Positions 1 to 64,000 of a stretch of 64,000 nucleotides of DNA are shown piece by piece. Position 1 is the stretch's first letter. Each line of letters starts with the position of its first letter. The position numbers and the translations under genes are program-made. The notes below the pieces were generated by a model. That model saw only the letters and a program-made list of their open reading frames with translations. It was not told the DNA's origin and ran no database searches. This DNA comes from Macrostomum lignano (taxonomy: Eukaryota), in assembly GCA_002269645.1 (NCBI GenBank), contig NIVC01000206.1, positions 186,001 to 250,000 on the forward strand. The letters run 5' to 3'.

Positions 1-1060
1 GATTGATGAGTTGATACAACACGGATTGATGAGTTGATAGAACACGGATTGATGAGTTGATAGCACACGGATTGGTGAGTTGATAGAACAGTGAACACGG
101 ATTGATGAGTTGATACAACACGGATTGATGAGTTGATAGAACACGGATTGGTGAGTTGATAGAACACGGATTGGTGAGTTGATAGAACACGGATTGATGA
201 GTTGATAGAACACGGATTGATGAGTTGATAGAACACGGATTGGTGAGTTGATAGAACACGGATTGATGAGTTGATAGCACACGGATTGGTGAGTTGATAG
301 AACACGGATTGATGAGTTGATAGAACACAGATTGATGAGTTGATAGCACACGGATTGGTGAGTTGATAGCACATGGATTGATGAGTTGATAGAACACGGA
401 TTGATGAGTTGATAGAACACGGATTGGTGAGTTGATAGAACAGTGAACACGGATTGATGAGTTGATAGAACACGGATTGATGAGTTGATAGCACACGGAT
501 TGATGAGTTGATAGAACACGGATTGATGAGTTGATAGCACATGGATGATAAGTTGATAGAACACGGATTGGTGAGTTGATAGCACATGGATGATAAGTTG
601 ATAGAACACGGATTGATGAGTTGATAGCACACGGATTGATGAGTTGATAGAACACGGATTGATGAGTTGATAGAACACGGATTGATGAGTTGATAGCACA
701 CGGATTGGTGAGTTGATAGAACACGGATTGGTGAGTTCATAGAACACAGATTGGTGAGTTGATAGAACACGGATTGGTGAGTTGATAGAACACGGATTGG
801 TGAGTTGATAGAACACGGATTGGTGAGTTGATAGAACACGGATTGGTGAGTTGATAGAACACGGATTGGTGAGTTGATAGCACATGGATTGATAAGTTGA
901 TAGAACATGGATTGATGCAATGATAGAGCACGGATTGGTGAGTTGATAGCACATGGATTGATAAGTTAATAGAACATGGATTGATAAGTTGATATAGCAC
1001 GGATTGATGAGTTGATGTAGTAGCACGGATTTATGAGTTGATGCAGCACGGATTAAGCAG
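1..1060. repeat. 23-bp minisatellite (GGATTG(A/G)TGAGTTGATAG(A/C)ACAC)n, runs off the left edge
   Basis: Head-to-tail copies of the unit are directly readable, roughly 45 copies, degenerating toward ~1060. Confidence 0.95.
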
Positions 1061-4000
1061 GTGGCCTGATATAGCACAGATTAGCGAGCTCGTAAGCACA
1101 CGGTTTGATAATTTAATCAAGAGTATTGTTACTTACTACAAGTAGGCCCTATTGATTGTGAAAAGCAGATTTATCTGGCAAATCAAAAAGGGCAAAAAAG
1201 AAGTCTAAATCCTGTAAAACAGCAAAAAAAAATTGAGTTATTTTCGAGCATAAAATGCAAACAAACGGTGCGCAGCCTTTATATAGTTAAAATATTTATT
1301 AAACATAATTTTTTAAACAAAAAACTGAACAAAATGAAGCGCACGCAAACAGGGCAGAACACGGGAGAATAGCAGAGACAACTGAGTGACAGTGAAAACT
1401 TTTGTGTTTAAAAAAACAAACGGGCAGAATTGAAGAGAATTTGATCACCAGATCAAGAGAGTGCTTATGCACACATAATTAACAAGGAAACGTAATAAAA
1501 ATTACAAGTGAGCACAGTTTAATTACACAGACATGGGCCGGCGTCGATTGCGATAAAAATATTAGTAGATATTAACCGAAATGTGTTTGATAACTGTGCA
1601 GCTATTCTTTATCGATTTTAATAGTTCTAAAATTAACCGAAACCCCTTTTGTCCTAATGCTTAATCCTCCTACACAAAACAGGCTGCATTTACTATTTGA
1701 AGTAGGCATTTAAATGTGACAGCATGCAACATGTCACCAAAATTAACTGTAATGATAGAAGTGGGCAATTTAAAAAATATATATGCACGAATGCGCTACG
1801 GTAAAAAAGCTAAATTTGAAACGTACTAAAAGTTGACATAATTAAGTTAATAAGATTTCGAATTCCACTGCGTGACAAATACAAGTTATGATTATTCTTA
1901 CATGTATCTGCACTGCTCACAAAAAACCAAAACGGCTGCACCAAAAGTAACTAACAGGTGCAAACTTGAAGAGCAAGCAAAGAAGTGTTTTTTTATTTTG
2001 AGATATTTTATACATCAAACAAGAAACAGGAGTCGCCAGCCTATGATACACGAGAAAGATCCTGGGCGGTGAGACGGGTCCTCCCAGTCTGCATTTTTGT
2101 TTAAAAAAACACAAACTGCACACTCGAAGCAAATCGTTTCAAGTTCACGAAAAAAAACAGAAAAAAAATATACAAAAAGAAAATTTAAGCAGAGAATGAT
2201 TTTTTTAGCCAACTTAACTAATGAATAAAACAAAAGGACAAACAGCAGCAGACGAGCAACAATAAATAAACGAGAAAAGAAGAGCTTTCGGCGCAAGAGC
2301 AGCAGTGTTGGCCGATAGAATGAGAATCAATCGAGATAAAATTGAGAATAAAAACTTGCACAGATATCAAATTTTATTTCATATTGGAAGCTGTTGACAG
2401 ACAATTGTGCCTCACCTAAATGTGCAGCATTTTAACAAACTTTTATTTTGTTTTAGAGAATGAAATATTATATATTAAATATTAAATATTATATTAAATG
2501 TAAAAATTTTAATAACAACTATATTAAACAAATTAGTTGAAAACTATACTAAAACCATAACTGAGAAAATAAAGGTACTGATAATGGCAAGGATTATAAT
2601 CTTTACTATCATATTAGGTAACTTTTGTCACCTACTTTTGTAGTTTAAAGGATTATTTAATTTTCTCAATATCCTTACTGCTTGACATGATCAGTTACAT
2701 AAAAATTACTAGTGAATTATCATACAAACTCCATCCTAATTATTGAATATTACATTGCAAAGTTACAATAAAGTACACAATAAGCTACAAACCAAGATTG
2801 CACAAAAAGAACTGATAATTGCACACAAAATCAAAGTACTTTAACTAGATAGAAAAGAAGAGTATTATCAATAGATTATTTAGCCAATTAAAATCAATAA
2901 TTATAATAGCCATCACTTTTTAAGATTTTAACTATCAGTGTACAAACTAATGCTGTTTAAATGTGTACCTTAAAGGCACGCACATATTCTTTAGTTAAAT
3001 ACTTAAACAAGGAGACCAAGAGAATCAGAAAAACATTTTCAATACTAATTGACCAACAAAAGTCTTTAGAGTAACATAAAATATTTTAGCTACTCTCAAA
3101 GTACAGAACACAGTAATAAAAATATGTAAAGGAATGACAAAATTAATTTTGTAGAGAGCAGATATGGTCATGCAGAAAAAACATGGGACTGATACTGGAG
3201 CCTCAAGAGGCACAAGTCACATTGCAAAATCATAGCAGTAATGGCCATGCAGCTGTAGCCAGAAACATGACAACAATGCAGTGGTGACACACAGAATCAT
3301 AACAAATATATTAATTTAGGCAGCTAAAAAAGCAGTACAATAAGCCAGAAACATAGTTTAATCTGCCCAGTAGAACCTTCACTCCTATCCAATCAATTCG
3401 ACTACATTGTGGCTGCTTTCATATATTCCCCCTGTCACTCTACTGGCAGCGATTGGCTGGAAAGAGAACATTGTGAATTTGTAATTTAATAACTGCTAAG
3501 GTAAATTATATTCAGTAAATACAATGCAATACTTAATTACTAAAAAATTAACAACTTAGATGTAAAATTTATCAACTTTATAAAAAAATAACTAACTTTC
3601 TGTCTATCATTTTCTTATCAAATCATTTTAAAACACTTGTTTAATTATAATGAATTAGCTAATAGTAGCCTTCAAAAATTTAATAATTATTTAGGAAGTT
3701 ACTAATGAACTATGAAACAACTAATGAGCTAAATAATAGCTTACACTTATTACTTTTAATAAAAAAATCTGGCTTTGAAGTACATCATTACAATGCAATT
3801 ACTTCTATTATGCTTCTTATACTTATTATTAAAATTTGGTTTAAACTTTGAAATCGCTAAATAAGCAAGTATAATAAAACTAAAAGACAATGCATATTGC
3901 ATTACCACATTATAAAAGACTTAAAGATTTTAATAGATTTGCTATAGATCTATTGATAGAGCCATAGTTAAAGATTTTTAATATACAATAAAAAATAAAA

Positions 4001-7000
4001 GGGCCAGCTTAAAAGTTCATAATTTAAAAATCTACCATATATATTATTACAGAGTAGCAATTCCTTTATAAGTAGCAGTGCCCTTAAATACCTGAACCAT
4101 AAAATCTTATATAAGAAAATTAACAATACTATTGATTCTTCTACTAAAAATATTATTCTAAACTAATTATAACAATAAACAACCATTTTAGTCATTATTT
4201 TAAAGTAAAATATTTCTAATATTTGTAATTTTAAGATTTTTTCAATTAGAATACAATCTCATACTATATAGTATTACTAAAGAAATAAAGAAAAGATAAC
4301 AGTGCATATTTTATAGGCATTGGAACAAGGGTGATGGGATAAAGGGAGAAGGACCAAGGGGCCATGGTTCTCCCACTTTTAAAGTAAGGGGTCATCAATG
4401 ATACCTACCCTTACTTTTTAGCAACTTTTGCTAATTTTCTCCAAATAGTACAAAAGTTATTCTATTTTTAATAACTTTAAGTTTAAATATTTACCACTTT
4501 CATATCTTATAAGAGGTAGAAACTAAAATATAGATTAGATTGTAGATTAGGTTAGATCCAGGATCTAAGATCCATTAAATAAGCAATTAATTTATTATAA
4601 CTAATAAGTAATGATCATAGGCATAAGAACAAGGGATGCAAGGGGCTATGCTTCCCCTTACTTTAAAAGTAAGGGGGAAATCAACTGTACCTGCCTTCTT
4701 CTAGTTTCTAAAATGTTTCAATTTAGAATATTTCCTATGTATATTTCCTAAAAACTTGAAATAATGCTCCAATATATTATTACATAAAATATAATTTTGA
4801 ACTTTCATTTTAAGACAAAAAAATTTAGCAAAAATTAATTGACCAATGCTAAATTTACAAATTAAAGATTTTGATTGATGGTGAGAGACATAATTATATA
4901 TTGTATAAGACTACAATACTTAACTTAGTATGCATACTCATAAAGTTAATACATGGATAGACTTTACAAAGAATCTTAATATATATTTTGCCATATTGTT
5001 TTGATCTCATTATGCATTATTAGTCAATGCTTTCTAGGCCTAAATGTATAAATAAATATAAATTGTCATTCTCTTATTATGTTGCTAATGCTTAAGCCTT
5101 AGGCCTATTTATTGGCTAGGCCTATGCAAAAATTGAAATGTTGCACTCTGGGTTTTAGTTGTAGGCCTATATTATACAAAATAGTTCAAGTTGTTTCATA
5201 TTAGATTAAAAAAATAAAAATAATATTTGCTACTTTCCTAATAATATACATATTGCAATTAGGCAGTACTGTATAGCTCAACTGAATCCATAATATATAT
5301 GATAGAAATTTTTTATTTGGGATAGGGTCTATTAAATATAGGGCCTATCTAATTTAAAAGAAACTACAAAAACAGTAATAATAAAAACCATTTTAGTTAC
5401 AATAGATAATTAGTAAAACATCCCTGGCCTGAGTCTATCTGAACATTAAAAATTAATGCAGGTTTTACTATTGCCTTTGTTGAAAATGACCTACACGTCC
5501 AAAGTAAGTACACGCCTACGTGTGTAATATAGTATTCTACTACTAGACATATACTAGTCAAGATCAATATATTACCTATAAAAAAATTGCAATTCATCAG
5601 AATAAACGCATGGAAAAAATAAAACCCTGTTCGTAAATATCCCGTCAAAAATAGGACCTTGAATTAAGGTAAAAATCAATTTTACATCTTGGAACGAGGA
5701 ATAAGCAGGGTAGGATAAGATAACATAGGGGTCTCGTCTCGGTCAGGAATCCAACACAGACACAGAAAATTGAAACGGAGTCTTTGAAGATTTGCACAAA
5801 AATAAACGGATAAAAACTTTTTAAATGTGTCAATATATCAGAAAAATAACTATAAGAATTCGGGTGACTAAGATCCTTTTGATAAAAATGCCTCTCAACT
5901 CTTTCACAACTCCGTGACCCCTTTCGCTGTCAAACACGGCAAAGAAAACACAAGAAATCAAAAAAAGAAACAGCTGATTGAAGACATTTAGCTATTTTGC
6001 TGTAAGTCCAACATTAAAAAACAAATAAATAATTTAGAAAAAGTAATTAGGAGTTTTTAATTAAAAAAAAATTTTGTTAGTAATTCTTAAATTACCTTTT
6101 GTTATAACGTTTTACTTTATTGTCGTTGACGGCTTAGGATTATGCTAATTGTTTTAAGACACTTGTAAACTTGCTACAACCATTTTTGATACTATGCATA
6201 TACTGCAATAACCGTAAAATATTGTTTTTGGTATATGCATAGCATTGTACTGAGCAAAGTAAATGATCATGATAAATCCAGCTATTGTATAGCTCAATCC
6301 GCGTTTAGTTATACACGTAGGTGTGTCGTGTACACATGATAGAGATGAGCCCGAATTAAAAACGTTCATGTATTATTATACAGCTACATTTTAATTTAAT
6401 TTAGTTTCGCAGAAATATTGCATTTAGTTTCACTTTTACGTGCATTGTATAAAATTTATCGTATTTCTCCCAAAAAAACGTATAGAAAATAATCATGGTA
6501 AACTTCGAAAAATAATGCGCCAAACAAAATGTGCATGTCTCGGTCTGCACTTAAGACATTTTTGCAACGATTTTGAAGAGTGAAGATATTTGAATATTTT
6601 TAACATTATAGTTGGTTTTGGGATCGAGCCAGTGCATGTCATATCGCATGATCTAGAAGATATCTAGAAGAAGATCTAGAAGAAGTAAATCCATATTTTA
6701 TCTTTTTGGCTAAGATTGGCAGTGGATCAAAATATCTACGTATATATACACTAGCTTCTGGCGCTAGTCGAATAAAAATTTTTTGCTTTTTACATCTATT
6801 TTACTGAACAGAGAATATTTTGTGAGAAATATACATGTACTTACTTGATTGAATCATCAAGTGTATTTAGTATCCGTGGATAGCTATACTAGTATAAGTA
6901 TAACTTCGAAATTCTCGACAAAATCGTAAAATTTGATCTTTCGCCTTCAAAATAATCGAATTTTGATATATTAAAGGTGGTGGATACACAGATTTTTTCA

Positions 7001-8112
7001 GACTGGCGTGAAAAGCTTACCGCAGCAATATTAAAATCTATCAGAACAGATCGAGTATATGCATATCTAAAGGAAGACTTGCGCTTGGCATGGTATATGC
7101 AATATATATTGTGTACGTTCGTATTTGCTCTCAGTAGTTTGAATCAATGAAAATACAAAAAATCAAGCTAAATAGAATGTTCACAGTGTCGCAGGTCCTA
7201 TATAGATGGAGATTCTAAATCAAAATGTAATGCATTTCGCTTCCACTGAAAGTAATTAAACATTGCGTCAGACATGAAATATAATCCACCCCGATTAAAT
7301 ATACATTGATGAAATTCGTTTTAGCTAAAGTCATTGGTTACAATTACTTATATATATAACTGTATAAATGATAGCGCAATGCAAAGCTACTCATGCAACA
7401 GTGGCTTTTTATGAAGAAATATAATTACATGAACAGAGAAACAAATTACTACTAAGTAGTAGGCATACGTAGTACTTGTGTGACGGTTTTAGTTCTTGTA
7501 CATAGTTTTTGCAAAATTAATTATTGGTATTTTAATCTGGTACTAATTAATTGTATTTGCGCACATACGCTCGTACTGGTGGACCTGTTAATCAGATAAA
7601 GTTTTTCAGTATTTTGTTTAAACCTTAATATTCAAATTTCAAATGACTATAAAAACGTTTTGAATTTCCATCAAGCTGTTTGTCTGGTTTGTCGCTTGTC
7701 GATCTTGGCTTTGTGCTGGCTCTAATACTTAATAATAGATAAATATATTGAATAGTTCGCAGTTGTTCGACAATATTTTCGACAGCTTCCTGTAATTCGC
7801 CCGGTCTACTACTACTTCTTCATACTCGTACATGTAAACCCTGATACACAACTCATCAACATCAGCAAAAGAAAAGTAGGCTTAATAAAATCGTCACACT
7901 TGTAAACAGCATGGACATAACATTTATCTGTCTCTGCCTGTCTGCCTGTCTGCCTGACTGGTTCAGATCCTGTCTGACAGTACAGATCCTGTCTAGGACA
8001 GCTGGTTTGTCCTCTCTGCTTTTGTTGCCTATATATGTCAATCCCTGCTGTCAAGTATGGCGGAGAACTGCATTATTTAAGGCGTGCGAATGTGGAAGGC
8101 TTGCCAGAGAGG

Positions 8113-11100
8113 TCATATAAGGCCACTCAAGCTGTAATCGCTGGGCCGCCTGCCGACGCTGCCGATGCCGCTGGAGCCGCCGCCGATCGGGCCCGAGTAG
8201 GTCTTGAAGATGTCGCTGAGCCGCTCGAAGTTGGGCCGCTCTGCCGGACTGGCCATCCAGCACATCAGCATCACGTCGTAGAGATAATCGTCGCATTCAA
8301 CTCCGTCGGCGCGGTTGGGATTCTCCATCCGGTAGCCGTCGGACACCATCGGGATGATGTCCTTGTTGGGAAACTGTTTGTAGGGCAGGTCGCCTCTGGT
8401 GACGATTTCGTAGAGCAGAACTCCGAACGACCAAACGTCCGACTCGGTGGTGAATCGCTTGTTCTTGGCCGCCTCCGGGGCCGTCCAGCGCACCGGGAAG
8501 CGAATCCGGTTTTCAACGTCGTCGCCTTCTTCGCCTCCGCTGAGACATTTGCTCAAACCGAAGTCGCTCACCTTGACGATGTTATTGTCGCTCACAAGGA
8601 TGTTAGCCGCTCTTAGATCGCGATGTACTACGGAATTCTTAGCCAAATAAGTCATGCCGTCTGCTATCTGATACATCATGTCCGTCATGTCGCTGAATGT
8701 CACTTGGCGTCGCTCCCGATCGCGTCGGAGGTAGTTGCTGAGAGCGCCAAGACGCATGTACTCCGTGATGATGTAGAACGGCTCCTCCAGGGTGCACACG
8801 CCCAATAGCTGGACAACCCGGGGATGGTGAAGGCGATAGTGCAGTTTGGCTTCGGCCAGAAACTCCTCCTTGTTCATGCTGCCGGGCTTCATGGCTTTAA
8901 CGGCGACAACAACTAAGCGACCGAGATAGGCTTGGTACACCTGCGGCAGGTTAGATGGAGATCCGGTAAAAAAAGCTTAAAACCCAGAAAAACAACAAAT
9001 ACGTCATCCTGATAAAGGCTTTGCAACAAAAATTAGTCGTTGCACACAAAAGGCCAAATTTGGCGCTTAAATTTCTCAAAATTGTACTAAAGAAACTCAT
9101 GCAGTCGGTATTTTCTAACATCGTTAGGTTCTTAAGAAACATTTGAAGGTTTAATTTTTTAAAAACTTTTAACAGGAAGAATGAGGCTTGAATTATGCCG
9201 TTCAGTACGAGCGTTATGTCAATGAATGGGTCAGCGCTATGGGTTTAGGATTATATAGGCATTCGATTCCCTGCCGACTCTACTTTTTAGTGGTACCTGG
9301 AAAAAGCAAAGCCCCAGACTTAAGAGTTCATGTTTTGCAGCTGGCCATCACCAGCAGTTGTAATTGCAATCAAGTGCCAAACCAGAACTTTTTAAGGTTT
9401 GACCGTCAATTCTCAGTCCAAGCTTATAATGACTTGGAATTCTTAAGCAGAGTGTGGCAAACAACGAAAAAAAGCTAAACGGGTCTTAAGAGGAGGGTAG
9501 AGAGGCTTCGGCATGGAATGTGACCTCAGGTGCGAGGGATCAATAAAGATGGTTAGCCGCAGTAACACACGGTCCCGAGAGGATTGGCTTGCCATCTATA
9601 AATATTTGATAGCAATCGCGTAACCTGGCCAGGTCGCTCTTGCACTGCACAGGCTATGATTAAACCCATTGTATAGTTACGACTATATCCTGTCCAAAAT
9701 CGGCAAAATGTCTTCGCCCGCCGATTGTAGGTTTTGTTTTGAAAACAGCGTGTGGCATGGATCGGCTCTAATTGCTGTTATCGAATCATTATCGCTGAAA
9801 AAGTAATTTTTGGACACTTTTCTTCTGAAATTGAATTCACAAGTCTGCATATTGAACATATAAGTTAATTAACAGCCTCAAAATCTTAAAGGCACGAAAA
9901 AAGAAATTTTACCTTTTTCAGTCATTTTTATAACTTTGGAAGGTAGAATGATGACACTTTTGTGGCACTGATGGCACTCATTTTGGGGCAGCAGTCACTC
10001 ATTTTGGCGCCGCAGTCACTCATTTTGGCGCAGCGGGCACTCATTTTGGTGCAGCAGTCACTCATTTTGTTGCAGCGGGCACTCATTTTTTGCGCCGCAA
10101 GCACTCAATCGTGTAAATTGTTATTTAACTCATACTAGCAGCTTAGCCAACAGGGACCATGAAATGTTTTAATCGGCATTTTAAAAGCAAAAACTTCGAT
10201 CCTGCCCAAAAATCCTGAATATACGGGAGCTACAGTATATAAATTGTCAAGATTACGATCGCTAGATAGCTTAAGTAACCTTAACTTCTGTTGACACCCC
10301 CGACTTCGTTAGTAATCGGGTTTAAAATTAAGTTTATAAGCTACATGTAAACAATGAGCGAACTTCGCTGACGTATAAGATATATTTAACGATCTTAAAT
10401 GACACACGAATGCCCGCTCGTGCAAAGCCATGGATTTGCAATTGGATGTAAACGGGCACTTGAAGAAGTGAAGTTCCTTCGAACTAAGCTGATCAGCGGC
10501 AAGTAATTTAGCTATCTCTTTTCATCGATTGAAAAGCTCTGTCAACTGCGGCTTACTGTAAAATTTCGTTGGTCAGTGAGTCTATAGTAAAGTTAAGCTC
10601 ACCTCGCCAAAAGAGCCGTGACCGAGCGCCTGTAGCAACCTGAGCGACTGTCGATTCACTTCGAAGTCTCGTAGCTGCAGCGGCGGCATCCATCGCCTGG
10701 GGCACGGCTCCGTCAGCCGGCAGCACAGACCGTCCCTGTGCTGCCGATAGTGCTCTAGGAGGTCCGTGATGCTTGGGAAACAGGTGCTTGGATTGACAAA
10801 GTAACCGTTAGTACCTTCTCGAACCATGTAATGCTTCACTAGGACTTGGCGTGCCTGGGTTGGAGCTGCATTTTTCGGAGAGTTGCGGTTGTCAAAATGA
10901 TACGAAATCAAATCAAGATGAGCAGAATGAGGATCTACGGTCAAGTGAGTAGGCTAAGGAAATACGATCAAGGTGAAGAGATTAAGGACCTACGAGCGTA
11001 CGACTAAGGCGAGTAGGTTGATTAGGGTTAGGAGGTTGAGGATCTGCGATCAAGGAGATGATGAGGAGTAAACCCAGCTAATTAAGATATTGTACCATGA

Positions 11101-12505
11101 CCTTTGTGCCCGCTGGGCACTTATTCTTACCTTTTAATGCCATAGACTATATTTAAGCCCGCTTGCAGGAGTCAAACTTACTTTAATTCAAATTAGCGGG
11201 CAGTTAATGACATTTAACGCCCGATTGTCTATTTCAAACTTACTTTAATGCAAATTAGCGGGCAGTTAATGTCATTAACTGCCCGCTAATTTTGTTCCAC
11301 TTTGTCAAGGACACAAATGTCTATGGCACAATAGTACATTAATACCCCTGCTTTAAGGGCGTTAATGGGAAAATCAGAGGGCGCCGTTAACATTAACGAC
11401 ATTAACTGCACAGCGACATTAACTGCCCGCTAATTTGCATTAAAGTAAGTTTGAAATAGACAATCGGGCGTTTAATGTCATTAACTGCCCGCTAATTTGC
11501 ATTAAAGTAAGTTTGACTCCTGCAAGCGGGCTTAAATGTAGTCTATGGCATTAAAAGGTAAGAATAAGTGCCCAGCGGGCACAAAGGTCATGGTACAATA
11601 ATAGCTCGTAGTAATACCCATGCTTTAAGGGCGCCAATGGGAAAATCAGAGGGCGCCTCTTCAGAACTGCAGTAGGGTAGTGTGTCCAGAACTGCAGTAG
11701 GGTAGTGCTGAGGTATAAATCACAATCTCTGGCGCCCTCTGATTTTCCCATCAACGCCCCCAAAGCATGGGTATTAATGTACTATTATTCAAGGGTAGAG
11801 GCTTTGTCACACTGAAATCAAATATAGGACCAATAGAAGTAACCGTTGTAACGGTAACTTCTAGTGGTACTTGCATCAAATACGCTACGTGTGTAATAGA
11901 GTCAGACACGACTGATGTACAAAGCTCCGTACAGATTCGTGTACAAGCCGTGTAATTGACGTTGCGATCGTGTAGACTTGCTATAAAATTCTACAAGAAA
12001 GACAGCTCACCCTCAACTTTGCCGTCAATTGCCGCTGTCTCGCCGTTGACACATGTCGCGTCGTTCCCGTCCTCGCTGCCTGTCGCGCCTCTATAGTCCT
12101 CGTCGCCACCGTCCGCATCTGCTCCCTCCTCGGTGCGCACGCTGAGGGTGATATTGGCCTGACCCTGGGCCTGATGACACGGTCGCAATAGGTAGCTGCC
12201 TCTGGGCAGGCCAGGCAGCATGAGATTCCGCTCGGCCTCTCGGCGATCTAGATCGAACCAGCACTCTAGCGAACTCGGACTGCCGTCCAGCACTTGGACA
12301 TAGTTGTAGGGCACGTAGCCCGTCTGTCTTGTCCGTTGGTTTCTGGCCAGCAGCCAAGCCGAGTCGGTCGCGTCCAACAGTTGCAGAATGTCACCTTTGC
12401 GAAATGACAAATCACCTTCGACCTGCGCTTCGAAGGAGAACAGAGCTCGGAGCTTCTCAGTGCTGGACGTCTCGGCGGAGGCTAGCGAAGTTGAAGACGA
12501 TGGAG

Positions 12506-12539
<34 letters not shown>

Positions 12540-12803
12540 TTGTTGTGACGCGACGGACCAGCCCAACTTACCTTGAGGTGCCGAGATCGACATTTGCAAG
12601 CGTCGACGACTGTCAGACAGAGAGGAGGCCGAAGACGACTGAACCAGAAAGTCCGAGAAGCCGCTTTCGTCACCGATAACTGAGCGCTGCTGCTGCCGCT
12701 GCTGCTGCTGCTGAAGTTGTTGCTGCTGAAACGGCTCAGATATTCGACGAACCTCAGCAGCTTTTTTCTTTGCCTTCGACAATTTCGACGCATTCTTGCC
12801 CAT
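8113..12803 (-). CDS. Src-family non-receptor tyrosine kinase, paralog 1 (SH4-polyQ-SH3-SH2-kinase), 3 exons, ~650 aa
   Basis: Exons 12803-12011, 10934-10603, 8940-8113 join in frame with GT-AG sites (GAGG|GTGAG, CGTAG|AT, GAG|GTGAG, CGCAG|GTG); total 1953 nt. MGKNAS myristoylation motif plus polybasic KAKKK; SH3 (ALFSFEAQVEGDLSFRKGD...GYVPYNY); SH2 (WFDLDRREAER...YLLRP...VKHY); GHGSFG, VAVK, HRDLRAAN (Src-type catalytic loop), DFG, RFPVRWTAPE. Confidence 0.93.
9974..10108. repeat. 21-bp tandem repeat (CACTCATTTTGG.GCAGC.G.)x~7 in intron 2 of Src paralog 1
   Basis: Seven CACTCA(TTTT) starts at about 21-bp spacing. Confidence 0.85.
11088..11600. mobile_element. Foldback/MITE-like element with ~185-bp near-perfect inverted arms, in intron 1 of Src paralog 1
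   Basis: 11088-~11275 (TATTGTACCATGACCTTTGTGCCCGCTGGG...) is the reverse complement of ~11412-11600 with about 3 mismatches; internal sub-repeat CAAACTTACTTTAATGCAAATTAGCGGGCAGTTAATG. TSD ambiguous (possibly TA). Confidence 0.8.
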
Positions 12804-15800
12804 GCTTCGGTAGGTTCAGAAAATTTCTGTAGATTCTGCAGCTCTTCAGGTAGTGACGTATCTTTTGAAATTTGAAACTTTGAAATTTGAAATCTACTGT
12901 AAATTTTTCTTCATATAGTTAAAACTGATTCTCTCTATCTATCGTGGAAAGCGTATCTACATACAGTGGCGCCTAAACTGGGGTAGCTGGCACAGCGGAC
13001 CAAGTGGCCATTGCGCCTGTGGACGCATGCACAGTATCAGTAGGTATATAAGGTAAGAATGCAACTGCCGCAAAGTTTTTATACTGGTTCTATTATGTTT
13101 GGACAAGCCAATGCGCGAGCGTATCGCTAACTGCCCAGTCGTTTCTTTAGAGATTACAAAAGCCTATGGCAAGCAGTTCTGAGTTGCCGGCTGGCGTACG
13201 TTCTCGTCAGTGCAGTAGACTGCTGGGAGTGAGTATACAGGGCGGGGTAAGCCGAATGGGGTTGGCTGGATGCACTTTAGCTGAATAGAATGAGGGACGG
13301 ACTGAGAATATAAGCGCAGAATTAGGGGGGCTTAGGCGTGGCAGAGAGAATATATGAGGTAGAGGGATAAAGAGAGCCCACTGCTGTACTTTGCCACCTT
13401 TTAGGCAGTCTCATGTCGCCTCTCTCAGTGTCTCTCCTTTGCCTGGTTTAAAGCCACCACAACGAGAGAGCGCGAATCTAATTGGGCCGTGGAAAACACA
13501 GCGTTGGCAGTTTAAATTGGCTTCAAAACCCACCCTTCATCGTGGGCAGCTAGCAATGAAGTACAAGTACACAAAACGCAAGCAGTCTTGGCTCTTATCT
13601 TAATAGCAATCTGTTTGGTCCTAACCAGAAATTGCATGTCTGCTTTGCTAGAAAGAGCATGAGTGGCTCTCCCGACCATTAAAAGAAAAACTTGAGCACA
13701 CTCACACATCTGGCTGTGTACACTGCAAGCATAGTTTAGTGTTTGCGCGCTTTCTTTGCGTCAGGCCACTTTGACCTATTATTCGTATCAAGATGCTGCA
13801 ATGTTGTAGCGTATGATCTGAACCCAACCTTGCTTATTCTTAATTCCTGTCTTACTAAATAAAAGTCCACATTTATGGCATTAGTCACATCACTATTCGC
13901 TTAACAGAATAATACTTTTATTACACAAAAAAAATTAGGAATAAAAATAATTGTAAAAAGCAACTAGGATGATTAAATTAGAAATTAAAGCAGTACACCT
14001 AATATCAAGCATTCCAGCTTAAGATATATTAGCATCCCATCTGAGCAATGATGGCATCTTCTCAGCAACTATAACCATTAAGTCATAATGGCATCTAGCA
14101 ACTATACGAAATATTACGAAAATCATTATTTGTTTACCTTTAAAAAGGTAAAATAAGTAAAAACCCAGATTTCTACTGTTAGTAGAATGTCAATATACCG
14201 CAGTATAAATAACGCTTAATGTGTCATTTCAACTTTTCAATTTCAAACTGCAAAATATCGACGTGATGAAGACGAAAATGTGCTAGGAATTCTTCAATTG
14301 CTAAAGTAAAAACTTTATAATAACTGTCCACAGGTTAAATTTGTAGGGGCTTTCGGTAATCATGACCGAATGAGCCGAGGCGGTTGTTCTTAATTTGCCA
14401 TGGTGAGTTGAGATAACGTTCTTGATAGAACTTCGCGCTCGTTAGTTTTATTTTTAGATGAAGAAAAATGGCAGTTCGTAAAAATACCGGAAAATTTAAA
14501 ACGTTAAAACAAACTAAAAATATTCTGAGTATGATACGCTAAAACGGTCTAATGCAACAAACTTTTTTACATTAAATATATCGATTTTAGTTAAACATGG
14601 TGAACAAACTACATGTGTGTGCAATATAAGTAAAATTGAAATATCTAGAAAGTACTATAACTGACTTTGATTATAAATATGAGAAAACAAATTTGTGGGA
14701 GTATATTAATAAATGTTAATATTTAATAGCTGAAATAAATTTAAGCATGTCATAAAACATAATGAAGTTTTTACTTTTTAAAGTGAACTCCGTTAAGATA
14801 AATCATGCATAATTCATAATGTCCGATGTCCGAAATGGCCGATTAAGAGACTATGCGAGGCATACAAGGACAGTCTAGTCAGGGCTGGAAACGAGGACTT
14901 TTGCATAAAGGGGGATCTTTTAGCTGGTGAGCGGTTTTAGACTACAATGCCCTCCTAAGCTCCAGGATTCCAAGGGTGGATAATAAATACCGCCATTTTA
15001 ATATCTTTCCTTCTCGATGGGTTCCATGCAGCAAGGGATGCGGAAGTACGGGTCCCAGGGCTCTCTCGTGGTGTACATCCAATTAGGACTTATTTAGTTA
15101 ATGCTATGGTTATTTGGTTAAATTCGGCTCATACTCGGTGATCTTCCACTCTGATCCTCAGCTTCTATTCCATGCTCTGGGACAGGCGCACTTTCTACTC
15201 ACGCTTCATACCACGCGTCATTGTAAATAAACAAACAGACAAAAGCAAACAAATTGAATAGCTATAATGCCCTGAATTACTGGCTCTAAACTTGGCCCTA
15301 ACCGCTCGGTTAATTTTTAAGACGAAATTAATAAGTTAAGATTGAAAAATGAGGAGATGATGGGCAATGGGGGGACCTCGGCTGACTATAACCAAAGGGC
15401 AGCGTAACAGAGAGAGTGAAATACCTTACAGACGCGGCCGACGGGCAGGGCTGCTTGGCACGGTGGTTCTCGGATAGTCACGGAGGCGGCTGCAGTCACG
15501 GACGAGACGTGTCAGTAGGTTAAAGCCAAGGGAAGTTACAGCTCAGCACGGTGGCACAGGAACCGGCTGCCGCTCAGGGCTAGGGTGAAGGTAACGGTAA
15601 AAAGGGGGCCGAGGAAACGGGGAAGGTTCAAAAACCGGCGCCCTGAGATCACGCGTCATGCGATCACGTGAGCGTGATGCATGATATTGAAGGCCGTGAC
15701 TTGTCCTTGACCTCTGTTACCAAACAACCCTGATGACGTCACCCACCAGCCGCGCTGCGATTGGGCACGAGAAATTGGGGTGGGATACAGCAGAGAAAAA

Positions 15801-17023
15801 TGATTTACGATGGTGGATTACGTAACAGGCAGGAAAAAGCTTGGGGAGATAGGGGGTCATAAAACTGTCTCACGCATGAATGATTAGTATATAGGATGTG
15901 GGGTTGGTGCGCAGGGAAGTGGAGTGGGCAATAAGCATGAGTCACAAATAAATCTTAATGAGTCATCACGGGGGGCGCGGGAATCGCAGGGAAAGAAGGG
16001 AGGGTGCGCAGAAATTAGTGGGGGGGGGCTTAGGACGTGCCTAATATCACTTTAATCAAATACATGTAAATAATATTACAACGCAAAATCTATAATATTA
16101 ATGAATTGAACTGGATAAATATTCAAGGCGTCAAAAACCACGGGCTACTACCAGCTAACCAAGGCTTTTACGTAAAAAAAAAATTAAATACATAAAATAA
16201 TTTTATATTTATATGCTGCATACGAAATACGCATAAGTTAATTTTTTTGACTACACGTGTATCCAAAGTATTTGAAATAAAAGAATTCTAATTGACAAAT
16301 TCAAATCTGGAATTTCAAATTTCTATTTTAAATATGACAATCCCAGGCTTCACAGCAAAACTTATCAAAGTTTAATTGGTCACAATTAATGTCATACTTC
16401 GAAGCAAGGACCACTGTAGTGTAACAAACAGGATGTAAAATCAAAGATCGTGTAATTTTTTGAGAGGCCCATTTCCCGGGGAAAAGTACACTGCGAAAAG
16501 AGAAAAATATTATGTTCACCACAAAATCAATGACTGCAACATTTTAACAAATATACTTGATTGAAAAAGGATAAATTTTTGAGTAATTTAAAATTTTGGC
16601 TTGGGCTTTTGAAATAAAAAGGCACTATGAAAATGAAACTTTCACGACACAACTATAAAATACAACACCCCAGCAACACCTTGTGCATGTTAAATTAAAA
16701 GAAGGGTAATTTTCACTGCTACAAATCAAATGCAATAATTGATTTTGTGATGAAAAATGATTTTTCCTATCTCCACAGTGTATTTTTCCAGGAAATTTAC
16801 ATCTAAGAATAAACACGATCTTTAAGTTTTACGTCCTGCTATACTACAGTGGTGCTTGCTTTAAAGTGCTATACATTACAGGTCAATTTAATAATCCGTT
16901 AACTGCTATAAGTTTGCAGATAAACTTTTTGCATTTTTACTTCCAATAAAATATTCACAGATCCGATTAAAAGATTACGTAATTGGTATATTAAAGTTTA
17001 CAATAGTACATTACGATATATTG

Positions 17024-20000
17024 TTAAAGAGCAACATAACCAGCCTCGCCTTCAATAGCAAAATCTTCAAGGAACTCTTTGATTCGACGAAATGTGGCCC
17101 GAGACTTTCGCGACTTGCTCCAGCATTCGTTCAACATGAACTCATACAGTCTGAAAGAGGGACAGAGACCAATTCTTGTACACCAAGCCCTAAATTACTG
17201 TTAAGACAAAGACATAGACTAGGGGGGGTGGGGGTTGAGTGCAAGTAAGAAAAGGAGGGGTGGAGTGCGCGACTAAGGAAAGAGGCACGATTGAAGAACC
17301 AATCAGAAGGCAGCGAGGGTGAGAGAGATAAGAACAAGACTGAACCACAGATACTAGAATGACTAGATGGGCCACTCAGCACATTTGCGTGTCAGCTACT
17401 TTCAATTCAGTAGTAAGTGAAACAGAAGCATTTTAATGCATTTTTAAAGTCAAGGCTCATTTATTGGCTCTTACCCCTCTCAGCTAAAACGGCCTCCAAC
17501 AGCGCCTTTCCAAACTACCCCCCGCCCACCCGATTTTTTATTGCCTTTCTCGGAATTCCAGCCTAAATCTGCCATGTACATTTCAGTGGACTGGCTAATG
17601 TACATTATTGCTGAACCAATTAGCAAGTTGTTTACGCGCCTGCACGCTTGGGCTTCTAAACTTATCAAAGTCATTTCAGCTGCCTTTATTTCTATAAAAT
17701 AGCTTCTGCATTCTTCTTTGCTATTGAACTGAAAGTAGAAAGCTGTTTTACTAAGTATATATGCCTGAGTGGGCTATCTAGCTAATTTTGTATCCGTGGC
17801 CTGAACTGGACAGAAAGAAGGGAGGATGAGAATGTAATATAGCATTGTGCGAGTGTTTTCCACTCTTACGGTGTATCGCATTTAGACATCCATAATTTTA
17901 CTCACTTGCTGGCCGTTGCTTCATCGAGTCCGTAATCAGTGAGCTTGATGTTCATTGTGGCACCCTTGGCCACACGCTCCTGAACTTCAGAGACGCGCCA
18001 GCTCTTGTAGGGCTTCTCGCCCCGAGAGAACACTTCAAAAATGACGATGCCAAACGACCAGACATCGGATTTGATGGTGAAGAGCCCCTTCGAGATGCAC
18101 TCTGGAGCACTCCAGCGCAGAGGGAACGCCGAGTTCTTGCGATAATACTCGGATTCTACAAGTCTTGCTAGACCGAAATCGGCAACTTTCACTAGAAACT
18201 CGTTGTACATGAGTATGTTGGCCGTGCGCAGGTCGGAGTGAATGTACTTGCGCTCCTCCAGGTACTTCATGCCGTCCGCTACCTGATGCAAATAGCCCAT
18301 CATGTCGCGAGTTCTGATTGCCCTTTTTTCCCTGTCTTTGACTAAATTATGGTACAGAGAGCCCATTGGCATGTACTCGGTTACAATGTAGTAGGGCTCT
18401 TCTCTCGTGCAAACTCCAATTAGTTGCACAATTTTCGGGTGGCTCAAGCTGTGCATTATTTTGGCCTCTTTGATAAAATCATCAGTGGCGGTAGTCGACT
18501 CGGCGGCCATCTTTTTGACAGCGACTTGCAAGCAGGGGCCGAACTTGGCGAGATGCACCTGAGGGCGAGGTGGGAGCAGCACTTTCATTGATGGTTCAAA
18601 AAAAATTTTAATAATCTCTCATCCTCGCCTACTGGGACTCTATCATCTCTTGCTGAGACTTTATCATCTCTTTCTGGGATTCAATCATCTCTTACTGAGA
18701 TTCTATCATCTCTTGCTGGGACTCTATCATCTCTTATTGGGATTCTATCATCTCTTATTAGAATTCTATCATCTCTTATTGGGATTCTATCATCTCTTGC
18801 TCAGATTCTATCATCTCTTACTGGGATTCTATCATCTCTTTCTGGGATTCTATCATCTCTTACTGGGATTCTATCATCTCTTATTGGGATTCTATCATCT
18901 CTTGCTCAGATTCTATAATCTCTTACTGGGATTCTATCATCTCTTATTGGGATTCTATCATCTCTTGCTGGGATTCTATCATCTCTTACTGGGGTTCTAT
19001 AATCTCTTATTGGGATTCTATCATCTCTTATTGGGATTCTTACCATCACTTGCTGGAATTCTGTCGTCTCCTACTGGGGCTCTATCCTCTCCACTGCGAT
19101 TCTATCATCTCCTACTGGTACTCTTACCGTGCCAAAGCTTCCACTGCCAATCAGTTCGCTTATTTCGATATGAGCTCTGTTGATCTCAAAGTCGCGGAAG
19201 TTCGGTGGCGGGATGTATTTGCGCGGACAGGGTCGAGCCAGTACCATCTGGCGGTCGTCAGAATCCTGCTGATAGTGAGCCAGCAGATCGGGCAGAGTCG
19301 CAAAAGTTCGCTGCGGACTCACATAGAACCCCGCGCCGTTCTCCATCGGCAGTATTCGATAATGACGGATAACAAAGCCTCTAGTTCCGTTAGAGTCGAA
19401 GGTGTCACAGCGGACGCTAAGAGAATAGCTGGGCAGGTGGGGCTGCAACAGCTGATCAGCTTGTCGGCTATAATGAGGTCTCAGCAGGTAAGTGCCGTTC
19501 TCTAAGCCGGGCATTCGAAGTAGCCGCTCGGATTCTAATCGGTCGATTTCAAACCAGCAGTCGAGAGAAGCAGCCTGTGGATGAAGAAAGCGATTTTTAA
19601 TGATTGGCTTCTAAAATCTTTTTTGGCTAGAGAAAACGGGGATGATTCACAAACTCTTTCACAACTGCGAAAGCGACTTTCTTCACAAGGTCGAAATTTC
19701 ACACCGTCAAAAACTTAATATAACAAAAACTACAACCGGGGGTTGTAGCCTAGTGGTTAGAGCGTCGGACTCACGACTTGAAGATCGGGGGTTCGATTCC
19801 CGATCCCACTGGAACAATTTGTGTCCTTGAGCAAGGCACTTAACTCTGCATTGCTTCAGTTCAACCCAGCTGTAAAATGGGTGCCAGCATTAGCTGGGGT
19901 AAGCAGAGGCTGTGTGTGGCGACCCCCCAGTCCTTGGACTGAACAGCCGTACGCAGCCTTCAGATGGGCCGCGCAATAGCTGCGGCTGAGCTGTCGGTTG

Positions 20001-20444
20001 CACATCTGGCCCAATTGGGGCAGGTGTAATAAAAAAATAGCTATCTCACTAGATTTTCTTTTTTCGAACACAATAATTCACCTGACGTTTATCGGCAGTC
20101 TTCAACAGGTGCTTGGGCACGTAACCGGTGTCCCCACTGTCGTAGTGTCGGACCTGACACCAGTTCTCTCCCGGCTTCATGTCGAGCACCTCGACAATAT
20201 CGCCAGCGCAAAAGGACAGATCACCGGCGCAATTAGCCTCAAAAGTTTGGATGGCTTGCATAAAAACTTTCTCACACTCGGCACCGCGGCCGCCTGTGCT
20301 AGCGTTGACTACGGCGCCGGAGTTCGACATGCTCCGATTGTCGGCCCGGGCATTGTTGCCGAAGTCTCGAGCGTCTACGTAGTCGGTTTCAGACGATCGA
20401 CTTTTTGTATCGCGACGCCGCTGTCTGCTGAACAATTGACCCAT
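17024..20444 (-). CDS. Src-family non-receptor tyrosine kinase, paralog 2 (SH4-SH3-SH2-kinase-Tyr tail), 4 exons, ~529 aa
   Basis: Exons 20444-20082, 19574-19128, 18558-17906, 17150-17024 join in frame with GT-AG sites; total 1590 nt. MGQLFS myristoylation motif plus RQRRR; SH3 (QTFEANCAGDLSF...GYVP); SH2 (WFEIDRLESER...YLLRP...IRHY); GSGSFG, VAVK, HSDLRTAN, DFG, AFPLRWSAPE. The last exon, absent from the ORF track, reads KLYEFMLNECWSKSRKSRATFRRIKEFLEDFAIEGEAGYVAL*. Confidence 0.93.
18610..19120. repeat. 21-bp minisatellite (CTGGGATTCTATCATCTCTTA)n filling intron 2 of Src paralog 2
   Basis: About 23 tandem copies occupying almost the whole intron 18559-19127. Confidence 0.95.
19738..20030 (+). 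mobile_element. tRNA-derived SINE with CORE-like central domain, in intron 1 of Src paralog 2 (antisense to the gene)
   Basis: Pol III A box TAGCCTAGTGG (19746-19756) and B box GGTTCGATTCC (19790-19800), then TGTGTCCTTGAGCAAGGCACTTAACTCTGCATTGCTTCAGTTCAACCCAGCTGTAAAATGGG (~19819-19882), which resembles the MIR/CORE consensus as recalled (TGTGACCTTGGGCAAGTTACTTAAC...CTCAGTTT...CTGTAAAATGGG); A-rich end near 20030. Confidence 0.8.
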
Positions 20445-23190
20445 GATTGATAACTGGAAGCTTCCGGGGAACTGCGGTGGAGAAGTCGCAGCTAAAGCAG
20501 CTTGTATTTCGTTTCGTTTTTTAGAAACCCTGCTACTACTAATTACTACTATATACACGTACTCTCAATCCAAACTGAACTATCCAAACGTACACCCTAA
20601 TCTCACACTCCTGTGCAAATGTTTAAGTTTCGGTTGCAGTTGCTAAAAATAGATGAGAGAAGAGAAATAAAGAATTAGAACAGGTAGAGATGCTCCGTAA
20701 GTTCGGCTTGGATTTGTTGCTCTGAGTACGCTCTCGCATATTGCCTTTTCAGTGACTGTGAGAGACAATATGACAGGCGGTGAGAAAATTAAATTGTTAT
20801 TTTCTTCCGTTGCAAAGCTTTGGTTTGAAGACCTAAAATGACGAAGATAAGGCTACAAAATGATAAATTCTAGTAATACGGATCTTGAGTTTCTTCGCGT
20901 TTTCAATTAATGTACAATTGTGTACACTATGCATGAAGCTAGCCATAGTACCAAATCGCTCAAACCTCTCACCGATGTATTCGGTAAGCTTAAAGAATTA
21001 AAGCTTTGGGCTTGAAAAAACCATCTCACGCAAATACTACTGATACGAGCATACGTGTGCACCCAGCAATACATTAAAATTTCCGCCCCGAAAAGCCAGT
21101 GGTCAACTCTTCTTAGATCTCAGGCCCACACAGTCATACACACAGGCATACCATACTTACGCAGGCGGCAGCAGGGAGCAGGAACACTCTTTCATTTGTT
21201 TTAAGTTTTTTTTGCATAGTTTCTTTGTATTTAGTTTTACTACTGTATTAATTAAATTTGTTTTATTTTTACTCTTCCAAACACGAACCTTAAAATACTA
21301 TATATCGTACTAATAAGAAAAAAAAATACATCAATTGCGTAAGAGCCCCCCCCCCCAGGGCTGAGGCGCAGGGCCTTCGTTTGCCCAGACTTATTAATGA
21401 ATGAATGAATGAATGAGCGGAGTGTAGGGGTCCGCTCCCTACAACTTTATTTATTTGTTGTTAGGCATGTATACATTTCACAGTGCCTGGGGGGGGCTTC
21501 CATAAATCCCAGATTTCACAACGTCGAAGCTTCATAACCTCGAAATATCGAGAAATGACCGCAGCCTGTGCGGATTAAACTCAAGAAGTTAACTTAAACC
21601 AAAGATCATATAAACACAAGATAGGCCACTCATTAACCACTCATATCCCAATTGGAAAGCTTGGTTTATCTACGTAAATATACGTAGATTTTTTTAACGT
21701 AAATTTTACGTGAATGTTGTTCGTGGGTATTACGTATAATTTTCGTGTTCCATGGATATATATAACAAACAACTTTTAACTAAAATTTGCTCCACAGTAT
21801 TTTATTTTTGAATATTGTCTGCATATTTGAACAGGTTCATCATATACTTTCGCGAAGGTCTTCTCTTTGAGCAGAAGCGTAAAGGCAGCAATAACGATTG
21901 TGGTCAATGATTTGCCTTATGCAATTAGTGTTTTATTAAATTAGATTAAGTGTTTCTTTTAATGGGATAATTCACAATTTTTTTCCTGAGCATACAAAAA
22001 AAATTAGAGTTATATTTGTTTTAACGTGTTGTTTTAAAATCTAAATTTCAAACTGATTTACTCTTCCATTCGCGTTCGCGCCCAGGCCGGAAACATGCAT
22101 GGACTGGACTAAACATGGAAGTGTTTAGTTAGTGAGAGGTGGATTAATTAACACATGTAAACGTAACTCCAATTGCGAATTACTCTAATAGTTACAGTGA
22201 ATAATGGTGATAAGATTTCTTGTCGCTGTTGTTTGATTTCACGACTATTACATGCAGTTAAAAGTCTCACTGTCTCTGGCTGATTTTGATTGCTAGTCAT
22301 ACTCATAAACACATTGTGAAACCGTTTGGCCCCAATAATTTAAACTGGAATCTGCAGATCTGTTGTATTGCATTAAGTTCTAGAACAGATGGTTACTTAC
22401 ATCTCATCCTTCTTATCCTTCTATTTACACAGGCCTACAAATTTTACTTGAAATGCTGACATCTTAGACATTGACAATGTCAATATTTAGCTATTGAGTA
22501 GGTCTATTGGCCTATATGTAGCTGTTGACCTATTGTTTCACCAGACTACTAGCTTAGCTAATAACTAGAATTGTTGGTCAATTGTATTGTACTTATATAT
22601 TTTATTTTTGCTAGTTGCTAACTATAGTATAATAACTTTTTATGCTTTTGCCAAGATTTGGTTGTGGGTGGTAGACTGGTAGGTAGCAAAATATTTTCCT
22701 TTTTTATAATGATATTTATTGCTAGGTTCGACATTTATTGCTAATTTATTGCTAATTGACATTTATTGCTAATTTATAATGAACCAGATCATTAAATTTA
22801 CCATTCTACCATTGTTAATAGGCTAAATAAACAAAATTTTTAAATAAAGTTTAAAATAAATATATCTTATAGTTTTGCTTTATTGGCAAAGACTAGATAG
22901 CCTTGCTGATTATTCTTATATTATAACTAAACTAAAGTAATAAAAAAGTCTTATATGTAAATAATACCTATTGCTGCATATTGCACTAGAGCATCCTCTA
23001 ACACATTAATCTGCCATAGTTATTCTGTGGTACTGAGAAATATAATTTTAACTTTAATTATGAATATTTTAAATTTTGATATTTATTTTTACCCTATTAA
23101 TTTATTTTACAATTTTTCTTTCTTTCAGTAATATCACATCTATGGTTCCTAATAACCAAAAAAAAACATGAACGAAATGTTAAAAAACTT

Positions 23191-25176
23191 ATGAAAAAGA
23201 TTATTCATAGCAAATATCAAGTAAGAACAGCAAGGTCTAATTCTAATTGTTTGGAATCAGCATCAACTGAATTAGAGGCATCTTTGTTCTTAGAGGCTTG
23301 TTCAACTGATGGACCAAATCTTCAATCTAGATCTAACAGTTCTGAAATTATAGATCAGATAGATCAAAGTTCAATTGCAAGCAGTACATCTATTGATGTT
23401 TGGCCAGAAGCAAGCTCTACTAGTGAAAATAGTATTCCTGATGATAGCATAAATCAATTTATTAAACAATGGGTAATCAAATTCAACATTCCTATCTATA
23501 GTCTAGATGTACTACTACCACGGCTACAAGAGAAATATCCTACTTTACCCAAGTGTGGTAAAACACTTTTGAAAGCAAATCTTCCTCAGCCAATTATCCA
23601 GGCTATTTCAACTGGCCAAATAGCATACTTTGGTCTGAGGTGTTTTCTTAACAATAAGGACTTTTCCTTCTGTAATCAGGCTGATTTGGTTGTTTTTGTT
23701 GATGGTTTCTCACTTGCTAAGTCTTCAACTTCATCTTGCTGGGCAGTCTTAGGACTATTAGGATCTAATGAAACACCTTTTGTCATTGCTATCTATCAAG
23801 GACATGTAAAACCAACAGCTTCAGAATTGATGTCACCTTTAATTAATGAAATCAATGAGCTTATGTCAGACCCAAGTCAAACACGTTTAAATTTGAAGTA
23901 TATTCTGGCTGATACACCTGCTCGAGCACTTATCAAGTGTATTAAAGGACATACTGCTTTTTATTCCTATGATCGTTGCGTTATCCGTGGACAAAGAGTT
24001 GAAGGTCGAATTGTGTTTGATGACTTTTCTGTAGTGCCACTTAGAAGTAACCAGTCTTTTCGTTCAAAGATTGATCATCATCATCATTCAGGAACATCTC
24101 CACTATTGGCTCTTGCAACATTCAACATGATATCTCAGCTTCCCTATGACTTCATGCATTTACTTTGCCTTGGAGTAGTTAAGCGCATGATTTCTTTTTG
24201 GCATTGTGGTCCACTTGGAATTTCTAGACTGACTAGTAGGGCTCGAGTAGCAATCTCAGAGAGGCTAGAGTTAATACGGACATTTATGCCTTCTGAGTTC
24301 AACAGAAAGACTAGACCTCTTGCCCAGTATAAATTATGGAAAGCAACTGAGTTTCGTACTTTCTTGTTGTACACTGGAATATGTGCATTAAAGAATAACT
24401 GGATTCCACGTCAAATTTTTCGGAACTTCTGTCTACTTTTCATTATTGCTCGAATTATGTGCTCTAGTAGTATTGAAGGGCATAGGAAGAACATGGTTGC
24501 TCGTCTTATTAGAGTTTATTTACGAAGTTGCAAGCAAAGTTATTCTAGAATCTTCTTAGTTTATAATTTGCATGCACTGCTGCATCTTCCAGATGATTGT
24601 GAGTTATATGGTTGTCTTGACTCTTTTAGTGCTTTTCGGTTTGAAAATGCTCTTGGCTTCTTGAGGCGGCGTGTTAGAAGTGGTAACTTGCCATTCATGC
24701 AGCTTGTAAACCGAATTAGAGAAGTAACACAAGTTACAACTGTAAATCTGCAAGGCTCTCAACAGAAAAACATTGAATTTTTTAAAAAAGTGAGTGACTG
24801 CCTTCCAAGAAACATTGCACAGCAAATTGATTTCCAACCAATTTTTTTTGCCCAAGCTAAATTTCAAGGACTGCAACTATCTGTCAAACATCAGAGAGAC
24901 AGTTATTTTAGTTTTAATGGTGTAGCTACTAAGCTATCAAAGATTTTTACTCGAGCTGATTGTTCATCCATCTATGTCATTGCAAGATGCTTCAAACAAA
25001 AAGAAGACTATTTTAATTTTCCATGCAATAGCAAGTCACTTGGAATTTTCATTGCCTCAAAGCTCTCAGATACTTTTGTAATGTTTGAGCTTACAGATCC
25101 AGTTACAAAGCTTTTTGCTATGCCTCTTGGTGAGGATTATGACGAGGAGTCAGTGCTCATTGTTCCAATGATTTAG
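23191..25176 (+). CDS. EnSpm/CACTA transposase (TnpD-like, DDE), 661 aa
   Basis: Uninterrupted ORF with family motifs FVDG, ILADTPARA, DFMHLLCLGVVKR, PSEFNRK, WKATEFRTFLLY, VYNLHALLHL, SAFRFENALG. An upstream ATG at ~23142, just after a TTTCAG acceptor, would join this frame if the A9 run at 23158-23166 were A8. Confidence 0.92.
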   Translation: MKKIIHSKYQVRTARSNSNCLESASTELEASLFLEACSTDGPNLQSRSNSSEIIDQIDQSSIASSTSIDVWPEASSTSENSIPDDSINQFIKQWVIKFNIPIYSLDVLLPRLQEKYPTLPKCGKTLLKANLPQPIIQAISTGQIAYFGLRCFLNNKDFSFCNQADLVVFVDGFSLAKSSTSSCWAVLGLLGSNETPFVIAIYQGHVKPTASELMSPLINEINELMSDPSQTRLNLKYILADTPARALIKCIKGHTAFYSYDRCVIRGQRVEGRIVFDDFSVVPLRSNQSFRSKIDHHHHSGTSPLLALATFNMISQLPYDFMHLLCLGVVKRMISFWHCGPLGISRLTSRARVAISERLELIRTFMPSEFNRKTRPLAQYKLWKATEFRTFLLYTGICALKNNWIPRQIFRNFCLLFIIARIMCSSSIEGHRKNMVARLIRVYLRSCKQSYSRIFLVYNLHALLHLPDDCELYGCLDSFSAFRFENALGFLRRRVRSGNLPFMQLVNRIREVTQVTTVNLQGSQQKNIEFFKKVSDCLPRNIAQQIDFQPIFFAQAKFQGLQLSVKHQRDSYFSFNGVATKLSKIFTRADCSSIYVIARCFKQKEDYFNFPCNSKSLGIFIASKLSDTFVMFELTDPVTKLFAMPLGEDYDEESVLIVPMI

Positions 25177-25342
25177 CTGGAACAGCTAGGATTACAAGCT
25201 TAACTAGGTAAATGTTTTTCAAGATATATTATTAATTCATTTGAAATATAATTATACTTGAAATACTTGAAGATTTCTCTGATTTCGATAATCATTCCAA
25301 TCCCAAGTAAAAAGATTGTTACTCTTATTACACCACTTTCAG

Positions 25343-27241
25343 ATGCATTCGAGCAACCAGGCTTTCACAATAGTCGAGTTTCTGGAGGACAAGTCAGTTG
25401 ATTATGTACCATCGATTTGGCTATTAGCTTCGGACAGTGTTGCCTACCCCACTTCGCAATCAACTAGTCGAGTCGCCTCTTTACGTTCAAAAATGGAAAA
25501 GCCTACAGCTACACTTGAGCCACTATGGCGTTCATGCTCTATTAGAGTCTTAGGTATGGCATCAACTGAACGAAAAGCACGCGAAAAGCTAAAGAAGCTA
25601 GAAGCTGCTGCTGCTGCGGGCGAGGATACACCTGGTCTGGAGACTACTGACTCAGAAGCACCTAGGCAAAGAAAACCAGTTCATCGACTTATCGATATGG
25701 AACCAACACAGAAAAAGCGTAAGAAGAATAAATATGTATCAAGTGATGACGAGTCGTCGAAGTCTAAATCCGATTCGGAGACTGAATCCGAAACTGATAT
25801 GCTGCAGCAAGAGGACGTTGGTGATATTGGCTCGCTATTTTCGCTCCATGGTTGTTCTGCCAGTGCCAGTTCGCATCGACAAGATGACGAGACGTCTGCT
25901 GCTAGCGTCGCTAGCTCAAATCCATCAACAGCTGGACAGTCTGCAAGCGCCTACAACTCGGTTCAACGACAGAAGCAAGCATCTGCTGCTAGCTTCGCTA
26001 GCTCAAATCACTCAGCAGTTGGACAGTCTGCAAGCGCCTGCAACTCGGTTCAACGACAGAAGCAAGCATCTGCTGCTAGTGCTAGCGTCGCTAGCTCAAA
26101 TCACTCAGCAGCTGGACGGTCTGCAAGCGCCTACAACTCTGTTCAACGACAGAAGCAATCATCTGCTGCTAGTGCTAGCGTCGCTAGCTCAAATCACTCA
26201 GCAGCTGGACGGTCTGCAAGCGCCTGCAACTCGGTTCAACGACAGAAGCAAGCATCTGCTGCTAGTGCTAGCGTCGCTAGCTCAAATCACTCAGCAGCTG
26301 GACGGTCTGCAAGCGCCTACAACTCTGTTCAACGACAGAAGCAATCATCTGCTGCTAGTGCTAGCGTCGCTAGCTCAAATCACTCAGCAGCTGGACGGTC
26401 TGCAAGCGCCTGCAGCTCGGTTCAACGACAAGAAACAGCCGCTAGCATGAATTTCTCTGGTCGGTCGGTGTAAGTGCGGGTCTGGGTGATTTCAATGTAT
26501 AATCCAAACCACTAAAATATTCGCTTTTGAAAGCTTAATTGTCATTCTCTTTAACCTCATCCATTCAGTCCTGCTACACCGGTACAATCGGCAGCTGGCT
26601 GCTCGCTTGAATACACCAGTGATGATGACGACACCATTGGACCAGGCCCACTGGACAGTCATTTGACTCCAAGCCCATCGCGACGGGCGGATAATGCTGC
26701 TCCATTGGGTACAAGTTTTTTGTCGCAATTTTGCGCAGAGGAAAACTTTCGTTACACGGGAGATGACGAGACGACTTTAATGCGTTTAGTTTGCTCCACA
26801 TTTTCTTTAGCGAAGGAAAATAACCAGCTGCTAAAACAACTGGCGGCTAGTCGTCAAATGCCCCAGCTTGCAAAGCTAAATTTGCCCTTTGTGCTGCCAG
26901 TAAGCACAAAGGACGAATTGGATCAGCTGGAACAGTACTTAAGGATTCCTAAACAATCAACCATGCTGGCCTCCTATATCGGCTGCATGGTTTCTGATTC
27001 TCAGCGCAAAGCCGTTTTTATGTTAATGCCAAAGTTTATCACTACGCAATTGGCTGCGTCTTTTAATTACGAAGGCAAAAGAGGTGGAAAGGCTGCCTTC
27101 AAGGATTTTGCTAACACAATTTCCTTGGTTAGGCGACTGGTAGCCCAGGGTAGCAAGTCGGGCAAGTGCGAATCAAATATAGTTAAAACAGCCATTGCCG
27201 ACTGGCTCCGTCAGGCGCCTGCCCGCCTTAAGGCGACCTAG
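25343..27241 (+). CDS. Second (TnpA-like/accessory) gene of the EnSpm element, 2 exons, ~599 aa, with a DUF4806-like C-terminus
   Basis: Exons 25343-26469 and 26569-27241 join in frame via GTAAGT...CATTCAG (1800 nt). N-terminal 'IVEFLEDKSVDYVPSIW' and C-terminal 'LPFVLPVSTKDELDQLEQYL...WLRQAPAR' resemble accessory ORFs of animal EnSpm elements; domain name is from recall. Confidence 0.75.
25897..26440 (+). repeat. ~93-bp (31-aa) coding tandem repeat x6 inside EnSpm ORF2
   Basis: SVASSNHSAAGRSASA(Y/C)NSVQRQKQ(A/S)SAASA repeated in the translation. Confidence 0.9.
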
Positions 27242-28808
27242 CTGGCTCCCTTGCACTAGTTCTTATTTGTTTGTTGAAACTTGAAAGCTAGTAGTTATAG
27301 AGATCCACAATCCGCGACGGAATTATTTCAGTCAGTTGCATTTTAGTCTTATATGCAGAAGTAACTACACATGGTGAAGAAATCAGTGGTATACAATCAA
27401 TCCATGCAGTTAGTAGTTACTTATTTACTTAAAAGTATAAAAAACATCTCCAAATCACAAAATAGCGTAAGATAGGTCACTTTCCACCTATTACCTACCC
27501 TACCCAACTCAATTACCTAGACCTAGAGCTACTCCTAAATTAGTTCTACCCATTAAAAAATTTATTTGGGGAAATAAACTACAATGCTAGAAATCTTCAA
27601 TCTAGGAAAATAATTTTCACGAGCACTTTAGGAATAATTGATTGCTCCTTTGCCTTTGAGATTTGACTTGCTTTTTAGACTAATCCACTACTAATGGTAG
27701 CTAATCTACAACAGTTACAAATATATTCAAGATATGAGTAGAAAGGCAATTTTCTAAATAGAATCCTCGTGCCGAGCCCGTAATGTTACTTTTGCCTCTT
27801 CCGTTTCTCTTCCTACCTTAATTCTTGCAGATGCCACCTGCTCTAAAAGCGTGCCGTTTCTCTTCCTGCCTTGAATCTTGCAAATTTGAATTCAGCCTTT
27901 AACTTTTTCTTGTGTCTTTTCTCAATATTTATTTTCGCTCCTATTTTTTAATTAAGTAATCTTTTTTGCATGCTGAAATTAGGTGCAAACATTGCAGTCT
28001 TTACTTTTTCATGTTCTATAGTTTTGTATACTTGGGTGTTATATATATATTTCATAATGCCAATAATAAAACATACTATGGGTGCGACTTGAAACAGAAC
28101 GGTAAAAAATAATTCAGTCAAATGTAGTGAAGAAACATATAATTAAGAGTATATTTTAATCTTAGCGTTCTGTGTTCCATTACTTAATTACTATTTAAGA
28201 AAAATTAAACTGTAAATTGCTTGCCCGAAGAAGTTAAGTGGTGAGAAAAATATGCACCAATGGTTTGTGGCTTAAAATCTAATTAGAACCTGACGATTAT
28301 CGTACTATACGAGCTAATTAAGCTGTTTTAGGACGTTAATCTCCTGCGTAGATAATACGTACATTATTCGTAAAATCAGATACGTAGATTTAAAGCATTT
28401 TCACGCGACACTTTCAACGTGAAATCTACGTAAAATATCTACGTATATTCTACCAAAGTTTTGTTGATATTTAACGTAATTTTAACGTAAATTTTGCGTA
28501 ACTTTTCCAGTTGGGATGGCCATAGAAGTTAGTGTAAAAAACTTTTTTTTTAACTCGCGATAGCGCGAAAATCAACTTACTGAACTCAATTTCGTCAGTA
28601 GTCTCTAAAGTGCATGCATCATTCTTAGTTTGATTAAGTAGCTTTTTATTCAATTTATGAGAAGTTCTATTAAATTCTCAAAAAATAGCGTCGATGTCCC
28701 TAAGCTACTGAACTCAAATTTAGAAGAAACCGGTGTCGGCTTTTTCGCACAAGTGATGAAAAACAGCGGTTGCACCTTCTCCATTAACGCCATCCAAAGT
28801 GGCCTATC

Positions 28809-29113
28809 CATGGAGGAAAGAATAGAATGGAGTGCTGCTAATCTGAGCCAGTTATTTTTGTCTCGCTTGATCTTAACTTTTAGCATCCCTTCCTCCCTCG
28901 TTCTATCCTATTGGCTCGTGACTGCCATAGACAAAGTCTTTTTCGTCTTCGTTCCCCTCTGAAAGGTCTGTCCCAGCATAGTTCGAGCTCGCATCAAAAT
29001 ATGCTTTCAGCCAATAGGAAGGAACGGGGGCGAAAGGGATGTTAAAAGCAAAAATCGAGCGAGATAAAAATAACTTGCTCAGATTAGCACTCCATTCTAT
29101 TCTTTCCTCCATG
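28809..29113. mobile_element. 305-bp MITE with long TIRs and 8-bp TSD (hAT- or P-like)
   Basis: CATGGAGGAAAGAATAGAATGGAGTGC...GCACTCCATTCTATTCTTTCCTCCATG; TSD GGCCTATC at 28801-28808 and 29114-29121. Confidence 0.9.
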
Positions 29114-29152
29114 GGCCTATCTAGGGAATATAAGATCTATGACTTAAACTAA

Positions 29153-30176
29153 CCCTGTAAAAAATTCGGCTGTTTCTTCTCTGCACATTTCAACCGGAAT
29201 CAACCGTATTTGTGCCCTATATCCGCAGTGTGTACAGGAATCAACCGAGGAAACAGCCCGTGACATTTAATTGTGCGGAATCAGCCAAAGAAACAGCCAA
29301 ACATTGTCTTCTTCTGCAGCTGATTCCGCGACTCCTGGTTGATTCCTCAGTTGATTCCAGTGAAGGAATCACCTCAATTTTTCAGTTGATTCCCGCGACT
29401 CCTGGTTGATTCCTCAGCTCAGTCGGACGATTCTTACTACGTAGTACTACAGAGTACTCCGGGTTGATCACAGGACTGACTAATGTCCTTTAGCAGTGTC
29501 GGATGCATCCCCAACCCTAGCAGATCAACCACTTTGAGACCCAAATAATTTACTGTGCAGCTACTTTTACAAGTAGTTTCTTGTACATGTATCAAGAAAA
29601 ATAAGACCACTTTTCAGCGGAAGCACATGAGACAGCACAATTTCAGTCAATAAGCAAAAACGTGGTTGACAAAACCACCAAGCACCATCATCGTCATCAT
29701 AAAAAACAATGTATTTGACAACAACACAATAACAATTCACAACAATCCCACAGGGTCCCCGTGTGAAATTTAATATCAATCTACCATTTTTTCCCAATTG
29801 AAATGAGTAAATCTCACGATTCTATCACTATGCACGACAAAAGTAGAACAGCGGTTGAATTGATTCCCAGAGTGATTCTTGTCCTAGAAACATCTGACTG
29901 CGCTGATTCCCTGTATTGACAGTTTCCTTCCTAAAGGTGGGTTGATTTCTTTAGCTACATTTAGCTGATTCCTTAAGTGGAATCGTCCTATTAAGCTGAT
30001 TCCTAACTTGGCAGATTCCTTCCATTAAATTTGGCTGATTCTTTACCTAGAATCATCTGAAATATGTTGGTTCAGTTGATTCTCAACTACGGCTGTTTCC
30101 ATTCTGTGGAATCATTCGAAATTACTGCTGATTCCAGCTGGAATCAACCGAAGAATCAACCGAATTTTTTGGCGGG
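29153..30176. mobile_element. ~1.0-kb non-autonomous CMC/EnSpm-like element
   Basis: Imperfect TIRs CCCTGTAAAAAATTCGGCTG and inverted CCCGCCAAAAAATTCGGTTG; 2-bp TSD AA; many GGAATCA/TGATTCC subterminal motifs; no coding capacity. Confidence 0.75.
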
Positions 30177-30530
30177 AAATAAAAACACGAAAAGGCATAA
30201 GTCATAGTTACTGTTGTTTTCGCTCTAAATTTAAACTGACAATTTAATAATATTATTAGGAAATTTAAAATCTGAAGATGTTCAGACAGTGTTTAGTTTG
30301 TTTATTTTAAACATTTGTGGTAGAATAATAATTTAAGTATGTTGATAAGATCTTGAAGATAGCATATAGTAGGTTGCTGGTTATTAGTTGGTTAATAATG
30401 GAAAATTAGCCAACGCCTAAGTAGTAGAGAGGTGATTCTAATTTTTAAGGACTAAATATAACTAAAGCAACTAAATTTGTAGGCATTAAGCCTGTACTGT
30501 TGCATATCAGGAGTCTGTCTACAGTTTTGC

Positions 30531-30881
30531 TCAGTGATACTTGCTGTGCGCCTCGGCGGCGTGCTCGTCATATTTGACAACATACCAGATGAACATCGGG
30601 AAGAAGCAGGCCTGAGCAAGCAGCGGGGCGCCAATATTCTTCGGGCTAATCCACCGAAGATTATAGCGCCAATAGGCCCGACCGATGGCTTGACAAATGG
30701 CTATAGGATTGTAGTTCCTGCGGCCTAGCCAGGCTGGCAGATCTTTCACCTTAGTCTCCAGTAGTCTGGTATCGGTGCACCCGTAGTTCCGGTCCGGAGA
30801 GTAGAATCCGTGCACTCGCGGATCGTAGTTGCGGTGATAGCTGCCAACGCCCTGCTTGAATAGTGCGTCTAGAATGCCCAT
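30531..30881 (-). CDS. ATP5MF: Mitochondrial ATP synthase F0 subunit f, single-exon CDS, 116 aa
   Basis: YDPRVHGFYSPDRNYG...DLPAWLGRR...AIGRAYWRYNLRWISPK...KYH matches the invertebrate subunit-f pattern (YNPKVHGPYDPARFYG...AWLGRR...RAWWRW...KYH); minus-strand AATAAA at ~30301-30306. Confidence 0.93.
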   Translation of the reverse strand: MGILDALFKQGVGSYHRNYDPRVHGFYSPDRNYGCTDTRLLETKVKDLPAWLGRRNYNPIAICQAIGRAYWRYNLRWISPKNIGAPLLAQACFFPMFIWYVVKYDEHAAEAHSKYH

Positions 30882-31079
30882 CGTTTGCGAGCTGTTTTCG
30901 CTCTGTTTAGCTGAAATAGTTTTAGCCGGTATTGGATCTGGTTGACAAACTAACCGACATTAAACAGTTGCTTTAAATTGACTCGAAGTTTGTGAAACTG
31001 AGAACTCAGGAGTATGCATTTAATTGCGCGGGAGACAAAGGAAGAAGGAAGAGTGTACAATGGCGGGCCAGAGTAAGCG

Positions 31080-31500
31080 AAGGTAGCGTACATTGGGGGG
31101 GGGAGGCAAGCCAAGGGAGAGTGTACACTGGGGGACAGAAGGCAGCCAAGGGAGAGTGTACATTGGCGGAACAGGGGTAAGATAAGGAAGAGTGTACATT
31201 GGGGGAACAGGGGTAAGACAAGGAAGAATGTACATTGGGGGAACAGGGGTAAGACAAGGAAGTGTACATTGGCGGAACAGGGGTAAGATAAGGAAGAGTG
31301 TACATTGGGGGAACAGGGGTAAGACAAGGAAGAATGTACATTGGGGGAACAGGGGTAAGACAAGGAAGTGTACATTGCCGGAACAGGGGTAAGACAACGA
31401 AGAGTGTACATTGCCGGAACAGGGGTAAGACAAGGAAGAGTGTACGTTGCCGGAACAGGGGTAAGACAAGGAAGAGTGTACATTGGCGGGACAGAAGGTA
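31080..31500. repeat. 34-36-bp minisatellite (GTGTACATTGGGGGAACAGGGGTAAGACAAGGAAGA)n between RBM25 and ATP5MF
   Basis: About 11 tandem copies. Confidence 0.9.
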
Positions 31501-32164
31501 AGAACAGAGCACAGAGGGTAAGAAAGTCAACACACTGCGTACATTTGGAGCACAGTGCATAGGTTAAGCTTGTGTGAGAGAATGATCCCACAACAAATAG
31601 ATAAGGTAATTAATGATTGCAGCTCAACAAGATTCCACAGCTCCGTATGGAAAAGCTGCCAGAAAAATGAAAAAACCTTCATAAAGATTTATTTTACTCA
31701 AATAAACCGGACGCAGGCTAGCAAAATTCACGGCCAGAAAAGAACATCAGCATAGCAGAGAAAGCAAACAAAAGGAAAATGACAGAGAAGTAATGCCCAA
31801 GTAGTTGTTGATGGCACAATTAGCCTGTAACATTTCGTATTCGTGAGTAGAACTAATGTCAATTAACAACAAGAAAACATAAGAAGCAAGGGTCAGACAG
31901 CATTATAAAATGCCAAATAAGCAGAATATAAACGCCCCCAAGTAATATTTAATGTAATTAGGCTGTACACACCAGTTAATATATGATATAATGTAGACTT
32001 GCTGGTCTTGAGGGGAGACCCATCCTAACAGTAACATATTTTGAATGAATGAATGTGACAAAAATGCAAATAACTCAACGGGGGCCAAGTAAGTCTATAT
32101 TTGATGCATTATATTAACATACAATATTATTAAGCTAGTAAAACTGACACAGACGACAGTGGAT

Positions 32165-35100
32165 CTACTTGACCAAGCCGGCCTTCTTAGCCTCGGTCTC
32201 GTAGATTAGCAAACGCCACAGTTTAACAACGAACACTTCGGCCTCATCGTCAAGCACTAGCATGATCTCGTTCAGAATGTCCTCAGGCTTAGTCTTGTCA
32301 ATCACTTTGGCGCACACAAACTCGGTTAGTTGGGCCTCCTCTTCGCCAAGGTATTCGATAATTTTTTTATTAATCCACGGTTTAACGCGATTCTGCATTA
32401 GAGTTGAGTCCACTATGCTCCAATCCAGATTGTAGGCAAACAGCTCATCCTTGGCGGTGGGTATGCCGTCTATTAGGCGTTTAATTAACGCTTTCTTTTC
32501 TTCTTCGTTAGCAAACACCGCCGATGCTGGGGCTGCCTGAGAAGATGAAGCTTGCGAGGAGGCTGAGCGGCCCTGTTGAGGCTGGGGAGGCGGCGCTGGC
32601 TGAGTCGGCTGTTCAGCGGTATCGTTCTCCTCGCACATCATCATATCGCCGTGATCGTGATGGTCATCGTCATCGTCATCATAGTCAGTCCGATGATCGC
32701 GATGACCATCACTAGTATGATCGTGGTCATTGTTGCGCTCATCGGATCTATGGAAATAAAGCGTAGAAATTAATTTACTTTACAAAACCACACAAAAACA
32801 GCGGGAAAAGCAATTTACGCTACTTGCAGTAGTTTACTGCTAAATAACCATTTTGTGTAAGTAATTTCAGTCTTCAAATCTCTGTGCAATAGTGCGGATT
32901 TAAAAAGATATACCACTCTACAATCACATGCAATTTCTATTAGATATGCTACTTCTCTTCCACCACCTACTACTAGTAGTCAAACACGATTACACTAGTA
33001 AACAATGAAGTAAACAAACTAAATAAACAAACAAACCTAAACTTATCGCCGTCGCCATTGCCGTTGACAGAGACGCTACCAGCAATTGTCGATTTAACTT
33101 CGGCAGAATCAACAGCGTCAACAATTTTTGGTTTCTTATCTTCATCTGACGGAGCTGGTTGATTACTACTACTAGTAGCATTAGCAGGCGTTGACGACGT
33201 GAGGTACCGACGCAAATGAGCATCTCGAGCTTCGTCAAGCTCGGCGCAGATCGCTTCAACGTCGGCCTGTTCGCGACCTTCGGCCAGTAGTCTACGCCGG
33301 GCCTCGTCGACTTCGTCCCGCTCCCGCGCCCTGTCCCGCTCGTCCTGCTCGCGTTCCCGATCGCGCTCGCGTAGTCGCCTACGGAACGCGTCGCCGCGAT
33401 AGAATTTCGCGTCGTCCAATTCGTCGTCGTATTCGGCTAGGAAATTGCGCATCTCCCTGGCCTCGTGGGCCTCTTTGTCGCGTCGGCGCAGTTCGCGTTC
33501 ACGCTCTCGCTCGGCGTCGCGGGCCTGCGATGGTTGTTTTTTTACAAAAGAAGTAGCACGTGTACTTTTTTCCTATGGGAATCCTTTACTGGGGATCAAG
33601 ATACTAGATGGGGATTTCTATACATTTGGGGATCAAGATTGTTGCAGCTAGTAGATGGGGATTTCTATATATTGGGGATCAAGATTGTTGCAGCTAGTAG
33701 ATGGGGATTTCTATACATTTGGGGATCAAGATTGTTGCAGCTAGTAGATGGGGATTTCTATATATTGGGGATCAAGATTGTTGCAGCTAGTAGATGGGGA
33801 TTTCTATATATTGGGGATCAAGATTGCTGCAGCTAGTAGATGGGGATTTCTATATATTGGGGATCAAGATTGTTGCAGCTAGTAGATGGGGATTTCTATA
33901 TATTGGGGATCAAGATTGTTGCAGCTAGTAGATGGGGATTTCTATATATTGGGGATCAAGATTGTTGCAGCTAGTAGATGGGGATTTCTATATATTGGGG
34001 ATCAAGATTGTTGCAGCTAGTAGATGGGGATTTCTATATATTGGGGATCAAGATTGTTGCAGCTAGTAGATGGGGATTTCTATATATTGGGGATCAAGAT
34101 TGTTGCAGCTAGTAGATGGGGATTTCTATATATTGGGGATCAAGATTGCTGCAGCTAGTAGATGGGGATTTCTATATATTGGGGATCAAGATTGTTGCAG
34201 CTAGTAGATGGGGATTTCTATATATTGGGGATCAAGATTGTTGCAGCTAGTAGATGGGGATTTCTATATATTGGGGATCAAGATTGTTGCAGCTAGTAGA
34301 TGGGGATTTCTATATATTGGGGATCAAGATTGTTGCAGCTAGTAGATGGGGATTTCTATATATTGGGGATCAAGATTGTTGCAGCTAGTAGATGGGGATT
34401 TCTATATATTGGGGATCAAGATTGTTGCAGCTAGTAGATGGGGATTTCTATATATTGGGGATCAAGATTGTTGCAGCTAGTAGATGGGGATTTCTATATA
34501 TTGGGGATCAAGATTGTTGCAGCTAGTAGATGGGATTTCTATATCCTGCGGTACGAGCAGAACGGATTCCGGCCGCAACGCGGTACAGTGACACAGATCC
34601 TTGCACTCCGCCGTGTCATCGAGGAGGCACGCATCCGCCAGTCTACGCTGATCATTTGTAGCGACTTTCTTCATTTGTTCCACCTTCTCGCTTATGTTTG
34701 TATGTCTTAATTTTGATTGGCTGCCTCTCTGTGCTTATCTCAATCTCTGCCTTCTCTGCCTTCTGGTCGCGTCTTGTACCCACTCCCCATTGCACGCTTA
34801 TTTGTTTTCGTTATCATTTTCTACCCTTCTCGCGCTCTCGTGCTCTTCAATTATTCACCCGTCTCTTATCGTGAATGCAACCCCACCCCTCTAATGTAGG
34901 CAATGTCTTATAAATGTATGAATTTGGGCCCTGCGCTTTCTCATCTGGTTTGTGTGTTCAATTCCAATAAAAGTCTGTCTGTGTTTACTGATATTATTTA
35001 CATCATTAAAGGCGTTTGACTCGGTGTTGAGAGCCGCGCTCCCCTTCGTCCTTTGAGCCTACCGGGTCCCGCAGCAGCTAATCGACGCTATCATGTCGCT

Positions 35101-38100
35101 GTATCGCGATACTCGAGCTGCTGTGGTGACGACGGACGGCCTGTCTGACCTGTTCGACACTTCATCAGGAGTTCTGCAGGGCGACACGCTGGCGCCGTTC
35201 CTCTTCGTGCTGCTGCTGGACTGGGTGCTTCGGACCGCACTCCCCTCGGCTAATGACGGCTTCCTGCGGCGCAGACGCATCGGTCGCCGCCACGGTGAAA
35301 AGCGCCTAAGCGTGCTTGGCTACGCCGACGACCTCGTCCTCCTGTCCTCGTCCGTTGAAGGCGCCCAGCGCCAGATCGACAGGTTGGTCAAGGTGGCATC
35401 GAGCGTCGGACTGGTTGTCAACACGCTGAAAACCGAGGTGCTGACTGTGCCGGCCGACATCCCAGCAGACCTGACGTGCCGCGGCGCAGACGGGCAGACG
35501 ACCAGGCTCGCACTCTGCCAGCGGTTCACCTACCTCGGCGGTCTGGTGCCACACGTGGAAGAGGACTTCCGACGGCGCAGAGGACTTGCCTGGGCGGCCT
35601 TTCGTTCGATCCGAGCCGTCCTCCAGTCCGAAGCGCTGCCCGACCGCCAGAGGGCTCGGCTGTGGCAGGCGGTGGTCGAAACCGTCCTGCTCTACAACGC
35701 CGAGACGCTGACGGCTACGCTAGAGCGGCAGCTGGACTCGGCGCACCCAGGGCTGCTCCGTGCGGCCTTTCGAGCAGACAAAAGCGTCGGGACCGAGGCC
35801 CTGTACGATCGGGCCAAGCTGCAGCGCCCGTCCACCATCCTGCGCCGACGGCGACTCCAACTGGCGGGCCACGTGATCCGGGCCGAGGGCTACTGCCCCC
35901 AACCTGTTCAGGACGTCCTGCTGCTCACCTTGCAGGGCCCGTTCAGGCGGGGTCAGGCCCGAACCCGTCGATACGTGGACTGCCTGCTGTGCGACGCTGG
36001 GGCGCCCGACACTGCCAACGGAGCTGACTTTGTTCGCTCGCAGGCTCTGCGGCGCGCCATCTGACGCGCCCTGCTCTAACTGTGACCTTTTCTTGCAGGG
36101 CCGCGTATTTTGTTTTTGTTGTTGTTGTTTGGATTTCTATATATTGGGGATCAAGATTCTTGCAGCTAGTAGATGGATTTATGCCCCTAAAGACAACGAA
36201 ATCCTTAGTATAGGAGTTGACTATATATCCATAATTTCTAATAGGCAACCCAGGTGTATTAATAAGCTGCATTAATACCTTCTTCTTTTCCCGCTGAGTC
36301 CAGTGCTTCAGCTCCTGCTGATATGACTGCTCCTTGTTCATCATCTTCTCCATCCGGCGTCGCTCAGCCGCCTCCTCGTCTGTTTCAACCGCCGACTTCT
36401 CCGCCGGCGCTGAACTGCCACCGCCGCCGCCGCCGCCGGCTGACGAACGACTTTTAGACGTCGAGCCCTGCTGCTCCCGGCGCTCCTCGCGTTCCTTGTC
36501 CCGATCGCGCTCGCGCTCCTTCTCGCGCTTCTCCCGGCGCCGGCGCTCCCGCTCGCGCTCCCGTTCCCGTTCGAGTTTCTCCTCGAGTTTCGGCGAATCG
36601 TCTCGATAGCGAGATCGAAAGAATTCGATTTCCCGATTAATTATATTGCGCTTATCAACGTCGATGTCCATGTCGTCCAGGGACTCTTTCGGGCCGACTA
36701 GTTTTGGCGCGCGAAAGTCAAGTTCGCCGTCTTCCACTCGTTCGATTTCTGGCACGAAGCGTTGAACGATCTGGAGTGGAATGGAATAAGCTGGGCCTGT
36801 GATAATTCATCTGGGAGGGTGACCGGTGTGTGACCTTAAATCGGGAGAATGACGGGTGTGTGATCTTAAATCAGGGAGAGTGACCGGTGTGTGATCTTAA
36901 ATTAGGGAGAGTGACCGGTGTGTGATCTTAAATCAGGGAGAGTGACCGGTGTGTGATCTTAAATCAGGGAGAGTGACCGGTGTGTGATCTTAAATCAGGG
37001 AGAGTGACCGGTGTGTGATCTTAAATCAGGGAGAGTGACCGGTGTGTGATCTTAAATCAGGGAGAGTGACCGGTGTGTGATCTTAAATCAGGGAGAGTGA
37101 CCGGTGTGTGATCTTAAATCAGGGAGAGTGACCGGTGTGTGATCTTAAATCAGGGAGAGTGACCGGTGTGTGATCTTAAATCGGGGATTGTCAGGTGTGT
37201 GACCTTAAATCGGGAGAGTGACGTGTGTGACCTTAAATCGGGGAGTGTCAGGTGTGTGACCTTAAATCGGGAGAGTGACGTGTGTGACCTTAAATCGGGG
37301 AGTGTCAGGTGTGTGACCTTAAATTGGGGAGTGTCAGGTGTGTGACCTTAAATCGGGGAGAGTGACCAGAGTGTGACCTTAAATCGGGAGAGTGACGTGT
37401 GTGACCTTAAATCGGGGAGTGTCAGGTGTGTGACCCTAAATCGGGGAGTGTCAGGTGTGTGACCTTAAATCGGGGATAGTGACCAGAGTGTGACCTTAAA
37501 TCTGGAGAGTGACCGGTGTGTGACCTTAAATCGGGGAGAGTGACAATTGTGTGACCTTAAATGGGGGAGAGTGACGGGTGTGACCTTAAATCGGGGGGTC
37601 AGGTGTGTTTTTAAATCGTGGAGAGTGACGGGTGTGTCCTAAAAATTGGAAGGGAAACAAGTGTCGGATGCATATCTGAAGGTTTATGAGGGTAACACAA
37701 ACTTAGGATTTGATGGTTAAGATCTCAACATCTGAGCAGGTAGTTAATATCACTGCAAAATTATTCTTTCAATAAAATGTAAACTTTGCGGATTAAAAGC
37801 CTCACCTGGGTCAATCTCCGCTTAATCTCTTCGTCCTTCTCGGCAGCCGGCGCATCGGGCAGGCCGTGCCGTTTCTTATACTCGTCAAGCATGCCCTGAC
37901 TGCTGGCATCGATTCGTACAAGCAGCTTCTTGCCGGCCACATCTATCTGCCCCAGCAACCGGTCGCATATCATCGTAGCAACTGGATCGGCAAATTCGCA
38001 GAAGCCAAACGATTGCAGTTTGCCATCGGCGCCAGTTACCCGTTTCCAACTGTTAACAAAGCCGCAGACGCTTAGCAACTCGCGCATCATCGAGTTCGGC

Positions 38101-38387
38101 GCGCGCTCGTTGATGCCGCCAACGAATACGGCGGTGGCCGGCTTGTCGGTCCCGGCGGCGGCACCGGCGGCTGCTGCGCCGACTGCTCCAATGGGCACGG
38201 GGCCCTTCTTGCTGTCGGCCTCATTCTCTGCTTTTTTGCTATCATCTACTTTGCTGTTGTCTGTGTCTTTTTCTTCTTTCACTTTAGCAATGGATGCTGA
38301 CTGTTCGTTTGCTGATTCATTTGCTGCTGCAGAGTCTTTTGAATCTGCTTTTTCAGTTGCTTTGTCTTCTGTTTTAGGCTCAGGCAT
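32165..38387 (-). CDS. RBM25: RNA-binding protein 25 (RRM, RE/RD-rich coiled coil, PWI), at least 4 exons, ~714 aa; 5' end uncertain
   Basis: Exons 38387-37806, 36770-36279, 33524-33037 (alternative donor 33043), 32747-32165 join in frame. RRM (VFVGGINER...SWKRV...KLQSFGFCEF), ERER tracts, C-terminal PWI (IPTAKDELFAYNLDW...KPWINKKIIEYLGEEE...VVKLWRLLIYETEAKK). The frame is open a few codons upstream of 38387, so an additional 5' exon is possible. Confidence 0.9.
33590..34544. repeat. 46-bp minisatellite (GGGGATCAAGATTGTTGCAGCTAGTAGATGGGGATTTCTATATATT)n in an RBM25 intron; resumes at 36131-36180 after the retroposon insertion
   Basis: About 20 near-identical tandem copies, with one more beyond the insertion. 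Confidence 0.95.
34545..36130 (+). mobile_element. 5'-truncated non-LTR retrotransposon (RTE-like RT) inserted into the 46-bp array
   Basis: RT motifs EQNGFRPQRG, KAFDSV, GVLQGDTLAPFLF, YADD (ORF 35093-36064 plus upstream pieces); (GTT)n 3' tail; TSD GGATTTCTATAT at 34533-34544 and 36131-36142; small deletion/frameshift and a stop before the main ORF. Clade assignment is tentative. Confidence 0.88.
34657..35002 (+). mobile_element. 346-bp solo LTR inserted in the RT ORF
   Basis: TGTAGCG...TTTACA termini; 5-bp TSD TCATT (34652-34656 and 35003-35007); internal TATAAAT and AATAAA; RT homology resumes at KAFDSV. Confidence 0.85.
36815..37640. repeat. ~31-bp minisatellite (CCGGTGTGTGATCTTAAATCAGGGAGAGTGA)n in an RBM25 intron
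   Basis: A homogeneous block to ~37180, then degenerate 28-32-bp variants. Confidence 0.93.
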
Positions 38388-40429
38388 GACAACCTTACAG
38401 TCTTCTTTTTCAGTCTTCTTTCAACTTCAAAAGAAGAAAAAATAATAACGACTTGGAAAAAATCTAACTGTCCTGTTTTAGTGAGTTCACTGTAATGGAA
38501 GTATAGTTCTTGATTTTGAAGTTTGTATAAAATCCTAACTCAACTAGATCCCTATTGGAATTTAATTATAGCCAGGTATCCGCCTACTTTAGTCCAATTT
38601 TCTTTGGTGCACTAGATACAAAACTCAAGTAAAGACTGCTTTATAAGACTATAAAACACTAAAAAGCATATAAGTTAAATTTTAACAATTTATAAATATA
38701 TATTTAGATATATTGAGCAGGTAAAAAGTGGATACACCAAATTCGTAGTTGTAAGAAAGCCTTTTTAAGTTGAAATTATGCTACTATATATAATAAACCC
38801 AAATACTAAGGTCAAAATTTATATGTAATCTTCTAGATAGGAAACCCTATTCAAAATACAATACCTATATTGATAATTATACATTAGTAATTTAATTATA
38901 GGAGGACAACCAGTTTTACAACTCAAGTCTAGCTTATTTTTTGCTGTTTGGAATTCACAATACTCACAAAATATACAAAGAGAAATTCTAAATCTCAACT
39001 TACTATAACTATACAGCATGAGCTATAAACAATAAGTCACTCATAGCTAGTGAAGTGCATGTTGAGGAATTGGTTGATTATCTTTCATTTGGCAGTCATA
39101 AATTTAAGCTAATAATATTACAATGCAAAGTGAATTTTATGAGTGCTATATACCTATAATATAAAATCTATTGTATAATACTATATAGATAGGGATTTCT
39201 TGGTCAAATATGAGTAAGCATTTGGATATTGGTCAAAATGTGTTTTAAAAATGGAAGATAAAACACATCATTTTGTGGTTCATCATTATATTGAATATGT
39301 ATTTGGTCTATCTCTACTTATACTCATAGATATACAATTGTATGTATATAACAAGATCTACAATTTAGATCATTGCTAGGAAATTAATATTGCTAATCGA
39401 ATTTTTGCCTATTATCCTAGGATTGAAAATACCAGTTGGAGAGAAGTTTCCCAGAATTTTTAATTACCACTGTTGAGGTTTTACAAGGGGTATCCCAAAA
39501 GTCCCCAGAATGTTTGCTTTAGCTCCAACTATACCTTGACAATCAAAAGTATGCCAAATGTAGCATAGTTGACAGGATTTTAGATGGTAAAAAATAATTA
39601 TAGGGTCACCATATTATTTGCTTACTATAATAAATATAAAGCATCCTAGTGGATATGAAAGAAAATACCTATCCTGCTAATGTGGAAAACATAGAAATAT
39701 TATATGCTTTTTGCATGCTCAACATGACAACATTGAATGTTAAGAACACAAAGTTTTTAGTATATGTGGCAGTAAAGCTTAGGTATTTGGTATTAGATAT
39801 CTTTAATCATTCAATGGTTAAAGTAGCATATGAATAATGACCATAGCTAAAAAGATAAACTATTCATATATGTGGTTATTTTCCTTAATGCACCTTATTT
39901 CTATCCATATTTTGTGCTTGTTCAATCATCTTGGCTAGGAGTTGGATATTGATTCAATTAAGTAGGGGATGACTGCGTCTTCACTCACTACTCGCATTTA
40001 TAGGCAAAGCGCGATGCACGATATGTAATATCACTCAATTGTCTAATAACCTCACATGACATTGACTTTTGTCTCACTTATTTAAGAACATTAGGTGGTG
40101 GCAGCAACCCACCAAATTAAAGTACATGCTAATAGAAATAATAGTAAAACCCAAACCAGTAGCTTAACCCCACTCCATATGCAAAGATCTGAACCAGAAT
40201 CTATTAGCCTTTAATTTTTGTCTAGTGAAATATAAACTAGTATGTTTTTTGGCAGAAAAATCTTTTAGTTTTAAATGTTTATAAGACTATTGTTTAGATT
40301 TATTAATAAAACCTAAATACTAAAAATGGTCTGTTGGTATCTATCTATCTATCTAGATGCGATCGATTTTAGCTAAAATGGCTCAACTGATTTTTTTCAA
40401 ACTTGCACTGTTTGATTAGAAATAAATAG

Positions 40430-40860
40430 GGATGCTTGCTATTTAGAGATTCTTGCTATCTGCAGGATGCTTGCTATCTGCAGGATGCTTCTATAATATC
40501 TGGGGGGTGCTTGCTATCTGCATGATGCTTCTATAATATCTGGGGGGTGCTTGCTATTTGCAGGATGCTTGCTATCTGGGTGGATACTTCTACAATATTT
40601 GGGGGATGCTTGCTATTTGCAGGATGCTTGCTATCTGGGTGGATACTTCTAAAATATTTGGGGAATGCTTGCTATCTGCAGGATGCTTGCAATCTGGATG
40701 GATGCTTCTATCTAGGGAATGTTTGCTGTCTGCAGATGCTTGCTATCTAGGGTGATGCTTGCTATCTGGGGGATGCTTGCTATCTACAGATGCTTGCTAT
40801 CTGCAGTTGCTTACTTTTGGGGGGTTGCTTGCTATCTGGGGGGATGCTTGCTGTCTTGGA
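40430..40860. repeat. Degenerate short-period repeat built on GGATGCTTGCTATCTG
   Basis: The motif recurs about 20 times with variable spacers. Confidence 0.8.
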
Positions 40861-43556
40861 ATATTTTCTATTTAGAGGGAGCTATATTTTGTTGACTGTT
40901 TGTTAATTTTAGAGAAAAGGTGATTCATAGCAAACACCTTTGTCCATGACAATTTTACACAAATCAGGTGATTTTCAAAAGTGACAAAGGAATTGATTCT
41001 TAAGAAAATGTGCTTTTTTAATTGTTTTCCATAAACTATTTTTGTTCCTTGCTTATTGGCACCCCAAAGGGGGGCCGCACTGGAGTGCTAGTACAACCTA
41101 ATTATTGTATTATATCATTTATTTGATAATTACAAACAATCTAAACTAAGTAGGCATGTCACTTAAAATAAATCTAGTTACTCAACATTGCAGTTTATCA
41201 CTATATAATATTTTAGAAAGCTACCAAATTTATGAGTATCTACAAAAGCCACTGGTCTAGTGATGTTCCATTAGTGAGAATTGGCTACTATTTTTGTCTG
41301 TGTCACCTTCCATATTTTCTAATATACCAAGAAGTCACTTTAGACAGACTGCTCCAAGTAATTATTTGCTATGTTGTTTAATTGTATATACTCTCATACA
41401 ATTATACTATTTTTCATGTAATATCTTTTTAGAGGCTTCCCAGGAATGTAGCCAAAAGCCAGAGAAGCTTTTAATGAAATTGTGGCAGTCGGGTTGCCAT
41501 TTTGATTATTGAAACTTTCCTATTAATAATATTTTACATTCAATCTACTAAGTTTCATCAAATTTAATTGCATGCCCCAACTCATGGAAATTTTGCATTT
41601 TCTCTCCCAATGGTTGTTTATTTTGTCACCTTCCTGTATGTTGTCCTTTTTTGTCCTAGTTTTGTTCCTCCAATATGTCCCACCAATGAAAAGATGTTTT
41701 GCCACTCTTTTTTGCCATTTTTTCTTGTTAATTTCTGTGCAAACTGCTATTGCTCAACCCTATGCCCACTCTTTTGTCCAACCTGCTATCTAGCTGCCCG
41801 TCCAAGTCTTGCCCCTGTTGTTAAAATTTATTTTTATCTATTTTATATGCATGCCTCACGCGCTACTGATTTTTTTTGTTTCTTTCTTTCCTTTCCATCC
41901 TCCTTCATTTTTCACCCGTGACCGTTAGCATTAAGGAAGTAATAAGTTTGTGTTAATACTTTGTTTTTAATTTTATTAAGCTCTAGTAGACAACCTTAGA
42001 GTCATTTAAGCCGTATACAACTTACTTATAGCGCACTGCAGCTCTGCTTGTCGAATCTTTTTGGTCACACCAAAATACTTTTTACCTGCCTGCTAAAATA
42101 ATTATTTTCTAATATCCAATTGATAATAATAATAATATTAACAATCCACAATAATATCATTTTCATTGACTAATTAAGTAAGCCCATAGCCTTTTTTTAG
42201 TTATTTGCCCACGGGGCATAAAACAAACCAAGTTCTTATCTCAAAGAAAGCTCTGAGGCAAATTTTGTTTTGCAATATAAGAATTATGTTGATGACAGCT
42301 CTACCCTACTAAGAGTAAACAGCTCAACCAATTGACACAACAATATTTATGGTGTCAGAAGCTCCTGTATTTACCATTTGAACAACTGTGTCATTAAAAG
42401 ACTGCTTACCTATGATTACAACTACTCTCCCTTCAGAATTTGAGGACCCTGGCAGTTAGAGTAAAACAAGAGAAAGAATTTTGTTGCGATTTGTCTGCAG
42501 AATTTTTCTGGATTTGTTTGTGCAAATGCAACTAGCCAAATTTTAAAAATCCAAACCAACATATTATTTTCTTTTCTCAACCCCCACCTTAAAATGATGA
42601 AGTGTCCTATTCAAAATATGACATTTTAAAATAAAGCCAAAATTCTAAGAATGGACCTAATAGTATCTATTTAATAAAATAGTGTGGCAGTTAGGGGCTG
42701 CGACTGACTATTTAAATTAACGCTGAAAAATTTTTTTGAAATTTTTTCATCTATTAGACCACCCCATGACCCTTTTCTGCTGTCCCCAGTTTTTGGCCTA
42801 TTGTGTCCACCTTGTGCCCCCAGCTGTTGGGATATTTCATCTTTTCTCCTGTTCCTGCGTTGGTTACCCTGCCCCTTTTTCTGGCCTTGCGAGTCCCTTG
42901 TTTGGTAATTTTGTTTGTGTCTATGTAATTCCGTGATGATTTCTTCTGTTCAATGCTTGGTCACCGCAACCACCTTTTGCCTCCAGCATTTGACCCCATT
43001 TGTCCATTTGCTGCAACTTTATTTTCTATTTAATGGTGCCCTTGGAGTTGCCCAACTTTCATTTCCCCTTGTCTTCTTTTTCTCTTCCTTCCTTCTTTTC
43101 CCACGGCTCCGGCCTTCTTCTTTACTTGAACCTTACCTTCCTTCCCTCTGCCAACCCATTCAATTTATCTATTAATATTTAAATCTGCCTGACTTACTTT
43201 GCAATAATTGTTTATTAATTGGTCAATTGTTTTATTAAGTCAATTGTTTATTAATTGGTTATTAGTGCACTGCAGCATCGCTCGAATCATCCGCCAGATT
43301 AGGCTAGAGTATTCCTATTACTCTGTCACTTTGACATCTTTAGTGTGTTTTATTAATTCTGATATGGTCGCCAGTTTAATTCAGTTGCCAACGAACAATG
43401 AAAACATCTTTTCCCTTTACTTAATAAACAATTTGCATAGTTTTCCGCCGTAATTATGGCTACGGCTACGGCAAATTACGGCTACGACACTTTTGAAGCC
43501 GTATTTTCATTACGGATTACGGTTACGGACATATTTTGAGCTTACGGTTACGGTTA

Positions 43557-44403
43557 TGTAGTGACTGGCTGCTAACTGGCTATTCAGCAGCACTCACTAG
43601 CTTTCTCTTAAGAGTGCTGTGATCCGCTGCACAGTATCTCAGTCCACCTGAGCTTGTGAGAGAGTTACTCTGTGCTGGGCCTATGTGTTTACTGCCCAAT
43701 GACTCATCGCCTGAGCGGGCGCGGGCAGCCACACTCAATGTCTTCCCACTCGCACTGAAGAGGCGTTGCAGGATGACTCATCACCTGCGCGGAGTTTAAT
43801 GGCTGCCTAGAGGGAGTAAACAGGATGACTCATCCGCCCATGTTCTATTTTTAGCACAGAATAAGCACATGACTATGCAGGCACTCTGAGCATGGCCACT
43901 GACCTTGAGTCACGCCACTGCTGCGTGACAGGGTTGCCTTATTTGGAAGTTGGCCTTGGATCACGCGTCGTTCACATGATTCCAATGCCCAAATAAGGAA
44001 GTTTCACGCGCTCACCGCATGAAACTCACGTGACTTTTGGGGGTCCGCTCGGCTATAAATACGGAGCATCTGCGAGCCATTTTTCTCCAGACGGCGTTGT
44101 CTTGCGGAGCATTGTGGCTAACTCGTGAAGCCTCTGCCTCCGAGCTCTCCTCTCTCATTTCAGGTTTTACAGGTTTCAGGTCCAAGCAGCATTCAACTAA
44201 GACGATTGACTGTCGAGACATTTTCAGATTTGGCCTTTGCTCCGAGTGTCTTCGTTAATTTTATTTCAGGTGACGGATAGACAACTTTGCCGACGCGTTG
44301 AGTCCGCACACCAAGGTGGCAGCAACCCTACCAAGTCAAGGCTTACGTTTTAGGTTCATTTTCAGGCAAATCGTTAGGACCGAAGCAAAGGGCAAACGTT
44401 ACA
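43557..44403 (+). repeat. 5' LTR core (847 bp), followed by one 72-bp PBS-containing unit (44404-44475)
   Basis: Matches 52370-53216; TATAAAT at ~44054; ends AAACGTTACA. Confidence 0.95.
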
Positions 44404-44404
44404 C

Positions 44405-44422
44405 TGGTGGCAGCGGTGGGAT
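44405..44422 (+). promoter_or_regulatory. Primer-binding site complementary to the 3' end of tRNA-Leu(AAG/TAG); a second, variant PBS at 44477-44500
   Basis: TGGTGGCAGCGGTGGGAT is the reverse complement of ATCCCACCGCTGCCACCA, the conserved eukaryotic tRNA-Leu 3' end; the second site is TGGTGGAACAGCGGTGAGATTCGA. Confidence 0.88.
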
Positions 44423-44702
44423 ACAAAGACCTGCCAGGCCACCTCGAGACAACCCAGAGACAACCAAACGTTACACTGGTGGAACAGCGGTGAGATTCGA
44501 GATTCGAGACAAAGGATTCGAGATTCAAGACAAAGGATTCGAGATTCGAGACAAAGGATTCGAGATTCGAGACAAAGGATTCGAGATAAGGGATACAACA
44601 AGCAAGCAGGAGAACGTTACCGAATCGACGTCAACGTCACTCAACTATCACCCTTTCGGACACGTCATCAGTCACGCCTACCACGACTAAGTCAGCATCA
44701 AG

Positions 44703-45881
44703 ATGTCTCACGACAGTGATCGAGAAGATCTCATCGGTGATCAGCAGCACACGCATCAGGACAACGGAAACTCCGCCGCAGCTGCTGCAGGTTCGCCCAT
44801 ACCATGTGGTTTAGGATTTAATTTTAGAGACGACTCAAGAGAGGAGGAGGAAGATCCATTTGCAGGACTCAACAACCTCGGACGCGACACCAACCCGGAC
44901 ATGATCCGCAGGATGCTGCAGGCCATGCAATGTCAGCTCGATCTACAGCCTAAGAAGCAAGTCAAGATGAAGAGCTACACGCCATCGCAGGACATCCGCG
45001 TTTGGCTAAAGGCTTTCGACCTACGATGCGAGGCAGAAGATCTACAGGATGAAGACGACAAGAAGGCCCAATTGCTGGCGAATTTAGACTTAAATTCGGC
45101 CTACGCCGCGGTACTTCGCATGAGGCTGCCCGACTGCATCAGCTATTGACAGCTTCAGCAACGGCTAATAGAGAGATTTGCACGACTCTCAGGACCAGAC
45201 GAATATCAAGAGGAATTCAGAGGTCGCAGCCAGCGCAAGAACGAATCAACGGAAGATTACGCCGATGCTCTGCAGGAGCTAGGAGAGCAAGCCTTCCCTT
45301 GGCTCGAGCCTCGCCATCTAGAGCAAGAACTGATTGACCAGTTCCTGCGCGGGATTCGCACGTCATCAGACTGCCGCGAGAAACTTTTCTGGATCCGACC
45401 TACGACACTCAGCGAAGCCTTGCGAGCACTGAAGAGGATGGAATTAGCCAAAGACCTGGCTCATCGTTCGAAGGAGCCCCCGGTCAGAATGTTGGACGGG
45501 GAGGGACAAGCCTCGAAGGAGAACAACAACAGCGCCCTCTCGAAGTTGGAGAAAGTCGTTGAGCAACAAGCCGCAATGATGCAGCAGCAGCAGCATCTGA
45601 TCAACACGTTGGCTCAGCAAGTCACAGCCAATCAAGTGAACAGTCAAGCAAACCGAACGCCGCACTACACGTGCTACGAGTGTAATCAAGAAGGACACAA
45701 GGCGAGAGATTGTCCGTACAGACGCCAATCAACTCAGCAGTTTACGGGAAACGGCCGGCCAGAGGACGTAAATGGCAATGCCCCCCGAGCTCCAGCCCAG
45801 GCTATGCAGCCGACACCGAACACGCCCCGGAAGAGTATGGCCCCGCAGCCGCGGCAGCTGACTCGTCCGAATCGTCAGTAA
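44703..45881 (+). pseudogene. gag: Gypsy gag with CCHC zinc knuckle; one in-frame TGA at 45147-45149
   Basis: ORFs 44703-45149 and 45420-45881 are in the same frame and the interval translates as capsid-like sequence (QLQQRLIERF...DYADALQELG...LIDQFLRG); CYECNQEGHKARDC knuckle. Confidence 0.88.
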
Positions 45882-48800
45882 TCGAAGAAACGGACGATGG
45901 AGGTTTTGTGGACGCCTCCTTTGTAAATACTGTCCATGCGCGTGACGCCGACCCATTTATTACAGGACGAGTGGCTCGACGAGAGGTCGCCTTTCTGCTA
46001 GACAGCGGAAGCAGAAGAAACTTCCTTGGAGCGTCCACTTGGGCCGCCATTAGGCGTCGTTCACCACGTTGTATAGTCGCACCTGCTTATCCTAACCGAG
46101 TCGCTATGTACGACGGGACCGAGTTAAGTCTCGCCGCCAAGGTTATCCTATCAATTGAATTCCGGGACTATGTCGCGGAAACCGAATTCTTCGTCGCCGA
46201 TGGAGACTGTGAAAATCTTTTAGGAATTGATTTCATGCGGAGTCATTGCCAAGGACTGGACTTCCAGCAAGGAATGCTCACATTCCGACAAGGCACCCGA
46301 CTTCCGGTACGCTATTCAAGGAGAGAACTGAAGGCCTGCCGAGTGTACGTCGCTGAAAAATGCACTCTGCCGCCTCAATGTTCCTGCCTCGTCGCCATTA
46401 AACTAGCCGAAGGTCATCAGCAGAACTACGGTTCACCGATGATTATCGAACCGCTCAAATCAGGACTGCGAGCAAAGCATCACCAGTTAGACGCAGCCCC
46501 GGTCCTGCATACGATGACAGAAGGTCGAGGAGTGATGGAAGTACTCAACCCATCAGATACAGAGGTTCACTTGCGTCGCAACATGCTAATGGGAGTAGCT
46601 ACGCCACTCAAGACCCAGGACCTCGAGTACTTCAGCGAGTCGAATGAGCCAGAAGTCCGTCAACTGAATACGACTGAAGAAACGACTGACAGTTGGATCA
46701 ACGAGGTCGACGTCGGAGACCAGCTGAACAGCCACCAGAGGCGCCAGGTTCAAGAAGTACTCAAGGAATGCGAGAAGGCATTCTCTCTAACTCTGTTGGA
46801 CCACGGACTGACACACCTGGTAACTCATGAGATAGTGCTCACAGATTCGACGCCAATCGCGATTCCTCCTCGCCGGATACCTCCGCATCTACAACCGCAA
46901 CTGGATCAGATGCTCGACGATATGCTGAAGAAAGGCATCATTCGGCCAACGTACTCCAGTTACAATTCGCCGATGATCCTAGTGCCAAAGAAGGACAAGA
47001 CGATTCGCATTGTGCACGACTTCAGAGCGATCAACGATGTGACGCTGAAGCACCCGTACCCGATCCCGCACATTCAGGAAACTTTCGCCAAACTCAAAGG
47101 AGCGCAGTGGTACTCAAGCCTCGACCTGGTACAAGGTTTCTACCAGATCCCTCTCCGTGAGGAAGACCAGGACATCACTGCCTTCTCTGTGCTCGATCGT
47201 GGACAATTCTGCTTCAAGGTGCTACCAATGGGACTCACCGACAGCCCCGGATCGTTCCAGCGTTGTATCAATCAACTGCTAGAAGGACTAGCACCGCAGG
47301 CCGCTCTTGGTTACATGGACGACATCGTTGTACACGTAGTGACGTTCGAAGATCACTTAGACCATCTACGACAAGTCCTAAACCGAATCATAGCTGCCAA
47401 CTTGAAGCTAAAGCCGAAGAAATGCCATTTATTCAAGAAGGAGCTCCACTATCTAGGCCACGTGATTACGCCGGAAGGCCTACGGACAAGCGAAGACAAG
47501 ATTGAGCAGATACGCAGTTGGCCAACGCCTCGGACTGTTCGTCAACTATGAAGCTTTCTTGGTCTCGCCAATTACTACAAGAAGTTCGTCGAGGATTACT
47601 CGGGCATTGCGGCCCCGTTACATGCATTGACACGTAAGGACCTGCAAGGATTCCAGCGCCATTGGACGCAGCAGCATCAGACTGCCTTTGAGACTCTGAA
47701 GAGCAAGCTATGCTCAACCGAAGTACTCGCCCTCCCAGAGTTCAATGAGGATCCGAAGGTCAAGTTCATCCTGGATACCGACGCATCCGACACCCGAATC
47801 GGTGCATGTCTAGGACAACTGCAATCCGATGGAATAGAACGACCGATCGCCTTTTTCAGTCGCAAGCTCCGTGACCCGGAAGTTCGCTACACGGTCACCA
47901 AGCGGGAGCTACTGGCTATTGTCGATGCCATGCGACACTTTCGAGAATACTTAATAGGAAAGAAGTTTGAAGTAAGAAGTGACCATAAGGCCTTGCTCTG
48001 GCTGTTACGTCAGACTGAATCTACAGGGATTCTAGGTCGATGGGTCCAGAGGATCAGCGAATTTCAGTTCACCATCTCCCATCGCAAGGGTACTGACCAC
48101 ACCAACGCCGACGCGCTATCAAGACGCCCGGACACGCCTCCGTTAGAATGCGATTACGGAGTACTTCAAGACGTCGACGCTGTCCTGGCTTGCCACCGCG
48201 AGGAGACAGGAGACACCACTCAGCGTAAGTGTCGCCGCATTAAGGAAACTGATCCGGGCATCGATTCAGAGGCCACCGCACCAGCAGCCCTCTCAATCAA
48301 GACCCACAATCGCGATCCAGAGGCAGAGACCGACTTGGACAACGAACCAGAGGCCACCGCACCTGCAGCCCTCTGCCGAGTTCTCCACTGTTCGCGCCAA
48401 CGCCAGGAGACAGTAAGCTTGGATGGAGACACAGAGGCCACCGCACCAGCAGCCCTCTGCCGAGCCACCCACGCTCGCCGTCACTTCAAGGAGACCAATC
48501 TGGATGAAGTTCAAGAGACCACTGTACCCTCAGCCCTCTCCAACGACAGCCATCAGGTCTACCTACAGAGTTGGGAGACTGACTTGGACGAAGATTCGGA
48601 GGCCACCGTTCCAGCAGCCCTCCCAGTCGAGCGCCACGGCTCAGATCTCGGTCGAAAATTTACCACTGAGGAGTCCTGCTGCTCTTCCATGAGCCGACAG
48701 ACTCAGCAGGTCGAGCCGTCTTGTTGCTCTTCCATGAGCCTGCAGCCGACCACCCATTATCAACGCGTGGACGATATGTCTTGCGCCATGACGCGCCTTC

Positions 48801-50515
48801 GTCCTACGCCAAAACCGACGCGTTCCTATGCAGAGGTGACGAAGTCTGCATACGAGGAAGACAGAGCACGTACAGCTGAAGCATCTCCCCAGCTCGCAAC
48901 TTCTCAAAGTCTGCCGCGCTGCCGAGCATTGCTTACGGATCATCTGAAGCCGCCATTGCCGCGCGACAAGCTCATCAAAGCTCAACAGGATGACCCAGCT
49001 ATTGGCTACGTTTACAAGTTGATCAAGGAGAATCAACCGAAACCAGCGTTTGACGATCGATTACGACTTAGCAGAGAGCAACGGAATCTGCTAGGATACT
49101 ACGAGTTACTATTCCTCGAGCGAGACCTACTCATGATCAACATGACGGAAAAAGACACTCCACCGAAGATTGTCTTACCAGTAGCTCTCGACAACGAAGT
49201 TTTTAACGAGCTCCACAATTCGCCTTTAGCAGGACACCAAGGACAGCGAAAGACCGCCCAACGTGTGCGCGAAAGATTCTGGCGAACAGGTCTAGTCCGA
49301 GCCATTGAGACTTACGTCAGCAAATGCCGAACCTGCCTAGAGAGCAAGTCACGACGAAAACAGCAAGTGCAAGTGCAGAGTTTTCTAGTCTGCGAAGTTT
49401 TTGGAAGACTTCACATGGATGTGATCGGACCAATTGCGCAACCGTCCAAAGGAGGTCATCGATACATCCTGACACTCTGCTGTGCGACATCAAAGTTTCC
49501 GATAGCTTATCCGATGAGAAATCAGAAAGCTAAAACCGTTATCCGATTGTTACAGGACCGATTTATTCCAGAATACGGAGTTCCAGCTTGGATTCACACG
49601 GACCAAGGCACGAACTTTACAGGAAACGCCTTCAAGAAGTTCTGTGATCTCTACGCGATCAGGCACACGACAACGACGCCGTACAACCCAGCATCCAACG
49701 GACTGGTAGAAAATCTGAACAAGCAGATCAAGAGCATTCTGACATGTCTCCTCGAGCACGATCATCGCGATTGGGACACATTTCTGCCAGCGTGCATGAT
49801 TGCTCTTCGATCCAGCGTTCATCCAGTCACAGGCTATACGCCTTACTTCTTAGTCTATGGCCGAGAATACAGGATGCCTCTCGACAACTCATTGAAGCTA
49901 CTCCCGGAGTATGCCAACCTGCCTGATTACGTCGCAGAGTTTCAGCAACGCCTCAAGCACGCCACGGACCTCGCCAAGGAACGGCTAGGCCTGCATCAGC
50001 AAGCGCGAGACAAACACTACGAGAACCGACCAGCAGCTAAGAAGCTACAGCCGGGAGATCTCGTCTTCTTGAACAACCCGGTCCTACACGAAGATGAAGC
50101 AGCAAAGTTCCACAGGCCAAGGAGATCGTTGTATGAAGTGGTGGAAAGCAAAGGAGAAGTCGTCTACAAGATTCGACGGAAGGTTCGACACCCTCGAGAA
50201 CGACCGGACGAAATGGTAGTTCATCGCCGGAACCTCCTCCTTGTGCCCACTTCAGATTATCCAATTGCAGATCTCGAAGGGCCAGCTGAACCGAAGAAGC
50301 AACGCCGAGTTCGACAGGCTGACGCCGGAGCTGCGACACTCCCCGCCATCTCTGAGGACTCTGACGAAGAAGACGACCTGGACACGAGACCCGCCTACCG
50401 CTGGCGACTCCGATCAGCTGTTCAGCCAGGCGCGCGTCCAGCCGAAGTCCGCATCCAGGAACCTGAAGTTATGGAGAATAGAGTTGAGCTTGAGTCACTG
50501 CCGTATGTCGTATGA
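45710..50515 (+). pseudogene. pol: Gypsy pol (protease-RT-RNase H-long tether-integrase); one in-frame TGA at 47549-47551
   Basis: LLDSGS (PR), YMDD (RT), VRQL*SFLGLANYY, FILDTDAS...ELLAI...DHKAL...NADALSR (RH), H-x6-H...CRTC and LHMD...HTDQG...GLVE (IN); ORFs 45710-47551 and 47627-50515 share one frame. Confidence 0.93.
45746..45752 (+). other. Candidate -1 ribosomal frameshift slippery site G GGA AAC (gag to pol)
   Basis: X XXY YYZ heptamer correctly phased in the gag frame within the gag/pol overlap; pol is in the -1 frame. Confidence 0.7.
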
Positions 50516-50848
50516 TTCTTGCGACGCTCCATCCGCTCCTACAGTTGAAACGCAGAGGCGACCTGAAATTGAAATTAGCGATAGGTTTAACCTAGACTCT
50601 GATAGGAATAATCAATGTAATAGTCATGTTATGTCGGCCAATTTGCCAAATAATAGTCATGCTTTGTCGGCCAATTTGCCATCAACTAGTCAAGTCGAAT
50701 GGGCCGTCAATGACAGGCCAGTTAGGGCTCGAAGGGAACCTGACCGCTTGGTTCTAAAACCAAAGTCAAAGTCCTACTTGAGCCGGTTAGTTAACTTTTT
50801 CCGCCGGCCTCGTGCCTGTTCCAGCGCTGAAAAGCAAAACTAAAAACA

Positions 50849-51949
50849 ATGACGGGAAAAGAAAACAAGAGGCGCCGAGATCGGGAACCGTCCCGGACAC
50901 CCTCGCCAGCCAGCGGCCGAAAGCACACTCGACCCTCGCGGCCCACCAGCAGAATTCTAACTATCCCAGTGCCCAGCCAAGGTCCGGCTCGCCGTCGAAG
51001 GAGCCGCTGGGACGAGCGTCCGCGCCAGGAAGCCAATATAGAAGTACGCAGGCTGGCACCGCTGCAGCTACCTCACCTCGACGATCGCCTCACAGTCGCC
51101 AGAGAGCGGGCCGCCGCCATTAGGCTCCGGCTCGATCCGCCCCAGGCAATAATGGCCGATGCCCGGTTGCCAGCTGCCGACAAGGCAACCTCGCCAAAAC
51201 GGCCTGGCTCTTCTCCGACGCAGCCACCGGCCGAGCCACCGGTGCCTAGCTCGCGGGAACCACCGCGCCCACACGACGCCGAAAACGCGCTTGATTTGAT
51301 TGGGAGCCTATCGAGCTCTCTGCAGGAAGAGCCAAGCGAAGAGCTGCTTCCAGCACTTCAAGAGCTCCTGGCCCCTGACGCTCAGGCTGCCCCGAACGCA
51401 GCCCTGCCAGCTCCTTTCGACCCGCGAGTGGACGTACTGGACACGCCGCCTCAGCCGCAATCACCACCGCCGGCGTAGTATCTGGGCGTGCTAACGCCGC
51501 CGCCACAGCCTGACATCATCAACCTGGATGACTACAGGACGCCGCCCACGCCGCCATCACCGCGCTTCCGCCGACCGTCGCCCGTGCCATCGCCGCCCCG
51601 CTTATTCAATCAAACGGAACTAGCGGAGGCCATCAGCGTGGCCATCCGGACTTGGCCTCAGCAAAGGGATGCAGCGACCCAAAATGACTGCCTAAGCGTT
51701 GTACAAGAGGGGGCCATCATCGCTCTTACGGAGCTCTTAGTAGCAGCAGGGCTCAAAGGGCAGCTCTGCCGCAGGTGGCCTGACCGCATCCAAGAGGAGT
51801 TCCGTGCGGCCGCGCCTGAGGAAAGGCGACGGGCCATCAAGGAGATCGGCCGTAGAACCGCCGAAGCCCTGCCGCCGCATCCGCCGCACGCCACTACATA
51901 CACTCGAACTGGCGATCCTCAAGCTTCTCTTTTTCCTGGGACAAGCTAA
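50849..51949 (+). pseudogene. Extra Pro/Arg-rich ORF3 of the Gypsy element (~366 codons, one in-frame TAG at 51476-51478), unknown function
   Basis: ORFs 50849-51478 and 51488-51949 are in frame; GC-rich coding-like composition between pol and the AT-rich pre-PPT region; no signal peptide or TM segment seen. Confidence 0.6.
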
Positions 51950-52357
51950 CGATGTGCCGAGCACTTTTTGCAAATTTGTGCATTATTAACAACATCAAAT
52001 TTTTGGCAATAGTAACACTTTTACATTTACGAAATAATTGCAATCAACAACATCAAAACTTTTCAATCTATTTCAAAATTTTTTTTCATCACTTCAAAAA
52101 TAATCAAAATAATCTTTATGCAAAATAATCATCTTAAATATGCATTTTGCTCCCTATAACTTTACAAAAAAAAGCAATCAATCATGTAGTAGGTATAATT
52201 CAACGCTGCCTTACTCAAGTACACCATCTCTTTGTAGGCGCTTCATTTTACGGTCAACTTTATTTGTAATAAATACTCATTATCCAGTGGCCTTGTTAGA
52301 GCCGATTTTTGTTTTCAAATAAAATTGATTCATCGTTTGGCTGCTGCAATTTAATTT

Positions 52358-52369
52358 GGACGGGGAGAG
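52358..52369 (+). promoter_or_regulatory. Polypurine tract GGACGGGGAGAG immediately before the 3' LTR
   Basis: Purine-rich run abutting TGTAGTGACT at 52370. Confidence 0.85.
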
Positions 52370-53360
52370 TGTAGTGACTGGCTGCTAACTGGCTATTCAG
52401 CAGCACTCACTAGCTTTCTCTTAAGAGTGCTGTGATCCGCTGCACAGTATCTCAGTCCACCTGAGCTTGTGAGAGAGTTACTCTGTGCTGGGCCTATGTG
52501 TTTACTGCCCAATGACTCATCGCCTGAGCGGGCGCGGGCAGCCACACTCAATGTCTTCCCACTCGCACTGAAGAGGCGTTGCAGGATGACTCATCACCTG
52601 CGCGGAGTTTAATGGCTGCCTAGAGGGAGTAAACAGGATGACTCATCCGCCCATGTTCTATTTTTAGCACAGAATAAGCACATGACTATGCAGGCACTCT
52701 GAGCATGGCCACTGACCTTGAGTCACGCCACTGCTGCGTGACAGGGTTGCCTTATTTGGAAGTTGGCCTTGGATCACGCGTCGTTCACATGATTCCAATG
52801 CCCAAATAAGGAAGTTTCACGCGCTCACCGCATGAAACTCACGTGACTTTTGGGGGTCCGCTCGGCTATAAATACGGAGCATCTGCGAGCCATTTTTCTC
52901 TTGACGGCGTTGTCTTGCGGAGCATTGTGGCTAACTCGTGAAGCCTCTGCCTCCAAGCTTTCCTCTCTCATTTCAGGTTTTACAGGTTTCAGGTCCAAGC
53001 AGCATTCAACTAAGACGATTGACTGTCGAGACATTTTCAGATTTGGCCTTTGCTCCGAGTGTCTTCGTTAATTTTATTTCAGGTGGCGGATAGACAACTC
53101 TGCCGACGCGTCGAGTCCGCACACCAAGGTGGCAGCAACCCTACCAAGTCAAGGCTTACGTTTTAGGTTCATTTTCAGGCAAATCGTTAGGACCGAAGCA
53201 AAGGGCAAACGTTACACTGGTGGCAGCGGTGGGATACAAAGACCTGCCAGGCCACCTCGAGACAACCCAGAGACAACCAAACGTTACACTGGTGGCAGCG
53301 GTGGGATACAAAGACCTGCCAGGCCACCTCGAGACAACCCAGAGACAACCAAACGTTACA
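52370..53360 (+). repeat. 3' LTR: 847-bp core plus two 72-bp PBS-containing units (53217-53288, 53289-53360)
   Basis: The TSD follows only after the second unit, so both units lie within the integrated element end. Confidence 0.95.
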
Positions 53361-55054
53361 GTTACGGATTACGGAGATTTTTCTAGACTTGCCGTAATTG
53401 GTAGCCGTAACAAAAATTATTTATTTTTAACTGTTTAGTGTTATAAAAGAATTTTTTTATATCAACTTCAACTAGTTTTCATTTTGTTTTACTAGTTATT
53501 ATTATTTTTTATATTTGTTAAGTTTCTAAATATCTACAAAACTTCTTGAAAATGAAAAATGAATTTTTTCACGAATTTTCTCATTAGGCATACAGCATAG
53601 CATAGCATAGCGATAGCATGATAGCAGCGAGACAGAGAGCCAGTCAAAGCCTACAAGAGACTAAGAATCTGGCATTCTTATTTCTTAGCCATATGTAGCA
53701 TTTAGCTCTTTAGCATAAAAATAGGATATTAGATTTAGATTATGAGGATAAGGATGAAAGAATATTAATAAGGAAATACTAAATAAATACTAATAGGATA
53801 AGAATATGAATTATGATTGAAAATTGATTGAAACCAAAGAAGACAATACAATAGACAATGCAATAAAATGAAAATGAAAAAATGTAACATGCAATTTCTT
53901 AGTCATCGGAAATTTTGAAGCAGTTTTATTTGAACAAATTCATATATTTATTTAATGATATTAAACATACACATTGACCTTGGCACGTCAGTCATATATT
54001 CATATTGTAGCGAAACAAAACAGAATCACGACACAGAAAACTGAAAAAGGCACCAAGCACACAATTGCATACAACAATGCTATAGAATACTTCGATAAAG
54101 ATATTATATTTACAAAAAAATAAATGAATATTAATGCATGAACGAACAACAAGTAGGTTTTATTGCTATCCTTTTATCCTTTTTATCTGTCCTTTTCTGT
54201 CTGCCCTACTTTTCATGCAAAAATATCAATTTTTGTTATACATTACGGCTACGGTTACGGCAAATTACGGTTACGGACTTTTTTAGCCCGTAATGACGGC
54301 AAAATTCGGCTACGGAAGTTGCTTCTTTCTTACGGCTACGGTTACGGTTACGGAGGTCAAAACTTGCGGCGGCGGAACACTAAATTTGCAACAACATTAA
54401 ACTCTCATTAATTAATCCAAAGCCTAGCCTATTTTGATTCATTTGCCCACGGGGCATAAAACTACCAAGTTCTTAATTCAAAGAAAGCTCTGAGACTTTA
54501 ACGTCCTGTAATATGTAAAATTATGATGGTGGCAGCCCTATTCTACTGTTAGTAACAAGTCAAACATATGAGATACATTAAGTTTCAGTGTCTGAAGACC
54601 CGCTCTGAATGCTTGCGTCAACGAAGACTGCTTGCCTACGACTAAAACTACCATCCCCCCAGAATTGAGGACCCTGGCAGACAGAGTATCTACAAGACTT
54701 CTAAATTGGGATTCGTCCACGCAAATTTCCAGACTTAATTTGTGTGAACTAACAATGGCGCCGATTTGAAGGTCTGAGCCACTCAAACTTGACATTAAAT
54801 CAAGTGAACACCAGACAACCACCCAATCTAAACTGCCCCCATTTCAATAGCAATCATTGATATATATATAGATCCCCTCTTTTTAAGATATATAGGCCAT
54901 AGTTTGGAACAGTCTATATATATCCCAGAAAAAACAACCAAATTTTTTGGTGCATGCCATAGTTTGAAATAGTCTATATGTACCCCAGAAAAATATGGCC
55001 AAATTTTTTGTGTAGGCCCACTATGACTGATATATACTATACCAAATACATTAC

Positions 55055-56699
55055 CAGTGCTGGGCGTTAACTAGTTAATTGTTTAACTAGTTAATTAACT
55101 AGTTAAATTTTTTAAAAAATCGTTAAATTTTCGTTAAATTTTTTATATATTAACTAGTTAACAAAAATCGTTAATTTTTTTCTGAAGTTAAAGTTAAATG
55201 ACAAAAGTTAATAATTCCGGGAAATGGAGTTCCCCGGGTTCAAAATCCGCGGGTTTCAACAGCTTGTATGCCATTAAAAAGTAAAATTAATACATACATA
55301 AAATAACTTCGCCTTTCTAAGCATTATATAACGCGTCACAAACTACTATTACATGTATATATTTCAGTTACAAGTTATAATGTATAGAATATTCGGAAGA
55401 TTCTGGAATCTTCAACTATTATCTATTGATATTCTACCCAAGCACTACTATAAGTTATCGTTGTACATAGGGATGTCGATTCCCCGGGGAATTTTCTTAT
55501 CGGGGACCCGGGGAATTTACTGTCATTCCCCGGGGACCCCGGGGAAAAAAATAGGTAAAAAACGGCGGATAACTTAGATCTTTAAAAGTCACTAAGTGGC
55601 ATTTTTTTAACTTTGATTAAAGCTTTGGATGGACAACATGTTCAAGGCGCAAGGGTAAAAACTTTAAGCAATGTGTGTGTAAAACTGTATTTGACAATAT
55701 GGCATCACCAAATCGTGCGCGCACCTTTATCAGAAAGGGTCCAGACTCCAGAGGCAGAAAATGCATACTCAGCAGCTGCATTCGTGTGAGGATAATTAAT
55801 GAATGAGACTATTTTTATAATCGAAATTTTAATTTCTTGCAGATACAAATAAATCACCATTTTGTCCTGTCTAATACGGAGTATTTTGTTATTGTATGAT
55901 ACCCTCCTATGCGTCAGTGACTGACGCAGGATATGGCGCTGTGCCTGCGTCAAATGTGTCAAGCCGTCAACGCAGACCAACACAATAGTCAGTAAGGCTT
56001 CTTTTTCCTGATGGGTTTCTACGCTCGTACGTTCAATTTGCTTGATTGAAAGACTCATAGTGAAAAAAAACATTCAAACGGGTCACTAATTTCATAAGAC
56101 CGAAATTTCACAATGCCGAAAATTCTGCATGCAATACAATCCTTATTGTAAAGTTTTCTACGATGTGAAATTTCGGTCTTATGAAGTTTCAGTCTTGTGA
56201 AGTATGGTGTTTCGGCGTTGTGAAATTTCGGTCTTATGAACCCCCCCCCATTCAAACGTGTGTTGTGTTTGAAATAATACATTGAAATAAGCAGTTTTGC
56301 GGTAAAAAAGCATAGACAGAGTTTCAATCAGCTTTTTGTGAATAATTTTCTTATTTAAATGGCAAAAATTTAGGCCCTAGTTAAAAATGCTTTTTTTCTC
56401 CCCGGGGTCCCCGGTCTAATTCCCAGGGGAGTATTCCCCGACAAGCTCCCCAGGGCGCCGCGACCTGGCCACAGCCGCGCCGCGCCGACCTGAAATTTAA
56501 AAAAACACACCGAACACATGTCCGGGAAAATGTCACTTTTTCTATTAGGGAATTATTAACTTTAACTTTTAACTTTTCAGAAGTTAAATTTTGGGCAAAA
56601 GTTAAATAATTAACTAGTTACAGTTAATTTTTTTGGAGCAATTAAATTAACTTTTTAACTTTTAACGAGTTAAAAAATTGATTAACTTGCCCAGCACTG
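55055..56699. mobile_element. Non-autonomous hAT derivative (1.65 kb) with a transposase C-terminal remnant
   Basis: TIRs CAGTGCTGGGC/GCCCAGCACTG; 8-bp TSD TACATTAC (55047-55054 and 56700-56707); TTAACTAGTTAA subterminal repeats; minus-strand 'AAAEYAFSASG' (~55740-55790) resembles the hAT dimerization motif ERxFS. Confidence 0.85.
56080..56248. mobile_element. 169-bp MITE with 9-bp TSD (MULE-like), nested in the hAT derivative
   Basis: Inverted TTCATAAGACCGAAATTTCACA / TGTGAAATTTCGGTCTTATGAA; flanking direct repeat CATTCAAAC (56071-56079 and 56249-56257). Confidence 0.75.
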
Positions 56700-57245
56700 T
56701 ACATTACCTATGCATACATTACCTATGACCATTCAAAGCTTCAAATTTCAATTTTGTAATGGTAGCCTAGTAGTCTAGTACTAGACTATTGGTTTTGATA
56801 TTTAATTTCAATTAGATTAACTAAAAATAATTATTATTTTAGTATTAGTTAGTATACTAAAACATTTAATGATTTAATATATTAGATAGGCTTACAGATA
56901 GGGCACAAGTATAATAGGCCCAAATCGTAATTTTTTAATGTAGGTTAGGCTCCTATTATTAGAATTGATTAGTTCTAATTGATAATTGATAAACTTTTAG
57001 ATTAAAACAGACAAGATAATTAATTTTCTGCATTAATTAGAATATTGGCATATATCTAACATTGTAATACTGGAATTAGCATAAGCGCTGCCAATTAGTA
57101 GTAAAGCACTACATTGCTACACTAGACTATCAGTTATACAGAGTACACACCAGTTAGTTTCAATAGTTTGTTTCGCCTTCGAGGAAATTGATATAGTCAT
57201 CTCTCTAGTAGATATCGAGTGTGGAAAATCTGAAATCGCCTATTT

Positions 57246-59253
57246 TAGGGACTCCAGTGAGGTTACCGTAAAGCTGATAATTACACGAAAAATCGTAAAA
57301 TAATGTTTTTTAAAAATGAAATTGCCATGCATAGAAAATGTTTATAGTAAAAACAAAATATACATGTTAAAGAAGAGTTTCTATTCTTTTTAATGAGATA
57401 AAGAAACAAAAAATATATACATTGTATGCCGAGTAATGTCCCACTGAACTTCGTCTTTTTTTTAATACACTCGTTTTGTTGCCAAAAAAAGTGACTTTCG
57501 AAAGTTCGTTTTTTTGTTGGAAAGCAATTATTTTAACAAAATATAACTATTTATTGATACAAACAACTATATTTACAAACATTTTTTGACATTTTAAGCA
57601 GAAATTTTTTTTCTTTTTTCCCTATTTAGACAGTATAAAAAAATTAAAGTTGAATAAAAATCGTACCCGTATTTCCGAAGCTTAGTAAAACCCGGAAATG
57701 AATGCTACTCCGTAATATGATTACATTAAAAAAAACCGCACATGTCTATCTACATCCGCCAAAAAGTTATTGAAGCCTGTTTTTTGCCTATCTCTTCAGT
57801 GTAAAATAGACGGATAAAACAGAAAATTTAAATTTTTTTTCTAGCAGTAATTTCCGAAGACTATTCTTCTACTGCATTTAATAGAGGAACTTATAGGAAT
57901 TCTTCACAGCACTTTTATATCTTTCCACATACATCCGCCGAGGAGCAGCAGCAATGTTTGCTTTTTAGTAGCGATACTACTTACATACTACTTATATAAA
58001 AAGTGGCTTATTATGGCTTTTCTTAACCAAAAAGAAGACGTTTTACCATTGCAAATTAGTTTTGAAGGCAAAATAATACAAATAAATGTATGCTTTAGCT
58101 TATTGAGCTATAGCAATTGCAATCCCAATAAATGACCCCTTGAATGCACGTAACCTTGGTCTGCAATTCAAACTCCCATAAAAATGAACTGAATTTCATA
58201 AGAAATTGTGTTTTTTCCATTTGTAAGTTTAATAAGCAACTTCACAATATACAATTTTAAGTACAATATATTTTTAAATACTTCTTTACACTTGTTTACA
58301 GAAATGTTCATTGGTAACTTTATTCACAATATACAATTTTACAATAAGGATAGGCTCAATCAAAAAATATACAAGACAATAGTATCAACAATTATTTACC
58401 TATATGTTTTACAGTTAAAAAGCAAAGCAGACAATATACATTATGTGTGTAAAGACAATAAGCATTAAATATATGCTAACTTCAGTCTTTAGTTGCAGCT
58501 ACTCAACAAGCAATAATATTGGAAAAAAAAGAACAAGAGCTTTTAAATAAACCAAAGTACACAAAAAAAAACATTTTCATATGTTTTTCATTAAAAAAAC
58601 AAATCAAACTTTATATATATTCATTAGTCTAAAAAATATAATCATTCAAAGTTGAAAAATGTGCAATTTTAAGATATGCTATCAAGTTCCAGTAGCAAAA
58701 AAGTCACAAAATTGGTGAATTTTTTAACCTTTGTCAATATATAGGAAAAATTGGTATAAAAATATATACTTTTATATGTTGTGGAGTAAACAAATAAAAA
58801 AGATTTCAGAAAAAGCAATTAACTTTTAAATAATAGTCATTTGAAATTTTAATTTTGCTCTATTTTTGATATGCATTTTTCACTTTTTAAAAATTCAAAT
58901 GCAAACCCCAAGAAAGATACATTAGAAAGAATAAAAACAATTTGTTAATCTTATGTAGAACTGCTTGGTCTTTAAAATGATACCAGACTCAATATTGTAT
59001 GTTGAATAGCAAAAAAGATATGACAACAAAAAGTGAAAAATTTTGTTTTCGTACATCTAATGGCAACAATCTATAATGTATTTTTCCTATCTAAAAAACG
59101 TAATTTTTTGGGCACAAAAAATGCTATAACTTTTTTATTACTCAACTAAATTTAATAAGTGAAGCCATTTTGTGATGCTGTTATTGTCCTCTATCAGATA
59201 CATATCTGAAAATATATAAATTTTAAAGTTTCAAAATCTCACTGGAGTCCCTA
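57246..59253. mobile_element. 2.0-kb AT-rich non-autonomous DNA transposon with 16-bp TIRs
   Basis: TAGGGACTCCAGTGAG (57246-57261) and CTCACTGGAGTCCCTA (59238-59253); flanking direct repeat CCTATTT (7 bp). Confidence 0.75.
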
Positions 59254-62154
59254 CCTATTTTAAACAATCGATGTACCTGACGTAACTAAACAAAAAAATT
59301 ATAAGTTTTTACGCAGATAAAAGTTACAAAGGCACTATGAGATAGATTAACATTTAGTTTTTACAAAACTATTGCAATTTCACTAAAAATTCTAAGTTCT
59401 ATTTAGTTTATTTTGAGGAAGCAATTGGTGATAGTGCCATCTCCCCACTCAAGGTTTATTATTGTGTAGATTTTATTGCGTTATGTATTATTGTTTATCT
59501 TCGTAGAAAATTAATTGTAAGAATTACTATGCACGTAAACTGCTCGCCGCTAGATTACGGATTAACCGTGTAGTTCCATTTTATATTAATCAGTTTCTCC
59601 GGCCCAATCTGGCCCCATTGTGCATATCTCATGCAATTTATTATTATCGTTTTCATAGCTATTCTAATTGTACCATAGTAATTTGCAATCAACAAATAAA
59701 TTATCTAAAGTAGCGAGCAGGTTTCAATTTAAACCTACATATATTTAAGCCTAATTAGTGCAAGTATGGAAGAAAGGTAGTGCGGAGTACCCGAAAATTG
59801 GGGAGACACCGGGAATATGCCCCCCCCCTGGAGGGTTAGGACGACCCTGGTGGTCCCTGGACATTTCGGTGACAAGACGTTTCGGTGACAGCCTATTCGG
59901 TGACAATTTAGGACGTTTCGGTGACAAATTTAGACAATTCGGTGACACGTTTTAAAAATGAAAGTTAATTTTGTCTGTAAGATAATATACTCCTGAACCA
60001 AGAGTTAATACTTAAAACTCGTCATATTTTATTGTTTTATGTTGATTTCGTCACTGACACACTGACTTTGTTATATCTACACACTTAATTGGATCCTGCA
60101 CCTGTTCAGATAGGTCAGTCGGCCGAGGCGACCAAGGACCATGCACTGTATACATGACACAGTGGTCCTTGAAGGCGACACGGCAAGCCGCTTATTTCAC
60201 ATACTGCATCATTTGCGACATAATCTGCATGGATATACCCGTATCCAGGGCAACATATGGTAGCATATTTTTACTGCACGATTGATGCAAACAAGTTGGG
60301 TTGTACAATGTACATGTAGTTTGTTACTATACTTACATGTATATCAGTATTATAGTATTTACCTCCTGATGATTGCAAAATGTTATTTTTTATGTATTGT
60401 TTCGATGCACACCACAAACTTCAATAATTTTATGGCTGCTACATATGTATAATGGACATGTAATAGATTACATGTATACATGTACATATGAACCACATGC
60501 GAGAAATGACTTCAGGTTTTGACTTTTGAAAAGATCAGCTACACTAGGTGGATTGGTATGACGATCTATGACTATGATTACTATGACTGGACTTATGACA
60601 TGACTACTCGAGTATGATGATATATATGATTGCTATGATCATGACTATGGCTATGATCACGTTATGAAGACGGCGGGTTTACATGCAATGGGCTACTGAA
60701 AAGCAAAGCAGCGGCATTTCCGCGATTTTCCCCTGGGGCGGTCCCCGGCCGTCGGACCCCAGCTGGTGTGGCCGGCGCGGTGCACCTCAGCTATTTTTCC
60801 ACCGGGATGTAGCTGCTCCAATTTTGCTCTTTTTGGCTTTGTGCGAGAACGATGCAAGTTGCTGTACATGTGCTGCAACTGTACATGTGTGAATAAACAT
60901 GCAGCACGCATAGAGTTAAGGCGATATTAGGAAGAAAATACAGTGATATGACGCGATGGTAAAATTTGCAAAACGCGTGTCTCATGGGAAAGGAAATTAA
61001 GGATGAAATCCCGCTGAGTTCAGAAAGGGTCACGTTAGAGCTTAGAGAGAAATGAGAGACTAACGAGGGGGGGGGGGGGGAATAAAGGAAATAAAGACGG
61101 GGGAAAGAGAGTCCACATTAAGCTTAATAAATTGTATAATTTGCTTTTCAGAACTTGCTGTGCTACATGTAAATCGGCAAGTCTTTATGAAGAAATCTTT
61201 ATGATCGAACAATGAAGAAATCTTTCTTCATTGTTCGATCAATATTAGCACCTTTGATGGTTCAATTTTGCAGAACAGTAAGCTTGTTAAGTAAACCAAT
61301 TGTGCTTACAGGGATTACAATATCTACATCTAAATATACTAAATCTCTAAGGTTTGTATGCTTGCTTGTCCATAACGCTCTAGTGCATTACTAACAATGC
61401 TAATTCTGGAATGGCAAGCACCAATGATTTGGTTGCGCGTTTGCTACCATTCTAAAGCAAAATCATTGTTAGCAGAGAAGCATCGCGCTCGTAAGATGAT
61501 ATAATGTTTGTTTTTGCCACGCCATTCGGGTTAGCAAAGTACGCTCGTAGTAGAACAAACGGATTGCGTATGAAATATGAATGCGCATGAATTTAAAGAC
61601 TCGGTATCCGAGGCGCTAATACGAGTATATAACTTCTAGCAAAGTAGAGCGATAGTTCTTCGAACTCTAGACGCATATTCACAGCTCTGCTGGTTCTAAC
61701 CTTTAATCAGCCAAATAGTTTTTTATTCATGGACGATTACTGCCCAAAATGCAGCCATTCTGTTAGCGGCCGCCAACATGCACTTGACTGTGATAGATGC
61801 AAGTTTTGGTATCATCGACTCTGTTCAACAGGTAAGATTCTACACTTCGCTATTTTTCCCATGTTCGTCATTTAACAGAAAAGATATTCCACCACAAATT
61901 ATATACGTAACTTCGCCAAAATTTCACTTTCCCATAATTTCATTTACCCGAAATATCACTCCCAAGTATCTCAAAGCAATTGCATACACGCATGTGTGTA
62001 GTAAGTACATGTACAGTACACGCCACGCCTTTTTGTTATTATTTTAGGGCGCGCCAGCATCTCTATGGCTAAATATCGTGAGTTACAACGCCGCAGCTCC
62101 TTTAACTGGTGATGCCCAAACTGCAGTTTAGCGGACAATGAGGTTGCCGTAGTT

Positions 62155-62781
62155 GCAGCGGATGAGGAACGTGAGCAGGTTGCTACAGCCAGCGAATCTG
62201 AGGATGGAGCTGCAGCGGATGAGGAACGTGAGCAGGTTGCTACAGCCAGCGAATCTGAGGATGGAGCTGCAGCGGATGAGGAACGTGAGCAGGTTGCTAC
62301 AGCCAGCGAATCTGAGGATGGAGCTGCAGCGGATGAGGAACGTGAGCAGGTTGCTACAGCCAGCGAATCTGAGGATGAAGCTGCAGCGGATGAGGAAAGT
62401 GAGCAGGTTGCTACAGCCAGCGAATCTGAGGATGAAGCTGCAGCGGATGAGGAACGTGAGCAGGTTGCTACAGCCAGCGAATCTGAGGATGGAGCTGCAG
62501 CGGATGAGGAACGTGAGCAGGTTGCTACAGCCAGCGAATCTGAGGATGAAGCTGCAGCGGATGAGGAAAGTGAGCAGGTTGCTACAGCCAGCGAATCTGA
62601 GGATAGAGCTGCAGCGGATGAGGAACGTGAGCAGGTTGCTACAGCCAGCGAATCTGAGGATGAAGCTGCAGCGGATGAGGAAAGTGAGCAGGTTGCTACA
62701 GCCAGCGAATCTGAGGATGGAGCTGCAGCGGATGAGGAAAGTGAGCAGGTTGCTACAGCCAGCGAATCTGAGGATGGAGCT
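62155..62781 (+). repeat. 57-bp coding repeat x11 (AADEEREQVATASESEDGA)
   Basis: 627 bp = 11 x 57, in frame with the PHD and MULE segments. Confidence 0.95.
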
Positions 62782-63242
62782 GCCGCAAAGTTGCTCAAGT
62801 TGCTGCCGCAACATAAATCTGCGGCACAGCTTACAGATGATGAGCGCGAACTCACTTCCTCGACGGTAGCGAACTTGCTGAATCCAACAAATCTAATTAG
62901 AGCTGCAAACCGGTTTCGCGAAAGAGGACGGCCAGAGGAGCCTAGGGATTTAAACTTCCAACTGCAGTTGGAAGCCTTGCCCAACGGATTTCTCAGAAGT
63001 GGTGTCCAGGTTGAATTAGGAAGACGACACTTAGTATTTGCTACTAATCATCAGTTGACACTACTGAGTAGTGCCCACGACGGCCATTTGTGCAACTTTA
63101 CTCGATTCATGGCTTTCTCCGTGCTGAAGGACATCTGAAACAGGTAAGCATGCAATAGGTCAATATTACGATCGTACTCAGCTCTAATATACAGAATTCG
63201 AATCCCCGGAACTATTTTTGAATCCTGATGAATCATACAACA

Positions 63243-63585
63243 TCTCGTCTTCTCTCCACTCTCCTCTTTTCCTCGTCTCTCTCCTCTCTTCTCTCTTGTC
63301 TCTGCTCTCCTTTCTCCTCTTTCATCTCTGCTCTCATCTCTTCTCTATATTCTCTTCTTTCTACTTTTTTCTTTTTCCTCCCTCTCTCCTCTGTCATCCT
63401 ATATACTAAATCTATCTTCTATTATCTCTCCTCTCTTCTCTCATCTCTCATCTCTTCTCTCTTCTCTCCTAACATTTCTCTCCTCTCTCTTCTCACTACT
63501 CTCTCTGCCTCTTCTGTTCTCTCCTCTCTACTCTCTCTGCCTCTTCTATTCTCTCCTCTCTACTCTCTACTCTTCCACATCTCGC
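63243..63585. repeat. CT-rich low-complexity tract in the MULE gene intron
   Basis: Pyrimidine-dominated (CT/TC)n mosaic between donor 63144 and acceptor 63846. Confidence 0.9.
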
Positions 63586-64000
63586 CAAATAAGGGAAGGA
63601 GAGAGAGGCGGATGTTGGGGTGGCTGTCTCGATGACAAAAGCAGACTAACTTTAAAAGAGTTTAAAACACACACCCACTAACACACAGAGCTTTCATTTT
63701 TATACATAGGTATAGATTATACAATTATTGGATATAGGTTCTGAAGGTTTTTTCGTTGATCAGCTCACTTTGTACGTGATTATAGCTATATACATGTGTG
63801 TACTGTATCCATGTATTGCAATTCCGCCGTTTTAAACTAATGGCAGGTCCCATTAGCGTTTGTCCTAATGTCTGGAAGAAAAAAGCGCGACTACAAGGCA
63901 ATCCTGCGTGAAATTCGGAGACTAGTTCCTAACATGGACCCGACGAGTTTTGTCCTGGATTTTGAGCACTCTGTGTGGAAGGCGATCCGGAGGGTCTTCC

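What the first reader, a model, noticed from the sequence alone, without database searches (positions are those of the whole stretch)
52370..53360. LTR pair identical across U3 but divergent from the predicted TSS onward, with no poly(A) signal: possible priming within the 3' LTR
Seen by manual comparison: the first 531 bp of the two LTRs are identical. All 7 differences fall in the last ~316 bp, and the first (CA vs TT at 44088-89) is ~30 bp after the TATA box. No AATAAA or ATTAAA was found in the LTR. Established: normal reverse transcription makes both LTRs identical, and later mutations scatter at random. Inference: if transcripts read through the 3' LTR and are primed at its internal PBS, U3 would be homogenised each cycle while 5' and 3' R-U5 are inherited separately, which is exactly this pattern. 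Alternatives are intermolecular strand transfer between two variant RNAs, or gene conversion of U3.
Basis: partly seen in the sequence, partly recalled or inferred. Interest (0 to 1): 0.8.

Follow-up and report, generated by a model that had tools for sequence, protein, structure and literature searches.

The report
Retrotransposon with repeated primer sites
This is a broken jumping gene, probably from a flatworm, whose two end repeats differ only after the predicted transcription start, most likely because it was copied from two slightly different RNAs, and whose ends carry unusual extra copies of the primer site.

Summary
A 9.8-kb Ty3/gypsy element (43557-53360, GTTA target duplication; nearest named relatives in Macrostomum lignano) has LTRs identical over 531 bp, then 7 differences. 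These sit in one 212-bp patch; the last 176 bp are identical again. Uniform scatter gives P = 0.003-0.04. A 72-bp unit (tRNA-Leu primer site plus an 11-bp copy of the LTR end) occurs once at the 5' end and twice at the 3' end.

Missing AATAAA is weak evidence: 92% of resampled sequences lack it, and a flatworm LTR is polyadenylated without it. 3' priming would lose a unit every cycle. In the published Ty1/Ty3 scheme the plus strand pairs with R-U5 at the minus-strand end and the primer site is not inherited from tRNA. Two different co-packaged RNAs then give shared U3, different R-U5, different unit numbers and an uncorrected degenerate primer site (my inference; confidence 0.5). Rivals: gene conversion 0.2, 3' priming 0.13, assembly mosaic 0.09, chance 0.08. 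One locus cannot separate them, and no sibling copy was reachable. The tandem primer-site/LTR-end units were not found in my literature searches.

The parts
43553..43556 (+). Left target-site duplication GTTA, inside a short host array of (G/A)(C/T)TACGG repeats
   Evidence: the empty site reads as a continuous 6-bp-period array
43557..44403 (+). 5' LTR core, 847 bp, TGTA...TACA
43557..44087 (+). Stretch identical between the LTRs (531 bp; predicted U3), with four TGA(C/G)TCA AP-1-type motifs and no canonical heat-shock element
   Evidence: the AP-1 label is recalled
44054..44059 (+). Only TATAAA in the LTR (3' copy at 52867); initiator-like CCATTTT at 44077. The transcription start is predicted, not mapped
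44088..44299 (+). Patch holding all 7 differences from the 3' LTR (counterpart 52901-53112)
44118..44365 (+). Branch-point-like CTAAC, pyrimidine tract and six YTNCAG splice-acceptor motifs (five TTTCAG), with no GTRAG donor between the TATA box and them; same six in the 3' LTR (52971-53178)
   Evidence: matches the top trans-splice acceptor motif of M. lignano (PMC8629364)
44404..44475 (+). 5' 72-bp unit: C + 18-nt primer-binding site (44405-44422) + 42-nt spacer + 11-bp copy of the LTR end
   Evidence: the site is the exact complement of the tRNA-Leu-AAG 3' fragment (PMC9161985)
44477..44500 (+). Degenerate second primer site: 22-nt match to the tRNA 3' end with a 2-nt insertion and one mismatch
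   Evidence: -34.9 against -40.1 kcal/mol
44494..44587 (+). Leader tandem repeat (21-bp period, 4.5 copies) carrying eight GATTCGA boxes complementary to the tRNA T-loop side; further LTR-end-like AACGTTAC at 44613
44703..45881 (+). gag with CCHC zinc knuckle; broken by an in-frame stop at 45147-45149; G GGA AAC slippery heptamer at 45746
45686..50515 (+). pol in the -1 frame: protease-like motif, RT, RNase H, about 300-aa repetitive spacer, integrase; broken by an in-frame stop at 47549-47551
   Evidence: 78%, 62% and 53% identity to M. lignano proteins
50849..51949 (+). Third, proline/arginine-rich reading frame with an in-frame stop at 51476-51478; no relatives found
52268..52323 (+). Two AATAAA hexamers (52268, 52318) in an AT-rich 3' UTR, upstream of the 3' LTR
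52358..52369 (+). Polypurine tract
52370..53216 (+). 3' LTR core, 847 bp
53217..53360 (+). Two tandem 72-bp units, identical to each other and to the 5' unit (perfect primer sites at 53218 and 53290); the element ends at the LTR-end copy of the second unit
53361..53364 (+). Right target-site duplication GTTA

Best explanation
A defective Ty3/gypsy copy was made by two-template reverse transcription with ordinary 5' priming. (1) SHOWN: the leader carries alternative tRNA-Leu primer sites, each preceded by the same 11-bp LTR end, and an extended end was the one integrated (the target duplication follows the last unit). (2) INFERRED: priming at a downstream 5' site made a strong-stop DNA of R-U5 plus unit(s), which jumped to the 3' R of a second co-packaged RNA. 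(3) PUBLISHED for Ty1/Ty3, INFERRED here: the minus strand ends in R-U5 sequence, which needs an RNA whose 5' end is still intact, and the plus strong-stop DNA anneals there. (4) INFERRED: if the two templates differ by 2-3% in R-U5, the new 5' LTR is a heteroduplex from the transcription start onward, while U3 comes from one template. Fixing the minus-strand type leaves what is seen: identical U3, different R-U5, the acceptor RNA's own leader (one unit plus the degenerate site) at the 5' end, and the donor's unit number at the 3' end. The source of the 3' R-U5 (another family member, or the parent's own 3' R after an early jump, which would also explain the identical tail) is not resolved. 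The second 3' unit may instead be a later slippage duplication. Proteins came in trans, or the stops arose later.
For: Placement likelihoods against uniform scatter for 6 events: 154-177-fold for differences confined from the predicted start to the LTR end; 510-700-fold for start to core end or start to a random end; 15-fold for one-sided conversion; 33-fold for a random patch. Ty1/Ty3 plus-strand transfer uses R and U5 at the minus-strand 3' end, and the primer site is not copied from tRNA (PMC5371799, section 2 read); this fits the uncorrected degenerate site at 44477. First transfer is often intermolecular (PMC12789967 passages). In ONSEN, 27 of 32 sequenced new insertions had more than one parent, and old members took part (PMC5668417 part 2). 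The degenerate site is a plausible primer site. One event accounts for both the sequence asymmetry and the 1-versus-2 unit asymmetry.
Against: There is only one locus: no other piece of the element in the window, 0 matches to the unit in genome contigs, and 0 of 23 related loci resemble the LTR, so no donor was found. The review of recombining LTR elements states that the product has identical LTRs (PMC6894440), and the ONSEN text I read reports no non-identical pair (figures not seen). The start site is predicted only. If packaged RNA were trans-spliced at the first acceptor (44163), 4 of the 7 differences would lie outside the RNA and the model could not explain them. The 7 differences fall into about three tight groups, so the likelihood ratios overstate the case. 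The stop-codon count does not discriminate. The priors behind 0.5 are my judgement.
Confidence: 0.5

Rival explanations
1. Gene conversion after insertion (between the two LTRs, or from another copy or cDNA) homogenised U3 or imported the 212-bp patch; the extra 3' unit is a separate slippage duplication between the 11-bp repeats.
For: Possible converted tracts were found in 25% of plant LTR pairs (stated as an upper limit), mostly 100-1000 bp long and mostly within one element (PMC7251063 passages). Fits 15-33-fold better than uniform. A patch bounded by identity on both sides is natural for it. The host DNA is rich in young minisatellites.
Against: It does not predict a boundary within about 10 nt of the predicted start, and fits 5-40 times less well than the start-bound models. 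It needs a second event for the unit number. The frequencies come from plants.
Confidence: 0.2
2. One reading: RNA reads through the 3' LTR into the units and is primed there with no first jump, or a short unit-only strong-stop DNA jumps onto the 3' units, so that the whole 3' LTR is inherited from the 3' end.
For: Two perfect primer sites lie inside the 3' end (-40.1 kcal/mol). There is no AATAAA or single-substitution variant between the TATA box and 53360. It gives the same start-bound pattern (154-177-fold) and explains more units at the 3' than at the 5' end.
Against: Hexamer absence is expected in 92% of resamples. The flatworm ta-TRIM LTR is polyadenylated inside the 3' LTR without AATAAA (PMC4558846 passages). 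Two AATAAA upstream and six splice-acceptor motifs in R-U5 give other ways to end or cut the RNA before the units. Plain 3' priming loses at least one unit per cycle and needs a parent with three or more 3' sites. The last 176 bp are identical (P = 0.05-0.14). No precedent turned up in searches.
Confidence: 0.13
3. Assembly or polishing mosaic: reads from another family member replaced part of one LTR or the internal region.
For: This is a multi-copy element, and the M. lignano assembly is described as redundant in a hidden tetraploid (PMC12801592), if that is the host. The target duplication lies in a repeat array, so its match is weaker proof than usual.
Against: The empty site is continuous and the duplication matches. 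There are no frameshifts in about 5.9 kb of gag and pol, and no indels between the LTRs. It has no reason to respect the TATA position.
Confidence: 0.09
4. Ordinary ageing: 6 mutation events happened to cluster, and the unit was duplicated independently.
For: P is only 0.02-0.04 on the least post-hoc statistic, and up to 0.16 if there are 4 events. A genome scan sees many LTR pairs. 2 stops in gag-pol are compatible with 0.38% per copy (0.8-0.95 expected, P = 0.20-0.25).
Against: P = 0.003-0.011 on the end-anchored statistics, and the boundary coincides with the only TATA box.
Confidence: 0.08

Closest known systems
Yeast Ty3 and Ty1 reverse transcription (PMC5371799; section 2 and passages read)
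   Same: Same superfamily as Ty3. Plus-strand transfer through R-U5 and a primer site not inherited from tRNA would produce this LTR asymmetry and keep a degenerate site. Ty3 also has tRNA-complementary sequence near the RNA 3' end (bipartite site).
   Different: Ty3 has one priming site and fixed LTR ends. Here whole 18-nt sites are repeated together with the LTR end, and a fixed non-identical LTR pair is seen, which the review does not describe.
ONSEN/COPIA78 recombination during reverse transcription (PMC5668417 passages and part 2; PMC6894440 part 1 and passages)
   Same: Co-packaged RNAs from different, also old and broken, family members recombine at the U3/R boundary.
   Different: Described products are mosaic LTRs that are the same at both ends; Ty1/copia superfamily; no repeated primer sites in the text read.
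Macrostomum lignano Ty3/Mdg4 families (Mag, CsRN1, Gmr1/Osvaldo, Mdg3/micropia; PMC12801592 parts 1-3 of 6, supplement 1 read, five supplements searched)
   Same: Nearest named proteins: BOX15_Mlig016504g5 (78%), Mlig008663g1 (62%) and Mlig004203g3 (53%); the first two share the repetitive RNase H-integrase spacer.
   Different: A different family from those hits. No heat-shock element. The LTR motifs were not found in the supplements (long sequence runs are cut there). Clade not assigned.
HIV-1 MAL-type partial primer-site duplication (PMC3185550 passages)
   Same: A natural duplication of primer-site sequence downstream of the functional site.
   Different: Partial (23 nt), without a copy of the LTR end, and never part of the 3' LTR in the text read.
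Echinococcus ta-TRIM and C. elegans Cer1 (PMC4558846, PMC3315495; passages)
   Same: Flatworm LTR with a tRNA-Leu site, 4-bp target duplication and no AATAAA; a gypsy element whose short RNA is SL trans-spliced while the 8-kb RNA is not.
   Different: No repeated primer-site units or asymmetric LTR pairs in the passages read.

Membership tests
Ty3/gypsy (Ty3/Mdg4) LTR retrotransposon | Direct LTRs with TG...CA ends flanked by a 4-6 bp target duplication | tested here: met
   TGTA...TACA and GTTA on both sides
Ty3/gypsy (Ty3/Mdg4) LTR retrotransposon | tRNA primer site after the 5' LTR and polypurine tract before the 3' LTR | tested here: met
   18 of 18 complement to the tRNA-Leu-AAG 3' fragment as printed for mammals and a snail; the host's own tRNA was not available (one search found none). 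PPT at 52358-52369
Ty3/gypsy (Ty3/Mdg4) LTR retrotransposon | gag, then pol in the order protease-RT-RNase H-integrase | tested here: met
   Pfam zf-CCHC, RVT_1, RT_RNaseH, Integrase_H2C2 and rve in that order. The protease is seen only as a D-S-G motif in the translation, with no Pfam hit
Ty3/gypsy (Ty3/Mdg4) LTR retrotransposon | Autonomous (intact gag and pol) | tested here: not met
   One in-frame stop in each; a defective copy
Named clade (Mag, CsRN1, Gmr1/Osvaldo, Mdg3/micropia) | RT phylogeny with reference members | not testable with these tools
   No named clade references were returned. Integrase lies after RT, so it is not the Gmr1 domain order (that order is recalled)
env-bearing gypsy (errantivirus-like) | Third ORF encoding an envelope protein | tested here: inconclusive
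   The third frame has no Pfam, homologue or Atlas hit and looks proline/arginine-rich; membrane segments were not predicted
Ty1/Ty3-type two-template reverse transcription | Identity ends at the transcription start | tested here: inconclusive
   Met for the predicted start; the start was not mapped
Ty1/Ty3-type two-template reverse transcription | A donor copy carrying the 3' R-U5 haplotype | not testable with these tools
   No host genome or sibling copies were reachable
   No RNA data; motif evidence is weak in both directions
   Last 104 bp of the core and the unit are identical, P = 0.05-0.14

The most novel reading that the evidence does not exclude
This family has given up a poly(A) site in its LTR and uses the 72-bp primer-site/LTR-end units as its working terminal repeat. 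RNA reads through the 3' LTR; tRNA-Leu primes at a 3' unit, or a unit-long strong-stop DNA jumps onto the 3' units; the long R-U5, packed with trans-splice acceptors, is inherited separately at the two ends; and out-of-register transfers make the unit array grow and shrink. That would be an LTR element that skips or relocates the first strand transfer, and it would break LTR-pair dating for the family.
Probability: 0.12. Interest if true: 0.8.

Novelty: new variant of a known kind. Interest (0 to 1): 0.4.

Why it matters
If the best explanation holds, this is a genomic fossil of the Ty1/Ty3 plus-strand transfer route in an animal element. It would show that LTR pairs can be born different in R-U5, which biases insertion dating by LTR divergence, and it gives a simple genome-wide test: are identity boundaries enriched at the transcription start? 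The tandem primer-site/LTR-end units give alternative integration-competent ends and a built-in record of which primer site was used, so priming choice and template switching could be read from genome sequence alone. If the 3'-priming reading held, it would be a new replication route. As it stands, it is one defective copy whose pattern known mechanisms can produce.

Tried and rejected
1. The first ungapped comparison was off by one base and its mismatch list is meaningless; it was redone. The motif lists are valid.
2. CpG decay as the cause of clustering: rejected; density is similar in U3 and the patch, and 2 of 5 single differences are at CpG.
3. Older decayed units inside U5: the best match is 9 nt, P about 0.1; not supported.
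4. Stop codons as an independent clock: 2 stops in 5937 bp against 0.8-0.95 expected at 0.38% per copy and 2.0-2.2 at 0.9%; with the third frame, 3 against about 1.0 or 2.3-2.5. Not discriminating, and the third stop may sit in a 34-nt GT...AG segment.
5. The doublet as a relic of the spliced leader: only one of its two bases matches the end of the M. lignano leader printed in PMC8629364; not accepted.
6. RNA folding of the two R-U5 versions: -116.4 against -122.0 kcal/mol, with no compensatory pair seen; uninformative.
7. Rfam: 1 chance-level hit in 43000-55000. ARAGORN: 0 tRNA genes in the window.
8. Sibling copies: none in the window; 0 matches for a 28-nt unit pattern in genome contigs. 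The RT scan gave 23 loci at 34-44% identity; 0 of 23 resemble this LTR and 5 of 23 hold a distant direct repeat. 4 of those 5 were examined; 2 are complete pairs with a primer site, each present once, and the 6 mismatches of L012 are scattered. Too few to serve as a control.
9. Third frame: no Pfam hit, no homologue (near-length proteins only), no Atlas hit for its second half.
10. Literature: searches (26 was for the tRNA fragment) found no report of tandem primer-site/LTR-end units or of 3'-LTR priming. The library lacks most subscription and older papers; the Lauermann and Boeke 1997 paper was not held and is cited only through the review. Repbase was not searchable. bioRxiv supplements were not seen, and the long sequence runs in supplement 5 of PMC12801592 are cut, so the family could be described there. 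From recall only, not read: retroviral vectors with two primer sites initiate at both.
11. Viral and metagenome contig collections stayed unchecked. The host species was not established.

Full report
What is there. Self-comparison of the window shows one LTR pair, at 43557 and 52370. The element runs 43557-53360 and is flanked by GTTA on both sides, inside a short host repeat array. It encodes gag with a zinc knuckle, then pol in the -1 frame with RT, RNase H and integrase in Ty3/gypsy order, with a slippery heptamer at 45746. gag and pol each carry one in-frame stop (45147, 47549). A third reading frame (50849-51949, stop at 51476) has no relatives. The nearest named proteins are from Macrostomum lignano, at 78%, 62% and 53% identity. 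The host is therefore probably a Macrostomum flatworm; the species was not shown.

The observation. The 847-bp LTR cores are identical for 531 bp and then differ at 7 positions, with no indels. The first difference lies 29 nt after the only TATAAA. For 6 events, uniform scatter gives P = 0.003-0.011 on end-anchored or span statistics and 0.02-0.04 for the largest gap anywhere; with 4 events, up to 0.16. The clustering is probably real but not overwhelming for a genome scan.

The units. A 72-bp unit consists of C, an 18-nt primer site, a 42-nt spacer and an 11-bp copy of the LTR end. It occurs once after the 5' core and twice after the 3' core, and all three are identical. The site is the exact complement of the tRNA-Leu-AAG 3' fragment (PMC9161985, passage; also listed in a snail, PMC7328434, passage). 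After the 5' unit comes a degenerate site (44477-44500) that matches 22 nt of the tRNA end (PMC12025293, passage) with a 2-nt insertion and one mismatch; it pairs at -34.9 against -40.1 kcal/mol. Because the target duplication follows the last 3' unit, at least one unit was part of the integrated DNA. Ordinary priming at a downstream 5' site yields an LTR that contains a primer site, so a primer site in the 3' LTR is no evidence that it is used there.

The poly(A) argument. AATAAA and ATTAAA are absent from the LTR, and no single-substitution variant lies between the TATA box and the element end. But only 8% of 5000 resamples of that stretch contain either hexamer, and the Echinococcus ta-TRIM LTR is polyadenylated inside its 3' LTR without AATAAA (PMC4558846, passages). 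Two AATAAA lie just upstream of the 3' LTR, at 52268 and 52318. The post-TATA part also holds five TTTCAG (0.5 expected, P = 0.0004; none in U3; the densest 320-bp stretches on either strand of the window). These match the top trans-splice acceptor motif of M. lignano (PMC8629364, passages). In Cer1 the short RNA is SL trans-spliced and the 8-kb RNA is not (PMC3315495, passages). How this RNA ends is open; read-through is neither shown nor excluded.

Mechanism. The textbook outcome is two identical LTRs (PMC6894440, part 1 and passages). The scheme published for Ty1 and Ty3 differs: the plus strong-stop DNA ends at U5 and anneals to R and U5 at the 3' end of the minus strand, and the primer site is not inherited from tRNA (PMC5371799, section 2). 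I infer that this R-U5 must be copied from an RNA whose 5' end is intact, that is the second co-packaged RNA. If the templates differ, the new 5' LTR is a heteroduplex from the start site onward, while U3 has one source. Fixing the minus-strand type gives identical U3, different R-U5, the acceptor's own leader with its uncorrected degenerate site, and a different unit number at the 3' end. Intermolecular first transfer is documented (PMC12789967, passages), and 27 of 32 new ONSEN insertions had more than one parent (PMC5668417, part 2). Placement likelihoods favour start-bound models by 154-700-fold over uniform, against 15-33-fold for conversion. These ratios assume 6 independent events and a predicted start. 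Against this reading: no donor copy was found, the texts read describe identical LTR pairs as the product, and trans-splicing of packaged RNA at the first acceptor would put 4 of the 7 differences outside the RNA.

It needs unshown read-through and a parent with three or more 3' sites, loses at least one unit each cycle, and lets about half of the progeny homogenise. It cannot by itself keep separate 5' and 3' clades (inference). A variant in which a unit-long strong-stop DNA jumps onto the 3' units avoids the loss and is the most novel reading left open. Gene conversion is a serious rival: possible tracts were found in up to 25% of plant LTR pairs (PMC7251063, passages). The stop-codon count does not discriminate between a young and an older parent.

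Outside evidence. There is no second copy in the window. The unit pattern had 0 matches in genome contigs. An RT scan there gave 23 distant loci; 0 of 23 resemble the LTR, and the 2 complete LTR pairs with a primer site each carry it once. In the M. lignano LTR paper (PMC12801592: parts 1-3 of 6 and supplement 1 read, five supplements searched) the motifs were not found, but long sequences are cut there. Searches found no report of tandem primer-site/LTR-end units or of 3'-LTR priming; the nearest case is the partial duplication in HIV-1 MAL (PMC3185550, passages). The library is incomplete.

Verdict. My probabilities, with subjective priors: two-template reverse transcription with 5' priming 0.5, conversion 0.2, 3' priming or unit-mediated read-through 0.13, assembly mosaic 0.09, chance 0.08. 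The element is a defective Ty3/gypsy member with an unusual end structure: a new variant of a known kind. Interest 0.4; the novel case has probability 0.12 and would deserve 0.8.

Noticed in passing
window 44118-44365 and 52931-53178: R-U5 holds a branch-point-like CTAAC, a pyrimidine tract and six YTNCAG motifs with no donor upstream: the densest TTTCAG cluster in the window. Candidate SL trans-splice acceptors; the 3' LTR copies could also trap splicing.
   Followed up: partly
window 44085-44090 versus 52898-52903: The CA/TT doublet creates a seventh YTNCAG acceptor motif only in the 5' LTR, and the difference at 44273 gives the 5' copy CAG/GTGA, a more donor-like junction, against CAG/GTGG.
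   Followed up: partly
window 44494-44587: Eight GATTCGA boxes, complementary to the tRNA T-loop side, in a young 21-bp tandem repeat that begins inside the degenerate primer site. GGGATACAA (44590) and AACGTTAC (44613) follow, suggesting an older second unit split by the repeat.
   Followed up: partly
window 50849-52323: A third reading frame without relatives, then an AT-rich UTR with two AATAAA ending just before the polypurine tract; it looks like a separately polyadenylated gene inside the element. The stop at 51476 lies in a 34-nt GT...CTAAC...CAG segment that could be a small intron.
   Followed up: partly
window 48150-48800: About 300 aa of repetitive spacer between RNase H and integrase (EAT-x-AA repeats), shared with M. 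lignano proteins P0019 and P0045.
   Followed up: partly
window 43700-43912: Four TGA(C/G)TCA (AP-1-type, label recalled) motifs in U3 and no canonical heat-shock element; a possible stress- or wound-responsive promoter.
   Followed up: no
window 43440-43556, 53361-53410 and 54242-54353: The insertion target is a cluster of (G/A)(C/T)TACGG repeats; a similar uninterrupted cluster lies about 900 bp downstream. Its GTTAC core resembles the element's own end. Target preference was not tested.
   Followed up: partly
window 8113-12815 (-) and 17902-20564 (-): Two tandem Src-type kinase genes (SH3, SH2, tyrosine kinase).
   Followed up: no
window 26555-27241 (+), 32165-32779 (-), 35057-36064 (+), 37761-38420 (-): DUF4806, PWI, a second RT-like fragment and an RRM domain.
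   Followed up: no
window 1-1117, 18630-19118, 25900-26430, 33605-34544, 36813-37637, 62154-62783: Many young minisatellites (periods 21-93 bp), and inverted repeats at 11088-11600.
   Followed up: no
L004 269-11594 and L012 7777-13155: Complete animal-type gypsy elements with LTR pairs and primer sites lie inside contigs labelled as bacterial MAGs, probably host contamination.
   Followed up: partly
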